From: an uncultured Bacteroidales bacterium
Lineage (GTDB): Bacteria > Bacteroidota > Bacteroidia > Bacteroidales > UBA932
Direction: 5' to 3'
Length of the DNA: 64,000 nucleotides
NCBI GenBank assembly: GCA_944326255.1
Contig: CALVDG010000003.1
Coordinates: 55,167-119,166 of the forward strand
Shown here: positions 1-64,000 of the stretch, in pieces
Numbering within the stretch: position 1 is the first letter of the stretch
Layout: each line of letters opens with the position of its first letter
Translations under genes and position numbers: made by a program
The notes under the pieces: model-generated
Told to the model about the DNA's origin: nothing
Database searches by the model: none
Seen by the model: only the letters and a program-made list of their open reading frames with translations

Positions 1-559
1 CGGCCTCTATATTGGCCGGAGAATCATCGATATACAGTGTCTCTTCGGGTACGATGCCCGAATCCTTTATCATCTTCAGGAATATGGCCTTGTCCGGCTT
101 CGCCAGCTTCATCCTATACGACAGATACAGCTTGTCAAAGAGTTCCTTGACATCATATCCCTTGTCCTTGAAGAGCTTGCGGCAGTATGCCATGCCTATG
201 GGATTGGTATTGCTGAGCAGCAGCATACGGTAGTCATTGCGGTAGAACAGCAGGGTCTCTATCTTGTCCTGTGGTATATCATTGAGAAAACAGTTTAGCG
301 AGTAGTCTATCTCCCTGTCAGAGATTATCTTCGGCTTACCGTCCTTGATAATGGCCGAATGTGTCCGGATAATCTGCCGGAACTGACGCGCTGATATCTG
401 CCCCGTCTCGAATTTCTCAAAGAAGCCTATCTGACGGTAAGACCTGAGTACCTCACCGAAATCCCGGTAGCCGACTATATCGTTGAATGCCCTGATACAG
501 GCGACACGGTTCAATGGGACTATCACTCCGCCCAGATCAAAAACCAGATTCTTAATCAT
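1..559 (-). CDS. HAD-superfamily phosphatase (YihX-like sugar-phosphatase subfamily); C-terminus lies outside the window
   Basis: Absent from the ORF track because it has no stop in the window. My minus-strand translation from ATG 559-557 reads MIKNLVFDLGGVIVPLN...LLLSNTNP...KLAKPDKAIF...LYIDDSPANIEA, giving HAD motifs I (FDLGGV), II (SNT), III (K) and IV (DD). Its ATG overlaps the TGA of mtnA (ATGA). Confidence 0.75.
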   Translation of the reverse strand, partial: MIKNLVFDLGGVIVPLNRVACIRAFNDIVGYRDFGEVLRSYRQIGFFEKFETGQISARQFRQIIRTHSAIIKDGKPKIISDREIDYSLNCFLNDIPQDKIETLLFYRNDYRMLLLSNTNPIGMAYCRKLFKDKGYDVKELFDKLYLSYRMKLAKPDKAIFLKMIKDSGIVPEETLYIDDSPANIEA

Positions 560-1641
560 ACTGTCAAGTCTTTAAGTTGTAAGTCTGAAAAATCGTACGG
601 ATATCTGAAGATACCCTTTTCCGTCACTATTCCGCTTATAAGCGAAGCCGGAGTGATGTCAAAGGCCGGATTGTAGACTTTGACACCGTCCGGGGCTATC
701 CTGTGCCGGAAATACAGTTCCGTCACCTCTTCCGCCTCACGCTGCTCCACGGGGATATCCTTCCCGGAAGCCGCAGAAGGGTCTATGGAAGATGTAGGTC
801 CAAGAATATAAAAGGGGATATGGTAATAGGAGGCGAGTATGGCCAGAGCCGAAGTTCCTATCTTGTTGGCAGTATCTCCGTTGGCAGCCACCCGGTCGCA
901 GCCGGTGAAGACCAGGTCTATCCTGCCCGAGGCCATCAGGGACGCGGCCATATTGTCACACTGGAGGGTCGCATCCACTCCGGCCTTGCTGAGTTCAAAT
1001 GCAGTAATACGCGCTCCCTGCATCAGAGGACGGGTCTCGTCTGCATATACGCGGGGAGCCATACCGCGGCTGTGAGCCAGATATACGGGAGCCAGAGCCG
1101 TACCGTACCTGGACACGGCATAATGCCCGGCATTGCAGTGTGTCAGAATCCCCATGCCGGGACGGTCTATCAGAGAGGCACCGTAGCCGGCTATCGAGCG
1201 GCACATGGCCATATCATCCGCCTTGACAGCCTCGGCTTCCCGACGCAGAGCGGACAGAATCTCCTGAACCGAACCGTCCTTGTGCGACTCCAGACAACGG
1301 GTCATCCTCTCCAGCGCGGCCGGAAGGTTCACGGCTGTAGGCCTGGCGGAGCCGATATATTCCTTTATCCTGTAAAATTCCGCGATAAACTCACTGCAAC
1401 TGAGAGACACAGCCCTGTTCTTATTGAACAACGAGACATACAGTCCGTATGCAGCGGCCACACCTATGGCCGGAGCTCCCCTGACCCGCAATTTGGCGAT
1501 AGCCTCATAGACCTCGTGCTCATCCCTGAGGGTAAGAAACCGCTCCTCTCCAGGCAACAGAGTCTGGTCGACTATCACCACTCCGTCACCCGCTGCGTTG
1601 AGCGCCACACTGTCGTATGTGAACAGACTGTCGAGCTGCAC
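556..1641 (-). CDS. mtnA: S-methyl-5-thioribose-1-phosphate isomerase (eIF-2B alpha/beta/delta-like family)
   Basis: 361 aa. Family-typical segments are LRVRGAPAIGVAAAYG, TRPLMQGARITAFEL, GCDRVAANGDTANKIGT and NPAFDITPASLISGIVTE. Confidence 0.85.
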   Translation of the reverse strand: MQLDSLFTYDSVALNAAGDGVVIVDQTLLPGEERFLTLRDEHEVYEAIAKLRVRGAPAIGVAAAYGLYVSLFNKNRAVSLSCSEFIAEFYRIKEYIGSARPTAVNLPAALERMTRCLESHKDGSVQEILSALRREAEAVKADDMAMCRSIAGYGASLIDRPGMGILTHCNAGHYAVSRYGTALAPVYLAHSRGMAPRVYADETRPLMQGARITAFELSKAGVDATLQCDNMAASLMASGRIDLVFTGCDRVAANGDTANKIGTSALAILASYYHIPFYILGPTSSIDPSAASGKDIPVEQREAEEVTELYFRHRIAPDGVKVYNPAFDITPASLISGIVTEKGIFRYPYDFSDLQLKDLTV

Positions 1642-1645
1642 GGCG

Positions 1646-2473
1646 TTACATCCTCTCTATCAATGCCGTAAAGACAGTCGTCATACGGTCTGCCGCCGCA
1701 TCCGCCGCCCTTACGACATCGTCTCCGTTGTTCTCGAAGTCCTCGGCATAGTCATCGTGAGCCTCATTCGTTATCACAGACATGCCGAACACCGGCACAG
1801 AGCTGTGGCGGGCCACTATCACCTCCGGGATGGTTGACATGCCTATCGCATCGGCGCCTATCATACGGAAATACTTGTATTCGGACGGAGTCTCATAGCT
1901 GGGGCCCGTTCCGGCCAGATAGACTCCTTTCTTCAGTTCTATGCCCTTTTCACGACCTATCTCCTCGGCAAGAGCGATCAACTTGGGATCATACGGACGG
2001 GTCATGTCCGGGAAACGCGGGCCGAACTCCTCCAGATTGGGGCCGATAAGAGGATTGGGCAGCTTGTTGATGTGATCCTTGATAATCATCAGGTCGCCCA
2101 CCCTGAAGTCGAAATTGACACCTCCGGCCGCATTGGAGACGAAGAGAGTCTTGATGCCCAGACGCACCATAACCCTTACCGGCAAAGTCACCTTTTCCAT
2201 GGGATATCCCTCGTAATAGTGAAAACGGCCCTGCATGGCCAACACGAATTTCCCGCCGAGAGTTCCCGCGATGAAGTTGCCCTTATGGCCTATCGCCGTG
2301 GATTTCACAAAATTAGGCACATCGGTGTAGGGTATCACCATCGGTTCCTCTATCCTGTCGGCAAGTTTGCCGAGACCACTGCCTAAGATTATTCCGACCT
2401 GAGGCTTCCGGCCTCCGAGGCGGGACTCCATATAGTCCGCAGCCTCGATTATAGCTGTCATTCTACTATCCAT
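1646..2473 (-). CDS. Purine nucleoside phosphorylase family 1 (PNP/MTAP fold); possibly a 5'-methylthioinosine phosphorylase given its neighbours
   Basis: 275 aa with [26 protein letters not shown] and [13 protein letters not shown], all typical of trimeric PNP/PunA enzymes. It is 1 nt downstream of the deaminase gene and 4 nt upstream of mtnA. Confidence 0.85.
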
Positions 2474-2474
2474 A

Positions 2475-3749
2475 TTATATTGAATTTATTTTCCTTATAA
2501 AACGTCCGGCTTCCTCCCTTGCGCGTGCCATCACCTCCTTCTCTCCGTCAACCTTGCCGCCCGACATCAGCACACGGCCATCGCAGATAAGCGTGTCGAT
2601 GCAGGAACTGTTGGCCGCATATATAAGATTGGCCTTGAAATTATGCTCAGGTATAAAAAATGCCGAATCCGTATCCACCAGTATCAGGTCCGCCAAGGCT
2701 CCTTCCTCCACGACACCCGAATTGAGCCCGAGCCCCTTCGCTCCGTTCCGTGTTCCCATAGCCAGCAGTTCGTCTACAGGCAGTGCCGCCGGATCCTCCC
2801 TCCAGGCTTTCTGCATCAGAGCCGCCGTTTTCAGGGCCTCCCTCATGTCCAGATTGTTGGACGAGCCGCAGCCGTCCGTACCCATAGTGACATTGGCTCC
2901 GGCATCCCGCAGTTCATTGTACAGGAAACGGTAACCTGAAGCCAGCTTGAGATTGGAATTTATATTGTGTACCACTGTAGTACCGGACTCTCCCAGCAGG
3001 CGGACATCCTCCTCACTGAGCCATAGAGTGTGGGCCGCCACGACATCCCTGCCGAGCAGTCCCATATCCGCCAGACGGCGGGTCGGAGACACTCCATAGC
3101 GGGCCGTATGCGACTCATTCTCCGAACGGGTCTCCGAGATATGCGTATGCAGCAGCAGGGAATGTTTCCTGACAAAATCCGCTGCCCAGAGCATATTGTC
3201 ATCACACACAGTATAATGCGCATGAACCGACACCCCGAACTGTACCCTTGGAGACCAGACCCGGGAAACCTCATACATGGCGGTACACTCCTCGCGCTGA
3301 CGTCTCTGCCTATCATTATCGCCTCCGTCGAGGAAACAATAAGTCAGATGCGCTCTCATGCCGCTGTCCTCCACCGCCTTGGCGGCCTTGTCAATCCTCC
3401 AGTACATATCGTTGAAAGACACTGTTCCGGTCTTTATCATCTCCAGACATGCCAGACGGGTCGCCCAGTAGATAAATTCGTCGTCCAGTACGGTCTCGGC
3501 CTTCCATACCGCGTCAAGCCATCTTGAAAGCGGCATATCCTCGCAGATTCCCCTGAAAAGAGTCATCCCAGAATGGGTGTGCATATTGACAAAGGCCGGC
3601 ATCACGGTCTTCCCGCCACCGTCCAGGACAGTATCCGCTTCCAGGTCAAGTCCCCGGCCGATACTGCTGATCACCCCCTCCTTTATATATATGTCGCAAG
3701 GAACTCCGTCCCTGACGACATTCCTTATAAGCAATGTTCCCATATTCAT
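2475..3749 (-). CDS. mtaD: Amidohydrolase, 5-methylthioadenosine/S-adenosylhomocysteine deaminase-like
   Basis: Metal-binding motifs [20 protein letters not shown] and GTDGCGSSN, at the ~425 aa length typical of MtaD/TrzA-type deaminases. The track start at 3761 is a TTG that lies inside a -7 promoter box, so I use ATG 3749 (an alternative is ATG 3743). Confidence 0.8.
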
Positions 3750-3758
3750 CCATTCAGT

Positions 3759-3774
3759 CAAATTTACAAATTTA
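3759..3774 (-). promoter_or_regulatory. Tandem Bacteroides-type -7 boxes (TAAATTTG TAAATTTG) for the mtaD-PNP-mtnA-HAD operon
   Basis: The minus strand reads TTAAATTTGTAAATTTGACTGAATGGATG, with two adjacent matches to TAnnTTTG 10-25 nt upstream of the first ATG. Confidence 0.5.
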
Positions 3775-3868
3775 ATAAGAACTGCCCGAAATCCCTATAT
3801 TTTTCTTACAATATTCAACACCCTCATTAAATATTGAAAGCCCCGGGTTTATTTTGGTATAAAATTAG

Positions 3869-3876
3869 TATATTTG
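3869..3876 (+). promoter_or_regulatory. Bacteroides-type -7 box TATATTTG for the acyl-CoA synthetase gene
   Basis: Exact TAnnTTTG match 28 nt upstream of ATG 3904. The track's TTG start at 3874 is part of this box. Confidence 0.5.
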
Positions 3877-3903
3877 CAAAATTATAGAAGAAATTTTCAC
3901 ACA

Positions 3904-5970
3904 ATGATAACAAAAGAGTTAATCGCCCCCAAAAGCATCGTGGTAGTCGGTGGTTCAGACGACGTCCACAAGCCTGGCGGAGCCACACTTAAGAACCTGC
4001 TGGACACACACTATTCTGGCGAGCTGTATGTCGTCAATCCCAAATGCGACTCGGCTCAGGGAGTCAAATCCTACAGGGATATAGAGCAACTTCCCTCTGT
4101 AGACTGCGCGATACTGGCCATTCCGGCCAAGACCTGTCTCGCAACCGTAGAGACACTCTGCAACAAGAAGACCTGCAAGGCCATCATCATACTCTCTGCA
4201 GGATTCAAGGAGGACAGTGCCGAAGGTGCGGAGTGGGAAAGGAAGATAACGGAGGTCTGCAACTCCACCAACACCGCCCTCATTGGCCCCAACTGCGTGG
4301 GTGTGATGACCAGCCATTACATCGGTGCGTTCATCCAGCCCATACCTAAGATCAATCCCATGGGCGCAACCCTCATATCGGGTTCCGGCGCCACCATCGT
4401 ATTCATCCTTGAGGCGGCCATGCAGCTCGGCCTGCATTTCAACCAGGTATTCTCAGTCGGCAACTGCGCCCAGATAGGCGTGGAGGATGCCCTCGAATAT
4501 ATGGACGAGACATACGTACACGGCAAGAGCTCGCCCGTCATCATGCTTTACATCGAGAGCATGAACAATCCGGCCAAGCTGGCCAAACATGCCAAGTCTC
4601 TGATAGCCAAAGGTGCCAAGATAGCAGCCATCAAGGCCGGCTACAGCGAGGCCGGCAGCCGCGCGGCATCATCGCACACCGGTGCCATGGCTTCGCCCGA
4701 CAAGGCTGTCAACGCCCTGTTCCGCAAGACCGGCATCGTAAGGTGCTACAGCCGCACCGAGCTGGTAACAGTAGCGGCAGCCATGATGTATCCGGAGCCG
4801 AACGGCCGTAAAGTGGCGATTGTCACCCATGCCGGAGGTCCCGCCGTCATGCAGACCGACGTGCTCTCCTCCAACGGCATCGAGATACCCAGACTTTCCG
4901 GGCCCAAGGCTCAGGAACTGCTTGCAAGACTGTACCTGGGTTCGTCCACAGCCAATCCTATCGACTTTCTGGCCACCGGTACCGCCGAGCAGCTGGGTTA
5001 TATCCTGGATGCCTGCGAGAACGACTTTGACGTGGATGCCATCACCATCATATTCGGTAACCCCGGACTCAGTACGGTATACGACGTATATGACCTTATC
5101 AGTGAGAAGATAAGGACTTCCAAGAAACCTATATATCCCGTCCTTCCCTCTATCGTCAATGCCAGGAACGAGATCGAGGCGTTCCACGACAAAGGCGGTA
5201 TCAGCTTCCCCGACGAGGTGGCCCTCGGTTCAGCCATCGTCAAGATCATGAACCGTCCCAGGCCCATAGAAGACTGCACCCTGCCTCCCGTGGACAAGAA
5301 GATGATACGTGAGGTCATAGACGCAAATCCCAACGGATATCTGGCCCCCGACCAGGTTCAGCTTCTGCTGGACGCTGCCGGCATCAACCGCTCAAAGGAG
5401 TATGTCGTAAGCGAGCTCGGAGCTGCGCTTGAGGCCGCCAAGGAGATCAAATATCCCGTGGTGATGAAAGTCGTAGGACCCATCCACAAGTCGGATGTAG
5501 GCGGAGTATCCCTCAACATCACCGACGACACCACCCTGTCATCCGAGTTCTACAGGATGATGCGTATCAAGGATGCCACAGGCGTTCTGCTGCAGCCGAT
5601 GCTCAGCGGCACCGAGATATTCGTAGGAGCCAAGAGAGAGGACAAGTTCGGACATCTCATCCTCTGCGGTCTGGGCGGCATCTATGTAGAGGCCCTGCAC
5701 GACATCAACTGCGCGCTTTCTCCTGTTTCCACCGTCGAGGCCGACGAGATGATCCGCGGACTGCGGGCCATCAAGCTGCTCGAGGGCATCCGCGGCAAGG
5801 AAGGCGTCAACCTTACACTGTTCAACGAGGTTATCCGCAGGGTTTCCGCCCTCTGCGCGGCTGCTCCGGAGATCTTCGAGATGGACATCAATCCCCTGCT
5901 CGGCAACTCCAAGTCCGTCACAGCAGTGGATGCACGTATAAGAATTGAGAAATCAGACATTTCCAAATAA
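3904..5970 (+). CDS. ADP-forming acetyl/acyl-CoA synthetase (fused alpha+beta; acetate--CoA ligase family, NDP-forming)
   Basis: About 688 aa. It has an N-terminal CoA-binding domain (IVVVGGSDD...GPNCVG), a CoA-ligase domain, and a C-terminal ATP-grasp domain (YPVVMKVVGPIHKSDVGGV...DINPL). Confidence 0.85.
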   Translation: MITKELIAPKSIVVVGGSDDVHKPGGATLKNLLDTHYSGELYVVNPKCDSAQGVKSYRDIEQLPSVDCAILAIPAKTCLATVETLCNKKTCKAIIILSAGFKEDSAEGAEWERKITEVCNSTNTALIGPNCVGVMTSHYIGAFIQPIPKINPMGATLISGSGATIVFILEAAMQLGLHFNQVFSVGNCAQIGVEDALEYMDETYVHGKSSPVIMLYIESMNNPAKLAKHAKSLIAKGAKIAAIKAGYSEAGSRAASSHTGAMASPDKAVNALFRKTGIVRCYSRTELVTVAAAMMYPEPNGRKVAIVTHAGGPAVMQTDVLSSNGIEIPRLSGPKAQELLARLYLGSSTANPIDFLATGTAEQLGYILDACENDFDVDAITIIFGNPGLSTVYDVYDLISEKIRTSKKPIYPVLPSIVNARNEIEAFHDKGGISFPDEVALGSAIVKIMNRPRPIEDCTLPPVDKKMIREVIDANPNGYLAPDQVQLLLDAAGINRSKEYVVSELGAALEAAKEIKYPVVMKVVGPIHKSDVGGVSLNITDDTTLSSEFYRMMRIKDATGVLLQPMLSGTEIFVGAKREDKFGHLILCGLGGIYVEALHDINCALSPVSTVEADEMIRGLRAIKLLEGIRGKEGVNLTLFNEVIRRVSALCAAAPEIFEMDINPLLGNSKSVTAVDARIRIEKSDISK

Positions 5971-6137
5971 TGAACCCCTTCATCAAGCTCAAGAACTGGT
6001 ATACGGACCAGACACCTACCACCAAAGGATTCATCTGGATGGGGATTATCCTCATCATCGGGATAATCCTGCGCTGGGACTATATCAGCGAGCGGGTAGT
6101 ATCATCATTCGGATTCTTAAATTTCAATAACCAATAA
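5970..6137 (+). CDS. Candidate 55-aa single-pass membrane micro-protein
   Basis: Below the track's size cut-off. The ATG overlaps the TAA of the synthetase (TAATG). My translation is MNPFIKLKNWYTDQTPTTKGFIWMGIILIIGIILRWDYISERVVSSFGFLNFNNQ, with one clear hydrophobic helix. No homology claim can be made. Confidence 0.3.
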   Translation: MNPFIKLKNWYTDQTPTTKGFIWMGIILIIGIILRWDYISERVVSSFGFLNFNNQ

Positions 6138-6151
6138 CAAACACTAATTTT

Positions 6152-6373
6152 ATGGCAACACAAGGAGCTATTGTAGTAGACAAAGAGAGGTGCAAGGGCT
6201 GCGGCGTATGCGTCGTCAACTGCCCCACCGAGGCCATTGCCCTGTCCCATGAGGTCAACGGCAAGGGTTACAACTTCCTTTCTCTGGTCAATCCCGAGAA
6301 ATGCATCGGCTGCGCCAACTGCGCGACCGTATGTCCTGATTCAGTTATTACTGTTTATCGTGTTAAAATCTAA
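6152..6373 (+). CDS. 4Fe-4S dicluster ferredoxin (delta subunit of 2-oxoacid:ferredoxin oxidoreductase)
   Basis: 73 aa with two CxxCxxCxxxCP motifs (CKGCGVCVVNCP and CIGCANCATVCP). It is the first gene of the OFOR cluster. Confidence 0.85.
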   Translation: MATQGAIVVDKERCKGCGVCVVNCPTEAIALSHEVNGKGYNFLSLVNPEKCIGCANCATVCPDSVITVYRVKI

Positions 6374-6384
6374 ATTTTGAGAAT

Positions 6385-7458
6385 ATGGCAGAAAAGATTC
6401 TTATGAAAGGTAACGAGGCCATCGCATACGGAGCCATCGACTGCGGATGCGACGGATACTTCGGATACCCCATCACCCCCCAGTCCGAAGTGATGGAAAC
6501 CCTGATGAAAGTACAGCCTTGGGAGACCACCGGTATGGTAGTGCTTCAGGCCGAGAGTGAAACATCATCTATCAATATGGTATACGGCGGTGCCTGCTGC
6601 GGAAAGAAGGTCATGACCTCTTCTTCCAGCCCCGGTATCAGCCTTATGTGCGAGGGACTCAGCTACATCGCCGGTGCCGAGCTGCCCTGCGTAGTAGTGA
6701 ACGTGATGCGCGGAGGTCCGGGACTCGGAACCATCCAGCCCAGCCAGGGAGACTATTTCCAGGCAGTCAAGGGCGGCGGACACGGTGACTACCATCCCAT
6801 CGTCCTCGCTCCCGCCTCTGCTCAGGACATGTACGACTTCGTAGGCGAGGCTTTTGAGCTCGCATTCAAATACCGCAACCCTGCCATGATTCTCGGTGAC
6901 GGTGTCATCGGCCAGATGATGGAGAAAGTAGAGCTCCGTCCCGCCAAACCCCGCCGCACTGATGAGGAGATCCGCGCCCTCTGCGACTCCTGGGCCACCA
7001 TCGGCAACAAGGGCCGTCACGGCAACACCATCACATCCCTCGCCCTCGATCCTCAGGTACAGGAGAACTTCAACATCAAGCTCCAGAAGAAGTACGCCGA
7101 GATAGAGGCCAACGAAGTCCGTTACTCTACCTACATGACCGACGACGCCGAGTACCTCATCGTAGCATTCGGATGTATGTCCCGTATCGGAGAGAAAGTT
7201 GTGGAGCTGGCACGCGAGGAAGGCATACGCCTCGGTCTGCTGCGTCCCATCACCCTCTATCCTTTCCCCAAGAAAGAGATTGACTCTCTCGTTCCCCAGC
7301 TCAAGAACATCCTCTCTCTCGAGCTCAACGCCGGCCAGATGGTCGAGGACATCAGACTGATCGTCAACGGACGCATCCCCGTCAACTTCTACGGCCGTCA
7401 GGGCGGTATGATTCCTGACCCCGAGGAGATCCTGGAAGTCTTCAAAAAAACTATGTAA
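6385..7458 (+). CDS. 2-oxoacid (2-oxoglutarate/2-ketoisovalerate):ferredoxin oxidoreductase alpha subunit
   Basis: 357 aa. The N-terminus MKGNEAIAYGAIDCGCDGYFGYPITPQSE is typical of KorA/VorB. Confidence 0.9.
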   Translation: MAEKILMKGNEAIAYGAIDCGCDGYFGYPITPQSEVMETLMKVQPWETTGMVVLQAESETSSINMVYGGACCGKKVMTSSSSPGISLMCEGLSYIAGAELPCVVVNVMRGGPGLGTIQPSQGDYFQAVKGGGHGDYHPIVLAPASAQDMYDFVGEAFELAFKYRNPAMILGDGVIGQMMEKVELRPAKPRRTDEEIRALCDSWATIGNKGRHGNTITSLALDPQVQENFNIKLQKKYAEIEANEVRYSTYMTDDAEYLIVAFGCMSRIGEKVVELAREEGIRLGLLRPITLYPFPKKEIDSLVPQLKNILSLELNAGQMVEDIRLIVNGRIPVNFYGRQGGMIPDPEEILEVFKKTM

Positions 7459-7470
7459 CAAAAGGCAATC

Positions 7471-8235
7471 ATGATGGATATTAACGAAATAATCAAACCT
7501 GAGAACAAGGTTTACGGGAAAACCCCCATACTCAAAGACAACATCCTCCATTACTGCCCCGGCTGCTCCCACGGTGTAGTCCACAAGATCATCGCCGAGG
7601 TCATCGAGGAGATGGGCATCCAGGACAAGACCATCGGTATCTCCCCTGTAGGATGCTCCGTATTCGCATACAACTATCTGGACATCGACTGGCAGCAGGC
7701 AGCTCACGGACGTGCTCCCGCCCTCGCCACAGCCACCAAGAGACTGATGCCCGACAAATACGTGTTCACATACCAGGGTGACGGTGACCTCGCATCCATC
7801 GGTACCGCTGAGGTAATGCACGCCTGCAACCGCGGTGAGAACATCGTCATCATCTTCATCAACAACGCCATCTACGGTATGACCGGAGGCCAGATGGCTC
7901 CTACCACCCTCCTCGGACAGGTGACAGCCACCACTCCTTACGGACGTAAGGCCGAGCTCAACGGTTATCCCCTCAAGATTACCGAGCTCATTGCCCAGCT
8001 CGAGGGAACCTGCTACGTGACCCGTCAGTCCGTACAGAACCCCGCCGCAGTGCGCAAGACCAAGAAGGCCATCCGCAAGGCCTTCGAGAACTCCATGATG
8101 AAGAAGGGAACTTCTTTCGTAGAGGTGGTCAGCACATGTAACTCAGGCTGGAAAGTTCCTCCTGTACAGGCCAACAAGTGGATGGAAGAGAATATGTTTC
8201 CTTTTTATCCATTAGGGGATATGAAGGATAGGTAA
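7471..8235 (+). CDS. 2-oxoacid:ferredoxin oxidoreductase beta subunit (TPP-binding)
   Basis: 254 aa with YCPGCSHG and the TPP motif GDGD...NN (YQGDGDLASIG...IFINNAIYGMTGGQ). Confidence 0.9.
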   Translation: MMDINEIIKPENKVYGKTPILKDNILHYCPGCSHGVVHKIIAEVIEEMGIQDKTIGISPVGCSVFAYNYLDIDWQQAAHGRAPALATATKRLMPDKYVFTYQGDGDLASIGTAEVMHACNRGENIVIIFINNAIYGMTGGQMAPTTLLGQVTATTPYGRKAELNGYPLKITELIAQLEGTCYVTRQSVQNPAAVRKTKKAIRKAFENSMMKKGTSFVEVVSTCNSGWKVPPVQANKWMEENMFPFYPLGDMKDR

Positions 8236-8262
8236 TAATCGATTAAATATTTAGATAGAAAT

Positions 8263-8808
8263 ATGAAAGAAGAAATCATCATAGCAGGATTCGGAGGACA
8301 GGGAGTCCTCTCCATGGGCAAGATTCTGGCCTACTCCGGTATCATGCAGGATCAGGAAGTGGCATGGATGCCTTCATACGGTCCTGAAATGCGCGGCGGT
8401 ACATGTAATGTGAGCGTCATCCTCAGCGACAAGAAGATCAGCTCTCCTATCCTGAGCAAGTTCGACACCGCCATCATCCTCAACCAGCAGTCTCTCGACA
8501 AGTTCGAGTCAAGGGTAAAGCCCGGCGGTCTGCTCGTTTACGACCCCAACGGCATCACCCATCATCCCACCCGTACCGACATCCAGATCTATAAGATCGA
8601 TGCCGCTGACGAGGCTGCCAAGCTGGGTAACGCCAAGGCTTACAACATGATTGTGCTCGGAGCATTCCTGAAGGTTAAGCCCATCGTGAAGATGGAGAAT
8701 GTGACAGCCGGACTGAAGAAGTCTCTTCCTCCCCGTCACCACAACCTCATCCCGATGAACGAGCAGGCCATCAAGGTCGGCATGGAGGCCGTCGTAAAGG
8801 TGCGCTAA
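8263..8808 (+). CDS. 2-oxoacid:ferredoxin oxidoreductase gamma subunit
   Basis: 181 aa. IAGFGGQGVLSMGKILA is typical of the POR/KOR gamma domain. Confidence 0.9.
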   Translation: MKEEIIIAGFGGQGVLSMGKILAYSGIMQDQEVAWMPSYGPEMRGGTCNVSVILSDKKISSPILSKFDTAIILNQQSLDKFESRVKPGGLLVYDPNGITHHPTRTDIQIYKIDAADEAAKLGNAKAYNMIVLGAFLKVKPIVKMENVTAGLKKSLPPRHHNLIPMNEQAIKVGMEAVVKVR

Positions 8809-8828
8809 TCCGCTAAAACAGACTGTAA

Positions 8829-8874
8829 GGGAGATGTGTCGAAATGCAAATTTTGGCACATCTCCTTTTATTTT
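8829..8874 (+). terminator. Rho-independent terminator of the OFOR operon
   Basis: An 11-bp stem (GGAGATGTGTC / GGCACATCTCC, one G.U pair) with a 14-nt loop, followed by TTTTATTTT. It starts 21 nt after the gamma-subunit stop. Confidence 0.6.
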
Positions 8875-9413
8875 CCGCCCCTCTTCACTTTATGCCTCAG
8901 CTTCATCACAGCAAAATTCAGCTCAATCTCTGTCTCCGTCCCGTTCGTCTGCAGATCCTCACCGAAGAGGTCAGCCATGATGTCCCCGCTTCTCTGCATA
9001 AGGGACTTCTGCCCGTACTTGTCCGGACAGGCCGACAGCTCACCTATTGTCCGCGACAGCTCCCGCAGCTTGGCGAACGCCTCGATAATCGAGATAGTCG
9101 CCTCTATCGCCTTATCCCCCTTCAGAATAGTCGCCAGCATATACAGGCCCTTTTCCGTAAACGCTTTTGGCAGCACAGATGAATACTTGAGTTTATCAAG
9201 GCGGTCAAAATTTTTGACCACCTCCTGCTTTTCATCGACATCGAGCTGCAGTATATACCCATACGGAAATTTCTTCGGATTGTTTCTGACCGCCTGATTG
9301 ATCTCCTTTGTCTCTACTCCGTAAATCTCCGCCACCGCAAAGTCCAGGATGACATCCTGCCCTCTCAGGCGCACGATTTTGTCTTTAACCGACTTATTTT
9401 CCAATATTCCCAT
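8868..9413 (-). CDS. ORF6N (KilA-N-related) DNA-binding domain protein
   Basis: LRGQDVILDFAVAEIYGVETKEINQAVRNNPKKFPYGYILQL is the ORF6N signature. I moved the start to ATG 9413 because a TAATTTTG -7 box (9431-9438, minus strand) lies inside the longer track ORF. Confidence 0.75.
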   Translation of the reverse strand: MGILENKSVKDKIVRLRGQDVILDFAVAEIYGVETKEINQAVRNNPKKFPYGYILQLDVDEKQEVVKNFDRLDKLKYSSVLPKAFTEKGLYMLATILKGDKAIEATISIIEAFAKLRELSRTIGELSACPDKYGQKSLMQRSGDIMADLFGEDLQTNGTETEIELNFAVMKLRHKVKRGGK

Positions 9414-9430
9414 AGTATCTGATTTTGCCA

Positions 9431-9438
9431 CAAAATTA
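9431..9438 (-). promoter_or_regulatory. -7 box TAATTTTG for the ORF6N gene
   Basis: Exact TAnnTTTG match on the minus strand, 18 nt upstream of ATG 9413. Confidence 0.45.
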
Positions 9439-9622
9439 CCTATTGCCAATAACCGAAAACAGAACCTAAAGATTCAGCGCAAGATTTACCTGTTTCTATA
9501 ATTTTACGTTTTTATAAATTTCCACACCCTTGTGGTATTGGGTGCAGAAGTCAGTGGAGTTGACACGGTGTCAGGGTGGATGCCGGACACGGATGTTGGT
9601 GCGGAAATTCTGTGTTTTTTTA

Positions 9623-9630
9623 TAAATTTG
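9623..9630 (+). promoter_or_regulatory. -7 box TAAATTTG for the thioesterase-umuD-umuC operon
   Basis: Exact TAnnTTTG match. It predicts a ~140-nt 5' leader. A degenerate duplicate (TTTTTATAAATTT, 13/13 nt) lies at 9509-9521. Confidence 0.45.
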
Positions 9631-9650
9631 CGGCATATTAACGTTCGTTG

Positions 9651-9755
9651 ATAAAATCCAGCAACGAGAAAAGACTAGCCGCCCTCGGCTCTAGAGGGAG
9701 GGGCCCGTCGCGGAGCGGTGGGAGGGCCTGGTCTTTTCGACTGCTGGATTTTTAT
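9651..9755 (+). promoter_or_regulatory. Structured 105-nt 5' leader element (long closing stem plus GC-rich three-way junction with G-tracts)
   Basis: The outer stem pairs ATAAAATCCAGCA...GAAAAGAC (9651-9675) with GTCTTTTC...TGCTGGATTTTTAT (9731-9755), about 21 bp with an internal loop. Inner hairpins are AGCCG-CCCT-CGGCT and GGCCC-N17-GGGCC. There are four G-tracts (GGG A GGGG ... GGG A GGG). The element ends 23 nt before ATG 9779. Confidence 0.4.
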
Positions 9756-9778
9756 CAGATTAACAAATAACAAACTAA

Positions 9779-10165
9779 ATGGCAACAAATGATATCAAGG
9801 TCGGTATATCCGGCACATCGACAACGAAAGTCTGCAAGGAGAACTGCGCCTCGCTTATGGGATCCGGTGCACTGGACGTATTCGCTACCCCGGCAGTAGT
9901 GGCATATATGGAAATGGCCGCCTGCTATGCGGTCAATGACCTGCTCGAAGAGGGGCTCTCGACCGTAGGTACAAAGATTGACATCGCACACATCAAGGCT
10001 TCCCCGATAGGTGAGACCATCACTGCCAAAGCCACTCTCAAGGAGATTGACGGCCGTCGCCTGGTCTTCGATGTGACTGCCAGCGACTCCAAGGGAGAAA
10101 TAGCCAATGGTACCCACGAGCGGTTCATCATCAAGGTGGACAAGTTCCTGGCCAAGTTGCAGTAG
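9779..10165 (+). CDS. Hotdog-fold thioesterase (FlK/fluoroacetyl-CoA-thioesterase-like family)
   Basis: 128 aa. MGSGALDVFATPAVVAYMEMAA...TVGTKIDIAHIKASPIG...NGTHERFII resembles the small FlK-like thioesterase family. Confidence 0.7.
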   Translation: MATNDIKVGISGTSTTKVCKENCASLMGSGALDVFATPAVVAYMEMAACYAVNDLLEEGLSTVGTKIDIAHIKASPIGETITAKATLKEIDGRRLVFDVTASDSKGEIANGTHERFIIKVDKFLAKLQ

Positions 10166-10177
10166 GAAGGTTTCCAA

Positions 10178-10615
10178 ATGGATAAAGAGGATACCATATC
10201 CCGCTCCGGCAGTTCGGAGTCCGACGAAAAGCAGCAGCCTCCCAGGCTCTTCGAGTCCATCCATGCGGGCTTTCCCTCTCCTGCCGAGGACATTCCGGGA
10301 ACGGCTCTGGACATCAACAAACTGGTGGTCAAGAATCCCGCATCCACTTTCTTTGCCCGCGTCAGCGGTGACAGTATGGAAGGTGACGGCATCCGGGACG
10401 GGGACATACTGGTCATAGACAAGTCCGAAGAGCCGAGGGACGGTGCGATAGCCGTGTGCTTCATCAACGGGGAATTTACAGTAAAACGGCTGAGGATCCA
10501 GGACAAGAGCATCACGCTCGTCCCCTCCAATCCCCGGTACAGGCCCGTGACCATAAGGGAAGGTGACGACCTGACAATCTGGGGCATAGTGCGTTACGTT
10601 ATCAAGAAAGTATAA
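10178..10615 (+). CDS. umuD: S24 peptidase, translesion polymerase accessory subunit UmuD-like
   Basis: 145 aa. The Ser/Lys dyad context is ARVSGDSMEGDGIRDGDILVIDKS ... FTVKRL. There is no N-terminal HTH, so it is UmuD-like rather than LexA. Confidence 0.85.
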   Translation: MDKEDTISRSGSSESDEKQQPPRLFESIHAGFPSPAEDIPGTALDINKLVVKNPASTFFARVSGDSMEGDGIRDGDILVIDKSEEPRDGAIAVCFINGEFTVKRLRIQDKSITLVPSNPRYRPVTIREGDDLTIWGIVRYVIKKV

Positions 10616-10621
10616 CAGGTT

Positions 10622-11890
10622 ATGTTCGCCCTGGCCGACTGCAATAACTTCTTCGTAAGCTGCGAGCGGGTCTTCAGACCGAATCTGGAAGGCCGGCCGG
10701 TAGTAGTGCTGTCCAACAACGACGGCTGCGCTATAGCCCGCTCAAACGAGGCCAAGAAACTGGGTGTCAAGATGGGACAGCCGATGTTCGAGTTCAGGCA
10801 CTTGGTTGAGTCAGGTGCCGTCACAGTCTTCTCTTCCAATTTCTCTCTCTACGGGGATATGTCCAGACGGGTGCAGATGACCCTGTCCAGGTTCGCTCCG
10901 GCCATTGAAGTATATTCCATCGACGAGTCGTTCATCGACCTGCGCGGCATGAGCCCGGACACAGACTTTGACCGGTGGGCCAAGAATGTATCCCGCGAAT
11001 GCCGCCGCTGCACCGGCATCCCGGTCAGCGTAGGTGTCTCTCCTACCAAGACCCTCGCGAAGATCGCGTCCAAACTGTGCAAGCAGTATCCCGCGACCAG
11101 AGGCGGATGCTGGATGCACCGGAAGCAGGATGTGGAGAAGGTGCTGAGGACATTCGCGATTGAGGATATCTGGGGCATCGGCCGGCGCTACTCCAAACGG
11201 TTCAAGGGATACTTCGGCATGGATACGGCCTGGGATTTCTATACCAGGGAAGAGTCATGGGTGAGCAGCGAGATGGGCATCGGCGGAGTGAGGACCTGGA
11301 AAGAGCTGCACGGTATGCCCTGTATCGAATTCGAAGATACGGAGCAGGCGAAGAAACAGATTATGATATCCAGAACATTCGCCAAGGAGATAACCGACCC
11401 GGATGACCTGTCCGCACAGGTCTCCATGTTCTGCGCGATGGCTGTGGAGAAACTCCGTAAACAAGGCTCCTGCTGCGGCAGCGTAACCACTTTCATTACG
11501 ACCAACCGCTTTCACAAGGACAGCGGCAGGTCGCAATTTGAAAGTCGCCTGACACAGTTTCCGACAGCCACGGACAGCACTATAGAGATCAACGCCGCCG
11601 TCATGCGGACCCTGCAGGAAATGTTCCGCAAAGGATACGGGTACAAGAGAGCCGGTGTTGTCCTCGGGGACATCATACAGGCCGATAAAGTGCAGATGGC
11701 TTTCTTTGACAATGTGGACCGGGAAAGACATGCCAGACTGATGAGCGTCATGGACAGCATAAACCGCCGCGACGGACGCAACACCATAGGCGTGGCCTCA
11801 CAGTCTCTGGACGGCATAAAAATGAACAGGGAGCACTTGTCTCCCTGTTATACCACTGACTGGAACGACATTCCTGTCGTCCACTGCTGA
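10622..11890 (+). CDS. umuC: Y-family DNA polymerase (UmuC/Pol V catalytic subunit-like)
   Basis: 422 aa. It starts MFALADCNNFFVSCERVFRP and carries SIDESFIDL and IWGIGRR, typical of UmuC. It begins 6 nt after umuD. Confidence 0.9.
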   Translation: MFALADCNNFFVSCERVFRPNLEGRPVVVLSNNDGCAIARSNEAKKLGVKMGQPMFEFRHLVESGAVTVFSSNFSLYGDMSRRVQMTLSRFAPAIEVYSIDESFIDLRGMSPDTDFDRWAKNVSRECRRCTGIPVSVGVSPTKTLAKIASKLCKQYPATRGGCWMHRKQDVEKVLRTFAIEDIWGIGRRYSKRFKGYFGMDTAWDFYTREESWVSSEMGIGGVRTWKELHGMPCIEFEDTEQAKKQIMISRTFAKEITDPDDLSAQVSMFCAMAVEKLRKQGSCCGSVTTFITTNRFHKDSGRSQFESRLTQFPTATDSTIEINAAVMRTLQEMFRKGYGYKRAGVVLGDIIQADKVQMAFFDNVDRERHARLMSVMDSINRRDGRNTIGVASQSLDGIKMNREHLSPCYTTDWNDIPVVHC

Positions 11891-11895
11891 TGTTC

Positions 11896-13437
11896 CTACT
11901 TGGCGAAAGCCACTGAACGGGTCTCCCTGATGACCGTAATCTTCACCTGGCCGGGATAGACCATCTCATTCTGGATCTTGCGGGCAATCTCGTTGGAAAG
12001 CATCTCCGCCTCGGCATCGCTCACCTGCTCGGCTCCCACAATAACCCTGAGCTCGCGTCCGGCCTGTATGGCGTATGTCTTGGTCACGCCAGGATAGGAC
12101 ATCGCTATCGCCTCCATATCCTTCAGACGCTTGATGTAAGACTCGATGACCTCACGGCGGGCACCGGGCCTTGCGCCTGAGATAGCGTCACCCACAAGAA
12201 CTATCGGAGATATAAGAGACATCATCTCCACCTCCTCGTGATGCGCTCCGATGGCGTTGCATACCTCCGGTTTCTCCTTATACTTCTCAGCCAGCTTCAT
12301 ACCCAGGATAGCATGAGGCAGCTCCGAATCCTCTTCCGAGACTTTTCCGATATCGTGCAGCAGACCGGCACGCTTGGCTGTCTTGGGATTGAGTCCCAGC
12401 TCAGCTGCCATGGTCGCACAGATATTGGCCACCTCACGGGAGTGCTGCAGCAGGTTCTGACCGTATGAGGAGCGGTATTTCATCCTTCCGACCAGCTTGA
12501 CCAGCTCGGCGTGAAGACCGTGGATGCCAAGGTCGATGCAGGTCCTCTTACCTGTCTCCATAATCTCGTCGTCCAGCTGCTTGCGCACTTTCTCCACAAC
12601 TTCCTCGATACGGGCGGGATGAATACGTCCGTCAGTCACCAGCTGATGCAGGGCTAGACGGGCCACCTCCCTGCGGACAGGGTCAAATGCCGAAAGCAGA
12701 ATGGCCTCGGGAGTGTCGTCCACGACTATCTCCACTCCTGTAGCAGCCTCCAGAGCCCGGATATTACGGCCCTCACGGCCTATGATACGGCCTTTCATCT
12801 CATCGTTCTCGATGTTGAAGACAGTCACAGCATTCTCGATTGCCGTCTCGGGAGCTATGCGCTGAATGGTGTTGATGACTATCCTCTTGGCCTCCTTTCC
12901 GGCTGTCATCCTGGCCTCGTCCATGACATCGTTGATGTAGGACATCGCCTGGGTCTTGGCCTCCTCCTTCATGGTCTCCATCAGGACATCCTTAGCCTCG
13001 GCGGCGGACATTCCGGCCAGACTCTCCAGCTTCTCCACAGCATCCTTATGAAGCCTGTCGTACTCCTCTGCCTTACGGTTCACGACCTCCACCTGAGCCT
13101 TGAGGTTCTCCCTGACCACATCAGCCTCGCGCTGCTTGCGCTGCAGGTCCGAATATTGCTGATTAAGCTGCATCTCTTTCTGTTTCAGCTTATTCTCAGT
13201 CTGCTGTATCTGGGAATTCTTCTCGTTGATATAACGCTCGTGCTCGCCTTTAAGCTGAAGGAATTTCTCCTTGGCCTGGAAGATCTTCTCCTTTTTGATG
13301 TTCTCTCCTTCCTGCTCGGCCTCCTTTATTATCTTGTCAGCCTGCTTCTTTCTGGCAGCCTTGATGACAAAAAAAGTAACCGCCGCCGCTATTGCGGCTA
13401 CGACTATCAGTAAAATGATTACTAACGAAATCTGCAT
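11896..13437 (-). CDS. rny: Ribonuclease Y
   Basis: An N-terminal TM helix ([20 protein letters not shown]), a coiled coil, a KH domain ([15 protein letters not shown]) and an HD domain (LLHDIGK). The track's TTG start at 13473 is replaced by ATG 13437. Confidence 0.9.
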
Positions 13438-13504
13438 ATCTATAATTTTTATATATTGAGTTAATGTTCCCAATCTATAAAGAATTACGACCAGAAGACT
13501 GTTG

Positions 13505-13701
13505 AAGAAAAAAGCCGTTAGAACACTGTTTATCAGAAAAACCTAAAAAAATAGGATTTGAGCTCCGATTGCGGACTCAGACTTCCAACGTCCGGTAAAA
13601 CCGAATCCCCTTGCGGGTCACCCAGGCCTGTCTTCATCCATCGAGTTGGCTCTGTATTGTTAAAAATGTTGATTTTCGCAAAGAGCGATCTAACGGCTTA
13701 A
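13505..13701 (-). ncRNA. ssrS: Candidate 6S RNA (rod-like ~195-nt structured RNA between zapA and rny)
   Basis: The 5' end AAGCCGUUAGA (13699-13689) pairs perfectly with the 3' end UCUAACGGCUU (13522-13512), which is followed by UUUUUUCUU. The interior forms successive helices (GAGC/GCUC, UCGAU/AUCGG, GGA..AGAC/GUCU..UCC), a GCAA-capped hairpin, and an A/U-rich asymmetric central bubble whose 3' side folds into a CCUA-U7-UAGG hairpin. Its position directly after zapA matches the zapA-ssrS synteny known from E. coli. Confidence 0.45.
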
Positions 13702-13705
13702 GCTA

Positions 13706-14020
13706 TTATTCCACATTATTTTCTATATACTCATCCAGTTGACTGTCCAAAAGCTGAATACTGTCCCGCATGTCTCCCAATACTGCCTCCAACCTCGCCT
13801 TCTCCACAGCTGTCTGCACCAGAGCCACTGTCAGAAGTTCCTGATTGTCATGAAAATTCTTACGTAGCTTGAAATCCGAAAGCTTTTCCGACAACCCCTT
13901 TATCGTATTCCTGATAAGACTCTCATCCTCCTGCGGAACCGTGTACTTGAACTTACGGTCAAGTATTGTAACATTGATTACAACATTACCCGATACCAAC
14001 TTGTCCTTTTCCTCCTCCAT
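13706..14020 (-). CDS. zapA: Cell division protein ZapA-like
   Basis: 104 aa. The layout (N-terminal beta region VINVTILDRKFKYTVP, helical middle, C-terminal coiled coil) and the size fit Bacteroidetes ZapA annotations. Confidence 0.65.
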   Translation of the reverse strand: MEEEKDKLVSGNVVINVTILDRKFKYTVPQEDESLIRNTIKGLSEKLSDFKLRKNFHDNQELLTVALVQTAVEKARLEAVLGDMRDSIQLLDSQLDEYIENNVE

Positions 14021-14022
14021 AA

Positions 14023-14337
14023 TCAGTTACTCAGCAATGAAATACATTTGTCAATCTCCCGCACCAGTCTGTTTATGTTCTGTCTAGCTTCTTTAACATC
14101 TATCGCAGAAGTCTCAAAGGCTCCTGCCAACTGCAATTTATCTATCTTCTGTTCTAATTCTTTAATTTTGTTATTACTGTTTTCCAATCTTTCCCTGTAA
14201 GCCTCTATCTCAGAGTCCTTGCGTCCAAGCTCGTCCTGCATCTCCCGGTTCTTCGCCAGAAGATTCTCATAGCGGGAAATGAAGTACTCTATCTTCCTCT
14301 TATGCGCATCGATAAGTATTCTGCAACTCTCGTCCAT
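14023..14337 (-). CDS. Coiled-coil protein of unknown function, co-transcribed with zapA
   Basis: 104 aa with heptad-rich sequence (LLAKNREMQDELGRKDSEIEAYRERLENSNNKIKELEQKIDKLQ). It ends 2 nt before the zapA start. Confidence 0.55.
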   Translation of the reverse strand: MDESCRILIDAHKRKIEYFISRYENLLAKNREMQDELGRKDSEIEAYRERLENSNNKIKELEQKIDKLQLAGAFETSAIDVKEARQNINRLVREIDKCISLLSN

Positions 14338-14375
14338 AATAAACTTACAGCAGGCACAAAGTTATAAAAAATTAT

Positions 14376-15200
14376 TTATCTATCATCATCTGTTATCCCA
14401 AACTTGTCCGCATCCATCCAAGCGGGGAATTTTTTCCGGAAACTGCGCAGAGCCTCCATGGCCAGAGATGCCTCCAGAAAGCCTTCCTGCCCTCTCATTT
14501 CCCCGCATTGCGCCAGATGTCCGACAGAGCGTCCCTTGTAGTCCACTATAAGGGAGCCTCCGCTGTAACTGTCCTCCGGGCTCTCCCCGGTACGGTTGCA
14601 GAAAACGAACCAGGACTGGTTCTCCACCGCCCTTGCATGAGCCAGTATTGATGCCGCCTCTATCCTTGAAGATGGCCACGAAGCCACATTCAGCATCACA
14701 TCATAGGCATTGTCGCCGGCATTCCTGCTCCAGACCGGGAAACGCAGGTCGTAGCACACATTGAGTCCGATCCGCCAGCCCAGATATTCCACCACCTTCC
14801 TGTCATGACCGGATGCGAATACCTCATTCTCCCCGCTCATCCTGAAAAGGTGCCGCTTGTCATAGGCCTCCGCCCTGCCGTCCGGGTACACGAAGTACAT
14901 CCGGTTATGGACACGGCCGCCATCCGCCACAGGGACGGAACCGGCAAGGGCCGCACCTGTCTCAGCGGCAAGACCACGCATCCACCGCAATGTCGCCCCG
15001 GACTCCGGCTCAGCATACTGCACATTGGAAGTAAAACCGGTTGTGAAGAACTCCGGCAGCACCAGCAGATCAGGCCGGAGACCAGGTTTGACGCTATCAA
15101 TGTGCTCCAGTATCAGACCCTCCAGCCGCTTTCTGTTCCCGTCAGGATTCTCCCAGAGCACATCCGTCTGGCATACAGACACATTGAGCACCCGCTTCAT
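14376..15200 (-). CDS. Carbon-nitrogen hydrolase (nitrilase superfamily; omega-amidase YafV-like)
   Basis: 274 aa. The Glu-Lys-Cys triad contexts are LLVLPEFF, YDKRHLF and GLNVCYDLRFP. Confidence 0.85.
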   Translation of the reverse strand: MKRVLNVSVCQTDVLWENPDGNRKRLEGLILEHIDSVKPGLRPDLLVLPEFFTTGFTSNVQYAEPESGATLRWMRGLAAETGAALAGSVPVADGGRVHNRMYFVYPDGRAEAYDKRHLFRMSGENEVFASGHDRKVVEYLGWRIGLNVCYDLRFPVWSRNAGDNAYDVMLNVASWPSSRIEAASILAHARAVENQSWFVFCNRTGESPEDSYSGGSLIVDYKGRSVGHLAQCGEMRGQEGFLEASLAMEALRSFRKKFPAWMDADKFGITDDDR

Positions 15201-16369
15201 ACCTCTGACCGCTTAAATATCCTATCCACTATCATGGCGATGGCACCGTCTCCGGTCACATTGCAGGCCGTTCCGAAACTGTCCATCGCAATATAAAGCG
15301 CAATCATCAACCCCTGCATATCCTCGTCGAAACCTAAAATAGAGCCGATAATGCCTATAGAGGCCATGATTGCCCCGCCGGGAACACCGGGAGCCGCCAC
15401 CATGGCTATACCCAGCATAAATATAAACTCAGTGTACACCCCTATGTCAGAAGGCATTCCTGTCATAATCGAAAGCGCCAGGGCACAGGCCACAATCTTG
15501 AGCGTACTGCCCGAAAGATGAATAGTGCCGCAGAGCGGTATCACGAAGTCAGCTACCTCGGCCCTCACCCCGTTTTTCTTTGCCTGAGCCAGGGTCACGG
15601 GTATGGTCGCAGCAGAGGACTGCGTACCGAGCGCGGTCATATAGGCCGGCAGCATATTGCGCAAACTCTTCAACGGATTCTTCCCCGCAACGGCCCCGGC
15701 TATGCAGAACTGTATCAGCAGCAGGGCCACATGCAGTACGAATATCACGATGATGACCTTCAGGAAAAGAGCGAGTATCGTCATCACCGTTCCCTCCACG
15801 CCCATTTTCAGGAAAATGCCGAAAATATACAAAGGCAGCAGTGGGATGATGACCTTGCGGATGACCATCATGATGACCTCCCGGAACTCGCTAAGCATCC
15901 CGCGCATGATATTGCCCTTTATAGCAGAAAGGGCCAGTCCCAGCACAAAGGAAAGAACCAGGGCGGACATGACTCCGAACAGGGGCGGCATATCAATTAC
16001 AAAATAAGGATCCAGTCCGTTGCCGGACACAACGGACTGGATTACCGCAAAGGCATCCGCGTCCAGTATATGAGGATACACCGCTCCGCACACCCCATAG
16101 GCGAAATATCCCGACAGGACTGTCGACACGTATGCGATAAGTGTCGTCGCCCCCAGCATACGTCCCGCGCCGCGTCCGAGCTCTGCTATTCCTGGCGCCA
16201 CAAGTCCCAGAATCAGAAGAGGTATTATGAAGTTCAGGAAATTGCCGAACAGTGAATTGACGGTCACAAATACCCTGGCCAGAGCCGGAGGGAAAAACCA
16301 TGAGCACCCTATACCGGCCAGAATAGCTATGACTATCTTCAGCAAAAGGGATATCTTTATTTTTCTCAT
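15197..16369 (-). CDS. Dicarboxylate/amino acid:cation symporter (DAACS family, SstT-like)
   Basis: 390 aa, polytopic. It has the DAACS signature GTQSSAATIPVT and NVTGDG near the C-terminus. Its stop overlaps the amidase ATG (ATGA). Confidence 0.85.
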   Translation of the reverse strand: MRKIKISLLLKIVIAILAGIGCSWFFPPALARVFVTVNSLFGNFLNFIIPLLILGLVAPGIAELGRGAGRMLGATTLIAYVSTVLSGYFAYGVCGAVYPHILDADAFAVIQSVVSGNGLDPYFVIDMPPLFGVMSALVLSFVLGLALSAIKGNIMRGMLSEFREVIMMVIRKVIIPLLPLYIFGIFLKMGVEGTVMTILALFLKVIIVIFVLHVALLLIQFCIAGAVAGKNPLKSLRNMLPAYMTALGTQSSAATIPVTLAQAKKNGVRAEVADFVIPLCGTIHLSGSTLKIVACALALSIMTGMPSDIGVYTEFIFMLGIAMVAAPGVPGGAIMASIGIIGSILGFDEDMQGLMIALYIAMDSFGTACNVTGDGAIAMIVDRIFKRSEV

Positions 16370-16415
16370 ATGTACTCAGTCTGTCTAAAATTGGCCGAAT
16401 ATACCAATATTTTCG

Positions 16416-16423
16416 TACATTTG
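16416..16423 (+). promoter_or_regulatory. -7 box TACATTTG for the GT2/dihydroorotase-like gene pair
   Basis: Exact TAnnTTTG match 10 nt upstream of ATG 16433 and 22 nt upstream of ATG 16445. Confidence 0.45.
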
Positions 16424-16432
16424 TAAAAATGT

Positions 16433-17176
16433 ATGCAAATAGACATGGAGCACAGCAAGATTGTAATCATCCCGACATACAATGAGAAGGAGAATATAGA
16501 GAAGATCATACGCAAGGTGCGCTCTCTCGACGGGGACTTTCACATACTGATCGTGGACGACGGCTCCCCTGACGGCACCGGCGCGATAGTCAAGGGATTA
16601 CAGAAAGAATTTTCCGACACACTTTTCATCATCGAGCGCTCCGGCAAGCTCGGACTCGGTACAGCCTACATCGCAGGCTTCAAATGGTGCCTGGAACACG
16701 GCTATGACTATATCTTCGAGATGGACGCCGACTTCTCGCACAATCCCGAAGACCTGATCCGACTCTACAACGCATGCGCCTCAGACGGAGCAGATATATC
16801 CATAGGTTCCCGTTACGTGGAGGGCATAGCCGTGAGGGACTGGCCGCTCAGCCGCATCATGATATCCTACGGAGCGTCTTTCTACGTACGCACCGTACTC
16901 GGAATGAAAGTGTACGACTCCACCGCCGGCTTTGTGTGCTACAGCAGAAAGGTATTGGAGACCATTGATTTGGACCGGATACGCATGAAAGGCTACGGAT
17001 TCCAGATAGAAATGAAATACAATGCCTACAGGCTGGGATTCAATATAAAGGAGGTTCCCATCATCTTCACCGACCGCAAGGAGGGCAAGTCAAAGATGAG
17101 CAGTTCCATATTCGGAGAGGCGTTCAGAGGAGTAATCGCTCTAAGATTCAGGAAAATAACCCCAAGGCAACACTGA
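16433..17176 (+). CDS. Polyprenol/dolichyl-phosphate mannose synthase-like family-2 glycosyltransferase
   Basis: IVIIPTYNEKENI, LIVDDGSPDGT and EMDADFSH are typical of GT2 DPM1-like enzymes. The start may instead be ATG 16445 (MEHSK...). Confidence 0.85.
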   Translation: MQIDMEHSKIVIIPTYNEKENIEKIIRKVRSLDGDFHILIVDDGSPDGTGAIVKGLQKEFSDTLFIIERSGKLGLGTAYIAGFKWCLEHGYDYIFEMDADFSHNPEDLIRLYNACASDGADISIGSRYVEGIAVRDWPLSRIMISYGASFYVRTVLGMKVYDSTAGFVCYSRKVLETIDLDRIRMKGYGFQIEMKYNAYRLGFNIKEVPIIFTDRKEGKSKMSSSIFGEAFRGVIALRFRKITPRQH

Positions 17177-18546
17177 TGGGCACACTGATAAAGGACATAC
17201 GCATAGTAAATGAAGGACGTATGACAGAGGGCAGCGTCCTGATTGAGGGTAAGACAATAGCCTCTGTCATGCAGGCATCGGATCCTGATTACGGACATCA
17301 GGTCCATGAGGCAGAAAACTTTGCGGGAGAGGTAATCATTGGGGGCAGTGAGGCGATGCTGCTGCCGGGCGTCATAGACGACCAGGTGCATTTCCGAGAG
17401 CCAGGCGCCACCCGGAAGGGCTGCATAGCCTCTGAGAGCGCGGCTGCCGTCCTCGGCGGAGTAACATCCTTCATGGACATGCCCAACAACAACCCTCCGG
17501 CAACCACCGTCGGACTACTTGAAAGCAAATACGACGCAGCCACCCGGGAGTCATGGGCCAACTACTCCTTTTATATCGGGGCCACAAACGACAATATCGA
17601 AGAGCTCCGGCGTGCCGACCGCAGTAATGTCTGCGGCATAAAGGTCTTCATGGGCTCCTCTACCGGCAATATGCTGGTGGACTCCCAGGAGGCGCTCGAT
17701 GCGGTATTCTCCCTCGACGGATGGCTTATAGCGACCCACTGCGAGGACGAGGCCGTCATCCGGCACAATCTGGAAGAAGCTAAAGCACGCTACGCCACGG
17801 GCATTCCGTTCAGCGCCCATCCGCTGATCCGCAGCCGCGAGGCCTGCCTGAAATCATCGGCAAAGGCTATGGAACTGGCAAGGAGACACGGCACACGCCT
17901 GCACGTGCTGCACGTAAGCACAGCCGAGGAAATTGACATGCTGTCGGAGGCACATGTGAAGCATCCGGGCATCAGCGCGGAGGTCTGCGTACACTATATG
18001 TGGTTCGATGACAGGGATTACAACCGTTACGGAAGTCTTGTCAAATGCAATCCGGCCATCAAGACCCAAGCCGACCGGGAGGCTATAACCGCTGCTGTGC
18101 GTGAAGGCCTTGTCCAGGCTGTGGCTACCGACCATGCACCGCATCTGTTCGAGGAGAAGAAGCAGGATTACCTCCATGCTCCGTCGGGTCTGCCGACCGT
18201 GCAGCACTCGCTGGTGATGATGCTCCAGCTGGCCGAACGCGGCTGTTTTCCCATAGAGCAGGCGGTACGTATGATGTCCCACTCCCCTGCCGACCTGTTC
18301 AGAATTGACCGCCGGGGATATATCAGAGAAGGGTACTTCGCCGACCTGGTCATCGTACGCCACCGTCCGTGGACTGTCTCCAAGGACAACATCGCCTACC
18401 GCTGCGGCTGGTCTCCCCTCGAAGGGACTGTATTCGACTGGGCCGTCACCGACACCTTCGTCAACGGCACACGCACCGTCCGCGACGGCCGCCTCACCAA
18501 CCTCCGCACCCCCGCCCGCCTGCACTTCCGCTCAAGTACGACATGA
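17176..18546 (+). CDS. Dihydroorotase-like cyclic amidohydrolase (class I DHOase/allantoinase fold)
   Basis: 456 aa with DDQVHFREPG (HxH-type metal site), GIKVFMGS (carbamylated Lys context), HCEDE, HVLHVST and ATDHAPH. Confidence 0.8.
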   Translation: MGTLIKDIRIVNEGRMTEGSVLIEGKTIASVMQASDPDYGHQVHEAENFAGEVIIGGSEAMLLPGVIDDQVHFREPGATRKGCIASESAAAVLGGVTSFMDMPNNNPPATTVGLLESKYDAATRESWANYSFYIGATNDNIEELRRADRSNVCGIKVFMGSSTGNMLVDSQEALDAVFSLDGWLIATHCEDEAVIRHNLEEAKARYATGIPFSAHPLIRSREACLKSSAKAMELARRHGTRLHVLHVSTAEEIDMLSEAHVKHPGISAEVCVHYMWFDDRDYNRYGSLVKCNPAIKTQADREAITAAVREGLVQAVATDHAPHLFEEKKQDYLHAPSGLPTVQHSLVMMLQLAERGCFPIEQAVRMMSHSPADLFRIDRRGYIREGYFADLVIVRHRPWTVSKDNIAYRCGWSPLEGTVFDWAVTDTFVNGTRTVRDGRLTNLRTPARLHFRSSTT

Positions 18547-18710
18547 TGGCCCTTGAGACTGTCAACAACGCCTACCTGATTGACAAAGAGAGCATCACCG
18601 GAGAGTAGTTCATGGCCATACCGCATCCAGTATGCTTTATTCACTTCACGCGAGATCCTTCACCCAACCCGTCCCCCTGCATACATCCAGGCATAAACGA
18701 AACCGGGTCG

Positions 18711-20876
18711 TCAGCCGATGAGCTCGAGGGCGATGCGGTTGCGCTGGAGGTCGACGTCGATGACACGGACACGGACATGCTGATGTACTTTGAGGACATC
18801 GGAGGGACGGGCCACACGGCGATGACGGCCGTCAGCACCGACCGAGCCCATACGGGAAACGTGAATCAGACCATTCTGCTTGATACCGAAATCCACAAAC
18901 GCCCCGAAGTCAGTCACATTGGTCACGATACCGGGCAGTTCCATTCCAGGCTTGACATCTTCTATAGTGTGTATGTCCTCGGCGAACTCCAGCACCTTGA
19001 ACGAGGCCCTGGGATCCCGGCCCGGCTTGTCCAGCTCCTGCATGATGTCGGTCAGGGTCGGCATACCCACCTCGTCGGACACGTATGCCTTCAGGTCTAC
19101 AGCATCCCGCAGTTCCTTGCGGGCGATAAGCTCGGCCACATCCACACCGGCATCAGCAGCCATCTTCTTGACCAGCGGATAACGCTCGGGGTGAACGGCG
19201 GTATTGTCCAGAGGATCAGCCGCACCCGGTATGCGCAGAAAGCCGGCGCACTGCTCGAAAGCCTTGTCTCCAAGCCTTTTGACTTTAAGCAGTTCACGGC
19301 GTGATGCAAATGCCCCGTGCTCGTCACGGTACTCTACGAGATTGCGGGCCATGGCCGGACCTACACCCGACACGTATGCGAGAAGGTGCCGTGAAGCCGT
19401 ATTGAGATTGACGCCCACGCTGTTGACACAGTTCTCCACCACCTCGTCCAAACGCTCTTTCAGCAGAGTCTGATCCACATCGTGCTGGTACTGTCCCACC
19501 CCTATCGACTTAGGATCTATCTTCACCAACTCGGCCAGCGGGTCCATGATACGCCGTCCGATGGATACGGCTCCGCGCACAGTCACATCGTATTCCGGGA
19601 ACTCCTCCCGGCCGACGGGCGAAGCCGAATACACCGATGCCCCGTCCTCGCTCACCGAATACACCCGCACACCCTCCGGCAGGGCTATCTTCTTGATGAA
19701 TGCATCCGTTTCCCTTCCGGCCGTACCGTTACCGATGGCTATCACCTCTATCTTATACGACTCCACCATATTGGATATCTTCTTCATCGCCATAGTTCGC
19801 TCGTTGCGAGGCGGATGAGGATATATCGTATCATTGTGCAGCAAAGCCCCCTGGGCATCCAGACAGACCACCTTGCAGCCTGTACGGAAGCCGGGGTCAA
19901 TGGCCAGCACCCGTTTCTGTCCGAGCGGAGGAGCCATAAGAAGCTCGCGCAGATTCTCCCCGAACACCTTTATCGACTCTATGTCTGCCCTTTCCTTGGC
20001 CGCACGAAGAGTCTCGTTCTCAATAGACGGATGCAGCAGACGCTTGAACGCATCCTCCACCGCATAGTCTATCTCCAAAGCAGCAGCCTCCGAAGGTGAC
20101 GGCTTCCCGCGCAACACTGACGAATATATCCTGTCCAGAGTCCGGTCCTTGTCCACGTCCACCTTCACGCTCAGCACTCCCTCACGGGCTCCGCGCAGCA
20201 CGGCCAGCACCCTGTGGGACGGTGCCCGGGAGATATCTTCCGAGAACTTGAAGTAGTTCCGGTATTTCGAGGCCTCCTCGCTCTCCTGGTCCACGCCCTG
20301 GGCCACCTTAGCAGTCAATCTGCCGTACTTGCCGTATGAGCGGCGCATCATCTCCCTGACCGGCACCGACTCGGATATCCACTCGGCTATGATGTCCCGG
20401 GCGCCGGACAGCGCACTTTCCGCATCGGGAACCTGCTCCGACACATAAGCCGCGGCATCTTTCTCAGGGTTTCTGGATTTGCAGGAAAATATAGCCTCGG
20501 CCAGAGGTTCCAGGCCTTTCTCCCTGGCGACAGAGGCCTTGGTCCTCCGCTTGGGACGGTAAGGCAGATACAGGTCCTCCAGCACCACCGGGTCCAGGCA
20601 CTCAACGATCTGCTTTTCCAGCTCAGGGGTCAGTTTCTCCTGAGAGGCAATGCTTTCCAGTACAGAAGCCTTACGATTGGCCAGCTCATCGAACTTCTGA
20701 CAGTAATGCTTTATCTCCGCCACCTGGGCCTCATCCAGGCCTCCGGTACGCTCCTTGCGGTAACGGGATATGAAGGGCACGGTCGCCCCTTCGGCTATCA
20801 GTTCGACACAGTGCTCCACCCTCCAGGGCGCAACGGACATAAGTTCCGCGATATGATTGACATACAAACTTTCCAT
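18711..20876 (-). CDS. tex: Tex-like RNA-binding transcription accessory protein (YqgF/HhH/S1 domains)
   Basis: PFISRYRKERTGGLDE near the N-terminus, a YqgF-like core (LAIDPGFRTGCK) and a C-terminal S1 domain (GIVTNVTDFGAFVDFG). The start is set to ATG 20876 (MESLYVNHIAE...). Confidence 0.9.
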   Translation of the reverse strand: MESLYVNHIAELMSVAPWRVEHCVELIAEGATVPFISRYRKERTGGLDEAQVAEIKHYCQKFDELANRKASVLESIASQEKLTPELEKQIVECLDPVVLEDLYLPYRPKRRTKASVAREKGLEPLAEAIFSCKSRNPEKDAAAYVSEQVPDAESALSGARDIIAEWISESVPVREMMRRSYGKYGRLTAKVAQGVDQESEEASKYRNYFKFSEDISRAPSHRVLAVLRGAREGVLSVKVDVDKDRTLDRIYSSVLRGKPSPSEAAALEIDYAVEDAFKRLLHPSIENETLRAAKERADIESIKVFGENLRELLMAPPLGQKRVLAIDPGFRTGCKVVCLDAQGALLHNDTIYPHPPRNERTMAMKKISNMVESYKIEVIAIGNGTAGRETDAFIKKIALPEGVRVYSVSEDGASVYSASPVGREEFPEYDVTVRGAVSIGRRIMDPLAELVKIDPKSIGVGQYQHDVDQTLLKERLDEVVENCVNSVGVNLNTASRHLLAYVSGVGPAMARNLVEYRDEHGAFASRRELLKVKRLGDKAFEQCAGFLRIPGAADPLDNTAVHPERYPLVKKMAADAGVDVAELIARKELRDAVDLKAYVSDEVGMPTLTDIMQELDKPGRDPRASFKVLEFAEDIHTIEDVKPGMELPGIVTNVTDFGAFVDFGIKQNGLIHVSRMGSVGADGRHRRVARPSDVLKVHQHVRVRVIDVDLQRNRIALELIG

Positions 20877-21040
20877 ACAGTCAATATTTTCACGAATATA
20901 AGAAATTTTCCCGAACAAAATATGCGTTAGAATGGGTAAAATGCAAGGCATTGAGGTTCAGGGCGAAGGAGTTTACTGACGTAAATGACTGAGCCATGAT
21001 ACCGATAATGCCGCAGCAGTTTGCCCGTTATAACGCATAT

Positions 21041-22795
21041 TTAATCGCAGGAGACGTCCTGCAGACGCTGCCGATACGACGAGAATATCTTGGACTTGGA
21101 GACATAACCGACATAGCGGCCGTCCTCGTCCACCACCGGCAGATTCCAGGCCTTGGTCGTATCGAACTTATCCATCACGCTGTCCATACGGTCTGTGGAC
21201 AGGACGGTAGCGGGAGCGTTCTTCATCAGGGTATAGACCTTGGTTGTCTCGTACTGGTCCTTATCGAACATTATCTTTCGGATATCATCCAGACCGATGT
21301 AGCCGCGATAGACCCCGGCATCGTCCAGGACGGGATAGAGGTTGCGGGTGGAACGGGCCACTGCCTTGACCAGATCTCCCAGAGTGTCATCCAGCCGGAC
21401 GGAAGTGAAGTCCGTCTCCACCAGATCCGAGGTCTGGAGAAGGGTCAGGACGGCCCGGTCACTGTTGTGCGTGATAAGGTCTCCGCTTTTGGCCAGACGC
21501 TTTGAGTATATAGAAAACGGCTCGAACACTCTCATCGTGGCGAATGATATTGCGGAAACGATAATCAACGGCAACAGAAGCGAATAGCCGCCTGTAATCT
21601 CAGCTATCAGGAAAATGGCCGTCATCGGCGCCTGCATCACTCCAGCCATAAGCCCGGCCATGCCGACCAGCGCGAAATTGGCCTCCGGCAGGGCATGGAA
21701 GCCCATCAGGTTGATGGTCCTCGCCAGGATGAAGCCGGCAATACCTCCGACGATAAGGGTCGGGCCGAAAGTACCTCCGACACCTCCCCCGGCATTGGTG
21801 AAGGACATGGCGAACACTTTCAGGACCAATGCCATGGCAAAATATATCGGAATAACCCACTTATACTGGAATATGGCGGCAAATACGGAGTTCTCCAGTA
21901 CCGAATCCGGATGCCCCTGCAGCATATGTCCGAGAGAGCCGTACCCTTCGCCGAACAACGGCGGAAAAAGGAAGATCAGCACACCCAGCATCGAGGCGCA
22001 TACAGCCCACCTTTTGAAAGGATTCTGTATCTTCTTTATCCGGTCTTCCAGAGAAAGGGTCGTCCTGAGGAAATACAGGGACACAAAGCCGCAGAGCACT
22101 CCAAGCAGGATATAATACGGGATGTTGCCCATAGCGAACGCATCCACCGTACTGGTAAAGGGGACCTCGCGGCCCAGGAACAGATATGAGACCGTCGTTG
22201 CGGTCACAGACGAGAGCAGCAGCGGCAGGATGGAAGACATGGATATGTTGAACAGCAGTATCTCCAGACAGAACAGGATACCTGCCATCGGAGCCTTGAA
22301 TATGCCTGCGACTGCCCCTGCGGCACCGCAGCACAGGAGAATGGTCATCTGCCGGTATGACAGCCCTAGAGAGCGGGCCACATTGGAGCCGATGGCCGCG
22401 CCGGTGTACACGATGGGAGCCTCCGCTCCTACCGAGCCGCCGAAGCCTATGGTGACGGAGCTGGACAGGAGGGAAGACCACATATTGTGGCTTTTAATAC
22501 GCGAATTATTGCGGGATATGGAGAACAGAACCTTTGTCACACCGTGTCCGATATCGTCCCTGACGACATACCGGACAAAGAGCAGGGATAAAAGCATTCC
22601 TACTCCCGGATAGACCAGGAGCAGGAGATTGTTCCACGAGGCATCGAACCATCCGGTCAGAAGCCCCCCGATAAGTTCTATGAGTTTCTTGAGTATTACG
22701 GCCGCGGCTCCGCTTCCCAGACCGACGACGATGGCCAGGATTATCATCAGCCTCTGTTCAGGCTGACGCTTGAGCCACGCGAGCGGCTTAGTCAT
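21041..22795 (-). CDS. ClC-family chloride channel/H+-Cl- antiporter with C-terminal CBS pair
   Basis: Polytopic, with GFGGSVGAEAP, GIFKAPMAG and GGTFGP selectivity-filter-like motifs and two CBS repeats at the C-terminus. The start ATG 22795 (MTKPLAW) overlaps the upstream stop by 8 nt; ATG 22807 is an alternative. Confidence 0.85.
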   Translation of the reverse strand: MTKPLAWLKRQPEQRLMIILAIVVGLGSGAAAVILKKLIELIGGLLTGWFDASWNNLLLLVYPGVGMLLSLLFVRYVVRDDIGHGVTKVLFSISRNNSRIKSHNMWSSLLSSSVTIGFGGSVGAEAPIVYTGAAIGSNVARSLGLSYRQMTILLCCGAAGAVAGIFKAPMAGILFCLEILLFNISMSSILPLLLSSVTATTVSYLFLGREVPFTSTVDAFAMGNIPYYILLGVLCGFVSLYFLRTTLSLEDRIKKIQNPFKRWAVCASMLGVLIFLFPPLFGEGYGSLGHMLQGHPDSVLENSVFAAIFQYKWVIPIYFAMALVLKVFAMSFTNAGGGVGGTFGPTLIVGGIAGFILARTINLMGFHALPEANFALVGMAGLMAGVMQAPMTAIFLIAEITGGYSLLLPLIIVSAISFATMRVFEPFSIYSKRLAKSGDLITHNSDRAVLTLLQTSDLVETDFTSVRLDDTLGDLVKAVARSTRNLYPVLDDAGVYRGYIGLDDIRKIMFDKDQYETTKVYTLMKNAPATVLSTDRMDSVMDKFDTTKAWNLPVVDEDGRYVGYVSKSKIFSSYRQRLQDVSCD

Positions 22796-23156
22796 CCAGC
22801 CGGTCATCGTCCTCCTGCATCTCCTCCGCCTCACCGGGGAATACGTCTCCCTCTATCTCGGGAACCACCGTATCGTCCACAACATCCTCGTCGAAGAGAT
22901 CATTCTCAGCTTTCTCGTAATCGTCTATATCCACGTCTATCTTCACAAGATACACCGCATCGGGAATATCCACTTCCACGGCATAGAAGAAAGTTCCGTC
23001 AGGCTTGTCCACCTTGAAGATATCGCCCATATAATCCGCATATCCTCTGGGATACTTCTCCTTAAACGCCGCCTGAAGTTCAGGTGACATATTGTCGTAA
23101 CTTATTACGGCTCTCTTCTTAGGACGCTGAGCCGAAGGTTTCACGTTCTGTGCCAT
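22788..23156 (-). CDS. Conserved hypothetical protein with a strongly acidic C-terminal tail
   Basis: 122 aa with coding-like composition. The N-terminus is basic (QRPKKRAV) and the tail reads EAEEMQEDDDRLDD. I recognise no motif. Confidence 0.55.
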   Translation of the reverse strand: MAQNVKPSAQRPKKRAVISYDNMSPELQAAFKEKYPRGYADYMGDIFKVDKPDGTFFYAVEVDIPDAVYLVKIDVDIDDYEKAENDLFDEDVVDDTVVPEIEGDVFPGEAEEMQEDDDRLDD

Positions 23157-23182
23157 ACATTCAATTGCTAAAAACGCTGCAA

Positions 23183-24916
23183 TTATAATGTATTTTTTCT
23201 AAAAAAAAGAGATTTTTGGATTTTCTTTCCTTTGATGCTTCTTTCTACGAAAACAGGACGCTTGGAAAGGTCCTTTCCGGTGTAGAACATCACCGACGAG
23301 GCCGTCATGGGCGTCGGAGTGAAATCCTGCACCTGCTCCAAGCGTATACCCCTGAGTTCCTTATTCTTAGACAACGCTTTCATATCCTGCAGCGTACAGC
23401 CGGGGTGAGAGGATATGAAATACGGGACTATACGGTACGGAAGCCTCTCCTGTGCGGCAATCCTGTCAAACTCTCTTCTAAGTACGGCAAACAACTCAAA
23501 GGAAGGTTTCGACATGAGCTTCAGGACATGGGCCTCGGTATGCTCCGGTGCGACCTTGAACCATCCCGAGGTATGGTTGACGACCACCTCCCGGAGGTAT
23601 TTCCGGGAATACTCGTCCAGAAAACCGTCCCGGTCAAGGAAAAGGTCATATCTGATACCGCTTCCAATAAAGGCCTTTCTCACTCCCGGAATCTCCATTA
23701 TCCTGCGGTACAGTTCCAGCAGCCGGCGGTGCGAATGTTCCATATTGGGGCATCTGGAGGGGAACAGACAGGACTTACGGGCGCATACGGCACAGCGGCG
23801 ACTGTCCCGGCCATGAAGTCCGTACATATTGGCGGTAGGAGCTCCCACATCCGATATCACACCCTTGAACTGAGGCATCCCCGTCAGCAGGCGCACCTCA
23901 GCAAGTATCGATTCCTCGCTGCGGCTGCGGATAAACTTGCCCTGATGTGCGGCTATGGTGCAGAAACTGCATCCGCCGAAACAGCCCCGGTGGATGGTCA
24001 GGGAATTCTTTATCATCTCATAGGCCGGTATCTCCTTGCCCTTGTAACGCGGATGGGGCTGCTTGGTAAAGGGCAGGCTGTAATAAGAGTCCATCTCCTC
24101 CTCTGTCTCAGGCGGAAACGGAGGATTGACCCGCACGTATCCGTCCCCGTAGGGTTCGATGAGAGTAGAGGCGTGGAGCCGGTTGGCCTCCTTCTCCTCT
24201 ATGTTGAAATTGTCTATGAATGCGTCGGAATCAGCCAGGACACGCTCGAAGGAATTGAGCAGGACACTGCCTTCCGGCAGATGCTCCGGCTTGCCTTGGA
24301 CAAAATACGCTGTCTGCGGAATATCTCTCAGACTCTGCCCTGCCTCTATGGCCCTGGCCACCGCTGTGACGGGACGCTCGCCCATACCGTAGATAAGACA
24401 GTCCGCCCCGCTGTCCACCAGCACGGACGGAAACAACCGGTCCTGCCAGTAATCGTAATGGGCAAGCCTTCTTAGCGAGGCCTCTATGCCTCCTATGATC
24501 ACAGGGACATGCGGATAAAGCCGCTTGAGTATGCGGGTATAGACGGTCACGGCATAGTCGGGACGGTGTCCGGCCTGGCCTCCGGGAGTATAGGCATCGT
24601 CACTGCGCAGACGCTTGGCGGCGGTATAATGGTTGACCATCGAGTCCATGGCTCCGGAATTGACTCCGAAAAACAGACGCGGGGCTCCCAATTTACGGAA
24701 GTCCCGCAGATCGTCCTGCCAGTTGGGCTGAGGGACGACCGCCACACGGTAGCCCTCCCTCTGCAGCACTCTGGCTATCATTGCCGTCCCGGATGAAGGG
24801 TGATCTATGAAGGCATCCCCTGAGAAGAGAATGATATCGATCCACTCCCATCCGAGCCGCTCCACCTCCTTGACCGAGGTGGGAAACATATAGGCCTGTT
24901 CTGTGTCCGCGCCCAT
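23183..24916 (-). CDS. ygiQ: YgiQ-family radical SAM protein (UPF0313)
   Basis: The N-terminal YgiQ domain (DIILFSGDAFIDHPSSGTAMIARVL) and the radical-SAM cluster motif CFGGCSFC. The start may instead be ATG 24889 (MFPTS...). Confidence 0.85.
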   Translation of the reverse strand: MGADTEQAYMFPTSVKEVERLGWEWIDIILFSGDAFIDHPSSGTAMIARVLQREGYRVAVVPQPNWQDDLRDFRKLGAPRLFFGVNSGAMDSMVNHYTAAKRLRSDDAYTPGGQAGHRPDYAVTVYTRILKRLYPHVPVIIGGIEASLRRLAHYDYWQDRLFPSVLVDSGADCLIYGMGERPVTAVARAIEAGQSLRDIPQTAYFVQGKPEHLPEGSVLLNSFERVLADSDAFIDNFNIEEKEANRLHASTLIEPYGDGYVRVNPPFPPETEEEMDSYYSLPFTKQPHPRYKGKEIPAYEMIKNSLTIHRGCFGGCSFCTIAAHQGKFIRSRSEESILAEVRLLTGMPQFKGVISDVGAPTANMYGLHGRDSRRCAVCARKSCLFPSRCPNMEHSHRRLLELYRRIMEIPGVRKAFIGSGIRYDLFLDRDGFLDEYSRKYLREVVVNHTSGWFKVAPEHTEAHVLKLMSKPSFELFAVLRREFDRIAAQERLPYRIVPYFISSHPGCTLQDMKALSKNKELRGIRLEQVQDFTPTPMTASSVMFYTGKDLSKRPVFVERSIKGKKIQKSLFFRKNTL

Positions 24917-24919
24917 ATA

Positions 24920-26701
24920 CTACATCCTCTCGGGAAGACGGATGCCCAGAATGTCCATGGCCTTGACCAGAACGGATGCAATAGTGGCGATAAGAGAGAG
25001 CCTTGCATCCCGCAGGCTCCGGTTCTCCTCCTTCAGTATGGACACGTCGTGATAATACTGATTGAACTCCTTCGCCAGGTCATAGGCGTAGTTGGCTATC
25101 AGGGCCGGAGACAGAGCCGCTCCCGCCTCGGCCACTTTCTGAGGATACAGGTTGAGCAGCTTGATGATGCTTATCTCCTTCTCGTTGAAATCCACGTCTT
25201 CCGGCACTGAGGGCACATATCCGGCCTCTGCCGCCTTGCGCAGGATGGAGCGTATACGGGCATGGGTGTACTGGATGAACGGACCGGTATTGCCGTTGAA
25301 GTCGATGGATTCCTTGGGATTGAATAGCATGGTCTTCTTGGGGTCCACCTTGATGATGAAATATTTCAAGGCTCCCAGACTGAGCGTGCGGAAGAGCTCG
25401 TCCTGCTCCTGAGCGCTCATGTCGGCCAGCTTGCCGAGCTCCAACGAGGTCTCTTTTGCTGTGTTGTACATCTTCTCCAGCAGATCGTCCGCATCCACGA
25501 CAGTCCCCTCGCGGGACTTCATCTTACCCTCAGGCAGCTCCACCATACCGTATGACAAATGGTAGATATGGTCCGCCCACGCGAAGCCAAGCTTCTTAAG
25601 TATCAGCTTGAGTACCTGGAAATGGTAGTTCTGCTCATTGCCCACCACATAGACATGTTCGTCCAGATTGTACTCGGTAAATCTCTCCACGGCCGTACCC
25701 AGATCCTGGGTGATATACACTGAGGTGCCGTCCTTGCGCAGTACAAGCTTGCGGTCCAGTCCGTCGGCCGTCAGGTCGCACCATACCGAGCCGTCCTCCA
25801 TGCGCTCGAAGACTCCCTTGCGCAGACCGTCCTCCACCAGCGACTTGCCGTGCAGATATGTCTGAGACTCGTAATATATCCTGTCAAATGACACTCCGAG
25901 GGCCTTGTATGTCTCGTCAAAACCGGCATAGACCCATGAGTTCATCATCTTCCACAGGTCTACGGTCTCCTTGTCGCCCTGCTCCCACTTGACCAGCATC
26001 TGACGGGCCTCCTGGAGTATCGGAGCCTTCTCCTCGGCCTCCTCTTTGCTCATCCCTTTCGCCTCCAGTTCAGCCACCTCTGCCTTGTAAAGGTCATTGA
26101 ACTTCACATAAAAGTCCCCGACCAGATGGTCTCCTTTCTTGCCGGAAGACTCCGGGGTAACTCCATTGCCGGCCTTCTTCCATGCTATCATGGACTTGCA
26201 GATATGGATACCGCGGTCATTGACGATATTGGTCCTGATGACCTTATGACCGTTCTCCTCCAGCAGCCTGGACACCGACCATCCCAGAAGGATATTGCGG
26301 ATATGTCCCAGATGCAGCGGCTTGTTGGTATTCGGCGAGGAATATTCCACCATAACTGTCCTGCCGGAGACCGGCAGACGGCCGAAATCCTTGTCCGCCG
26401 CTATGGAGGCATAGACCTCCTTCCAGAAAGATGCGGAGAACTTTATGTTCAGAAAGCCCTTGACCACATTGAAGCTTTCCACTTCAGGTACATTGGCCTT
26501 AAGCCACTCCCCTATCTCCTGAGCAGTGGCCTCGGGAGCCTTGCGGCTGGTCTTCAACAGCGGAAAGACCACCAGTGTGATATCGCCCTCGAACTCCTTT
26601 CTGGTAGCCTGAAGCTGCAGGGGCACATTAACGCCAGAAGCCCCGTATAGGGCTTCCAGCGCATTCTTAACCTTATCTTGGATAAATATTTCCTGATTCA
26701 T
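24920..26701 (-). CDS. argS: Arginine--tRNA ligase
   Basis: 593 aa with the class I HIGH motif (PLHLGHIRN), a KMSK-like MKSREG, and the DALR anticodon-binding C-terminus. Confidence 0.95.
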   Translation of the reverse strand: MNQEIFIQDKVKNALEALYGASGVNVPLQLQATRKEFEGDITLVVFPLLKTSRKAPEATAQEIGEWLKANVPEVESFNVVKGFLNIKFSASFWKEVYASIAADKDFGRLPVSGRTVMVEYSSPNTNKPLHLGHIRNILLGWSVSRLLEENGHKVIRTNIVNDRGIHICKSMIAWKKAGNGVTPESSGKKGDHLVGDFYVKFNDLYKAEVAELEAKGMSKEEAEEKAPILQEARQMLVKWEQGDKETVDLWKMMNSWVYAGFDETYKALGVSFDRIYYESQTYLHGKSLVEDGLRKGVFERMEDGSVWCDLTADGLDRKLVLRKDGTSVYITQDLGTAVERFTEYNLDEHVYVVGNEQNYHFQVLKLILKKLGFAWADHIYHLSYGMVELPEGKMKSREGTVVDADDLLEKMYNTAKETSLELGKLADMSAQEQDELFRTLSLGALKYFIIKVDPKKTMLFNPKESIDFNGNTGPFIQYTHARIRSILRKAAEAGYVPSVPEDVDFNEKEISIIKLLNLYPQKVAEAGAALSPALIANYAYDLAKEFNQYYHDVSILKEENRSLRDARLSLIATIASVLVKAMDILGIRLPERM

Positions 26702-26715
26702 ATAGCTGGGTTACA

Positions 26716-28815
26716 CTATTTAAGACCTCTGTTCTCAAGCAGGGGATCGATTGAAGGCTCCTGACCGCGGAAGTTGACATACAGAGTCATGGCATCGTCC
26801 TCACCGCCTCTTTCCAGGATGTCCTCGCGGAACTTGCGGGCCACCTCGGGATTGAAGATATCACCGGTCTCCTTGAAGGCCTGATAAGCATCCGCGTCAA
26901 GCACCTCTGCCCAGATATAACTGTAGTAGCCTACGGTATATCCGCCTCCGAAGACGTGGGCGAAATACGTAGAGCGGTAGCGGGGAGGTATCTGCGGAAG
27001 CAGTCCTCTGTCACCAAGGGTCTTGGCCTCGAAGGCATTGACATCCAGGTCAGCGGGGATATCATTCATGATGAAATAATCCATATCGAGCAGGGAGGCC
27101 GCCAGATACTCGGTAGTGGCGAAGCCCTGTCCGTACTTGCCCGAGCGGTCGAGCTTGTCCACCAGTTCCTGAGGGATCACCTCTCCTGTCTGCCAGTGCT
27201 TGGCGTAGACTTTCAGGACTTCGGGCTCGAATGCCCAGTGCTCGTTGATCTGCGAGGGCAGCTCCACGAAATCCCTGGTCATGGGGGCATTGCCCTTATA
27301 TCTAACGTCCTGGAGCAGGGACTGGAGAGCATGTCCGAACTCGTGGAAGAATGTCTCCGTCTCGTCGGGGCTGAGAAGTGCAGGGGTATCTCCGTGTCCG
27401 CGTGTGAAGTTACCTACGATAGAGACTATCGGAAGTATCCTCTCACCGTTCTCGTAATGCTGCTCGCGGTATCCGGTGCACCATGCTCCGCCTCTCTTCA
27501 GGCCGGGACGGGCAAACATGTCCATGAATATCACGCCCAGCTGGCTGCCGTCGGCATCCTTGCACAGGAAGGCCTGAGCCTCGGGATCAGGTACGGGCAC
27601 GTTGTTCAGCGGCTCGAATGATATGCCGTAAAGTCTGTTCGCCACATAAAAGATACCCTCGCGGACATTCTCGAACTGGAAATAAGGCTTGAGCTCATCC
27701 TCGGAGAAATTGAACTTTTCGGCCTTGGCCTTTTCAAAATAATATCTCCAGTCAGCGGCGGTAAGAGCGTCTTTCATACCCTCCGCCCTGGCTATGGAAG
27801 TCATGTCGGCCAGCTCGTTCTCAGCCGAATTGAGAGCGGGAGTCCAGAGCTGGTAGAGAAGGGCGTATACGGCCTCGGGGGTCTTGGCCATCCTGTCCTC
27901 CAGCACATACTGTGCGTAATTGTCATAGCCCATGATCTTGGCCTTGCGGTTGCTCAGATTGACCAGTTCCACGATGATGGCCTTGTTGTCATTGGCGTTG
28001 TCGTTGTTGCCCCGGTTGAGATATCCGTTGAGCAGCTTGGTCCTGAGAGCCCTGTTGCCGTCAAACTGCAGGAAAGGCATCAGGCTGGCATTGTCCAGAC
28101 CGAAAGCCCACCAGCCGCCCATGCCTTTCTCCTCGGCACGGCGTGCGGCGGCATCCACAGCCGCCTGGGGAAGGCCGGCGAGATCCTGCTCATTCTCCAC
28201 GACCAGAGTAAAGTCTGCTGTCTCCTTCAGTACATTCTGCTCGAAAAGCAGCTGCAGCTCCGACATTCGGGAATTGATCTTCCTAAGTTCTTCCTTCTTG
28301 TCAGCCGGAAGCGTGGCACCGGCTCTCTCGTAACTCTTGTAGGTCTCGGTGAGCAGACGCATCTGATCCGGTTCCAGACCGAGACCGTCCCTGTCGTCAT
28401 ACAGAGCCTTGATACGCGCAAACAAAGCCTCGTTCATGGATATGCTGTTGAAATGGTCGCTGACTATCGGAGCGAGCTCAGTCTCCAGAGCCATGATCTC
28501 TGGAGTGGCATTGATGGAGGCTCCGTTGGAGAATACGGCGTATATCCTGTCAAACAGCTCTCCTGAGTTGTCCAGAGCGACAATGGTGTTCTCAAATGTA
28601 GGAGCGTCGGGATTGGCCACTATGGCGTCAATCTCCTTGTTGTGCTCCTCGATGGCCTTGAGAACGGCCGGTTTATAATGTTCCGCTTTGATCTCGGAGA
28701 AGGGAGCTATCCCGAAGGGGGTGTTCCACTCTTCCAGAAGCGGATTCTTACTGTTGCACGATGTCATCATAAGCGCAGTTGCAAATATTGCGGTTGCTGT
28801 TAATATTTTCTTCAT
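26716..28815 (-). CDS. dcp: M3-family peptidyl-dipeptidase (Dcp-like), lipoprotein
   Basis: 699 aa with the zinc motif FHEFGHAL and a lipobox signal (ALMMTSC). Confidence 0.9.
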   Translation of the reverse strand: MKKILTATAIFATALMMTSCNSKNPLLEEWNTPFGIAPFSEIKAEHYKPAVLKAIEEHNKEIDAIVANPDAPTFENTIVALDNSGELFDRIYAVFSNGASINATPEIMALETELAPIVSDHFNSISMNEALFARIKALYDDRDGLGLEPDQMRLLTETYKSYERAGATLPADKKEELRKINSRMSELQLLFEQNVLKETADFTLVVENEQDLAGLPQAAVDAAARRAEEKGMGGWWAFGLDNASLMPFLQFDGNRALRTKLLNGYLNRGNNDNANDNKAIIVELVNLSNRKAKIMGYDNYAQYVLEDRMAKTPEAVYALLYQLWTPALNSAENELADMTSIARAEGMKDALTAADWRYYFEKAKAEKFNFSEDELKPYFQFENVREGIFYVANRLYGISFEPLNNVPVPDPEAQAFLCKDADGSQLGVIFMDMFARPGLKRGGAWCTGYREQHYENGERILPIVSIVGNFTRGHGDTPALLSPDETETFFHEFGHALQSLLQDVRYKGNAPMTRDFVELPSQINEHWAFEPEVLKVYAKHWQTGEVIPQELVDKLDRSGKYGQGFATTEYLAASLLDMDYFIMNDIPADLDVNAFEAKTLGDRGLLPQIPPRYRSTYFAHVFGGGYTVGYYSYIWAEVLDADAYQAFKETGDIFNPEVARKFREDILERGGEDDAMTLYVNFRGQEPSIDPLLENRGLK

Positions 28816-28850
28816 ATTTATTGATAGTGTTCTGTGTGTCTGTATCCTGA

Positions 28851-29711
28851 TTATCCGAGATAGCTCTTGAGCAGCTTGCTGCGGTTGCTGTGTCTGAGAC
28901 GGCGGATGGCCTTCTCCTTGATCTGACGGACCCTCTCTCGCGTCAGGCCGAACTTCTCGCCTATCTCCTCCAGGGTCATCTCCTGGGTACCGATACCGAA
29001 AAAGTCCTTCACGATATCCCTCTCTCTCTCGGTAAGCGTGGACAGGGCCCTCTCTATCTCCTTGTTGAGCGACTCGTTGACCAGCCCCTTGTCAGCGTTG
29101 GGAGAGTCATTGTTGACCAGCACGTCCAGCAGGCTGTTGTCCTCACCGTCCACGAAAGGCGCGTCCACCGATACGTGACGGCCCGACACTCTGAGCGTAT
29201 CGGCTATCTTGTCCCTGGGGATATCCAGTATCTCTGCCAGTTCGTCAGGCGAAGGCATCCTCTCGTTGTCCTGCTCGAACTTCTGCAGGGCCTTGTTAAT
29301 CTTGTTCAGGGAACCCACCTGGTTGAGCGGAAGACGGACTATCCTGGACTGCTCGGCCAGAGCCTGCAGTATGGACTGGCGTATCCACCACACGGCATAG
29401 GAGATGAACTTGAAGCCACGGGTCTCGTCGAACTTCTCGGCGGCCTTGATGAGTCCGAGGTTTCCTTCGTTGATAAGGTCCGGAAGACTCAGACCCTGAT
29501 TCTGATACTGTTTCGCAACAGAAACGACAAAGCGGAGATTGGCCTTCGTCAGTTTCTCAAGGGCTTTCTGGTCGCCCTTGCGGATTCTCTGCGCCAACTC
29601 CACTTCCTCATCAACCCCGATGAGTTCCTCCCTGCCTATCTCCTGGAGATACTTGTCGAGAGAGGCGCTCTCACGGTTGGTAATCGATTTTGTAATCTTT
29701 AGTTGTCTCAT
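28851..29711 (-). CDS. rpoD: Primary RNA polymerase sigma factor (Bacteroidetes sigma-A)
   Basis: 286 aa with regions 2-4 ([46 protein letters not shown]). Confidence 0.95.
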
Positions 29712-29717
29712 TATATT

Positions 29718-31157
29718 TTATAAACCTATTCCATAGTAGTAGAGGTTGCCGTCCGGATAAAAGCCCTCAATCAGCAGAGACCTTCTGGATCTCTTGACCT
29801 CGGCAGCCACATCCTGAGGCGATGAGACCGGAGTATTATTAATATAGGTGATGATGAATCCCTCCTTAATACCCGCGTCACGTATCTTGCCTTTCTCTAC
29901 AGACGCAATCTTAACTCCTGCCTCAAGTCCAAGCTTCTCCAGCTCCTCCTTCGGTGCGGGAACCAGCTGCGCTCCGAAAAGATTGACATTGCCCTGACGG
30001 TTATAGGCATTCATCTCCTGAGTGTCCTTGCCTATAAGGGTCACGTCCATCTTCAGGGTCTTGTCTCCCCTCTTCACCTCCACCTGGATCCTGTCACCGG
30101 GACGGTGGGCGTTGATTATCTCCTGCACCGCCGTACCCTTCGACACCTCAGCTCCGTCGATAGACAGAAGGATGTCTCCCTTCTCTATCCCGGCGGCCTC
30201 GGCGGCACCGCCTTTCACTACCTCAGCTATATATACGCCTTCAGTCGTGGAAAGTTTCATTTTCTCCTTCAAAGTTTCATTATTATCCTGCATGGTGATA
30301 CCGAGCATGGCTCTCTGCACCGAGCCGTATTCCTTGAAGTCAGAGACGATCTTCTTTACGATATTGACCGGCACGGCGAATGAATATCCGGCATAAGAGC
30401 CTGTCTGTGAGATAATAGCAGTATTGATGCCCACCAGTTCGCCCTTGATGTTCACCAGTGCTCCGCCACTGTTGCCTGGATTGACGGCGGCATCGGTCTG
30501 GATAAATGACTCAATCTTGAACTCCCCGGAATAATTGGGCATCGAGCGTCCCTTCGCGCTCACGATACCGGCAGTGATAGTCGATGTAAGTCCGTAAGGG
30601 CTTCCTATGGCGAGCACCCACTCGCCGAGCCGGAGCTTGTCCGAGTCACCCATAGGTATTGTGGGCAGTCCCTTGGCGTCGATCTTGAGCAAGGCCACAT
30701 CGGTAGCCGGATCCGTACCTATTATCTCCGCGTCAAATGTCTTCTTGTCGCCTATAGTCACCTCTATCTCGGTGGCCCCGGAGACTACATGGTTGTTGGT
30801 CACGATAAAGCCGTCCTCGGATATGATCACACCAGAGCCGGTACCGACCTGCTCCCGGGGCATCGAGTCTCCGAATCCGAAGAAATACTCAAACAGCGAG
30901 GACGGTCCCTGAGGCTGCTCGCTCCTCTTGACCACCTTTACAAATACCACGGCGTTGACCGAAGACTCCGCCGCATATGTGAAATCCGGATATTCCCCGG
31001 ATATGCTTACGTTCCTGACGACAGCTCCCGCATTTCCGGGATCGTACACGTAAGTCTGCTGCCCGTTATCAGAGGCAGTCATTCTGACAGTAATGTAACC
31101 TGCAAGTCCGCCGGCTATTACGGCGGCAAGCACTATCAGCCAATTTTTCTTTCTCAT
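29718..31157 (-). CDS. htrA: Do/HtrA-family serine endopeptidase with two PDZ domains
   Basis: 479 aa with the catalytic triad contexts TNNHV, DVALLKI and GNSGGAL, followed by two PDZ segments. Confidence 0.9.
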   Translation of the reverse strand: MRKKNWLIVLAAVIAGGLAGYITVRMTASDNGQQTYVYDPGNAGAVVRNVSISGEYPDFTYAAESSVNAVVFVKVVKRSEQPQGPSSLFEYFFGFGDSMPREQVGTGSGVIISEDGFIVTNNHVVSGATEIEVTIGDKKTFDAEIIGTDPATDVALLKIDAKGLPTIPMGDSDKLRLGEWVLAIGSPYGLTSTITAGIVSAKGRSMPNYSGEFKIESFIQTDAAVNPGNSGGALVNIKGELVGINTAIISQTGSYAGYSFAVPVNIVKKIVSDFKEYGSVQRAMLGITMQDNNETLKEKMKLSTTEGVYIAEVVKGGAAEAAGIEKGDILLSIDGAEVSKGTAVQEIINAHRPGDRIQVEVKRGDKTLKMDVTLIGKDTQEMNAYNRQGNVNLFGAQLVPAPKEELEKLGLEAGVKIASVEKGKIRDAGIKEGFIITYINNTPVSSPQDVAAEVKRSRRSLLIEGFYPDGNLYYYGIGL

Positions 31158-31218
31158 ATTCTGTCAATTTTTTTGGGTTTTGAACAGGATTAACTCAAAT
31201 TATATGCCAAATTTTTTA

Positions 31219-31226
31219 TACATTTG
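31219..31226 (+). promoter_or_regulatory. -7 box TACATTTG for dnaN
   Basis: Exact TAnnTTTG match. The track's TTG start at 31224 lies inside it, and the first ATG is 31 nt downstream. Confidence 0.5.
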
Positions 31227-31256
31227 TGTCCTCAAAAGATCAAAATTATCACGCAA

Positions 31257-32384
31257 ATGAATTTTACGATATCGAGTACAGAACTTCTCCACGGCCTGCT
31301 TTCCGGACTGAGAGTGATTTCCAACAAGACCACTACCCCCATACTGGACAACTTCCTGTTTGTCCTCAGGGGAAGCTCCCTGGAAGTGACCGCATCGGAT
31401 TCAGAAACCACATTGAAGACAGTCATCCCCGTTGACGAAGTCAGGGAGGAAGGAGCCGCGGCTGTCCCCGCCAAGATTCTCACAGACTCCCTGAAGGAGT
31501 TCCCGGACATGCCGATAGAGTTCAAGACGCTCGAGGACAATACCACCCTGCAGATAAGCTGGGCGACAGGAGCGCAGAAGATACCTTTCTTCCCCGCCGA
31601 CTATTATCCCGAACTGCCGGCCATGGACGAGACCGCAGTCTCTGTGAGGATATCCGCCGAGTCCCTTTCGGCAGGACTGGGATACACACTCTACGCTACG
31701 GCAGACGAGGTGCTGAGACCCGTCATGAACGGCGTGCTTTTCGACCTGTCACCCGAGTCCACCTCTCTCGTGGCATCCGACTCCCACAAGCTCGTCTGCT
31801 ACACCAGGACTGACATAAAGTCCGAGAACAAGTCCGCATTCATCCTGCCCAAGAAACCGGCGGCCATACTCAGGGGACTTCTGGCCAAGTCCGACAGCGA
31901 CGTCACCGTGACGTTTGACGGAAAGAACGCGCATTTTGAGTTCGACGGCTACGTGATGATCGGACGGCTCGTGGACGGCACATACCCGGCATACAGGACG
32001 GTGATTCCCAAGAACAACCAGAACAAGATGATCATCGGAAGGACTACCCTGCTCAACGCCGCCAAGCGCGTCTCCGTATGCTCCAACCAGGCCACTTCCA
32101 GCATGAAGCTGTCACTGTCATTCAACAGCCTGACCATATCGGCACAGGATACAGGATTCTCCATCTCCGCCCATGAGACACTGCCCTGCCAGTATGACGG
32201 AGACCCCATGGACATAGGCTTCAAGTCCACGTTCCTCATCGAGATTCTCTCCAACCTGCCCTACGAGGAGATATGCTTTGAACTTGCCGACCCGGCCAGA
32301 GCCGCCCTGATAGTCGCAGCCGAGGACCACAATCCCGACGAGGACATCTGCTCGCTCCTGATGCCCATACGTATCCCCAACTAA
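31257..32384 (+). CDS. dnaN: DNA polymerase III beta sliding clamp
   Basis: About 375 aa starting MNFTISSTELLHGL, with three clamp domains. The C-terminus reads LLMPIRI. Confidence 0.9.
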   Translation: MNFTISSTELLHGLLSGLRVISNKTTTPILDNFLFVLRGSSLEVTASDSETTLKTVIPVDEVREEGAAAVPAKILTDSLKEFPDMPIEFKTLEDNTTLQISWATGAQKIPFFPADYYPELPAMDETAVSVRISAESLSAGLGYTLYATADEVLRPVMNGVLFDLSPESTSLVASDSHKLVCYTRTDIKSENKSAFILPKKPAAILRGLLAKSDSDVTVTFDGKNAHFEFDGYVMIGRLVDGTYPAYRTVIPKNNQNKMIIGRTTLLNAAKRVSVCSNQATSSMKLSLSFNSLTISAQDTGFSISAHETLPCQYDGDPMDIGFKSTFLIEILSNLPYEEICFELADPARAALIVAAEDHNPDEDICSLLMPIRIPN

Positions 32385-32393
32385 TTTCAGACA

Positions 32394-33164
32394 ATGAGAC
32401 TCAATCTTAAAAACCCGATTATATTCTTCGACATAGAGAGCACCGGCCTCAACGTCGCCACTGACCGTATTGTCGAGATTTCCATGGTAAAGGTTATGCC
32501 GGACGGTTCCACCGAGGTCAAGACCCGTAGGATCAACCCTACCATACACATTTCCGAAGAATCCACCAGAATACACGGCATACACGACGAGGACGTCAAG
32601 GACTGCCCCACATTCAACCAGATAGCGAAGTCCCTGGCAAAATGGATGGAAGGCTGCGACATCGCCGGATACAACTCCAACAAGTTCGACATCCCGGTAC
32701 TGTACGAGGAGTTCCTGAGAGCCGGAGTGGATTTTGATTTCCGCAAGAGAAAGCTGGTGGACGTGCAGAATATCTTCCACAAGATGGAGCAGAGGACCCT
32801 CTCGGCCGCATACAAGTTCTACTGCCACAAGGACCTCAACAACGCCCACTCCGCAGAGGCCGACACCATGGCCACATACGAGATACTCCAGGCCCAGCTG
32901 GACAAATATCAGGACACACTGCAGAACGACATCACCTTCCTGTCCGACTTCTCGTCCAAGACCAAGTTCGCCGACTATGCCGGACGCATCATCTACAACG
33001 ACCAGGACGTACCGGTGTTCAACTTCGGCAAGCACAAGGGGAAACCTGTGGAGGAAGTCCTGAAAAAGGAACCCAGCTACTACTCCTGGATGATGAACGG
33101 AGACTTTACTCTGGACACCAAGAAAGTACTTACCGAGATTAAGATCAAGTCCTCCTCACGGTGA
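32394..33164 (+). CDS. DEDDh 3'-5' exonuclease (DnaQ/epsilon-like domain protein)
   Basis: Exo I FFDIESTGL, Exo II GYNSNKFDIPVL and Exo III HSAEADT. Confidence 0.85.
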   Translation: MRLNLKNPIIFFDIESTGLNVATDRIVEISMVKVMPDGSTEVKTRRINPTIHISEESTRIHGIHDEDVKDCPTFNQIAKSLAKWMEGCDIAGYNSNKFDIPVLYEEFLRAGVDFDFRKRKLVDVQNIFHKMEQRTLSAAYKFYCHKDLNNAHSAEADTMATYEILQAQLDKYQDTLQNDITFLSDFSSKTKFADYAGRIIYNDQDVPVFNFGKHKGKPVEEVLKKEPSYYSWMMNGDFTLDTKKVLTEIKIKSSSR

Positions 33165-33733
33165 ACATATTAGTCTCTCCATATCGGAACGGCAGTTTCT
33201 ATTTCCGGTCAGACTCTACCATGATCAGAGCTCTGACCGACTTTTATATCCCGGATTACATAGACAGCATCTCGGCGGTACCCGTTCTATGCATCAGGTC
33301 AGAGAGATCCGGCAAGTCCGTTCCTGCCAGATTCGCCGACAGATATCTCGGACCGTTCACCTGCGGCCTGCTGATTAAAGCTGCGCTGAACAAGGATGCA
33401 GTATCGCCGGAGGACCTCATCTTCGTAGAGAACGCCCTGGACTACTCCACTGTCATACCGTATGACCTCCTGCCCGCTGACAGGCTGAGCGGATTCATCT
33501 CGGAACAGAGGCCCCTGACGATAAAGATTAACGGACATCCGGCTGTTTCCGTATCCAATACTCCCGGAAAGGATGAACTGAGCAGAAGGTTTGCGGAGAT
33601 AAGCCGTTACTGCTCCCTTAGGACGGGAGATTTCCTGGCTTTCGAACTGGCAGATGCCGTTCCTGTCCCAAAAGACAGCCGGCTCACCTGCACATTCGGT
33701 GTTGAAGGGAATATCAGCATCATCGTCCACTAG
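33161..33733 (+). CDS. Hypothetical protein (weak resemblance to the fumarylacetoacetase-fold C-terminal region)
   Basis: 190 aa. Its GTG start overlaps the exonuclease stop (GTGA). The composition is coding-like and I recognise no catalytic motif. Confidence 0.45.
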   Translation: MNILVSPYRNGSFYFRSDSTMIRALTDFYIPDYIDSISAVPVLCIRSERSGKSVPARFADRYLGPFTCGLLIKAALNKDAVSPEDLIFVENALDYSTVIPYDLLPADRLSGFISEQRPLTIKINGHPAVSVSNTPGKDELSRRFAEISRYCSLRTGDFLAFELADAVPVPKDSRLTCTFGVEGNISIIVH

Positions 33734-34952
33734 CCATCGCCGCATTGACTGCCGCTGCCGCCGTAGAAAATGCAATCTGAAGATTGTAGCCGCCGGTATC
33801 TCCGTCAAGGTCCATCACCTCGCCAGCGAAATAAAGTCCCGGAACCACCTTGGATTCCATGGTCTTTCGGGAGATTTCCTTAAGACTCACTCCACCGGAT
33901 GTGACTACCGCCCTGCTGTAATCCACATAGCTTTTAATGGAGAACCGCCAGTGCTTGAGCCGTACCGGGAGATTGCTGACCGTCAGGGATGAATCCGAGT
34001 CCATGAACGGCTTTACCGCCTGCAGGGGCAGCAACCGCTCAAGGTACCTGGACAATTTCATGTCCTTACGGTATTCCCTCTGGATACGGTCCCTCAGCTC
34101 TGTCTCCGGCACGGCCGGCTTCAGGTCTATCACCACCTCCACTTTGCGGCCGGCTTCCAGCGCATGTACTGCCTTGCGGCTCACCCGGAATCCCAGAGCA
34201 CCCTCCAGACCTCCCGTCGTAAATGTCAGTTCCCCGAACTCCTGCTGCACCTGCCCGCCGTCCACCTCCAGAGTCAGGGAGACGTTGCGCAGCGTCAGTC
34301 CGACAAGACTGAAATTGTAATTATATGGAATAAGCGCAGTGAGGGACGGCATCGTCTCCACTATGGTATGCCCCAACTTGGATGCGAACTTATATCCGTC
34401 ACCGGTAGAACCTGTTGAGGGATACGAAAGCCCGCCTGTGGCGACTATCACATTACGCGCATGGATGCAGTCAACCCGCATCCTGTCCTCCAGTCTCAAC
34501 ACGGCGACATCAAAGCCGACGGCTCCGCGGGATATGGAGATTACCTCCGACTTACAGCACAGTTCCACGTTCCCGGCCCTGCTTATGTATGACACCATGG
34601 CATTCCGCACGTCCACGCTGCGCCCCGAGAGCGGAAAGATCCTCATACCGCGCTCCTCCACTGTTGCCAGTCCGAGCCGGCCCAGCAAAGAGACCGTATC
34701 GGTATTGGAAAAGGCCATGAAAGACGGACGGAAGAACCCTGAATCGGGATGAATATGCTCCTTAAACTCGTCCCATCCGCGGCTGTTGGTTATATTGCAC
34801 CTGCCTTTGCCGGTTATCAGCATCTTCTTGCCACACTGATCGTTCTTCTCTATCACAGCTACCCGGCAGTCCTTTCCTACTGCCAGTACCGCAGCCATCA
34901 ATCCGGCCGCGCCTCCGCCTACTATCACTATATCATATTCACAGGAAGACAT
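33720..34952 (-). CDS. HI0933/BaiN-like NAD(P)/FAD-dependent oxidoreductase
   Basis: 410 aa with DIVIVGGGAAGLMAA, GKGRCNITN and the C-terminal GLYFAGEVMDLDGDTGGYNLQ typical of the family. Confidence 0.85.
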   Translation of the reverse strand: MSSCEYDIVIVGGGAAGLMAAVLAVGKDCRVAVIEKNDQCGKKMLITGKGRCNITNSRGWDEFKEHIHPDSGFFRPSFMAFSNTDTVSLLGRLGLATVEERGMRIFPLSGRSVDVRNAMVSYISRAGNVELCCKSEVISISRGAVGFDVAVLRLEDRMRVDCIHARNVIVATGGLSYPSTGSTGDGYKFASKLGHTIVETMPSLTALIPYNYNFSLVGLTLRNVSLTLEVDGGQVQQEFGELTFTTGGLEGALGFRVSRKAVHALEAGRKVEVVIDLKPAVPETELRDRIQREYRKDMKLSRYLERLLPLQAVKPFMDSDSSLTVSNLPVRLKHWRFSIKSYVDYSRAVVTSGGVSLKEISRKTMESKVVPGLYFAGEVMDLDGDTGGYNLQIAFSTAAAAVNAAMASGR

Positions 34953-35015
34953 ATCGCTACATGTTTATTTTACAAAATTAAGAAAGTGTTTCAATTTTTT
35001 CTAAAATTATTTTTC

Positions 35016-35023
35016 TATATTTG
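35016..35023 (+). promoter_or_regulatory. -7 box TATATTTG for tRNA-Thr
   Basis: Exact TAnnTTTG match 17 nt upstream of tRNA position 1. Confidence 0.5.
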
Positions 35024-35039
35024 CAGCCGCAAATAAAAA

Positions 35040-35112
35040 GCCTCTTTAGCTCAGCTGGTAGAGCAGCTCATTCGTAATGAGCAGGTCGTGGGTTCGAGTC
35101 CCATGAGAGGCT
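35040..35112 (+). tRNA. tRNA-Thr (anticodon CGU)
   Basis: I folded the cloverleaf by hand. Acceptor GCCUCUU/GAGAGGC, D-arm GCUC-AGCUGGUA-GAGC, anticodon arm GCUCA-UUCGUAA-UGAGC (anticodon CGU), variable loop AGGUC, T-arm GUGGG-UUCGAGU-CCCAU, discriminator U. No CCA is encoded. Confidence 0.9.
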
Positions 35113-35267
35113 CTTCTGATAAAGATGTATGATAGTTGGACACCTCTGTCCAGAAAATTGACAGCACACTATTACCTTAAAACACTTTAAATCACTGACT
35201 AGCAACTAGTTATGCATTATGGCATATTTTATGCCTCTCATACCGTCATAAACCAACATCAAGCAGC

Positions 35268-37601
35268 ATGAGATCTTTTCTACGGTTCATCTCCCGCAAC
35301 AGCCTCTACACGGTAATAGAGGTGGCTGGCATGGCCATTGCCCTGGCATTCATTATATTCATCGGGACATACGTAACTCAGGAGAGCAGTTACGACACGT
35401 TCGTCGGCGAGGATATCTACATCGGCTCGGATTCGGAGTTCTTCGGTCTCAGCGGGACGATCAAGGGGTCTGTCGAGGGGCGGTATCCGGACATAGAGGC
35501 CATCTGCCGGCTGATCGGCACCAAGTCCCTCAACGGACTGGACCTGAGCACTTCGATAGGCGACGAGACCCTGGTGCAGAATGCCCTGTGTGTGGATTCC
35601 AACTTCCTGTCGCTTATCCCCGTACCATTGGTCACCGGAGACAGAGGCAGTGCGCTTGAGGCCGCCGGATCGGTCATCATCTCCCGTTCCTTCGCCGACC
35701 AATGGTTCCCCGAGGGCAATGCCGTAGGCAACAGCGTGGACATCACAGCCGGCGGAGAAAAAGCCAGTCTGCTGGTCACCGGCATATTCGAGGATATGGA
35801 ACGGACGGTGCTGCCGGAGTGCGACATGATTTACCGTCTTGACTTCTTGGAAAGATACATTCCGGATCTGACCCGCAACGGCAACGGCACGACGGTAACC
35901 CTCTACAAGATACGCGAAGGAGCTGACCTCAGCACCATCAGCCGGGAGATTCTGGGAATACTGAAAGAGAGCGACGCTCTCTATATGTCCGGTATCTGCA
36001 CTGAATACCGCCTGGTACCTTTCAAGGAGGTACACTACGGAAGCGGGGCCAATTACCCCTTCCCCTTCGAGAACATCGTAAACCGGGACATGCTGCGGCT
36101 CTTCACTGCCGCCGGAGTGCTGCTGCTGGTATTTGCCCTGCTCAACTACATCTCGCTGACCACAGCCCAGGTGGGATTCAGAGTCAGGGAGATGGCGACC
36201 CGCAGGCTGATAGGCTCCTCCCGCGCAGGCATCATCCTCCGCTACATCGGAGAGTCCTTGGCCGTGACTGCCGTGGCCTTCATACTCGGATTTATCCTGG
36301 CCGAGGCCACCTCTCCCCTTTTCAGCACCCTCATCGGCAAGACATACAGCCCGCTCGCGTCCCTGACCTGGGGCACGGCCGCGCTGTGGGCCGGAGTCAT
36401 CGTGCTGCTGTCAGTCATCGCCGGCATCATCCCTGCCATGATGGTGTCGCGCTACAGGCCGATAGACATCGTCCGGGGCGAGTTCTCGAGGGCAAGCAAG
36501 ATGATACTCGGAAGGATTTTCCTGGTAGTCCAGAACGTCGCCGCCATAGGAGCCGTAGCCATCTCCATTGCCATGTTCCTGCAGCTGCGCCACATGGTGG
36601 AGAAGCCCATGGGCTATACCAGAGACTCCCTTGTAGATGTGACTGTCTCCAATACTCAGAATCCAGACGACTTCCTCAAGGACCGGCTGAAATCCCTGCC
36701 GTGCGTGGCGGAAGTGGGATGGACACAGGGCTGCCCGGCGGGCGGACGCAGAAGCTCGTGGGGTATGGAACTCGACGGCAACCGCTACAGCGTAGTCATG
36801 TTTGACGGAGACACCACCGCGCTGCGCCTGCTGGGTGTGAGAGTCCTCAGTCAGAACGCAGAGCCTCTGCCCGGCACATTTTACTTTACCCGCAGGACTG
36901 CAGCCGCTTTAGGACTGGACATGAATGCGACTCTATTCGAATATGACTACGGTGCCATCAACGTCTGTGGCATCATCGACGACCTGTGGATGGGCAACGC
37001 CAACTCCACCGACAACGACCTGCTGGTATGGGCCGTACAGCCTTCGGAGCCTCAGATGCTCGGAAATATGACCTCACTGGTTGTAAAGGCCAACGGAGAC
37101 CCGGATGATGCTGTCCGCACGATACAGGAATTCTACGCCCGCGAGAAACCGGACCTGAACGTCACCGTAGAGACCTACGAGAACATCTACCGCCGCACTT
37201 ACACCGCCGAGGACCGCAGCCTCAGGATCACCGGCCTTTTCGCCCTGCTCACCATCGTCCTGACAGTCATGGCCATGGTCGCCATGAGCACCTACTACGC
37301 CCGACAGAGAGCCAAGAGCGCCGCCGTCCGCAAGATCATGGGATGCCCCCGCTCCGAGATATACACCCATACGCTCGCCAGCTTCTTGTCCGCATCGCTG
37401 ATTGCCGCGGTGATAGCCATTCCCCTGATTTACACCTACACAGGACGGTGGCTGCAGACCTATTCCTACCACATAGGCAACTATTGGTGGATTTACCTGC
37501 TGGCACTGCTCATCGTGGCTGCAATCGCCGCTCTCGCCATCACCTACAGGGCCGTGCAGCTGATGAATACCAATCCTGCCATGGCCCTCCGCAAAGACTG
37601 A
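35268..37601 (+). CDS. FtsX/MacB-like ABC transporter permease (double FtsX domain); no cognate ATPase adjacent
   Basis: 777 aa with an N-terminal TM helix, a large periplasmic MacB-like domain, and two 4-TM FtsX modules. This architecture is common in Bacteroidetes. Confidence 0.85.
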   Translation: MRSFLRFISRNSLYTVIEVAGMAIALAFIIFIGTYVTQESSYDTFVGEDIYIGSDSEFFGLSGTIKGSVEGRYPDIEAICRLIGTKSLNGLDLSTSIGDETLVQNALCVDSNFLSLIPVPLVTGDRGSALEAAGSVIISRSFADQWFPEGNAVGNSVDITAGGEKASLLVTGIFEDMERTVLPECDMIYRLDFLERYIPDLTRNGNGTTVTLYKIREGADLSTISREILGILKESDALYMSGICTEYRLVPFKEVHYGSGANYPFPFENIVNRDMLRLFTAAGVLLLVFALLNYISLTTAQVGFRVREMATRRLIGSSRAGIILRYIGESLAVTAVAFILGFILAEATSPLFSTLIGKTYSPLASLTWGTAALWAGVIVLLSVIAGIIPAMMVSRYRPIDIVRGEFSRASKMILGRIFLVVQNVAAIGAVAISIAMFLQLRHMVEKPMGYTRDSLVDVTVSNTQNPDDFLKDRLKSLPCVAEVGWTQGCPAGGRRSSWGMELDGNRYSVVMFDGDTTALRLLGVRVLSQNAEPLPGTFYFTRRTAAALGLDMNATLFEYDYGAINVCGIIDDLWMGNANSTDNDLLVWAVQPSEPQMLGNMTSLVVKANGDPDDAVRTIQEFYAREKPDLNVTVETYENIYRRTYTAEDRSLRITGLFALLTIVLTVMAMVAMSTYYARQRAKSAAVRKIMGCPRSEIYTHTLASFLSASLIAAVIAIPLIYTYTGRWLQTYSYHIGNYWWIYLLALLIVAAIAALAITYRAVQLMNTNPAMALRKD

Positions 37602-37688
37602 TTTGTGCCAGAAAAGGCAAAATGCTGCGTTGTCATCGGTGTTCACCATGAACCTTGACGCCTTGCATTTTGCCATTTCTGACACAAA
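37602..37688. repeat. 87-bp near-perfect palindromic element directly after the permease stop codon
   Basis: The arms are TTTGTGCCAGAAAAGGCAAAATGC (37602-37625) and GCATTTTGCCATTTCTGACACAAA (37665-37688), matching 22/24 as reverse complements. Pairing continues into the 39-nt spacer (GCGT..TCA / TGACGC). No adjacent T-run. Confidence 0.6.
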
Positions 37689-37746
37689 TAGAGTTCGGCA
37701 CGATTTTTTCAATGTCATACGGCATTAGTAATTAAACAGTTTTTAA

Positions 37747-38421
37747 ATGGGTTTAGAAATTCTACTTATCCTCGTCATCGCCGTTGTCGGCATGATAGTA
37801 CAGAGCAGACTACAGAAAGTATTCGCAAAATATTCAAAAGTGATGTTCCACGGCGGCCTTACCGGCCGGGAAGTGGCGGAGAAGATGCTGCGCGACCACG
37901 GCATCCGTGATGTTCAGGTCACCAATGTACGCGGTCATCTCACCGACCACTACAATCCCGCAAACAAGACCCTGAACCTCTCCGACTCAGTATACAACAG
38001 CAACAGCGTGGCGGCAGCGGCAGTAGCGGCCCACGAGTGCGGACACGCCGTACAGCATGCGGAGGGTTACGCCTTCCTGAAAATGCGCTCGGCTCTTGTA
38101 CCCATCGTGCAGTTCTCCTCGATGTTCGCCCAGATAGTGATTATCCTGGGACTGATTATGATGAATGTCTTTCCTTCCCTGTACTGGATAGGCATTGCGA
38201 TGTTCTTCATGATCTTCCTCTTCAGTGCCATCACCCTGCCGGTGGAGTACAATGCCTCGTCCCGCGCCCTCGCCTGGCTGGAAAGGTCCAATACACTTTC
38301 TCAAGTTGAGCTGGAGCAGGCAAAGACTACCCTCAGTTGGGCAGCCCGCACATATCTCGTCGCCGCCCTCAGTGCCCTGGCCTCTCTCATCTACTATCTG
38401 GGATTCCGCAGCAACGACTAG
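37747..38421 (+). CDS. Membrane zinc metallopeptidase (YugP/Zn_peptidase_2 family)
   Basis: 224 aa with HECGHAVQH and flanking TM helices. Confidence 0.85.
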   Translation: MGLEILLILVIAVVGMIVQSRLQKVFAKYSKVMFHGGLTGREVAEKMLRDHGIRDVQVTNVRGHLTDHYNPANKTLNLSDSVYNSNSVAAAAVAAHECGHAVQHAEGYAFLKMRSALVPIVQFSSMFAQIVIILGLIMMNVFPSLYWIGIAMFFMIFLFSAITLPVEYNASSRALAWLERSNTLSQVELEQAKTTLSWAARTYLVAALSALASLIYYLGFRSND

Positions 38422-38442
38422 ATTTTGCCAAAAGCGAAAATT

Positions 38443-39660
38443 TCACCTATTCCGTAAGACTTGATATAAGGCAGCCTTTTTGTCAAGGGACATGGGATAT
38501 GCCCGGGAGGACGAGGGCATTCGATGGAATGTGACAGTACGCTGTGAGGGCTGCAGGGTAAACTGCACGGAGCCGCCGACAGCGGGCACAGGCACGTCGA
38601 GGACGGAGGCTATCTGCTCGGCCGACTTGCCGCCTGTGGATACTACGGCACTGCAGGAGGGCATGGAAGAAAGCAGAGACTGAATATCCGTGGGTTCAAT
38701 GATTTTCAGAAAGTTGTCGGAGGCATTGCCGCGCAGACGCTTGACCATATAGGCGGCATCGTACAGGGCGATACCCTCCCGGCGGCAGAAATCCACCACC
38801 CTTGCATAGTCGAAACGCTTCTGACCCGGTACCACAAAATGCTCCTTGTCTCCATAGAAGAGCAGGCCCATGATACGCCACATGTCGTTCTGAAAATTCG
38901 GGTAGAAGAACTCCATCGACCATCTTGCGTGAGGCGGAGGAAACGAGCCAAGCAGCAGGACGCGGGCATTGTCCGGAACGAAAGGCCGCAGGGGATGTGT
39001 CTCGAACAGCTGGAACTCCCGGCGCATCAGTTCCTCATCCCGCAGTTTCTCCCGTAGGTCAGCCAGTCTCACCGCATTGGGCGAATCGGAAAACTGCAGG
39101 CGCATATAGCCCCCGTCCCCGTATTTGTCCAACAGATGGCCGTAGCTCTTGCGGAATATCTCCTCATCGGTCATCTCCGGATAGTTGGCCCTGGCGTAAA
39201 GTATGGCACGGGAGAATACCGTATCAAAGTCTATCACCTTGTCGGCTTCGGAGACTATCCGGCCATAGATGGAGCGCGGCCAGCTTTTGTTGGACGAGCG
39301 GTGATCCTCCACCGCCTCCCTCATCACGTGAATCTGCTCCGGAGAAAACCACCGGCACAAAGCCGTATCGGCCTCCAGCATACGGCCGGAAACCAGATGA
39401 TGAGATTCTCTGCCCTCACATATTCCGATATCATGGTAAGCCGCTATCGCATACGCCATGTCGGGATTAAGCTCATACCGGCGGCCTCCGTCCATCTGTC
39501 CGGCAGAAAGCTTGCGGAATATCTCCATACTCTGGTCTATGACCGACTGTATATGCCTGCGCGAATGGGCCTTGTCGTAACTGTCATACCGGGGCAGGAT
39601 GTTTTCTGTCACGTACTGCTGCAAAGACCGGGAGACTTCGGGTATAAAGGACTTATACAT
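38443..39660 (-). CDS. Fusion protein: N-terminal HD-domain phosphohydrolase plus C-terminal uracil-DNA-glycosylase-superfamily domain (family-6/hypoxanthine-DNA-glycosylase-like)
   Basis: The N-terminal half has H...HD (SRRHIQSV...AAYHDIG). The C-terminal half has the UDG motif-A-like LLLGSFPPPHARWSMEFFYPNFQNDMW and the motif-B-like FHRMPSSSRAYP. Confidence 0.7.
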   Translation of the reverse strand: MYKSFIPEVSRSLQQYVTENILPRYDSYDKAHSRRHIQSVIDQSMEIFRKLSAGQMDGGRRYELNPDMAYAIAAYHDIGICEGRESHHLVSGRMLEADTALCRWFSPEQIHVMREAVEDHRSSNKSWPRSIYGRIVSEADKVIDFDTVFSRAILYARANYPEMTDEEIFRKSYGHLLDKYGDGGYMRLQFSDSPNAVRLADLREKLRDEELMRREFQLFETHPLRPFVPDNARVLLLGSFPPPHARWSMEFFYPNFQNDMWRIMGLLFYGDKEHFVVPGQKRFDYARVVDFCRREGIALYDAAYMVKRLRGNASDNFLKIIEPTDIQSLLSSMPSCSAVVSTGGKSAEQIASVLDVPVPAVGGSVQFTLQPSQRTVTFHRMPSSSRAYPMSLDKKAALYQVLRNR

Positions 39661-39663
39661 AGC

Positions 39664-40761
39664 CTATCTGTGATGATGGTGCGGATTGTCCGCCTTGGAC
39701 TTGACCGGAAACTGGAAATTGTTGAGATTCACAACCAGCTGTATCAGCTGCTGCCAGCCCCAGCCGTACCCGTCATAATGATGCACGGATGCCACTTTCA
39801 GACTCAGGAAGTCCCTGAAGTCGTATTTATACGAGATCTCCAGACGGTTGTAGATACCAGAATCCGTACTGTAGAACACATCTCCGTAATATAAATTGCC
39901 ACCATAGATATTACCGGCGATATCCGACTCATGATAAAAAGGCATCAGATTGGCACCGGCATATAATGTATTGCGGACTCCAAAGCCATAATAGCCCAGC
40001 GATATCTCTCCCTGGAAGCCACCCGGCAGAGTGTAGCCCTGTTCCCTGATCCGATCATTCTGAAATGTCTGCATCCAGCCTGCCCGCATTGTCAGGTTCA
40101 TCCTTTCAGGCATAAACTCTGATACGTCAGATGCGAGATGAGGATACAGCCAGATATTGTCCACCACACCTCCGACCGTATTGCTACCGGCATAATGGGT
40201 CATCATGAAACTATAGGACAGATTGAGCCACGCGGTACCGAACCGTCCATAGGAATATACCGAAAACTGCTCCTTGGTTTCCTCATCCACGCAGCCTATC
40301 CAATCCACGACACCTTCTACTCTCCACCATTTTCCGGCATAGCTCAACAATACTCCCTCCAGACTGCCGTCAAAGAAATACTGCTCGTCAAAGAACGCCT
40401 CCGGGTAATAGCCCGTCATACGTTTTCTCGGAAATGCTCCCGCATTGACTTTAAAGCGTTCTCCGTCATACTGATAGTACAGCTGGTAATCGAACATCAG
40501 GGCCGGTGCCGACTTTCCGAAATACCGGGTGACATCCACACCTGCATAGACGGCATGTCCCTCACCAAAACCCAGTCCGACCTTAGGCGAGAGCATCGCC
40601 CCGAAAATAGTACCGGACGGAGATGTCGTCAAAGACGCATATTCCCGGTTGTCAAAACCGAATTTCAGATCCACGTCCCATAGAAACTGCTGTCCGATAA
40701 GTTCTTTCGGCATCAAAAGAGCGGTGACGGCCAATAATACAGATATAATTATCCGATGCAT
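39664..40761 (-). CDS. Predicted outer-membrane beta-barrel protein of unknown function
   Basis: It has a signal peptide (MHRIIISVLLAVTALLMP), alternating aromatic/Gly-rich beta-strand patterning, a terminal strand LVVNLNNFQF, and then a tail ending NPHHHHR. The start is set to ATG 40761. Confidence 0.5.
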   Translation of the reverse strand: MHRIIISVLLAVTALLMPKELIGQQFLWDVDLKFGFDNREYASLTTSPSGTIFGAMLSPKVGLGFGEGHAVYAGVDVTRYFGKSAPALMFDYQLYYQYDGERFKVNAGAFPRKRMTGYYPEAFFDEQYFFDGSLEGVLLSYAGKWWRVEGVVDWIGCVDEETKEQFSVYSYGRFGTAWLNLSYSFMMTHYAGSNTVGGVVDNIWLYPHLASDVSEFMPERMNLTMRAGWMQTFQNDRIREQGYTLPGGFQGEISLGYYGFGVRNTLYAGANLMPFYHESDIAGNIYGGNLYYGDVFYSTDSGIYNRLEISYKYDFRDFLSLKVASVHHYDGYGWGWQQLIQLVVNLNNFQFPVKSKADNPHHHHR

Positions 40762-40765
40762 ATCA

Positions 40766-41197
40766 TCAATTATTGTCCATTTTTGCCTCAATCAGTACCC
40801 AGACAGTAAACACGCCGGTCTTCTTGTCGTGGAAAACGCGCCTGTCCACCAAAGCAGCATCTGCAACAGGTGTCTGAACCGTTGTTCTCTGCACCTTACT
40901 GCCGTCCTCACGCTCATAATCAGCTGTATCAGCCGGTGACAGTTTTCCGGCCAGCACTGTAAGGGCATTCATACGGGCTATCTGAGTGGCCATCTCCACC
41001 GATGACGATTTCCCGGTACCTTCAGCCCGTATCATTCCCTGCCGCTTGGAACGCAGATCCTCCACTGTAAAAGGAGATTCTGCCCCTGTCCCTGATGTTT
41101 CAGACTTCTTCTGCCTGTTACCGCAGGACACTGCCAACACCGCACACAGTACGCCGACAGCAACTATACAGATAATGACAACACTTTTCATACTCAT
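40766..41197 (-). CDS. Small lipoprotein (LPP20-like?) of unknown function
   Basis: 143 aa with the lipobox LAVSCG. Its ATG overlaps the rmuC stop (ATGA). Confidence 0.55.
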   Translation of the reverse strand: MSMKSVVIICIVAVGVLCAVLAVSCGNRQKKSETSGTGAESPFTVEDLRSKRQGMIRAEGTGKSSSVEMATQIARMNALTVLAGKLSPADTADYEREDGSKVQRTTVQTPVADAALVDRRVFHDKKTGVFTVWVLIEAKMDNN

Positions 41198-42501
41198 TGA
41201 TTATTGCTATTTACATTATTCTCTGCATCAAAGTCATCTTCAATGCTTTCACCCAACAGCGCCGCATGGAACGAACCCTTTATCTGCACTCCCTTTTTCT
41301 CCAGTTTCCTGGCCGTTGACACCACGGAGACTCGTCCGGAAAGCACTCTGCGGGCCTCCTCGAACTTAGCAGTAGCCTTGCCCAGGACAACTCCCACGTC
41401 ATCAAATGTATTGGCGAACTTCCCTACCCTGTCCAGAAGCTCCGATGCAAGACGCATCACCTCCTCGGTATTTTTCTGCTGATTAACCCTTACCCAGGTA
41501 TTCTCGATAATTTTCAGCATAGCGAAGAGATTCGACTCTCCGGTGATGATTATTCTCTTGTCAAATGCCTTGTGCCAGTCCTCGCGGAAATTCTGATAAT
41601 ACAGCTGGAAAGCCCCCTCGTTGGGCACGAACATCACCACATAGTCCAGCGAATCACGGCCGGTCTGACGGATATACTGACTGTAATTCTTGTCGGAAAG
41701 TTCTTTTACGTGAGCCTCCACACTCCTGCGGTGAGACGCCAGTGCGACAGCCCGACCGGCATCATCCGTACTGTTGCTGTAGTCGATGTATCCGTCCAGA
41801 GACACCTTGGAATCGATGACTACCGCCTTGTTCTCCGGAAGATAAAGCACAACGTCCGGCACGAGTCTCCGACCGTTCTCATCGGACAGGACAGTCCGAC
41901 CGTCCACATCCTTGATCGTCTCCTGCTTCACATAATCCTTTCCCTCCTGCAAGCCCATCCCCTCGAGAAGATTGAAAAGGATGACCTCCCCCCAGTTGCC
42001 CACTGTCTTATTATTTGAGCGCAGGGCAGTGGCCAGATTATCCGCCTGCTTGCCTATGGACATGGTCTGTTCCATCATCGAGCGGATCTGCTGCTCTATG
42101 GACGCGCTGTTTTTCAAGGATTTCTCCTTGGAGTCCTCCACAGCGCGGCGGAACTCCTCCATCTTCTTGCCCAGAGGATCCAGAATATTCTTTATCTGCT
42201 CGGAGTTGACAGCTGACAGATCACGGGACTTCTCCTTGAGAATCTCGGCAGCAGAATCCTTGAAGGTCAGCACCATCTTCTGGAGTTTCTCGTCATACTC
42301 GCGGCGCATGGCCTCTGCCTCCTCCTTGCGGGACTCCTTCTGCTCTTCCAGGCTCTTTTCCAACATTTCAGCCCTTGCCTGAGCCACTTTCAGGTCTGCC
42401 TCGGCCTGAGCTGCTTCCTTGCTGCGGGCAGAGGCCTGGATAATCCAAGCCCCCGCCGCTCCTATTAACAGTCCTATGACCGCTGACAGAACCCAGAGCA
42501 T
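41194..42501 (-). CDS. rmuC: DNA recombination protein RmuC
   Basis: 435 aa with an N-terminal TM helix, a long coiled coil and a C-terminal RmuC nuclease-like domain (VPDVVLYLPENKAVVIDSKVSL...VMFVPNEGAF). Confidence 0.85.
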   Translation of the reverse strand: MLWVLSAVIGLLIGAAGAWIIQASARSKEAAQAEADLKVAQARAEMLEKSLEEQKESRKEEAEAMRREYDEKLQKMVLTFKDSAAEILKEKSRDLSAVNSEQIKNILDPLGKKMEEFRRAVEDSKEKSLKNSASIEQQIRSMMEQTMSIGKQADNLATALRSNNKTVGNWGEVILFNLLEGMGLQEGKDYVKQETIKDVDGRTVLSDENGRRLVPDVVLYLPENKAVVIDSKVSLDGYIDYSNSTDDAGRAVALASHRRSVEAHVKELSDKNYSQYIRQTGRDSLDYVVMFVPNEGAFQLYYQNFREDWHKAFDKRIIITGESNLFAMLKIIENTWVRVNQQKNTEEVMRLASELLDRVGKFANTFDDVGVVLGKATAKFEEARRVLSGRVSVVSTARKLEKKGVQIKGSFHAALLGESIEDDFDAENNVNSNNQ

Positions 42502-42516
42502 ACCTTTCCTATTGTC

Positions 42517-44229
42517 CTAGAAACTGCTCTTGAGTCCGGTGGCACGGTTGAATACCGGCAGTTCCGGTGTAGAGTCCTTGTCCTTGATGTAGTAGCCATT
42601 GCGCTCGAACTGCACGGCGATGCCAGAGTTGTCCTCCAGCAGGCCGGGCTCGGCGAGAGCATCCACCTCCTTGAGCGAATCGGGGTTCAGATATGCCTTG
42701 TAGTCTTTGCCCTCGGGGATGCCGCTCATGTCGGCCTCGGTGAAGAGCCGGTCGTAGAGTCTCAGGCGGACCTTCTCGCACTGAGTAGCGTTTACCCAGT
42801 GGATGGTGCCCTTGACGGAACGCCAGGTGCCGCTGCCGGGCTTTGTCGTCGGATCGTAGGTGCAGCGTATCTCGGTGATATTGCCCTCGGCATCCTTTAC
42901 CACCTCCTCGCACTTTATGATATAGGAATATTTCAGACGCACCTCTCCGCCGGGACGTAGACGGAAGAACTTCTTGGGAGGCTCTTCCATGAAGTCGGCC
43001 CGCTCGATGTAGAGTTCGCGGCCGAAGAGGATGGTCCTCTGTCCAGCCTCGGGGTCCTCGGGATTCTTAGGGGCTGCGCAGTATTCGGTACGGCCTGTTT
43101 CCACCTCAGTGGCTGCGCTGCACTCGCCGTCGTTCCAGTTGGTGATGACCAGCTTGACGGGGTCGGTGACCACCATGTATCGGTTCGAGCGCTTGTTCAG
43201 GTCCTCGCGCAGGCACCACTCTAAGAGCGAGAGGTCAATGAGGTTGTCCCTCTTGGCCACTCCCACCTTCTCGGCGAAGTTGCGGATGCTCTCGGGGGTG
43301 TAGCCCCTGCGGCGGATACCGCAGATGGTCGGCATGCGGGGGTCATCCCAGCCGCTGACAAAGCCGTTGCGCACCAGTTCCAGGAGCTTGCGCTTGCTCA
43401 TGACGGTATAGGTGAGGTTCAGGCGGGCAAATTCGTACTGATGCGAGGGGAAAATGCCCAGCTGCTCGATGAACCAGTCGTAGAGCGGACGGTGTACATC
43501 GAACTCTAAGGTACAGATTGAGTGGGTTATATGCTCTATCGAGTCGCACTGTCCGTGGGCATAGTCGTACATCGGGTAGATACACCATTTGTCCCCGGTA
43601 CGGTGGTGCGAGGCATGGATGATGCGGTACATCAGGGGATCGCGGAACATCATGTTCGGATGAGCCATGTCGATCTTGGCCCTGAGCACCTTGCTGCCGT
43701 CGGGGAACTCCCCGTTCTTCATCCTCTCGAACAGATCCAGGTTCTCCTCCACGCTGCGGTTGCGCCATGGGCTGTCCACACCGGGCTGCTGTACGGTACC
43801 GCGATTGGCGCGTATCTCTTCCTGAGTCTGATCGTCTACGTATGCCAGGCCCTTCTTGATGAGCACTACAGCCCAGACATAGAGCTGCTGGAAATAGTCG
43901 GAGGCATAATACTCACCGGCCCAGTTGAAGCCCAGCCACTTGATGTCCTCCTTGATGGAGTCCACGTACTCGGTGTCCTCCTTCACGGGGTTGGTGTCGT
44001 CAAAGCGGAGATTGGTCCTGCCGCCGTATTTCTGAGCCAGGCCGAAATTGAGACAGATGCTCTTGGCATGGCCTATATGCAGATAACCGTTCGGCTCCGG
44101 CGGGAACCGGGTCATCACCGACTCCACTCTGCCGCTCGCCAGGTCATTCTCGATAATCTCTTCCAGGAAATTCTTCTGCACGGTCTCTTCCGCCGCGCTC
44201 TGCTGCTTGTTCAAGTCTTCCATCTTCAC
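42517..44229 (-). CDS. glnS: Glutamine--tRNA ligase
   Basis: 570 aa with the HIGH motif (YLHIGHAKS) and the KMSKS motif (VMSKRKL). Confidence 0.95.
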   Translation of the reverse strand: MKMEDLNKQQSAAEETVQKNFLEEIIENDLASGRVESVMTRFPPEPNGYLHIGHAKSICLNFGLAQKYGGRTNLRFDDTNPVKEDTEYVDSIKEDIKWLGFNWAGEYYASDYFQQLYVWAVVLIKKGLAYVDDQTQEEIRANRGTVQQPGVDSPWRNRSVEENLDLFERMKNGEFPDGSKVLRAKIDMAHPNMMFRDPLMYRIIHASHHRTGDKWCIYPMYDYAHGQCDSIEHITHSICTLEFDVHRPLYDWFIEQLGIFPSHQYEFARLNLTYTVMSKRKLLELVRNGFVSGWDDPRMPTICGIRRRGYTPESIRNFAEKVGVAKRDNLIDLSLLEWCLREDLNKRSNRYMVVTDPVKLVITNWNDGECSAATEVETGRTEYCAAPKNPEDPEAGQRTILFGRELYIERADFMEEPPKKFFRLRPGGEVRLKYSYIIKCEEVVKDAEGNITEIRCTYDPTTKPGSGTWRSVKGTIHWVNATQCEKVRLRLYDRLFTEADMSGIPEGKDYKAYLNPDSLKEVDALAEPGLLEDNSGIAVQFERNGYYIKDKDSTPELPVFNRATGLKSSF

Positions 44230-44353
44230 TGTATTTTAACAATTGACAAAGATAGAAAGTTCTCTGCAAAATATTATTACAGACGTACAAAAAAATCACC
44301 ACAGAGCCTACAACTCTCTGCGATGATTTCAAACCATTATGACATCCAGTGCT

Positions 44354-45238
44354 TTACAGGACGTTCAGGACCTGCTCCTTTATCTTTTCCAGCTCATCCT
44401 TCATGCGGACGACGCATTTCTGCATCCCGGCATGGTTGGACTTGGAGCCGAGGGTATTGATCTCACGGCCCATCTCCTGGGCGATGAATCCCAGTTTCTT
44501 GCCCGGACACTCCTCCACGTCCATCGTATCGCGGAAATACCGGCAGTGCTGCCTCAGCCGCACTTTCTCCTCATTGACATCCAGTTTCTCCAGGTAAAAT
44601 ATCATCTCCTGCTCCAGGCGGTCACGGTCAGGTGACAGGGACAGTTCCTCCATCCTGGAGAGTATTCTCTGACGGATGAGCGGTACCCTCTCGGTCTCAA
44701 AGACCTCGGCCTCAGCCAGGATGCGTTCTATATTGTCCACACGGGTAAGCAGGTCAGTCCGAAGCACATCCCCCTCCCGTGTACGGAAAGCCACAAGAGC
44801 GTCCACCGCCTCCTCCAAAGCCCTGTCCAGAGCCGATATGTCCTCATCCGTCATCTCTTCCTTGTCGGCAGACACGACATCTGGCATACGGAGCACAGAG
44901 GACACCAGCACGGATGACATACAGTCCTCCTTGCTGTCCAGTTCCAAAGACGACACTATATCTGCCATCTGACTGAAATAGTCCCTGAACACCTCCCTGT
45001 TTATCCTGCGGGCCTCAGAGCCCGAGACAGCCTCCGAAGTCAGAAAGACATCAATATTGCCCCTCACCAGACGGCGGGTAAGGTATTGCCTGTATTCCAG
45101 TTCCTTATCCTTTGGCAGAAATGAGGACTTGAGCGAGATGTCGCTGCTCTTGCCGTTGAGCGAGCGTATCTCCACAGTATATTTCTTGTTGCCGGACGTA
45201 ACTTCGGACTTGCCGTATCCGGTCATGGACAGCATCAT
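44354..45238 (-). CDS. yicC: YicC-family stress-induced protein
   Basis: 294 aa. The MTGYG N-terminus and the C-terminal EMGREINTLGSK and VRMKDELEKIKEQVLNV are typical of YicC. Confidence 0.85.
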   Translation of the reverse strand: MMLSMTGYGKSEVTSGNKKYTVEIRSLNGKSSDISLKSSFLPKDKELEYRQYLTRRLVRGNIDVFLTSEAVSGSEARRINREVFRDYFSQMADIVSSLELDSKEDCMSSVLVSSVLRMPDVVSADKEEMTDEDISALDRALEEAVDALVAFRTREGDVLRTDLLTRVDNIERILAEAEVFETERVPLIRQRILSRMEELSLSPDRDRLEQEMIFYLEKLDVNEEKVRLRQHCRYFRDTMDVEECPGKKLGFIAQEMGREINTLGSKSNHAGMQKCVVRMKDELEKIKEQVLNVL

Positions 45239-45246
45239 AATCGATC

Positions 45247-46134
45247 TTATCTATTATAGTTAAACAATCTTTCCGAACGGGTCTTCCACTCAGCCGCCAT
45301 ATCATCCATTCCCAGCATCTCACACGCCACCGATATATTGTAAGCGGCACAGGCCGCCTTGCGTGTATCCGGACTGGAAGCCTCCTCCAGCCATATATTC
45401 ATGGCCTTCTCCCACTCGAAGAGATAAGCCAGCCGGCAGGCCTCGGTCCACTGCGCGTTGTCGTACACATACAGAGACACATTCACCGTCTCCCAGCGGG
45501 GAGTAAGTCCGCCGGCCATCGTCACACCGATGGTCCTGAAATATTCATCCAGCTCACTGTTGACTTTCTCTATAGCCTTCAGGTCCGCTATCTCCGACTC
45601 TGCCATAAGCGTCCACTCAAAGACATCCGACTCGCTGAGATCGGCCACGGGCGGCAGCGAATCCACATTGAATACCTGTACCTTTACCGAATAAGGCAGA
45701 CGCACCTGGGTCTGCTTCAGGAACTGGCTCTGGACATACGCCTGTTCCTGAACATGCTCTACCGAGAACTCTCCGACAGAAAGAGAGTCGGCGACTATCA
45801 GGAAATCCACACCTGTCAGAGCATGGACATACTGTTTCTGAGCACTGTCCCTGAAATCCACATCTCCGGCTTTCATGACAAACACCGGCACCGAGCCGGA
45901 ATCCAGTCCCAGATCCACTTCCAGTCCCTCGGCTATGCCGCATACCAGAGCGGACATAAGTGTGGAATCCGCACTGCCGTCCTGAAGAACAGCCATGACC
46001 CCGGGTAACGCGCCGGCGAAATCCACGTTTGCATCAGACTGAACTCTCTTCTCGACGGGCAGCGTGTAGGTCAACGGTCCGCACGACACGACGGCCAGCA
46101 TCGGAAGAAGGATTGAAAACACCCATTTTCTCAT
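45247..46134 (-). CDS. Hypothetical lipoprotein
   Basis: 295 aa with the lipobox LAVVSCG. I recognise no catalytic motif. Confidence 0.55.
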   Translation of the reverse strand: MRKWVFSILLPMLAVVSCGPLTYTLPVEKRVQSDANVDFAGALPGVMAVLQDGSADSTLMSALVCGIAEGLEVDLGLDSGSVPVFVMKAGDVDFRDSAQKQYVHALTGVDFLIVADSLSVGEFSVEHVQEQAYVQSQFLKQTQVRLPYSVKVQVFNVDSLPPVADLSESDVFEWTLMAESEIADLKAIEKVNSELDEYFRTIGVTMAGGLTPRWETVNVSLYVYDNAQWTEACRLAYLFEWEKAMNIWLEEASSPDTRKAACAAYNISVACEMLGMDDMAAEWKTRSERLFNYNR

Positions 46135-46152
46135 ATCTCACAGATTTGAATA

Positions 46153-47475
46153 TCACTTTATCAGTTCTCCGCTGAGATCGTACTCGTCAGCCCCCGTAAT
46201 CCGGACATCCACAAAAGTTCCCGGAGCCGGGCACTCACCGGCACACTGCACTATCACCTCTCCGTCCACCTCCGGACTCTCCCGGGATGTCCTGCCGGTG
46301 AAAGTTCCGTCCTCAGCCGAGACAGAGTCCACCAGCACCCTCTCCACGCTTCCGATACGGCTTTCATTGTACCTCAGCGAGATATCCGCCTGCAGTTCCA
46401 TCAGTTCATCCAGTCTCTCCTGCTTGACGGACTCCGGTACCGAATCCTTCAAATTCTGTGCCCCCCAGGTGCCCTCCTCCTCGGAATAGGCGAAAGCACC
46501 TAACCGTTCGAAGCGGTACTCCTGTACAAATGACAGCAGATCCTCGAACTCTTTATCACCTTCGCCCGGATGTCCCACCATCATAGTGGTCCTGAGCACG
46601 ATGCCGGGGACTTCCTTTCGGAACTTCTCCACCAGGGCACGGGTCTGCCTGCCGTCTATGGAGCGGCGCATGGCCCTGAGCACCGGGTCCGCCGAATGTT
46701 GGAGAGGTATATCCAGATACCTGCACATCTTGGGGGAAGATGCCATGATTTCCAGCACATCCTGAGGGAATGCCGCCGGATAGGCATACAGCAGTCTGAT
46801 CCATTCTATCCCGGGAATATCATTGAGACCGGTCAGGAGACGACCCAATCGCCTCTGTCCGTACAAGTCAAGACCATAGAAGGTAGTGTCCTGAGCGATG
46901 ACTATCAATTCCTTCACTCCACTGTCCGCAAGCGAGCGGGCCTCGTCCAGCAGCTTCTCCTCCGGCACAGAGACATGAGGGCCGCGGATGCCGGGAATAG
47001 CGCAGTAGGAGCAGTGACGGTCACAACCCTCGGATATCTTAAGATAGGCATAATGCCCTGGAGTGGTGAGATACCGCCTGGTCTCCAGAGCGGAATCCTT
47101 CCTCACCGACAGTTCCCGCAGCAGAGGGTCGATGGAGAATGCCCCGAAAAAGCCGTCCACCTCGGGTATCTCAGCCGGAAGTTCGTCCCGGTATCTCTCC
47201 GACAGACAGCCCATCACATAGATCTTGCGGATAACTCCGCGCTTCTTGGCGTCCACCGCCTCCAGTATGGCCTGCACCGACTCCTCCTTGGCATCCAGAA
47301 TAAATCCGCAGGTGTTGATAATCAGAATATCCACACCTGCGTCCTCCAACGGCACCTCCTCAGGAGACACCTCATATCCGGCTGCGGAAAGCTGCTTGAG
47401 AAGATGCTCGGAGTCCACACGGTTCTTCGAGCATCCCATAGTCACTACCCGGACTCTTTTTCCGCCGGTACACAT
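46153..47475 (-). CDS. rimO: Ribosomal protein S12 methylthiotransferase
   Basis: 440 aa with the UPF0004 N-domain (VVTMGCSKN), the radical-SAM motif CDRHCSYCAIP, and a C-terminal TRAM domain. Confidence 0.9.
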   Translation of the reverse strand: MCTGGKRVRVVTMGCSKNRVDSEHLLKQLSAAGYEVSPEEVPLEDAGVDILIINTCGFILDAKEESVQAILEAVDAKKRGVIRKIYVMGCLSERYRDELPAEIPEVDGFFGAFSIDPLLRELSVRKDSALETRRYLTTPGHYAYLKISEGCDRHCSYCAIPGIRGPHVSVPEEKLLDEARSLADSGVKELIVIAQDTTFYGLDLYGQRRLGRLLTGLNDIPGIEWIRLLYAYPAAFPQDVLEIMASSPKMCRYLDIPLQHSADPVLRAMRRSIDGRQTRALVEKFRKEVPGIVLRTTMMVGHPGEGDKEFEDLLSFVQEYRFERLGAFAYSEEEGTWGAQNLKDSVPESVKQERLDELMELQADISLRYNESRIGSVERVLVDSVSAEDGTFTGRTSRESPEVDGEVIVQCAGECPAPGTFVDVRITGADEYDLSGELIK

Positions 47476-47478
47476 AGG

Positions 47479-47949
47479 CTATTTCTCCTCCTTGGGTTCC
47501 TCTCCGCCCTCAGCCTGCTGTCCTTCTTCCTCAGCGGGCTCCTCAAAATCCAGAGAGGCGTATTTCTTCAGGAGATTGTACCATGTGACCACTTTCTTCA
47601 TGTGCGACACATAGAAACGGTCGGCATCGTATCCGGGCAGAGCCTTGTCGAAGAACTCCTTGATGACCTTGGGATCAGACTTGGCATCCGGAGCATCGGC
47701 CTCACCGAGCACTTCCTTCATCTTCAGAAGCACTTCCTTAAGGGGTGTCTCTCCGTCCTCAGTATAGATGGAGATATCCGAAAGGGATGATACCTTGGCG
47801 TGAGGGCCGAACACACTGCGGCGGCCCGTAAGCATGGACTCGGCGATCATACCGTTCCTGGCCTGTGACACATAGGTAAACAGGCCCTGTTCGCCTGTAA
47901 TTGCCAGTATTTTCTGCAAATCTGTTTTCATGTCTTTAATTTTTAACAA
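47479..47949 (-). CDS. Conserved Bacteroidetes protein (DUF5606-like) with an acidic tail
   Basis: 156 aa. LQKILAITGEQGLFTYVSQARNGMIAES...VSHMKKVVTWYNLL matches my recollection of this family. Confidence 0.6.
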   Translation of the reverse strand: MLKIKDMKTDLQKILAITGEQGLFTYVSQARNGMIAESMLTGRRSVFGPHAKVSSLSDISIYTEDGETPLKEVLLKMKEVLGEADAPDAKSDPKVIKEFFDKALPGYDADRFYVSHMKKVVTWYNLLKKYASLDFEEPAEEEGQQAEGGEEPKEEK

Positions 47950-47955
47950 TATCCA

Positions 47956-48546
47956 TTAATTGTTGTCTTTCATGTCAATATATACATTTTCCACCTGCGG
48001 CAGAAGCGGATGCCTGAAATCGGAGACTATCACATAATCCGAAGCCGCCGTCCTGCGCTCATCGCTCCACTGATTGGCCATCCGGGCCAGAACCTGCTCC
48101 CTGGACATGCCGGAGCGGGCCATTACCCGCCCTATCCTCACATCTTCCGGGCACAGGACCGTCAGCACCTTATCAGCAACACCGGCAAGGGCAGGTTTCT
48201 CCAGATAGATGGCGGACTCCATAATGGCAAAGGGAGCATCTGCCACCCTCTCTTTCCATGTCCTGAAATCCGCAATGACTTCCGGAAACACCAGTGCCTC
48301 CACCTTCTCCAGCAGACATCTGTCCGAGAATATCCTGCCGGCCATATACTGCCTGTCCAGACGGCCGTCCTTGACAAGGTCAGGTCCCAGAAGTTCCTGC
48401 AGGGCAGCGAGCAGTCCACGGTCTTCGTCGTAAAGCCGCTTGGTCCTCGAATCCGCATCATAGACCGGAATTCCCAGAGCGGCGAACATCCGTACCACGT
48501 AGCTCTTGCCGCTGCCTATACCTCCTGTCACTGCAAGGGTCCTCAT
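47956..48546 (-). CDS. coaE: Dephospho-CoA kinase
   Basis: 196 aa with the P-loop TGGIGSGKS. Confidence 0.9.
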   Translation of the reverse strand: MRTLAVTGGIGSGKSYVVRMFAALGIPVYDADSRTKRLYDEDRGLLAALQELLGPDLVKDGRLDRQYMAGRIFSDRCLLEKVEALVFPEVIADFRTWKERVADAPFAIMESAIYLEKPALAGVADKVLTVLCPEDVRIGRVMARSGMSREQVLARMANQWSDERRTAASDYVIVSDFRHPLLPQVENVYIDMKDNN

Positions 48547-49544
48547 AGTTCAGTCCCGTCACTGCCCCGGTCCAGCAATATGCAGTCCACGTATCTTGGC
48601 GTAATCTCACACGACATCACTCCGTCCGGCTTGTACACCAGCTCCGGCACCAGTTCCGAATCTATGGTCCTGACAAAATCTGCATAATCCACAGCCAGTA
48701 CAAAATCCTCCGGCTGATAACGGAGCGAGCTGAACACTCTCTTGAAGGTAAGAGTTACTGTAGAAGGCAGGACTATCAGATCCTTGTCCTCAGGCACCCC
48801 TGTCACCGTCACCGGCACTGTCAGGGACTCCTCCGTATAGCGCACCACATTCATGGAGTAATACACGGCGCTTTCGGAATAGCTGACGCGGCGGATCGGG
48901 ACTATATCGCATATACCCTGAATAGGGCCGTCCACGCCTTTCTCCGAGATGGTCTCGGTAAACACGGAATCCACTGTCTCCAGCAGCCGCGCATCACCGT
49001 ATATATCCACGCTGTCAGGACGGATGGTCATGTCTCCCAGAGACATATACTGCGGTCTGAAAGTCACGGACGAGCGAGGCACCACAGGCACCCTCTTGCT
49101 GGTAATCCTCGGAAAAGTGAAATCCAGCGAATCCGTGACGATGAACTCCAGGTCAACACTTCCGCCCAGAGCCTCGACTATATTGCTCTTTATACTCTCG
49201 CTGAGCACATAGAAATCATCTCCGTCACGATGTCTGAGATTGTCCTGAGATGCCGACACCTGCAGCGTCTTGCGCCTGCCGATCCTCTGCTTGAGGATAT
49301 AGTAGCCGTCAGACTTTCCCCGGACTATCAGGACATCCTGGGAGACAGAGCTGCGCGCCCTGCCCTGGAGCGTGGAGTTGAGTTCCACGTTGTACTCCAG
49401 AAAAACGGAATACTGCAGCGACAGACTGTGTATCAGCCACACGATAAAAGCCAGAAGGAGAGAAAGGAGCAGCATCAGCCACTCTTTCCTGTCCTTCCAT
49501 CCGCTTTCTTTCTCACCGCCTGATATCCCGTTTTCCAAGGCCAT
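48543..49544 (-). CDS. YbbR-like domain protein
   Basis: 333 aa with one TM helix followed by repeated beta-rich YbbR-type modules. It sits in the conserved nusB-yajC-ybbR-coaE position and overlaps coaE by 4 nt. Confidence 0.65.
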   Translation of the reverse strand: MALENGISGGEKESGWKDRKEWLMLLLSLLLAFIVWLIHSLSLQYSVFLEYNVELNSTLQGRARSSVSQDVLIVRGKSDGYYILKQRIGRRKTLQVSASQDNLRHRDGDDFYVLSESIKSNIVEALGGSVDLEFIVTDSLDFTFPRITSKRVPVVPRSSVTFRPQYMSLGDMTIRPDSVDIYGDARLLETVDSVFTETISEKGVDGPIQGICDIVPIRRVSYSESAVYYSMNVVRYTEESLTVPVTVTGVPEDKDLIVLPSTVTLTFKRVFSSLRYQPEDFVLAVDYADFVRTIDSELVPELVYKPDGVMSCEITPRYVDCILLDRGSDGTEL

Positions 49545-49556
49545 CTTCTGACAGGA

Positions 49557-49892
49557 CTATTTGTTCTGAGCGTCAGTTATATCCTTCACCACAGAAGTCT
49601 TGTCAACACGTAGCTTGACGTTGTTGTCCACCTCCACAAGAAGGAAAGTGTCCTTCACCTCGGCTATCGTACCGTAGATACCGCCCACTGTAACGATCTT
49701 GTCGCCCTTCTTCAGGGATTCTCTCCACTTGACTATCTCCTTCTGCTTTTTCTGCTGAGGTCTCACCATGAAGAAATACATCACCACGATGATGAGAACC
49801 ATCATTATTACAAACGAATACTGCTGCCAGAAAGAGCCCTGCTGAGCGGCAGGCTGGGCCTGCGTCTGAAGTAAAAATGTGATAAGATTCAT
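49557..49892 (-). CDS. yajC: Preprotein translocase subunit YajC
   Basis: 111 aa with a TM helix followed by RPQQKKQKE...GDKIVTVGGIYGTI. Confidence 0.85.
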   Translation of the reverse strand: MNLITFLLQTQAQPAAQQGSFWQQYSFVIMMVLIIVVMYFFMVRPQQKKQKEIVKWRESLKKGDKIVTVGGIYGTIAEVKDTFLLVEVDNNVKLRVDKTSVVKDITDAQNK

Positions 49893-49943
49893 TTTCTTGT
49901 CGCTAATTTAAATTGAAATATGAAACAAATATAGTAAGAATTT

Positions 49944-50894
49944 CTAACTTTCTATGAGACCGCGGCCCGTCTTTACGATTTCTCCCGTATCCACCATCTT
50001 GCGCAGAATCCTGTCCAGAAGGCCGTTGACAAAGACGCGGCTGTTGGCCGTACTGTAGAACTTGGAGATGTCCACGTACTCGTTAATCGTGACTTTCAGG
50101 GGGATGTTGGAGAAGCGCACGGCCTCGGCGACACCCTGGATTATCATCACCAGATCGGTAATGACCACCCTGTCTGGATCCCAATTGCTGGTATTGGCCA
50201 CCACTATGTCCATATACTTGTGATAGCCCGTCACTGCTGCCCTGAGCAGCTCATAGGCGAACTCCCGGTCGTCATCCTTCAGGAACACATCCGGGAACGG
50301 CATATCACCGCGCTTTTTCAACGTCTCAAGATTGCGCACTATCACTCCGAGCACATAGCCGAGATCGTCTATCCAGAAAAGCGACATGTCCTCCAGGAAC
50401 GACTCCAGCTCCTCATTGTCCTCAAAGAGCTCCGGGTCGGAGAATATCCTGACAAACAGGTCACAGTCCTCCGCCATCGACCGCGTCTCCGAGGCCATGT
50501 ACTCCTTGAAATAGTCCTTCCCTGACAAGGCCGTCAGTATCTTCCTTATCACCAAGGCCAGATCCTCAGTCCACACGAGTCCGTGATCCTCGCAGTATTT
50601 CGTGAAACGCTCATTCTGCCTGAGCCAGGCCGACACTTGATTGTCTGCGAACTTACGGTTGGGGTTGCGTTCCTCGGGAGTAGGATTGAATTTCTTGAGA
50701 CCGGTCTGAATCCTGGCCTCGGCGGCATTGCCGAGAGCAACCGCCGCATTGAGTATAAAATAATAAAGGTGCAGTGTCTTATCGCACGAATATTTGAGAG
50801 CTTTCTCGGCTTCTACCAGAGAATCAGAGCCGGAAGCTACCATACTGTAAAGAACTTTAAAGACTTTTATCCTTATCAGACGACGGTTTATCAT
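49944..50894 (-). CDS. nusB: Transcription antitermination factor NusB (long Bacteroidetes form)
   Basis: 316 aa. The N-terminus is MINRRLIRIKVFKVLY and the NusB-fold C-terminal half contains LPLKVTINEYVDISKFY. Confidence 0.8.
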   Translation of the reverse strand: MINRRLIRIKVFKVLYSMVASGSDSLVEAEKALKYSCDKTLHLYYFILNAAVALGNAAEARIQTGLKKFNPTPEERNPNRKFADNQVSAWLRQNERFTKYCEDHGLVWTEDLALVIRKILTALSGKDYFKEYMASETRSMAEDCDLFVRIFSDPELFEDNEELESFLEDMSLFWIDDLGYVLGVIVRNLETLKKRGDMPFPDVFLKDDDREFAYELLRAAVTGYHKYMDIVVANTSNWDPDRVVITDLVMIIQGVAEAVRFSNIPLKVTINEYVDISKFYSTANSRVFVNGLLDRILRKMVDTGEIVKTGRGLIES

Positions 50895-50916
50895 ACATTA
50901 TTTTTAAAACATTTTG

Positions 50917-50924
50917 CAAATATA
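50917..50924 (-). promoter_or_regulatory. -7 box TATATTTG for nusB
   Basis: Exact TAnnTTTG match on the minus strand, 23 nt upstream of ATG 50894. Confidence 0.5.
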
Positions 50925-50946
50925 ACTTGAACATGAGAAAAAACTC

Positions 50947-50954
50947 TATATTTG
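50947..50954 (+). promoter_or_regulatory. -7 box TATATTTG for the PUR-like gene
   Basis: Exact TAnnTTTG match 28 nt upstream of ATG 50982. Confidence 0.5.
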
Positions 50955-50981
50955 TAACAAATTTTGTAAAATTTAATAAAA

Positions 50982-51350
50982 ATGTATTCAGAGGATATTG
51001 ATAACTCAGCTGCCATGGAGCGCAGCGGCGACGATGTGTACTCGAAGCCTGTCCGCGCTGGAAAAAGGACATACTTTTTCGACGTAAAAGCCACCAAGGG
51101 CAATGATTACTATCTCACTATCACCGAGAGCAAGAGAAGGATCGAAAAGGACGGACGCTTCGCATACGACAAACATAAGATTTTCCTGTACAAGGAAGAC
51201 TTCGAGAAGTTCTCACAGGGACTTGAGGAGGTCATAGCCTACATCAAGGAAAGATGCCCTGTCGTAGAGCGCACGGAGGAGGACAGACACATTCCCAGAG
51301 AAAGAGAGGAGGGTGATCAGTTCTCGGATGTGAATTTCGAGGAGCTTTAG
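50982..51350 (+). CDS. PUR-alpha-like ssDNA/RNA-binding protein (DUF3276)
   Basis: 122 aa. VYSKPVRAGKRTYFFDVKATKGNDYYLTITESKR is the family-typical repeat. Confidence 0.7.
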   Translation: MYSEDIDNSAAMERSGDDVYSKPVRAGKRTYFFDVKATKGNDYYLTITESKRRIEKDGRFAYDKHKIFLYKEDFEKFSQGLEEVIAYIKERCPVVERTEEDRHIPREREEGDQFSDVNFEEL

Positions 51351-51358
51351 TCCCGGTA

Positions 51359-52111
51359 CTAGAACATGTCCTGGTAAGGCCTGAAAAAACGGCCTCCCCA
51401 GTTCCACAGCGGAGACGGAATAAGACGCATCAGCAGGCCCAGCGCGGCCCAGCGTCCGTCTATCACCGCTGTTTTTTTCTTGCGTCTTATCGCACGTACT
51501 ATCTTAGCGGCGGCATCTTCCCTGCGTATAGTCATGGGGAAATGCCGCCCGTGTATGAAATCAGTATCCACAAAGCCCGGCTTGATGACTGTGAACCCTA
51601 TATCGGCTTTCCGGATTACGGCCAACTGCCTGAGAGCTTTCGTATAAAAAGCATCAAACTCCTTAGTGGCCGAGTATGCCGGACACACTCCCAGCGGCAG
51701 TATGGAAGCCACGGACGAGAGCACGGCCAGGTGTCCCTTAAGTCCGTTTCCGGCCCAGTAGTTGAACAGCCACACGGCGCAGCGGACAAATCCTTCCGCA
51801 TTGACTTCCACCTGACCCAGCTCCAGAGACGGTTCCAGAGCCGTATTGGTGTGCCCGAATCCGGACGAATACAGGCAGATATCCACTCCGCCCATCTCCT
51901 CCACGAGAGCGGCCAGCTGAGCGGCGGCATCCCCGGACGACACGTCGAATGTCCTTGTAAAGACCCTGCCTGCAGGTGCCGCCGAGGCAAACTCCTCCAG
52001 CAAGGCAGTACGCCTGCCGGTAACTCCTACCCTATGCCCCTGAGCCAGATATATCTCCGCCACTGCCCGGCCTATACCCGATGTGGCTCCTATGACTATC
52101 ACATTCATCAT
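51359..52111 (-). CDS. Short-chain dehydrogenase/reductase
   Basis: 250 aa with the Rossmann motif GATSGIGRA and the catalytic YSATK. Confidence 0.85.
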   Translation of the reverse strand: MMNVIVIGATSGIGRAVAEIYLAQGHRVGVTGRRTALLEEFASAAPAGRVFTRTFDVSSGDAAAQLAALVEEMGGVDICLYSSGFGHTNTALEPSLELGQVEVNAEGFVRCAVWLFNYWAGNGLKGHLAVLSSVASILPLGVCPAYSATKEFDAFYTKALRQLAVIRKADIGFTVIKPGFVDTDFIHGRHFPMTIRREDAAAKIVRAIRRKKKTAVIDGRWAALGLLMRLIPSPLWNWGGRFFRPYQDMF

Positions 52112-52128
52112 TGCATTGATTTTATACG

Positions 52129-52136
52129 CAAATTTA
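52129..52136 (-). promoter_or_regulatory. -7 box TAAATTTG for the SDR gene
   Basis: Exact TAnnTTTG match on the minus strand, 18 nt upstream of ATG 52111. Confidence 0.5.
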
Positions 52137-52157
52137 AACCATTTATCCCATATCTGT

Positions 52158-52190
52158 AAAGAAAAAGGCCATCGGCGGACCGATGACCTC
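52158..52190 (-). terminator. Rho-independent terminator of the M16 peptidase operon
   Basis: The minus strand reads AGGUCAUCGG-UCCG-CCGAUGGCCU followed by UUUUUCUUU. It starts about 27 nt after the stop at 52217. Confidence 0.65.
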
Positions 52191-52216
52191 TTTCATATCC
52201 GTTCAAAGAGATAGGA

Positions 52217-54283
52217 CTAGAGCTTTTTGGCTTTGAGCTTGGAGTTGACCTTGACATTTACGACCTTGGCCTCCATCTCACCCATCTGAGGTACGACCAT
52301 CTTCATTACCGAAGGATACTTGACACCATATTTGGTCGTCATGTACTCTACATAATAGGTCTCGGCTGACTGGCCCATAGCTGATTCTACAGTCTTTACC
52401 TTGGCTCCGGTCTCGACATCGTAATAATCTACAGTCACAGTGCCGGCAGCATCTGTACTCTTTACCTTATAGGCATCGCGTCCGTCCACGGCCTCGATAC
52501 CGGTCAGTTCATAGCCGTCAGTGCCGAGCATCTCAGGGTAAGGATACAGGTCACTCTCGCTGACCACGGTTGCAATCTGAGCCGGATCAGTCAGTTCCTG
52601 GGTTCCGCCCATAGGAGAGCCCACTGTCAGGGTACCGTTCACAAGCTTTATAGATGACATCACCTGACCGCCCATGGACTGTGTCTGCGAGAAAGCCTTC
52701 TCGGCAGGAATCATCTTAACGGTATTGGAAATGGTCATCCCCTGGACAGTCATGTCTGTCTGCACGGTTATGTCCTTGATGCCCTCGATAAGCTCACGGC
52801 CTCCGAGATAGTTGAAATAGTTGTCGAACACGGTCTGGACTGTCACGTCGGCTGCAACCTCCTTGCGTTCGATGGGCTTGCCCTCGAAGTCAAGCTCTAC
52901 GACCACTCCGTCTGAGTCATACTGGGCCAGAGCGGGAAGCACTGAAGGATCACCCACGCAGAACCAATACATGTTGTCGGGATCGAAGTACTTGGCCACC
53001 ACGGCACGGATATCGTCAAGTGTCAGGGCATCCAGTCTCTGAAGATAAGTAGCGTAGTAGTCATCGGGCAGACCATAACGCTCAACCGAGTAAGCGAAGC
53101 TGGCGATGGTTCCTGAAGATTCCAGCGAACGGGAGAAGTCTCCGGCATACATGGTCTTGAACTTCTCCAGATCATCCTCGGTATAGTCTCCGTCCATCAT
53201 GTTCTGCAGCTCAATGCGCATCTGCACGAAGGAACTGTCGGTAGCGTTGCCGTTGACATCGCCGCCGGCGCTGAACGAACCGGATATCTCATCTGAGCTT
53301 ACGCTGGAGTAGACTCCGTAGGTATATCCGTGAGTCTCACGGAGGTTGCGGAACAGCTTGGCGTCAAATCCGCCTCCGCCATAGATGGCATTGGCAATAC
53401 TCAGGGCCATACGGTCCTCAGAGTCAGGAGTGAGGGTAATGGGAGCCATCATCTCGATCGTGGACTGCACTGCGCCGTCCTTGGGAGAGAATACTACCTG
53501 GATGCCCTCGGGACGGTTGACTGCGGGGTCCTCATGGGTGAGAATCTCGCCCTTCTCCCACTTGCTGAGATATTTCTCGCAGATAGCCTTGGCCTGCTCA
53601 AGATTCATGTCACCGACAATGATGACAATCGCGCTGTTGGGAATGATGAAGTTCTCGTAGTACTCGCGGCAGTCATCTGTCGTGATGGCCTCTACAGTAG
53701 CCTCTGTCATGATGTCGCTGTAGGCATGTCCTTCAGGATATACCGTCGCGGTCATGATATTGCTAAGAATGGCACCCGGAGATGTACGGGACATCTGGAG
53801 TCCACCGAGAGCCTGGTCCTTTATCTTGTCCAGCTCTTCCTGAGGGAATGTGGGGTTGTAGAGCACATCTGTGAGGATGTCCATCATCTTGTCAGTGTAC
53901 TTGGTAAGGGTCATGAAACCGATGGAGCGGGAACCGGTACGGAATGTGGCGCCGAGGAAATCCACCTCGTTGTTGAGCTGGTCAGCAGTACGGTTTACAG
54001 TTCCCCTGCCCCAGAGGTCACCGAAGAAAGAAGACTCGCCTGCTTTCTCCCCTTCCATATACGGATCTACTATAAAATTGATATTGAAGTTGACGACAGG
54101 ACGGTCATGGTCCTCCACGAGGATGACGCGGAGACCGTTGTCCAGAGTGAATTTCTCGAAGTCACCGAGCTGAACCACGGGTGCGGGACCGGCTTCGGGA
54201 GCCTTGCTTCTGTCTATCTGCGCGCTCAGCTGGAAGAGGGACAGCAGGGCGGCCGTCAATGTAAGTGTAAGTATCTTTTTCAT
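52217..54283 (-). CDS. M16-family (pitrilysin-like) peptidase, non-catalytic partner with a C-terminal extension
   Basis: About 688 aa with a signal peptide (MKKILTLTLTAALLSLFQLSAQ) and M16 N/C domains, but no HxxEH motif. The start is set to ATG 54283. Confidence 0.8.
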   Translation of the reverse strand: MKKILTLTLTAALLSLFQLSAQIDRSKAPEAGPAPVVQLGDFEKFTLDNGLRVILVEDHDRPVVNFNINFIVDPYMEGEKAGESSFFGDLWGRGTVNRTADQLNNEVDFLGATFRTGSRSIGFMTLTKYTDKMMDILTDVLYNPTFPQEELDKIKDQALGGLQMSRTSPGAILSNIMTATVYPEGHAYSDIMTEATVEAITTDDCREYYENFIIPNSAIVIIVGDMNLEQAKAICEKYLSKWEKGEILTHEDPAVNRPEGIQVVFSPKDGAVQSTIEMMAPITLTPDSEDRMALSIANAIYGGGGFDAKLFRNLRETHGYTYGVYSSVSSDEISGSFSAGGDVNGNATDSSFVQMRIELQNMMDGDYTEDDLEKFKTMYAGDFSRSLESSGTIASFAYSVERYGLPDDYYATYLQRLDALTLDDIRAVVAKYFDPDNMYWFCVGDPSVLPALAQYDSDGVVVELDFEGKPIERKEVAADVTVQTVFDNYFNYLGGRELIEGIKDITVQTDMTVQGMTISNTVKMIPAEKAFSQTQSMGGQVMSSIKLVNGTLTVGSPMGGTQELTDPAQIATVVSESDLYPYPEMLGTDGYELTGIEAVDGRDAYKVKSTDAAGTVTVDYYDVETGAKVKTVESAMGQSAETYYVEYMTTKYGVKYPSVMKMVVPQMGEMEAKVVNVKVNSKLKAKKL

Positions 54284-54304
54284 ATCGTTGTACATGTCTT
54301 AAAA

Positions 54305-55621
54305 TTAGTTCTGTTTGGGAAGATAGTAGATGGATATCTTCTGGGTGGGGTCAATGTATTTCTTGGCGACCTCAAGGACTTTCTCCTTGGTCAGTTTGGA
54401 GTACTGCTCCATAGTCTCATTGACGGAATTGGTGTTCTTGAGATAGGTATAGGCTGTAGCCAGACTCTCGGCAACACCTTCAATAGTGGTGTTGGAGGTA
54501 GCCTCGCTCATCTCCACCATATTCATCACCTTCTGGAATTCCTCATCGGTCATGCCGTTCTCAAGCAGGCCGTAAACCTCAGCGTCTATATCAGCCTCCA
54601 GGACTGACAAGTCTACGCCGTTGGGGATTCCCTGGATCATGAACACACCCGGATGCTCGAAAGGCATCACGCCGCCTGCAGCCATCAGACCGGTCTTCTT
54701 GGTATCCACGATCTGCTTCTGCAGACGGGCGGAGTTACCGGCGGAGAGGATGGAGTTGAACACGGTCATTGCATAATAGTCATCGGTACCGTATGCGGGA
54801 GAAGGATAAACCTCAATCAGCATGGGCATCTGGATATTGTCATAGACGGTATCCTTGATAGGCTCAGTACGCCTGGGCTCCATATTGGGATCCGGACGGC
54901 GGGGCTCCACAGTACCGGCGGGGATGTCGCCGAAGTACTCCTCGATCCACTCCTTGGTCTGCTTGGTATCAAAGTCTCCGCAAACTACCAGCACAGCGTT
55001 GTTGGGTTTGTAGAACATATCGTGGAAATCCTGGAAATCCTGGATAGAGGCATTGCGGATGTGCTCCTCAGAGCCGAGAACGTCGTGATTGTAAGGGTGA
55101 ACCTTGAAGGAGTTGGTCAGAATCTTGGTAAATACGGTGCCGTAGGGCTGGTTGTCGCGGGTCTGGCCCATCTCCTGGCATACCACGTCCTTCTGGGTAT
55201 TCACACCGATCTCCTCAATCTTGGGATGCAGCATCCTCTCGGACTCAAGCCACATTCCGAGCTCCAGCTGGTTGGAGGGCAGCAGCTCGAAATAATAGGT
55301 ACGGTCATTGGAGGTGTTGGCATTCAGAGAGCCGCCGGCCTCGGACACATAGGTAGCATACTCGCCGCGGCCGATGTTCTCGGTGCCCTCGAACATCAGA
55401 TGCTCGAAGAAATGGGCGAAGCCTGTCAAATGGGGCTCCTCGTTCTTGGAACCCACGTGGTACATTACGGAGATTACGACATTGGGAGTCTTGTGGTTCT
55501 GGGACAGAATCACATGAAGACCGTTGTCAAGGTCGTACTCCTCGAACTGGATATTCTGCGCCGATGCGGCCACTGGCAGAAGTACTGCCGACAGAATAAG
55601 GATTAAAAGGTTCTTCTTCAT
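54305..55621 (-). CDS. M16-family zinc peptidase (catalytic subunit)
   Basis: 438 aa with a signal peptide and the inverted zinc motif HFFEHLMFEG (HxxEH). Confidence 0.9.
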   Translation of the reverse strand: MKKNLLILILSAVLLPVAASAQNIQFEEYDLDNGLHVILSQNHKTPNVVISVMYHVGSKNEEPHLTGFAHFFEHLMFEGTENIGRGEYATYVSEAGGSLNANTSNDRTYYFELLPSNQLELGMWLESERMLHPKIEEIGVNTQKDVVCQEMGQTRDNQPYGTVFTKILTNSFKVHPYNHDVLGSEEHIRNASIQDFQDFHDMFYKPNNAVLVVCGDFDTKQTKEWIEEYFGDIPAGTVEPRRPDPNMEPRRTEPIKDTVYDNIQMPMLIEVYPSPAYGTDDYYAMTVFNSILSAGNSARLQKQIVDTKKTGLMAAGGVMPFEHPGVFMIQGIPNGVDLSVLEADIDAEVYGLLENGMTDEEFQKVMNMVEMSEATSNTTIEGVAESLATAYTYLKNTNSVNETMEQYSKLTKEKVLEVAKKYIDPTQKISIYYLPKQN

Positions 55622-55638
55622 ACTTTGTTTGTTGTTGA

Positions 55639-56232
55639 TTAATTATTGTGTTCTATTAGTGTTACTTTTCCGTCTTTTAAAAGATATTTCTCCCCTGTTC
55701 CCGGACATACGGCCGTGCCGTCCTGACCGAACTCCAGACGATAACCGGCCCTGCTCATCCATCCCGTCTGCCTGGCAGGATTGCCTACCACCAGGGCATA
55801 GTCAGGCACATCCTTGGTTATCACCGCACCGGCTCCGACAAAGGCCCACCGGCCTATATCGTGACCGCAGACCACCGTAGCATTGGCACCTATCGTAGCT
55901 CCCATCCCCACTCTGGTAGCGGCATATTCACCCCGGCGGCACACAGCACTGCGGGGATTGACCACATTGGTAAACACACAGGAAGGCCCGAGGAACACAT
56001 CATCCTCACACGTAACTCCCGTATAGACAGAGACATTGTTCTGTACCTTCACATTGTTTCCCAGCACTACTCCAGGAGATATCACCACATTCTGACCTAT
56101 ATTGCAGTCCCGACCGAGAACCGCTCCGGTCATAATATGGGAAAAATGCCATATGCGTGTCCCTTCCCCTATGCTGCATCCGTCATCTATGACAGCAGTC
56201 TCATGTGCGAAATATCCTCGTTCCATAGTCAT
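55639..56232 (-). CDS. wbpD: Left-handed beta-helix N-acetyltransferase, WbpD-like (UDP-2-acetamido-3-amino-2,3-dideoxy-glucuronate N-acetyltransferase)
   Basis: Hexapeptide repeats run throughout (IGEGTRIWHFSHI, IGQNVVISPGVVLGNNVKVQNNVSV). It directly follows the wbpE-like gene. The start is set to ATG 56232. Confidence 0.8.
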   Translation of the reverse strand: MTMERGYFAHETAVIDDGCSIGEGTRIWHFSHIMTGAVLGRDCNIGQNVVISPGVVLGNNVKVQNNVSVYTGVTCEDDVFLGPSCVFTNVVNPRSAVCRRGEYAATRVGMGATIGANATVVCGHDIGRWAFVGAGAVITKDVPDYALVVGNPARQTGWMSRAGYRLEFGQDGTAVCPGTGEKYLLKDGKVTLIEHNN

Positions 56233-56236
56233 CCGT

Positions 56237-57376
56237 TTATCTTTTGAAAAACCCGGCCACCTCCCCTGCAATCCGTTCCTGAACCTCTACTGTCAGTTCC
56301 GTATGCATCGGCAGGGACAGCACGGAGTCAGCCAGAGACTCCGCAATTTTCAGGCCAGCCCCGCCACAAGCATACGCTTTCTGACGATGCAACGGCAGCG
56401 GATAATATATCATGGAGGGTATCTCTCTGGATGCCAGATACTCTTTCAAGGCATCCCGCCTACCGTCCTTAACCTTGACCGTATACTGATGGTAGACGTG
56501 TGTGGTGAAAGAAGCCTCCACCGGCAGCTCTATACCGTCCACTCCACGGAGAAGAGCATCGTATCTGTGCGCGGCAGTCCGTCTGGCCCTGCTGTATTCA
56601 TCCAGATGCCGCAGCTTGACCTCCAGCACAGCAGCCTGCATGGTATCGAGACGGGAATTGCAGCCGATTACATCGTGATGATACTTCACGCGCTGACCGT
56701 GGTTGGCCGTCATGCGGATGCGCTCCGCCAGAGCATCATCGTCCGTAAAAAGAGCACCGCCGTCTCCGTAGCAGCCCAGATTCTTCGAAGGGAAAAATGA
56801 AGTGCAGCCGATGTGCCCCAGAGTACCGGTATGCCTGCTGCGGCCGTCAGGATAAGTGTAGACGGCTCCGAGGGACTGGGCATTGTCCTCGACAACATAA
56901 AGGCCATGGGCTGCCGCAAAGTCCAGTATCGGAGCCATGTCACAGCTCTGCCCGAACAGATGCACGGGAATGATGGCCCTGGTCCTGGGAGTAATGGCCT
57001 TCTCGATAAAACGTATATCCGTATTAAAGGTATCGCAGTCCACATCCACCATCACCGGTCTGAGACCCAACAACGCTATCACCTCGGCCGAGGCCACATA
57101 GGTGAATGCGGGAACGATGACCTCGTCGCCCGGCTTCAGACCGAGGGCCATAAGGGCTATCTGGAGGGCATCGGTGCCGTTACCGCAGGGAATGACATGT
57201 CTTGCCCCCGTGTACTGCGCCAGGGCCGAGGCAAAGCGACCGACTGCCGGGCCGTTAATAAAAGCCGAACTGTCGATGACCTCCGCTATGGCTGCGTCGA
57301 TCTCCGCCTTAATCCTCATATACTGACCGTGAAGGTCTACCATCTGAATCTTCTGCTGCATCGTACCCTCCATCAT
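56237..57376 (-). CDS. wbpE: DegT/DnrJ/EryC1 PLP aminotransferase, WbpE-like
   Basis: The PLP-lysine context is FFPSKNLGCYGDGG and the N-terminus IQMVDLHGQY aligns with WbpE. Alternative starts are 57373 and 57361. Confidence 0.85.
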   Translation of the reverse strand: MMEGTMQQKIQMVDLHGQYMRIKAEIDAAIAEVIDSSAFINGPAVGRFASALAQYTGARHVIPCGNGTDALQIALMALGLKPGDEVIVPAFTYVASAEVIALLGLRPVMVDVDCDTFNTDIRFIEKAITPRTRAIIPVHLFGQSCDMAPILDFAAAHGLYVVEDNAQSLGAVYTYPDGRSRHTGTLGHIGCTSFFPSKNLGCYGDGGALFTDDDALAERIRMTANHGQRVKYHHDVIGCNSRLDTMQAAVLEVKLRHLDEYSRARRTAAHRYDALLRGVDGIELPVEASFTTHVYHQYTVKVKDGRRDALKEYLASREIPSMIYYPLPLHRQKAYACGGAGLKIAESLADSVLSLPMHTELTVEVQERIAGEVAGFFKR

Positions 57377-57377
57377 T

Positions 57378-58358
57378 TTACCAGCCGAAAGGATGCGGAG
57401 CCAGAGGCAGTTTCGCAAGGGGATGGTAATCACCCTTGAGGCCAATGGGCACGGCCGTGCGTATCTGGCTGACTATCTCGATGCAGGGACGTGCCTCGCT
57501 GATACGGAAACCTTCGCCTGCCAGTATCTTCTCATAGCTGCGCGTATGCAGTTCGGTGAATCCGGCACTGAACTCGAACTCCTCCCCGTCGATCATGATC
57601 GTGCGGTAGGTACGTTTCTCGCCCTGCACGGCGTTCTCCGGCAGATTGTCCGCATTGATGCTCAGAAAGTAGCGCACGCGGGCCTTCTTCAGGCCGAGAT
57701 AGCCGGCCACGCGGTCGTGGCTCTTGACGTGCACGATATTCTCGCTCACCGGGCCGAATATCCACTGGAGCATGTCGTAGAAATGCACGCCGATGTTCGT
57801 TGCCACTCCCCCGCTCTTATGCTCGTCGCCCTTCCATGAGGCGTAGTACCAGTTGCCACGGGAAGTAATATAAGTCAGATCCACGTCGTAGACCTTGTCC
57901 GCCGGACCTTCGTCTATCTTCTTCTTCAAAGCCACTATCGAGTCGTGCAGACGGAGCTGCAGGATATTGTAGGCCTTATGTCCGGTATCCTCCTCTATCT
58001 TCATGATGGCGTCTATGTTGTGAGGGTTGAGCACTGCAGGCTTCTCGCAGATGACGTCAGCGCCAAGCCTGAGACCGTAGCGCATATGCGCGTCGTGCAG
58101 ATAGTTGGGGGTGCAGACCGAAAGCATCTCTATCTGCCTGTCCGTACCCTTGAGTTTCGAGCAGTGACGGTCGAACAACTCCTGCTCAGTAAAAAAAGCA
58201 GCATCGGGGAAGAAACTGTCCATAATCCCGACACTGTCGAAGCGGTCGTAAGCCGCCTGTAAGATATTTCCTGTATCCTTTATCGCCCTGAGGTGCCGCG
58301 GCGCGATATAGCCACCGACCCCTATCAGGGCAAAATTCTTTCCTGGCATTTCAATCAA
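57378..58358 (-). CDS. wbpB: Gfo/Idh/MocA oxidoreductase, WbpB-like (UDP-GlcNAcA 3-dehydrogenase)
   Basis: 326 aa. NFALIGVGGYIAPRHLRAIKDTGN, CTPNYLHDAH, ICEKP, YNILQLRLH, LTYITSRGNWY and ATNIGVHFYDML closely parallel my recollection of P. aeruginosa WbpB. Confidence 0.85.
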   Translation of the reverse strand: MIEMPGKNFALIGVGGYIAPRHLRAIKDTGNILQAAYDRFDSVGIMDSFFPDAAFFTEQELFDRHCSKLKGTDRQIEMLSVCTPNYLHDAHMRYGLRLGADVICEKPAVLNPHNIDAIMKIEEDTGHKAYNILQLRLHDSIVALKKKIDEGPADKVYDVDLTYITSRGNWYYASWKGDEHKSGGVATNIGVHFYDMLQWIFGPVSENIVHVKSHDRVAGYLGLKKARVRYFLSINADNLPENAVQGEKRTYRTIMIDGEEFEFSAGFTELHTRSYEKILAGEGFRISEARPCIEIVSQIRTAVPIGLKGDYHPLAKLPLAPHPFGW

Positions 58359-58517
58359 ATTTCAATCCTGCGAAGATAATAAAAATTTCCTCAAATTCTA
58401 CCGTCTGCTACTCTTTCCCGCTCCTTTACATACTGCTCCTCCATTGAGAGTTCCTTTAAAAAGTGTCATATTTGTGTCATTAAAAAACATTACCAACCCA
58501 TAAAAAACCTTAAAACC

Positions 58518-58995
58518 TTGCGCTACAGATTCATCATACTCAGCTACAACACAGGTAAGGACGGAAAGACAGCCGTCACCCTTCGTGTCACCAAGAACAG
58601 AAAACGCAAATACATCAATACCGGACTGCGGGCCAGTCCCGGTCCTCGAAAAGACGCGCAGGCTATTTCTCTTCATGTACTACTGTTACGGCATCTCATT
58701 CATAGACGCCGCAATGCTCACAAGGAGCAATTTGGAGAACTGCAACTGCGGCACATACATAGTCTACAAGCATTTCAGCAGAAATCTCAACAACCTCGGG
58801 CTCGCTATCGGACTCAAGGGATTCAGGCTCACGAGCTACGTGGCACGACACACCATGGCCATGACCCTGCAGGAGCATCATGTGCCACGCGAGATCATAT
58901 CGCAGATTCTCGGGCACAAGGACCTCTCCACCACTTCAGTCTACCTCGACAGTTTTGCCGACAGCATCATCGACGAGGCTGCCCGGGTCCTGTAA
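58518..58995 (+). pseudogene. Decayed Bacteroides-type tyrosine integrase (arm-binding N-terminal stub frameshifted onto a deleted catalytic domain)
   Basis: Frame 0 gives RYRFIILSYNTGKDGKTAVTLRVTKNRKRKYINTGL, an Arm-DNA-binding N-terminus with no ATG. Frame +1 gives TRRLFLFMYYCYGISFIDAAMLTRSNLE...LTSYVARHTMAMTLQEHHVPREIISQILGHKDLSTTSVYL, the catalytic R-H-x-x-R...Y region. Only ~160 of the ~400 aa normally expected remain. Confidence 0.7.
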
Positions 58996-59362
58996 GAAGC
59001 CGCCCCTGTCACTTTCACCCCTGCCACTTTTACTATGTCCAGCACATCCCTCAAATATATTACGCTGATTCTCATACACATACATCTCGACAACTTGCCG
59101 GACTACCCGTTTTTTCCACAAAACATCTATTTTACCCCAAGTCCAGCAGACACCCATTTTCAAATCATCTGATTACTAAGTTATTGCATTAAGCACCCAT
59201 GTTGGACTTCTACAGAAGCCCAATGAGCGATATGGGATAAAGCCTGAACCGACATTTTTAGTTTGCGACATATAAGTGTCATATATAGTTATTGCCATCA
59301 CCAACTATCTTATGTGTATCACCTATATATCATATGGTTACAGCAGTAAGACCATTCTTTAC

Positions 59363-59594
59363 ATACGCGTCCCACGAGCGCATCCTCGTCGCGAAGGTTC
59401 GCGAGTACGACTACACCACTGCCTGCGGCGTGTGCGGGTCCCTGCTGTCGCTGTCCCAGGCGGTGGACATCCCCTCGGCCGTCATGCTGATGAAGCGCAC
59501 CGTGCCGGAGTTCAAGTCCAAAAACTCCCCCTACGAGCAGTACGACCTCCGAATCGAGCGGGAGCGGCAGGCCGCCGGGCAGCAGCCGTCCTGA
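59363..59594 (+). pseudogene. 3' stub of an unidentified GC3-rich gene (same codon style as ugd)
   Basis: In the frame ASHERILVAKVREYDYTTACGVCGSLLSLSQAVDIPSAVMLMKRTVPEFKSKNSPYEQYDLRIERERQAAGQQPS* nearly every third codon position is G or C. That bias begins abruptly near 59363, after AT-rich sequence. No family was recognised. Confidence 0.35.
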
Positions 59595-59609
59595 CCCGGA
59601 GTTTTTGAC

Positions 59610-59650
59610 GAAAGTGGTTTTTTTCTTAGCCCCGAATGACTTACCTTTGC
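59610..59650 (+). promoter_or_regulatory. Portable promoter module, copy A (AAGTGGTTTTT - N - TACCTTTG)
   Basis: AAGTGG lies at 59612-59617 and the -7 box TACCTTTG at 59642-59649, exactly 30 nt apart (start to start). The antitoxin ATG is 21 nt downstream. Copy A shares about 33/43 nt with copy B. Confidence 0.55.
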
Positions 59651-59669
59651 ATTAAAGGAGGACTGTATT

Positions 59670-59936
59670 ATGAAACACACATCACAGAAAGACAGACAGG
59701 AGTACGTCAGTGTTCTGAAATTGGCCGTCCAGCTCCCTGACGAGGAGAAGGCCCGCCTGTCGAGGGACCTGATGTCGGAGGTGAGGAGGTCCCGTCTGGA
59801 GAGACTGCAGAGGGAGGTGCTGGACACAGACCTGTCCGAGGACGAGATTCGGGCGGAGGTTGAATATGTCAGACAGACAATGTATATGGAGAGAAGAGGC
59901 GATGAGGATTATAGTGGATACAAATCTGTGGATTAG
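59670..59936 (+). CDS. Putative antitoxin of the PIN toxin
   Basis: 88 aa, charged and helical. It lies immediately upstream of the PIN gene and overlaps it by 35 nt. No family was recognised. Confidence 0.45.
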   Translation: MKHTSQKDRQEYVSVLKLAVQLPDEEKARLSRDLMSEVRRSRLERLQREVLDTDLSEDEIRAEVEYVRQTMYMERRGDEDYSGYKSVD

Positions 59937-60381
59937 CATTCTGATAAAACACAGACTGCGGAAATTGACAGCCGGGCTGTCAGACGGACAAATCACGCTT
60001 GTTGTTTGTAACGAGCTTGTGGATGAGATTATCCGCGTATTCAGACGGCCCAAATTCAGCGGTTGCTACTCGGAGGCGCAGCTGATCACTCTAAGGGCAT
60101 TTTTAGATGAGAATACCGAAAAGCATATCATCAATGGCGCGGTCATGGGATGCCGTGATCCAAAGGACGACTTTCTGCTGGAGCTGGCTGCGGTCTCCTC
60201 GGCGGACTTCCTTGTGACTGGTGACAGGGACCTTCTGGAACTCAGAGGTATCGGCGAGTGCCGCATTATCAGCCCGTCTGATTTTGACCTTCTCCTCAGA
60301 GGAATGGACGCGCCCGGGATTTTCCATGACATTGACTGCTCAGGACTTTACAGAAAATCCTTTCCCCAGCCAGAATGCTGA
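59902..60381 (+). CDS. PIN-domain toxin (PIN_3 / TIGR00305-like)
   Basis: It starts [12 protein letters not shown] (first acidic residue) and continues ...[28 protein letters not shown] (remaining acidic residues). The start is ATG 59902 within track ORF 59860..60381. Confidence 0.8.
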
Positions 60382-60449
60382 CAGCGACTGGCTGCGGACG
60401 TCAGGCTGTCAGGGACGAAATACAACAGAGTAAAAAAGCAAATCATACA

Positions 60450-61760
60450 ATGAGAGACTACAGAATATCCGTGGCCGGGACCGGCTACGTAGGGCTCAGC
60501 ATGGCGACGCTGCTGTCCCAGCACCACCACGTGACCGCGGTGGACGTCATACCCGAGAAGGTGGAGATGATAAACTCCCGCCGCTCGCCGATCCAGGACG
60601 AGTACATTGAGAAATATTTAGCGGAGAAGACCCTCGACCTGACGGCGACACTCGACGGACGCAGCGCCTACTCCGGCGCCGACTTCGTGGTCATCGCGGC
60701 CCCTACGAACTACGACCCTGTGCGCAACTACTTCGACACCTCCCACGTGGAGGAGGTCATCGACCTGGTGCTGGAGGCGAACCCCGACGCTGTGATGGTC
60801 GTCAAGTCCACGGTCCCCGTGGGCTACTGCCGCAGCCTCTACGTAAGGTACTGGAAGCGTGGCGTGAGGAGGCTGAACCTGCTCTTCTCCCCCGAGTTCC
60901 TGCGCGAGAGCAAGGCGCTTTATGACAATCTGTATCCCAGCCGCATCATCGTGGGAGTACCGAAGACGATAGACGGCCCAGGGTTTGAGGAGGAGAACGG
61001 CGCGATAGAGGCCATCGCCGACATCCCGTTCCTGGAGGAGGCCGCGCACACCTTTGCCGGACTGCTGCAGGAGGGAGCCGTAAAGCAGGACATCCCCACG
61101 CTGTTCATGGGGCTGAAGGAGGCCGAGGCCGTCAAGCTCTTCGCCAACACGTACCTCGCTCTCAGGGTGAGCTACTTCAACGAGCTGGACACCTACGCCG
61201 AGGTCAAGGGCCTGGACACCCGCGCCATCATAGACGGCGTGTGCCTCGACCCGAGGATAGGGACGCACTACAACAACCCGTCGTTCGGCTACGGCGGCTA
61301 CTGCCTCCCCAAGGACACCAAGCAGCTGCTGGCCAACTACGCCGACGTGCCCCAGAACATGATGACTGCCATCGTGGAGAGCAACCGCACGCGCAAGGAC
61401 TTCATCGCGGGCCAGGTACTGAAGATGGCCGGGGCGCACGAGTACGACGGCGGCTGGGATCCGTCAAGGGAGAGGGACGTGGTCATCGGGGTGTACCGCC
61501 TGACGATGAAGTCTGGCAGCGACAACTTCCGTCAGAGCAGCATCCAGGGCGTGATGAAGCGCATCCGGGCCAAGGGCGCCACCATCATCATCTACGAGCC
61601 TACCCTCGCGGACGGCAGCACGTTCTTCGGCAGCAGGGTCGTCAACGACCTGGAGGAGTTCAAGCGCCTCTCCAAGGCCGTCATCGCCAACCGCTACGCC
61701 CCATGCCTCGACGACATCAGGGACAAGGTCTACACCCGCGACCTCTTCTACAGAGACTGA
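60450..61760 (+). CDS. ugd: UDP-glucose 6-dehydrogenase (enterobacterial Ugd type)
   Basis: [79 protein letters not shown] and the C-terminal VYTRDLF are co-linear with E. coli Ugd as I recall it. GC3 is very high. The start is ATG 60450. Confidence 0.9.
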
Positions 61761-61786
61761 TTGGGGGATTTTGTCAAAAAATTGTC

Positions 61787-61827
61787 AGAAGTGGTTTTTT
61801 ATTCCGCCCTGAAAGACTTACCTTTGC
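61787..61827 (+). promoter_or_regulatory. Portable promoter module, copy B
   Basis: AAGTGG lies at 61789-61794 and TACCTTTG at 61819-61826, the same 30-nt spacing. The next ATG is 20 nt downstream. Confidence 0.55.
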
Positions 61828-61845
61828 GGAAAACAGTAGAGAGCT

Positions 61846-62076
61846 ATGGCGATATTGGGGAACAGATGCGCGCCTGTCCTGACCGGTGAGTCGGCGAGGC
61901 GCTTTTTGGAGGCGATGGAAAAGGCTGACCGTTTGCCCCGCAGGGAACTGCCTGAGAACTTTTTCAGCGATATAGAGAACTGTCTGAGAAGGTCTAAGGA
62001 ACAGGCCGAAAAAGACAAATCAGAGACTGCAACCGTGGGAAGGCATGAGGAGAGCGGATATAAGACTGACAAGTGA
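61846..62076 (+). CDS. Small antitoxin-like protein upstream of the GNAT toxin remnant
   Basis: 76 aa. Its position and 32-nt overlap with the GNAT stub fit a type II TA layout. No family was recognised. Confidence 0.4.
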   Translation: MAILGNRCAPVLTGESARRFLEAMEKADRLPRRELPENFFSDIENCLRRSKEQAEKDKSETATVGRHEESGYKTDK

Positions 62077-62332
62077 CTGCACAATATCGGTCATCAGCGA
62101 CAATATTAAAATCGACTCATTCTCGTGCGGAGACAGGGAGCTGGATGAGTATTTCAAAGAACGTTCTGTCAGGTATACGTCAGAGCTGCTGTCAAAAAAT
62201 TACGCATTTGTGACTGACAGCGGAGAAATTGTCACCGCTTTCTCATACTCCAACTACTGCATCAATTCACAGCATCTGCCAGGCAATGTCAGAAACAGGC
62301 TGCGGAGAAAGATACCGAACTTGAAATTATAA
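62045..62332 (+). pseudogene. 3'-truncated GNAT-family toxin (TacT/KacT-like acetyltransferase)
   Basis: IDSFSCGDRELDEYFKERS...YAFVTDSGEIVTAFSYS...LPGNVRNRLRRKIPN matches the N-terminal ~90 aa of GNAT toxins. It stops just before the acetyl-CoA-binding (R/Q)xxGxG/A region, and the truncation coincides with the drop to AT-rich DNA. Confidence 0.55.
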
Positions 62333-62518
62333 ATAAATCTGAATTAAAGGATATACGAATGCCAAGAACTTTATAAGAATATTTCACATAGAAATGGAGG
62401 GGGAACATCAGGAAAGAAATGTACTCAACGATGATGATACCATCTTTAAGCGTCTCAGCGTATTCATCCATCCTATAACAAGGAAATAGCCATGTGCCAA
62501 ATGGTTAAAAAGTTTTAC

Positions 62519-62559
62519 AGAAGTGGTTTTTATATTTGATATTATCTTTCTACTTTTGC
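62519..62559 (+). promoter_or_regulatory. Portable promoter module, copy C
   Basis: AAGTGG lies at 62521-62526 and TACTTTTG at 62551-62558, the same 30-nt spacing. Extra TATATTTG boxes lie at 62531-62538 and 62570-62577. The HNH ATG is at 62597. Confidence 0.55.
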
Positions 62560-62596
62560 AACAAGTAACTATATTTGTTGGATAAAAGGAATAGAT

Positions 62597-62956
62597 ATGT
62601 TCACAGAACAGATTATACAGAAAGTATGGGAGAAAGCAACGATAGTCAAAGGATATAACGCAGCAACGATACGTAAAGACAGTTGTGGCGCATGGATTAT
62701 ACGCTCAGACTATGGTAATGTAAATTCCATCTACGGATGGGAGATTGATCATATTTATCCAACAGAAAAAGGAGGTAAGGACGATTTTGATAACTTGCGT
62801 GCTCTCCAATGGGAGAACAACAGGTCTAAGAAAGATGACTATCCTTATTATTCTGCCAGTGTTCAGGCTGAGGGAAGCGCGAATGTACATAGGGAAAGGC
62901 AATTATCAATCAATCAGCAGGTTCAGGACAGATTACGCGTAATATATAATTTATGA
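62597..62956 (+). CDS. Minimal stand-alone HNH (beta-beta-alpha-Me) nuclease
   Basis: 119 aa. GWEIDHIYPTEKGGKDDFDNLRALQWENNRSKKDD is an H-N-N variant of the HNH motif, like the Cas9/McrA-type HNH domains. Confidence 0.8.
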   Translation: MFTEQIIQKVWEKATIVKGYNAATIRKDSCGAWIIRSDYGNVNSIYGWEIDHIYPTEKGGKDDFDNLRALQWENNRSKKDDYPYYSASVQAEGSANVHRERQLSINQQVQDRLRVIYNL

Positions 62957-64000
62957 GAATCACTCATTTGGGCATAAAGAAACTTTTTAATGATTTTGAT
63001 TACGATTTCAATATAGAAGGTAATCAGAATGTTTTTATACTGACCGGGCCTAACGGATATGGAAAAACGACTATATTGGATATTGTTAAACAGCTGTCAG
63101 AAAAGAACCTGGACTATTTCTATCAACTTCCATTTTCTGAAATTAATATAGAATTTGACAATGACAATGCAATATCTGTAATTTCTAAAGACCTTGAAGA
63201 TGAAAATGAGACAACGGATACCGAAATCGTAAAAGAACGCAAATTAAGCCTTATTTGGAGTCAAAAAGGAGAAAATATATCATCTTTGGACTTTAATGGT
63301 CAGACATTGAAAAACGCGCATAATGTTATTGATAGATATTCCTACCGCGGACTCGCAAATACCGCTTTCGACTATCTTGCAGAAGAGCAGCATGTCGGTC
63401 AATTATCATTGTTTATAAGCGGTTTATCTGTTTATATGCTTCCGTCAAGCCGACTGTCAAGTGTGGAATTCGATGAAGAACAGCACATGGAAATTACAAT
63501 ACTGACTATTAAAGAAGTATCCGACAAATTAAAACATCTGCTAAACAGTTATTATCTTAAGTACCTTAAAACAGTAAACAACAGCAACAGCGGTATATTC
63601 GACAAATTGCTTCAAACCCAGACATCTATCACGGAAGATGAGTATAAAGAGATATCATCGAGATTGTCTCAAGAACTTAGGCAACTGCATGACTGGGGGT
63701 TGTCCACAGAAAAGAGTATCCGTCCTTATTCAGAGGAACACAAAGATATACTGACGGTTTATATCCATGAATTGGAAAATAATTTAAGTATCTATCATGG
63801 GTTATACAGCCGACTTTTGCTATTTAGGGAGATTCTCAATAGTAAACATTTTACAAATAAAACCATTTTATTCAGTCCGACGGAGGGGTTGATTGCAAGA
63901 AGAAAGGACGGCAGCAAACTCGATTTAAGCAAACTCTCAAGTGGCGAGCAACATGAGGTTATTATGTTGTATCATTCTATATTTGAGGCAGGAAAGAAAT
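62953..64000 (+). CDS. ABC/SMC-type (AAA_15/AAA_21-like) ATPase with a long helical insert; runs off the window end
   Basis: Not in the ORF track because it has no stop. I translated 349 codons without a stop: MRITHLGIKKLFNDFDYDFNIEGNQNVFILTGPNGYGKTTILD (Walker A), then ~290 aa of helical insert, then LDLSKLSSGEQHEVIMLY (ABC signature). Its ATG overlaps the HNH TGA (ATGA). Confidence 0.8.
   Translation, partial: MRITHLGIKKLFNDFDYDFNIEGNQNVFILTGPNGYGKTTILDIVKQLSEKNLDYFYQLPFSEINIEFDNDNAISVISKDLEDENETTDTEIVKERKLSLIWSQKGENISSLDFNGQTLKNAHNVIDRYSYRGLANTAFDYLAEEQHVGQLSLFISGLSVYMLPSSRLSSVEFDEEQHMEITILTIKEVSDKLKHLLNSYYLKYLKTVNNSNSGIFDKLLQTQTSITEDEYKEISSRLSQELRQLHDWGLSTEKSIRPYSEEHKDILTVYIHELENNLSIYHGLYSRLLLFREILNSKHFTNKTILFSPTEGLIARRKDGSKLDLSKLSSGEQHEVIMLYHSIFEAGKK

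Follow-up and report, generated by a model that had tools for sequence, protein, structure and literature searches.

PARIS belongs to the class 4 OLD family and combines the ABC ATPase AriA with the DUF4435/TOPRIM protein AriB, encoded by ariA and ariB or by a fused ariAB; the Escherichia coli B185 system is represented by the structures 8UX9 and 8V45-49. In this system an AriA hexamer holds AriB, anti-restriction proteins such as Ocr activate it, and AriB cleaves tRNA(Lys), the E. coli PARIS TOPRIM nuclease being a tRNA anticodon-stem nuclease. Septu combines the ATPase PtuA with the HNH nuclease PtuB, in the order ptuA then ptuB, and also has a retron form (retron-Eco7/Ec78). To our knowledge, caging of a nuclease by a hexameric OLD-type ATPase is understood at the structural level in these two systems, the caged enzyme being a TOPRIM nuclease in PARIS and an HNH nuclease in Septu. 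PARIS has been described as a system of two proteins, distributed over 11 clades, with an HNH partner unmentioned (PMC11464382).

The locus described here, which begins near the 3' end of the window (the whole 64,000-nt stretch of DNA that was analyzed), pairs both nuclease types with one ATPase. A small HNH gene is followed by genes for an AriA-like ATPase and an AriB-like TOPRIM protein (Table 1). The interpretation that we favor, with a probability of about 0.6, is that the region is the start of a PARIS-branch (class 4) OLD-type ATPase-nuclease defense operon with a conserved extra HNH gene, and that the AT-rich DNA around it is the 5' part of a horizontally acquired island that holds a single promoter and a single operon of three genes. 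The most likely identity of the locus is an abortive-infection system of the PARIS family that has gained a second nuclease. The combination raises the question of whether one scaffold licenses two effectors or whether the HNH protein is a general defense add-on.

Table 1. Features at the 3' end of the window and in its extension on near-identical contigs
Feature	Position	Strand	Basis or remark
Left flank: GNAT acetyltransferase gene cut at island start, leaving its N-terminal half (95 aa)	62045..62332	+	tblastn; GC 0.438
Island left end and 5' untranslated/promoter region	62326..62596	.	GC 0.31; GC profile; sharing with L007 and L004
24-nt element AAAAGTTTTACAGAAGTGGTTTTT	62508..62531	+	Second copy at 61776-61799, weaker copy at 59609
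Three TAnnTTTG boxes	62531-62538, 62551-62558, 62570-62577	+	20-66 nt upstream of HNH start codon
Gene 1, 119-aa stand-alone HNH (beta-beta-alpha-Me) nuclease	62597..62956	+	Pfam, alignment, AF2 model
Gene 2, AriA-like OLD/ABC-family ATPase, first 349 of 421 codons	62953..64000	+	Ends at window-equivalent 64218 (L001)
Gene 3, AriB-like DUF4435/TOPRIM protein, about 292-304 aa	Window-equivalent ~64148/64184-65062	+	Beyond window; L001 11366-12280

The initial annotation of the window had proposed that the DNA from about 62333 onward is an AT-rich insertion which truncates a GNAT toxin gene and carries its own promoter, an HNH nuclease gene and, with its ATG overlapping the HNH stop codon, the gene for an AAA_15/21 ATPase of the anti-phage kind with a Walker A motif and an ABC signature. 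These features were all recovered, with the exception that "toxin" had been an inference; the truncated GNAT gene itself was found. The GC content of positions 62333-64000 was 0.358, the minimum among all 1668-nt segments of the window, for which the median was 0.536 and the 5th percentile 0.488, and that of the UDP-glucose dehydrogenase gene upstream was 0.615. The sequence past 64000 was taken from near-identical metagenome contigs, chiefly L001, and not from the window itself; over the 10 kb compared (54001-64000), the metagenome contigs L001, L002, and L006 were 99.95-99.98% identical to the window. This extension supplied both the intact ATPase and the third gene. On L001, the island spans ~9450 to ~12410 with a GC content of 0.30-0.43 between flanks of 0.52-0.65, its right end corresponds to a window-equivalent position of ~65190, beyond the window, and its ~2.9 kb comprise exactly the promoter and three genes.

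The left junction was located by comparison with contig L007, which has the island in common with the window from 62338 rightward. Since only the AT-rich AATTATAAATAAAT is common to the two sequences just left of this point, the left end of the island lies at about 62326-62338. In contig L004, the sequence in common with the window begins at 62508. The open reading frame immediately upstream of the island was 31-34% identical (E 1e-6 to 9e-8) to residues ~5-94 of annotated GNAT acetyltransferases on Bacteroidales plasmids; because the match covers only these residues and one of the matched genes, from Segatella copri, encodes a protein of 196 aa, the reading frame is the N-terminal half of such a gene. 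It is host-side context and lies outside the operon.

The product of gene 1 matched the Pfam families HNH (6.6e-6) and HNH_4 (1.1e-4), each over its cut-off. Among 31 aligned homologs, D51, H52, N66, N74, and K78 were invariant and N75 was conserved in at least 90%, and the protein combines a D-H dyad, a structural Asn, and a metal-binding Asn on a ββα fold, as in the HNH (ββα-Me) superfamily. In the AF2 model (pLDDT 96.7), a Cas9-type core is followed by a family-specific C-terminal beta-hairpin and helix; the core has neither a zinc finger nor zinc-binding cysteines and superimposes on Cas9 HNH cores with an rmsd of ~1 A over 33 residues. The HNH domains of Cas9 and IscB (Pfam HNH_4 type) align with this core residue for residue (DHI.P...DN......NR.K.D..P), whereas gene 1 encodes a stand-alone protein of 119 aa with its own N-terminal helix, an invariant RKDxCGAW hairpin, and a C-terminal hairpin and helix, and with no RuvC or guide-RNA apparatus. 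From its motif, the nuclease is predicted to be catalytically intact, and its translational coupling to the ATPase is supported. Matches in fold searches were confined to the core or to the first ~80 residues, and those in the PDB were limited to the HNH cores of Cas9, McrA, and Gme; PtuB chains were absent from them. Because the HNH protein matches no PADLOC model except Cas9, annotation pipelines would probably call such loci "PARIS" and miss the HNH gene.

The start codon of the ATPase gene overlaps the HNH stop codon in an ATGA at 62953-62956. The frame is open up to 64000, and the last 72 codons lie beyond the window on L001; a downstream frameshift or truncation, which had been named as evidence against function, was absent, the 421 aa being intact in contigs of 99.95% identity. 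A Walker A motif (GPNGYGKTT, aa 32-40) and a signature motif (LSSGEQ, aa 328-333) are present, and in 34 ATPase homologs the Walker A K38, the LSSGE signature, the Walker B residues D355/E356, H362, and the H-loop H389 were invariant. Matches to Pfam AAA_15 (3.2e-17) and AAA_21 (8.5e-15), both over cut-off, predict an ATPase of the type used in anti-phage systems. The best PADLOC match was AriA (2e-27), a score within the range of two controls, the ATPases of genuine two-gene PARIS systems on a Salmonella plasmid and in a P2-like phage of Yersinia, and the best PDB match was likewise AriA (8ux9/8v45, 1.3e-12).

Gene 3, which overlaps the ATPase stop codon on L001, encodes a protein that matched positions 2-229 of the 236 positions of the PADLOC AriB model (1.1e-11). 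Its match to Pfam DUF4435 reached 21.4 bits, under the 27-bit cut-off, and relatives at 41-56% identity matched that family (PF14491). For its AF2 model (pLDDT 91.9), the single significant Foldseek match in the PDB was AriB (8ux9_A; E 2.7e-4, probability 1.00, TM 0.56, full length). A phmmer search against the PDB returned only a weak RNase M5 TOPRIM-motif match, and a 25-sequence profile of the family gave nothing significant there, so the relation to AriB emerged only with the PADLOC HMM and the fold search. The invariant TOPRIM acidic residues of the family are E54, D103/D105, D124, D127, and E129, and E54, as counted in the 304-aa reading frame, corresponds to the AriB catalytic residue E26 (PMC12409363).

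Like PARIS, the operon has its ATPase and TOPRIM proteins encoded by separate, adjacent, overlapping genes on one strand, its ATPase matches AriA best, the modeled product of gene 3 has a predicted AriB fold with the TOPRIM catalytic residues, and the whole is foreign, patchily distributed cargo. The nearest annotated relatives are two-gene ATPase and DUF4435 PARIS pairs without an HNH gene, located on plasmids and a P2-like phage, one of them in a P2-like phage defense hotspot between cI and int. Unlike PARIS, the operon has a third, conserved and translationally coupled gene for the 119-aa HNH protein ahead of ariA, its AriB-like protein has diverged strongly, with 15% identity to E. coli AriB in the structural alignment, its ATPase has 421 aa versus 464 aa, and its hosts are mainly Bacteroidota, with no trio on the viral contigs examined (11 HNH loci). 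Gabija (GajA/GajB) and the class 1 OLD nucleases (P2 Old) share the ATPase-plus-TOPRIM logic, and GajA models matched the ATPase weakly (1e-11 to 1e-12); here, in contrast, ATPase and TOPRIM are separate polypeptides, the island has no UvrD-like helicase gene, and an HNH gene is added.

The order HNH-ATPase-TOPRIM is conserved in dozens of lineages, most of them Bacteroidales of the gut and rumen. A survey seeded with the HNH protein, with one genome per species, yielded 80 instances in 79 loci, of which 75 instances were assessable; the order was present in 43 of these (33 intact trios and 10 frameshifted or cut), and the trios spanned several phyla, including Fibrobacter, Bacilli, Lachnospiraceae, Elusimicrobia, and spirochaetes. 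A metagenome scan seeded with the TOPRIM protein, for which an alignment of 9 closer sequences was the query, found the trio in 60 of the 63 loci that could be assessed, which group into 31 clusters at 90% identity and 16 at 50%, and distant TOPRIM homologs were within trios in three of three cases. The HNH-to-ATPase spacing was -59 to +27 nt, with the exact ATGA overlap in nine loci, and the ATPase length varied from 302 to 443 aa. Pairwise identities were correlated between HNH and ATPase (Mantel r 0.78), HNH and TOPRIM (0.69), and ATPase and TOPRIM (0.84), with p<=5e-4 in each case. Trio-associated HNH proteins did not form one clean clade in a neighbor-joining tree, whose 120 columns are too weak to date gains or losses.

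These data bear on the alternative that the HNH nuclease is autonomous and merely a 5' passenger of a normal two-gene PARIS system, either as a stand-alone restriction-like or defense nuclease or as a homing-type endonuclease aiding the spread of the cassette, so that it would share the PARIS promoter and not the mechanism. Such a role would suit the existence of two-gene relatives without HNH and the nature of the HNH family, which comprises 1249 clusters at E<=1e-10, nearly all of them stand-alone proteins of 90-170 aa. Among ten longer members there was no fusion to an ATPase or TOPRIM protein, and those members look like gene-call artifacts or unrelated fusions. The family also precedes several unrelated modules (ThsB-TIR plus SLATT, type I restriction-modification, and an uncharacterized 306- to 368-aa family), fold searches relate the first ~80 residues to small HNH proteins of phages, and the island junctions are sharp and lie in different contexts. 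We nevertheless regard an autonomous HNH nuclease as unlikely, since 60 of the 63 TOPRIM-seeded loci and 43 of the 75 assessable HNH instances keep the order with tight spacing and often overlapping codons, since HNH divergence tracks ATPase divergence, and since none of the 11 viral-contig loci with HNH-family members was linked to the ATPase-TOPRIM pair. Against the homing version in particular, a single domain of 119 aa would have little room for the recognition of a long site.

For the PARIS-family operon, we infer an anti-phage function, a physical complex, its substrates, and a role for the HNH protein from the likeness to PARIS and Septu. By this analogy, an ATPase oligomer would hold the nuclease or nucleases inactive and sense a phage-derived cue, ATP-dependent remodeling would release or activate the TOPRIM nuclease, and the HNH protein of the trio could be a second effector that attacks DNA or RNA. 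Either the infected cell would be arrested or the nucleic acid of the phage would be destroyed. At somewhat less than even odds, one AriA-type scaffold may control both HNH and TOPRIM nucleases, as a PARIS/Septu hybrid whose single sensor would direct attack on two targets, such as phage DNA together with host tRNA; the ~120-aa HNH protein may in addition be portable, an accessory nuclease serving other defense modules as well.

Alternatively, the HNH protein could serve the system in sensing, as an adaptor, or in regulation and not as an effector, for example by making DNA nicks that signal to the ATPase or by gating the release of the TOPRIM protein. Its median identity across the family (47%) is far above that of the ATPase (28%) and the TOPRIM protein (22%), which would fit contact with an invariant cellular or nucleic-acid partner, and its gene is the first of the operon and translationally coupled to that of the ATPase. 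The conserved residues listed above would, however, suit an active nuclease, and the extra nuclease is the effector in PARIS, Septu, and Gabija, among which we know of no precedent for one that is a non-effector. A non-effector role of this kind is improbable.

The initial annotation had taken the locus for a two-gene module, possibly an inverted and undescribed form of Septu with a PtuB-like HNH protein and a PtuA-like ATPase. HNH plus an AAA_15/21 OLD-type ABC ATPase is indeed the gene content of Septu, and the ATPase matched PtuA models (best, 1.9e-24) and PtuA structures (5e-7), the AriA and PtuA families being related. The two-gene proposal failed, however, on the overlapping DUF4435/TOPRIM gene that follows: because an AriA-like ATPase gene is accompanied by an AriB-like TOPRIM gene just past the window end, the operon is a PARIS variant and not a two-gene Septu-like module. 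PtuA comes just behind AriA in the PADLOC scan and in the PDB search alike, the PADLOC scan of the HNH protein at E<=1 gave Cas9 models only and none for PtuB, its fold matches were Cas9-type cores, and the nearest annotated relatives are the ATPase and DUF4435 pairs. The locus differs from Septu also in that a bare 119-aa HNH protein is encoded first and, compared with the retron form, in that neither a reverse transcriptase nor an ncRNA is present. We consider a Septu-like module very unlikely. Novelty survived in altered form, as a PARIS-family pair with an extra HNH gene and not as an HNH-ATPase pair; the operon is apparently an undescribed, widespread PARIS variant, and no description of the HNH, ATPase, and TOPRIM triad was found in the searchable literature, a scope that leaves aside the 2020 ABC-ATPase survey of Krishnan and Aravind, the likeliest place for an earlier mention.

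Many of the loci lie within polysaccharide-biosynthesis clusters and not in classical defense islands; glycan-biosynthesis genes surround the operon in the window, L004, L090, and L091. In the neighbor census, Epimerase, Polysacc_synt_2, DegT, Bac_transf, and glycosyltransferases represented the glycan side, and DarT, TIR_2, AAA_15, and PD-(D/E)XK represented the defense side; SIR2 and DarTG are the neighbors in L007. The patchy distribution, foreign GC content, and frequent pseudogenization of the operon are typical of defense cargo. That the operon is instead a non-defense DNA repair or recombination module (RecF/SbcCD-like) serving recombination-prone capsule loci would account for the repeated embedding in glycan-biosynthesis loci but is extremely improbable in view of the specific AriA and AriB homology, the two-gene PARIS relatives including the one in the P2-like phage hotspot, the defense genes among the other neighbors, and the cargo-like features just listed. 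The presence of a PARIS-family operon in Bacteroidales capsule and glycan loci bears on the link between phage resistance and surface variation in gut bacteria.

The promoter region upstream of gene 1 contains three boxes of the form TAnnTTTG, the Bacteroidetes -7 promoter consensus, of which there are 14 on the + strand of the whole window. In 26 of 32 homologous operons of Bacteroidota, a TAnnTTTG box precedes the HNH start codon by no more than 120 nt (0.073 expected). The strict Bacteroidetes pattern TTTG-N15-25-TAnnTTTG had no match in the window, with no -33 TTTG at canonical spacing, and a sigma-70 scan, which has little meaning for this phylum or in DNA so rich in AT, gave 17 sites versus 11.8 expected. 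The 24-nt element AAAAGTTTTACAGAAGTGGTTTTT probably forms the upstream half of a promoter type common to its copies: its 14-nt core, CAGAAGTGGTTTTT, occurs three times in the window versus 0.23 expected, and in each copy of the element the core begins 33 nt ahead of a TAnnTTTG box. The same element coincides with the recombination junction in L004.

Exact look-up of the HNH protein returned 22 contigs. The near-identical homologous loci L001, L002, and L006 matched window positions 54001 to 64000 with 99.95 to 99.98% identity and extended past its end (window coordinate = L001 coordinate + 52782). The HNH and ATPase open reading frames (ORFs) were as proposed in the initial annotation, with an ATGA overlap between the HNH stop codon and the ATPase start codon and with a Walker A motif (GPNGYGKTT, residues 32 to 40) and an LSSGEQ signature (residues 328 to 333) in the ATPase. 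The three contigs revealed the Walker B motif LLIDEPE and the H-loop ATHS and contained an intact ATPase of 421 aa, with no downstream truncation. The proposal of a two-gene module was not borne out: a third ORF of 292 to 304 aa lies past the window end and overlaps the ATPase 3' end by 35 to 71 nt, depending on the start codon. GC content was 0.30 to 0.43 from L001 position ~9450 to ~12410 and above 0.52 from the start of the DegT aminotransferase gene; given this profile and the gene positions, the AT-rich island thus comprises ~2.9 kb with one promoter region and three genes.

The ATPase matched Pfam AAA_15 (3.2e-17) and AAA_21 (8.5e-15), and its top PADLOC model was AriA, the ATPase of PARIS (2e-27), followed by models of PtuA, the ATPase of Septu (1.9e-24). 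Among solved structures, AriA likewise came first (8ux9, 8v45; 1.3e-12) and PtuA second (5e-7). The third protein matched the PADLOC model of the TOPRIM nuclease AriB over almost its entire length (1.1e-11) and matched Pfam DUF4435 at 2.4e-4, under the cutoff for this sequence; its relatives at 41 to 56% identity have PF14491, and one is named "DUF4435 domain-containing protein" by NCBI. Its AlphaFold2 model (pLDDT 91.9) had one sole significant PDB match, AriB (8ux9 chain A; E 2.7e-4, probability 1.00; 15% identity, with a TM of 0.56 by either protein's length). The TOPRIM glutamate E54, the DxD motif (D103, D105), and the acidic cluster D124/D127/E129 were invariant in 25 homologues; the AriB equivalent of E54 is E26, mutation of which abolishes tRNA cleavage (PMC12409363). 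The HNH protein matched Pfam HNH and HNH_4, and its matches in PADLOC, NCBIfam, and PDB were limited to the HNH domains of Cas9, IscB, and Cas8-HNH; a Septu-type HNH was not supported, since neither a PtuB model nor a PtuB structure was matched. The earlier reading as a candidate defense module is partly supported: it holds for the HNH and ATPase genes, and its two-gene, Septu-like form gives way to an operon with a third, AriB-like gene and an ATPase closer to AriA than to PtuA.

In a scan seeded with the HNH protein, with one genome per species (79 loci, 80 HNH instances), the order HNH-ATPase-TOPRIM was intact in 33 instances and was frameshifted or cut by a contig end in 10; a further 32 had other neighbors, and 5 had no downstream room. 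The hosts of this trio were mostly Bacteroidales but also included Fibrobacter, a Bacilli MAG, Lachnospiraceae, Elusimicrobiales, and spirochaetes. The HNH-to-ATPase gap ranged from -59 to +27 nt and was exactly -4 (ATGA) in nine trios. Conversely, distant TOPRIM homologues had HNH and ATPase genes upstream in three of three cases, and a TOPRIM-seeded metagenome scan gave 63 loci with sufficient sequence on the upstream side, 60 of which were trios, falling into 31 clusters at 90% identity and 16 at 50%. Across 34 trios (L001, L008 to L083), pairwise identities of the three proteins were correlated (Mantel r 0.78, 0.69, and 0.84; each p<=5e-4), indicating that the trio is inherited as a whole unit. 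The HNH protein was the best conserved of the three (median identities: HNH, 47%; ATPase, 28%; TOPRIM protein, 22%), and the catalytic motifs of the ATPase were all invariant across 34 homologues. Much shorter ATPases of 302 to 337 aa occurred in five trios (L033, L039, L049, L061, and L081), and in six genome loci the ATPase or the TOPRIM gene was frameshifted (L016, L017, L021, L037, L048, and L056). The Paludibacteraceae contig L041 carried two different trios in tandem, ~2.8 kb apart (725 to 3171 and 5956 to 8481).

The closest full-length ATPase relatives in annotated records (25 to 30% identity) were from plasmids of Salmonella, Rouxiella, Streptomyces, and Bacillus and from the Yersinia P2-like phage vB_YenM_31.17, in which the gene is located between cI and int. 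Each of these five is followed by a gene for a protein of ~270 to 310 aa (labelled DUF4435 in three and hypothetical in two), and all five downstream proteins matched a TOPRIM profile built from the trios; an HNH-family ORF within 2.5 kb, in any frame, was found beside none of them. PADLOC identified AriA (4e-27) and AriB (5e-47) in the Salmonella plasmid pair and AriB (1e-23) in the Yersinia phage. In a rough NJ tree, these two-gene PARIS relatives without HNH fall within the trio ATPases, and the trio therefore appears to be one or more branches of PARIS with an extra gene; we put the probability that the operon belongs to the PARIS family and has a conserved HNH gene in addition at roughly 0.85. 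In a published phylogenetic survey, PARIS consists of two proteins and is divided into 11 clades, with the proteins fused in two of these, and an HNH partner is not mentioned (PMC11464382), whereas the trio has this additional gene. OLD-type ATPases have been reported with HNH, REase, or PIN nucleases "rather than the usual TOPRIM" (bioRxiv 10.1101/2025.10.09.681413); there, one nuclease takes the place of the other, whereas the trio has both HNH and TOPRIM. Our literature search, with the 2020 Aravind-group ABC-ATPase survey outside its coverage, found no paper describing the triad. The suspicion of an undescribed variant thus survives for the composition: AriA/AriB joined by a small, conserved HNH appears not to have been described before. 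The observation itself is confirmed, and in kind it is an ordinary ATPase-nuclease defense operon of the PARIS/OLD family.

The predicted HNH structure (pLDDT 96.7) matched solved structures in its 33- to 44-residue ββα-Me core alone (E>0.5). Over its N-terminal ~75 to 85 residues it is similar to small HNH proteins of viruses, with a best E of 3.4e-5. The C-terminal hairpin and helix are family specific, as is a separate, invariant RKDxCGAW hairpin. Members of ~120 aa were also found upstream of the following: a ThsB-type TIR and SLATT two-transmembrane effector (L028 4465-6139, L029 5992-7667) and, with an overlapping start codon, a family of 306 to 368 aa with no match in Pfam or PADLOC (L059 2858-4350, L063 5968-7280, L072 5992-7496). 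A short form of ~100 aa lies upstream of type I R-M hsdM genes (L036, L053, and L066), and in L069 (5989-8888), ~600 nt separate a member from a CBASS cyclase and a patatin-like gene. The HNH protein may be a portable accessory common to several defense systems.

The main rival explanation is that the HNH protein is autonomous and acts independently of the PARIS-like pair, as suggested by these other contexts, by the size of the family (1,249 clusters at E<=1e-10, nearly all stand-alone), and by the two-gene relatives that manage without it. The near-constant linkage of TOPRIM-seeded loci to the trio, the overlap of stop and start codons, and the parallel divergence of the three proteins argue against autonomy; a role of the HNH protein as a co-regulated second effector has somewhat less than even odds. 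The operon comprises three genes packed closely behind one promoter, its three active sites are intact, its composition is foreign, and two of its proteins are homologous to AriA and AriB. By analogy with the PARIS and Septu structures (PMC11464382, PMC12065111), an ATPase oligomer would sequester the nuclease or nucleases and sense a product of the phage; the TOPRIM nuclease, which cuts tRNA in E. coli PARIS, would be released or activated when ATP is bound or hydrolyzed, and the HNH protein would be a second effector. AriB sits at the ATPase-domain dimer interface, and PtuB sits between the PtuA C-terminal domains. Two nucleases on one scaffold are therefore conceivable, although this is speculation.

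Neighbors of trio loci were often defense genes, including DarT, TIR, AAA_15, PD-(D/E)XK, and SIR2. Diverged trios lay within or bordering polysaccharide and capsule clusters (L004, L090 222-7949, L091 1079-8406) with DegT, Bac_transf, NeuB, glycosyltransferase, and epimerase genes, and the window trio likewise lies among polysaccharide/capsule biosynthesis genes (60375-64000; L001 12413-13657). A plain tally of the proteins flanking 36 loci (133 in all) was topped by Epimerase/Polysacc_synt_2, RmlD, DegT, Bac_transf, and glycosyltransferases, with AAA_15 and TIR_2 also among the leaders. Trios were repeatedly set in glycan loci, besides classical defense islands.

The AT-rich end was confirmed as foreign in composition: GC content at 62333 to 64000 was 0.358, the minimum among all 1,668-nt segments across the 64 kb, for which the median was 0.536 and the 5th percentile 0.488, and was 0.615 in the UDP-glucose dehydrogenase gene just upstream. 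The island lies between this gene and the DegT gene. The GNAT ORF ends where the AT-rich DNA starts, as had been proposed; it aligned with the N-terminal ~90 residues of GNAT acetyltransferases annotated on Bacteroidales plasmids (31 to 34% identity, E 1e-6 to 9e-8), one of which is 196 aa, and is therefore the N-terminal half of such a protein. Its start is overlapped by a 76-aa ORF, as in toxin-antitoxin pairs, and the GNAT toxin of the initial annotation is putative. The stretch from 58585 to 62332 resembles an accumulation of short pieces, mobile or toxin-antitoxin-like, surrounding the UDP-glucose dehydrogenase gene.

Positions of features in and around the island (window coordinates unless L001 is given)
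Feature	Position	Location or context
Integrase fragment	58585-58995	Upstream of island
Promoter-like element, copy 1	59609-59649	Before 88-aa ORF and PIN_3
88-aa ORF overlapping PIN_3 gene	59670-60381	Upstream of island
Promoter-like element, copy 2	61776-61826	Before 76-aa ORF and truncated GNAT
76-aa ORF overlapping truncated GNAT	61846-62332	Upstream of island
Truncated GNAT ORF, 95 aa	62045-62332	Ends at AT-rich start
Promoter-like element, copy 3	62508-62558	Before HNH operon
HNH ORF, 119 aa	62597-62956	Island
ATPase ORF	62953, open to 64000	Island
Third ORF	L001 11366/11402-12280	Island, past window end
PDDEXK_2 (transposase-like) gene	L001 13897-14838	Beyond island and DegT
IS21-type element, IstB and Mu-transposase-like gene	L001 16944-19259	

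The claim that the island has its own promoter is backed by consensus boxes and by comparison with homologous operons. TAnnTTTG, the Bacteroidetes -7 promoter element, occurs at 62531, 62551, and 62570, among 14 occurrences on the + strand of the window, and 26 of 32 homologous Bacteroidota operons carried such a box no more than 120 nt ahead of their HNH start codon (expected, 0.073 per 120 nt); the canonical -33 TTTG is missing at its customary distance. The 90%-identity cluster of one neighboring protein contains members from Candidatus Coprenecus (Rikenellaceae, Bacteroidales), a mere hint at the host that agrees with the promoter type. A promoter-like element of the form (C)AGAAGTGGTTTTT is present in three copies in the window, in each of which a TAnnTTTG box begins 33 nt after the core start and behind each of which lies a small cassette. 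Similarity between the window and L004, a different capsule-type locus, begins exactly at 62508 and runs rightwards only; the element may therefore double as a recombination joint between cassettes, besides its promoter role.

The segment common to the window and L007 is 62338-63050, so that L004 and L007 each supply an independent junction. L007 (354-6746) is a decayed variant with an intact HNH gene, in which a deletion joins ATPase codon ~33 to the DegT 3' end; a 1,200-aa SIR2_2 protein and then DarT/DarG follow. The PDDEXK_2 gene and the IS21-type element, both downstream of the island and DegT in L001, are consistent with a recombination-prone neighborhood.
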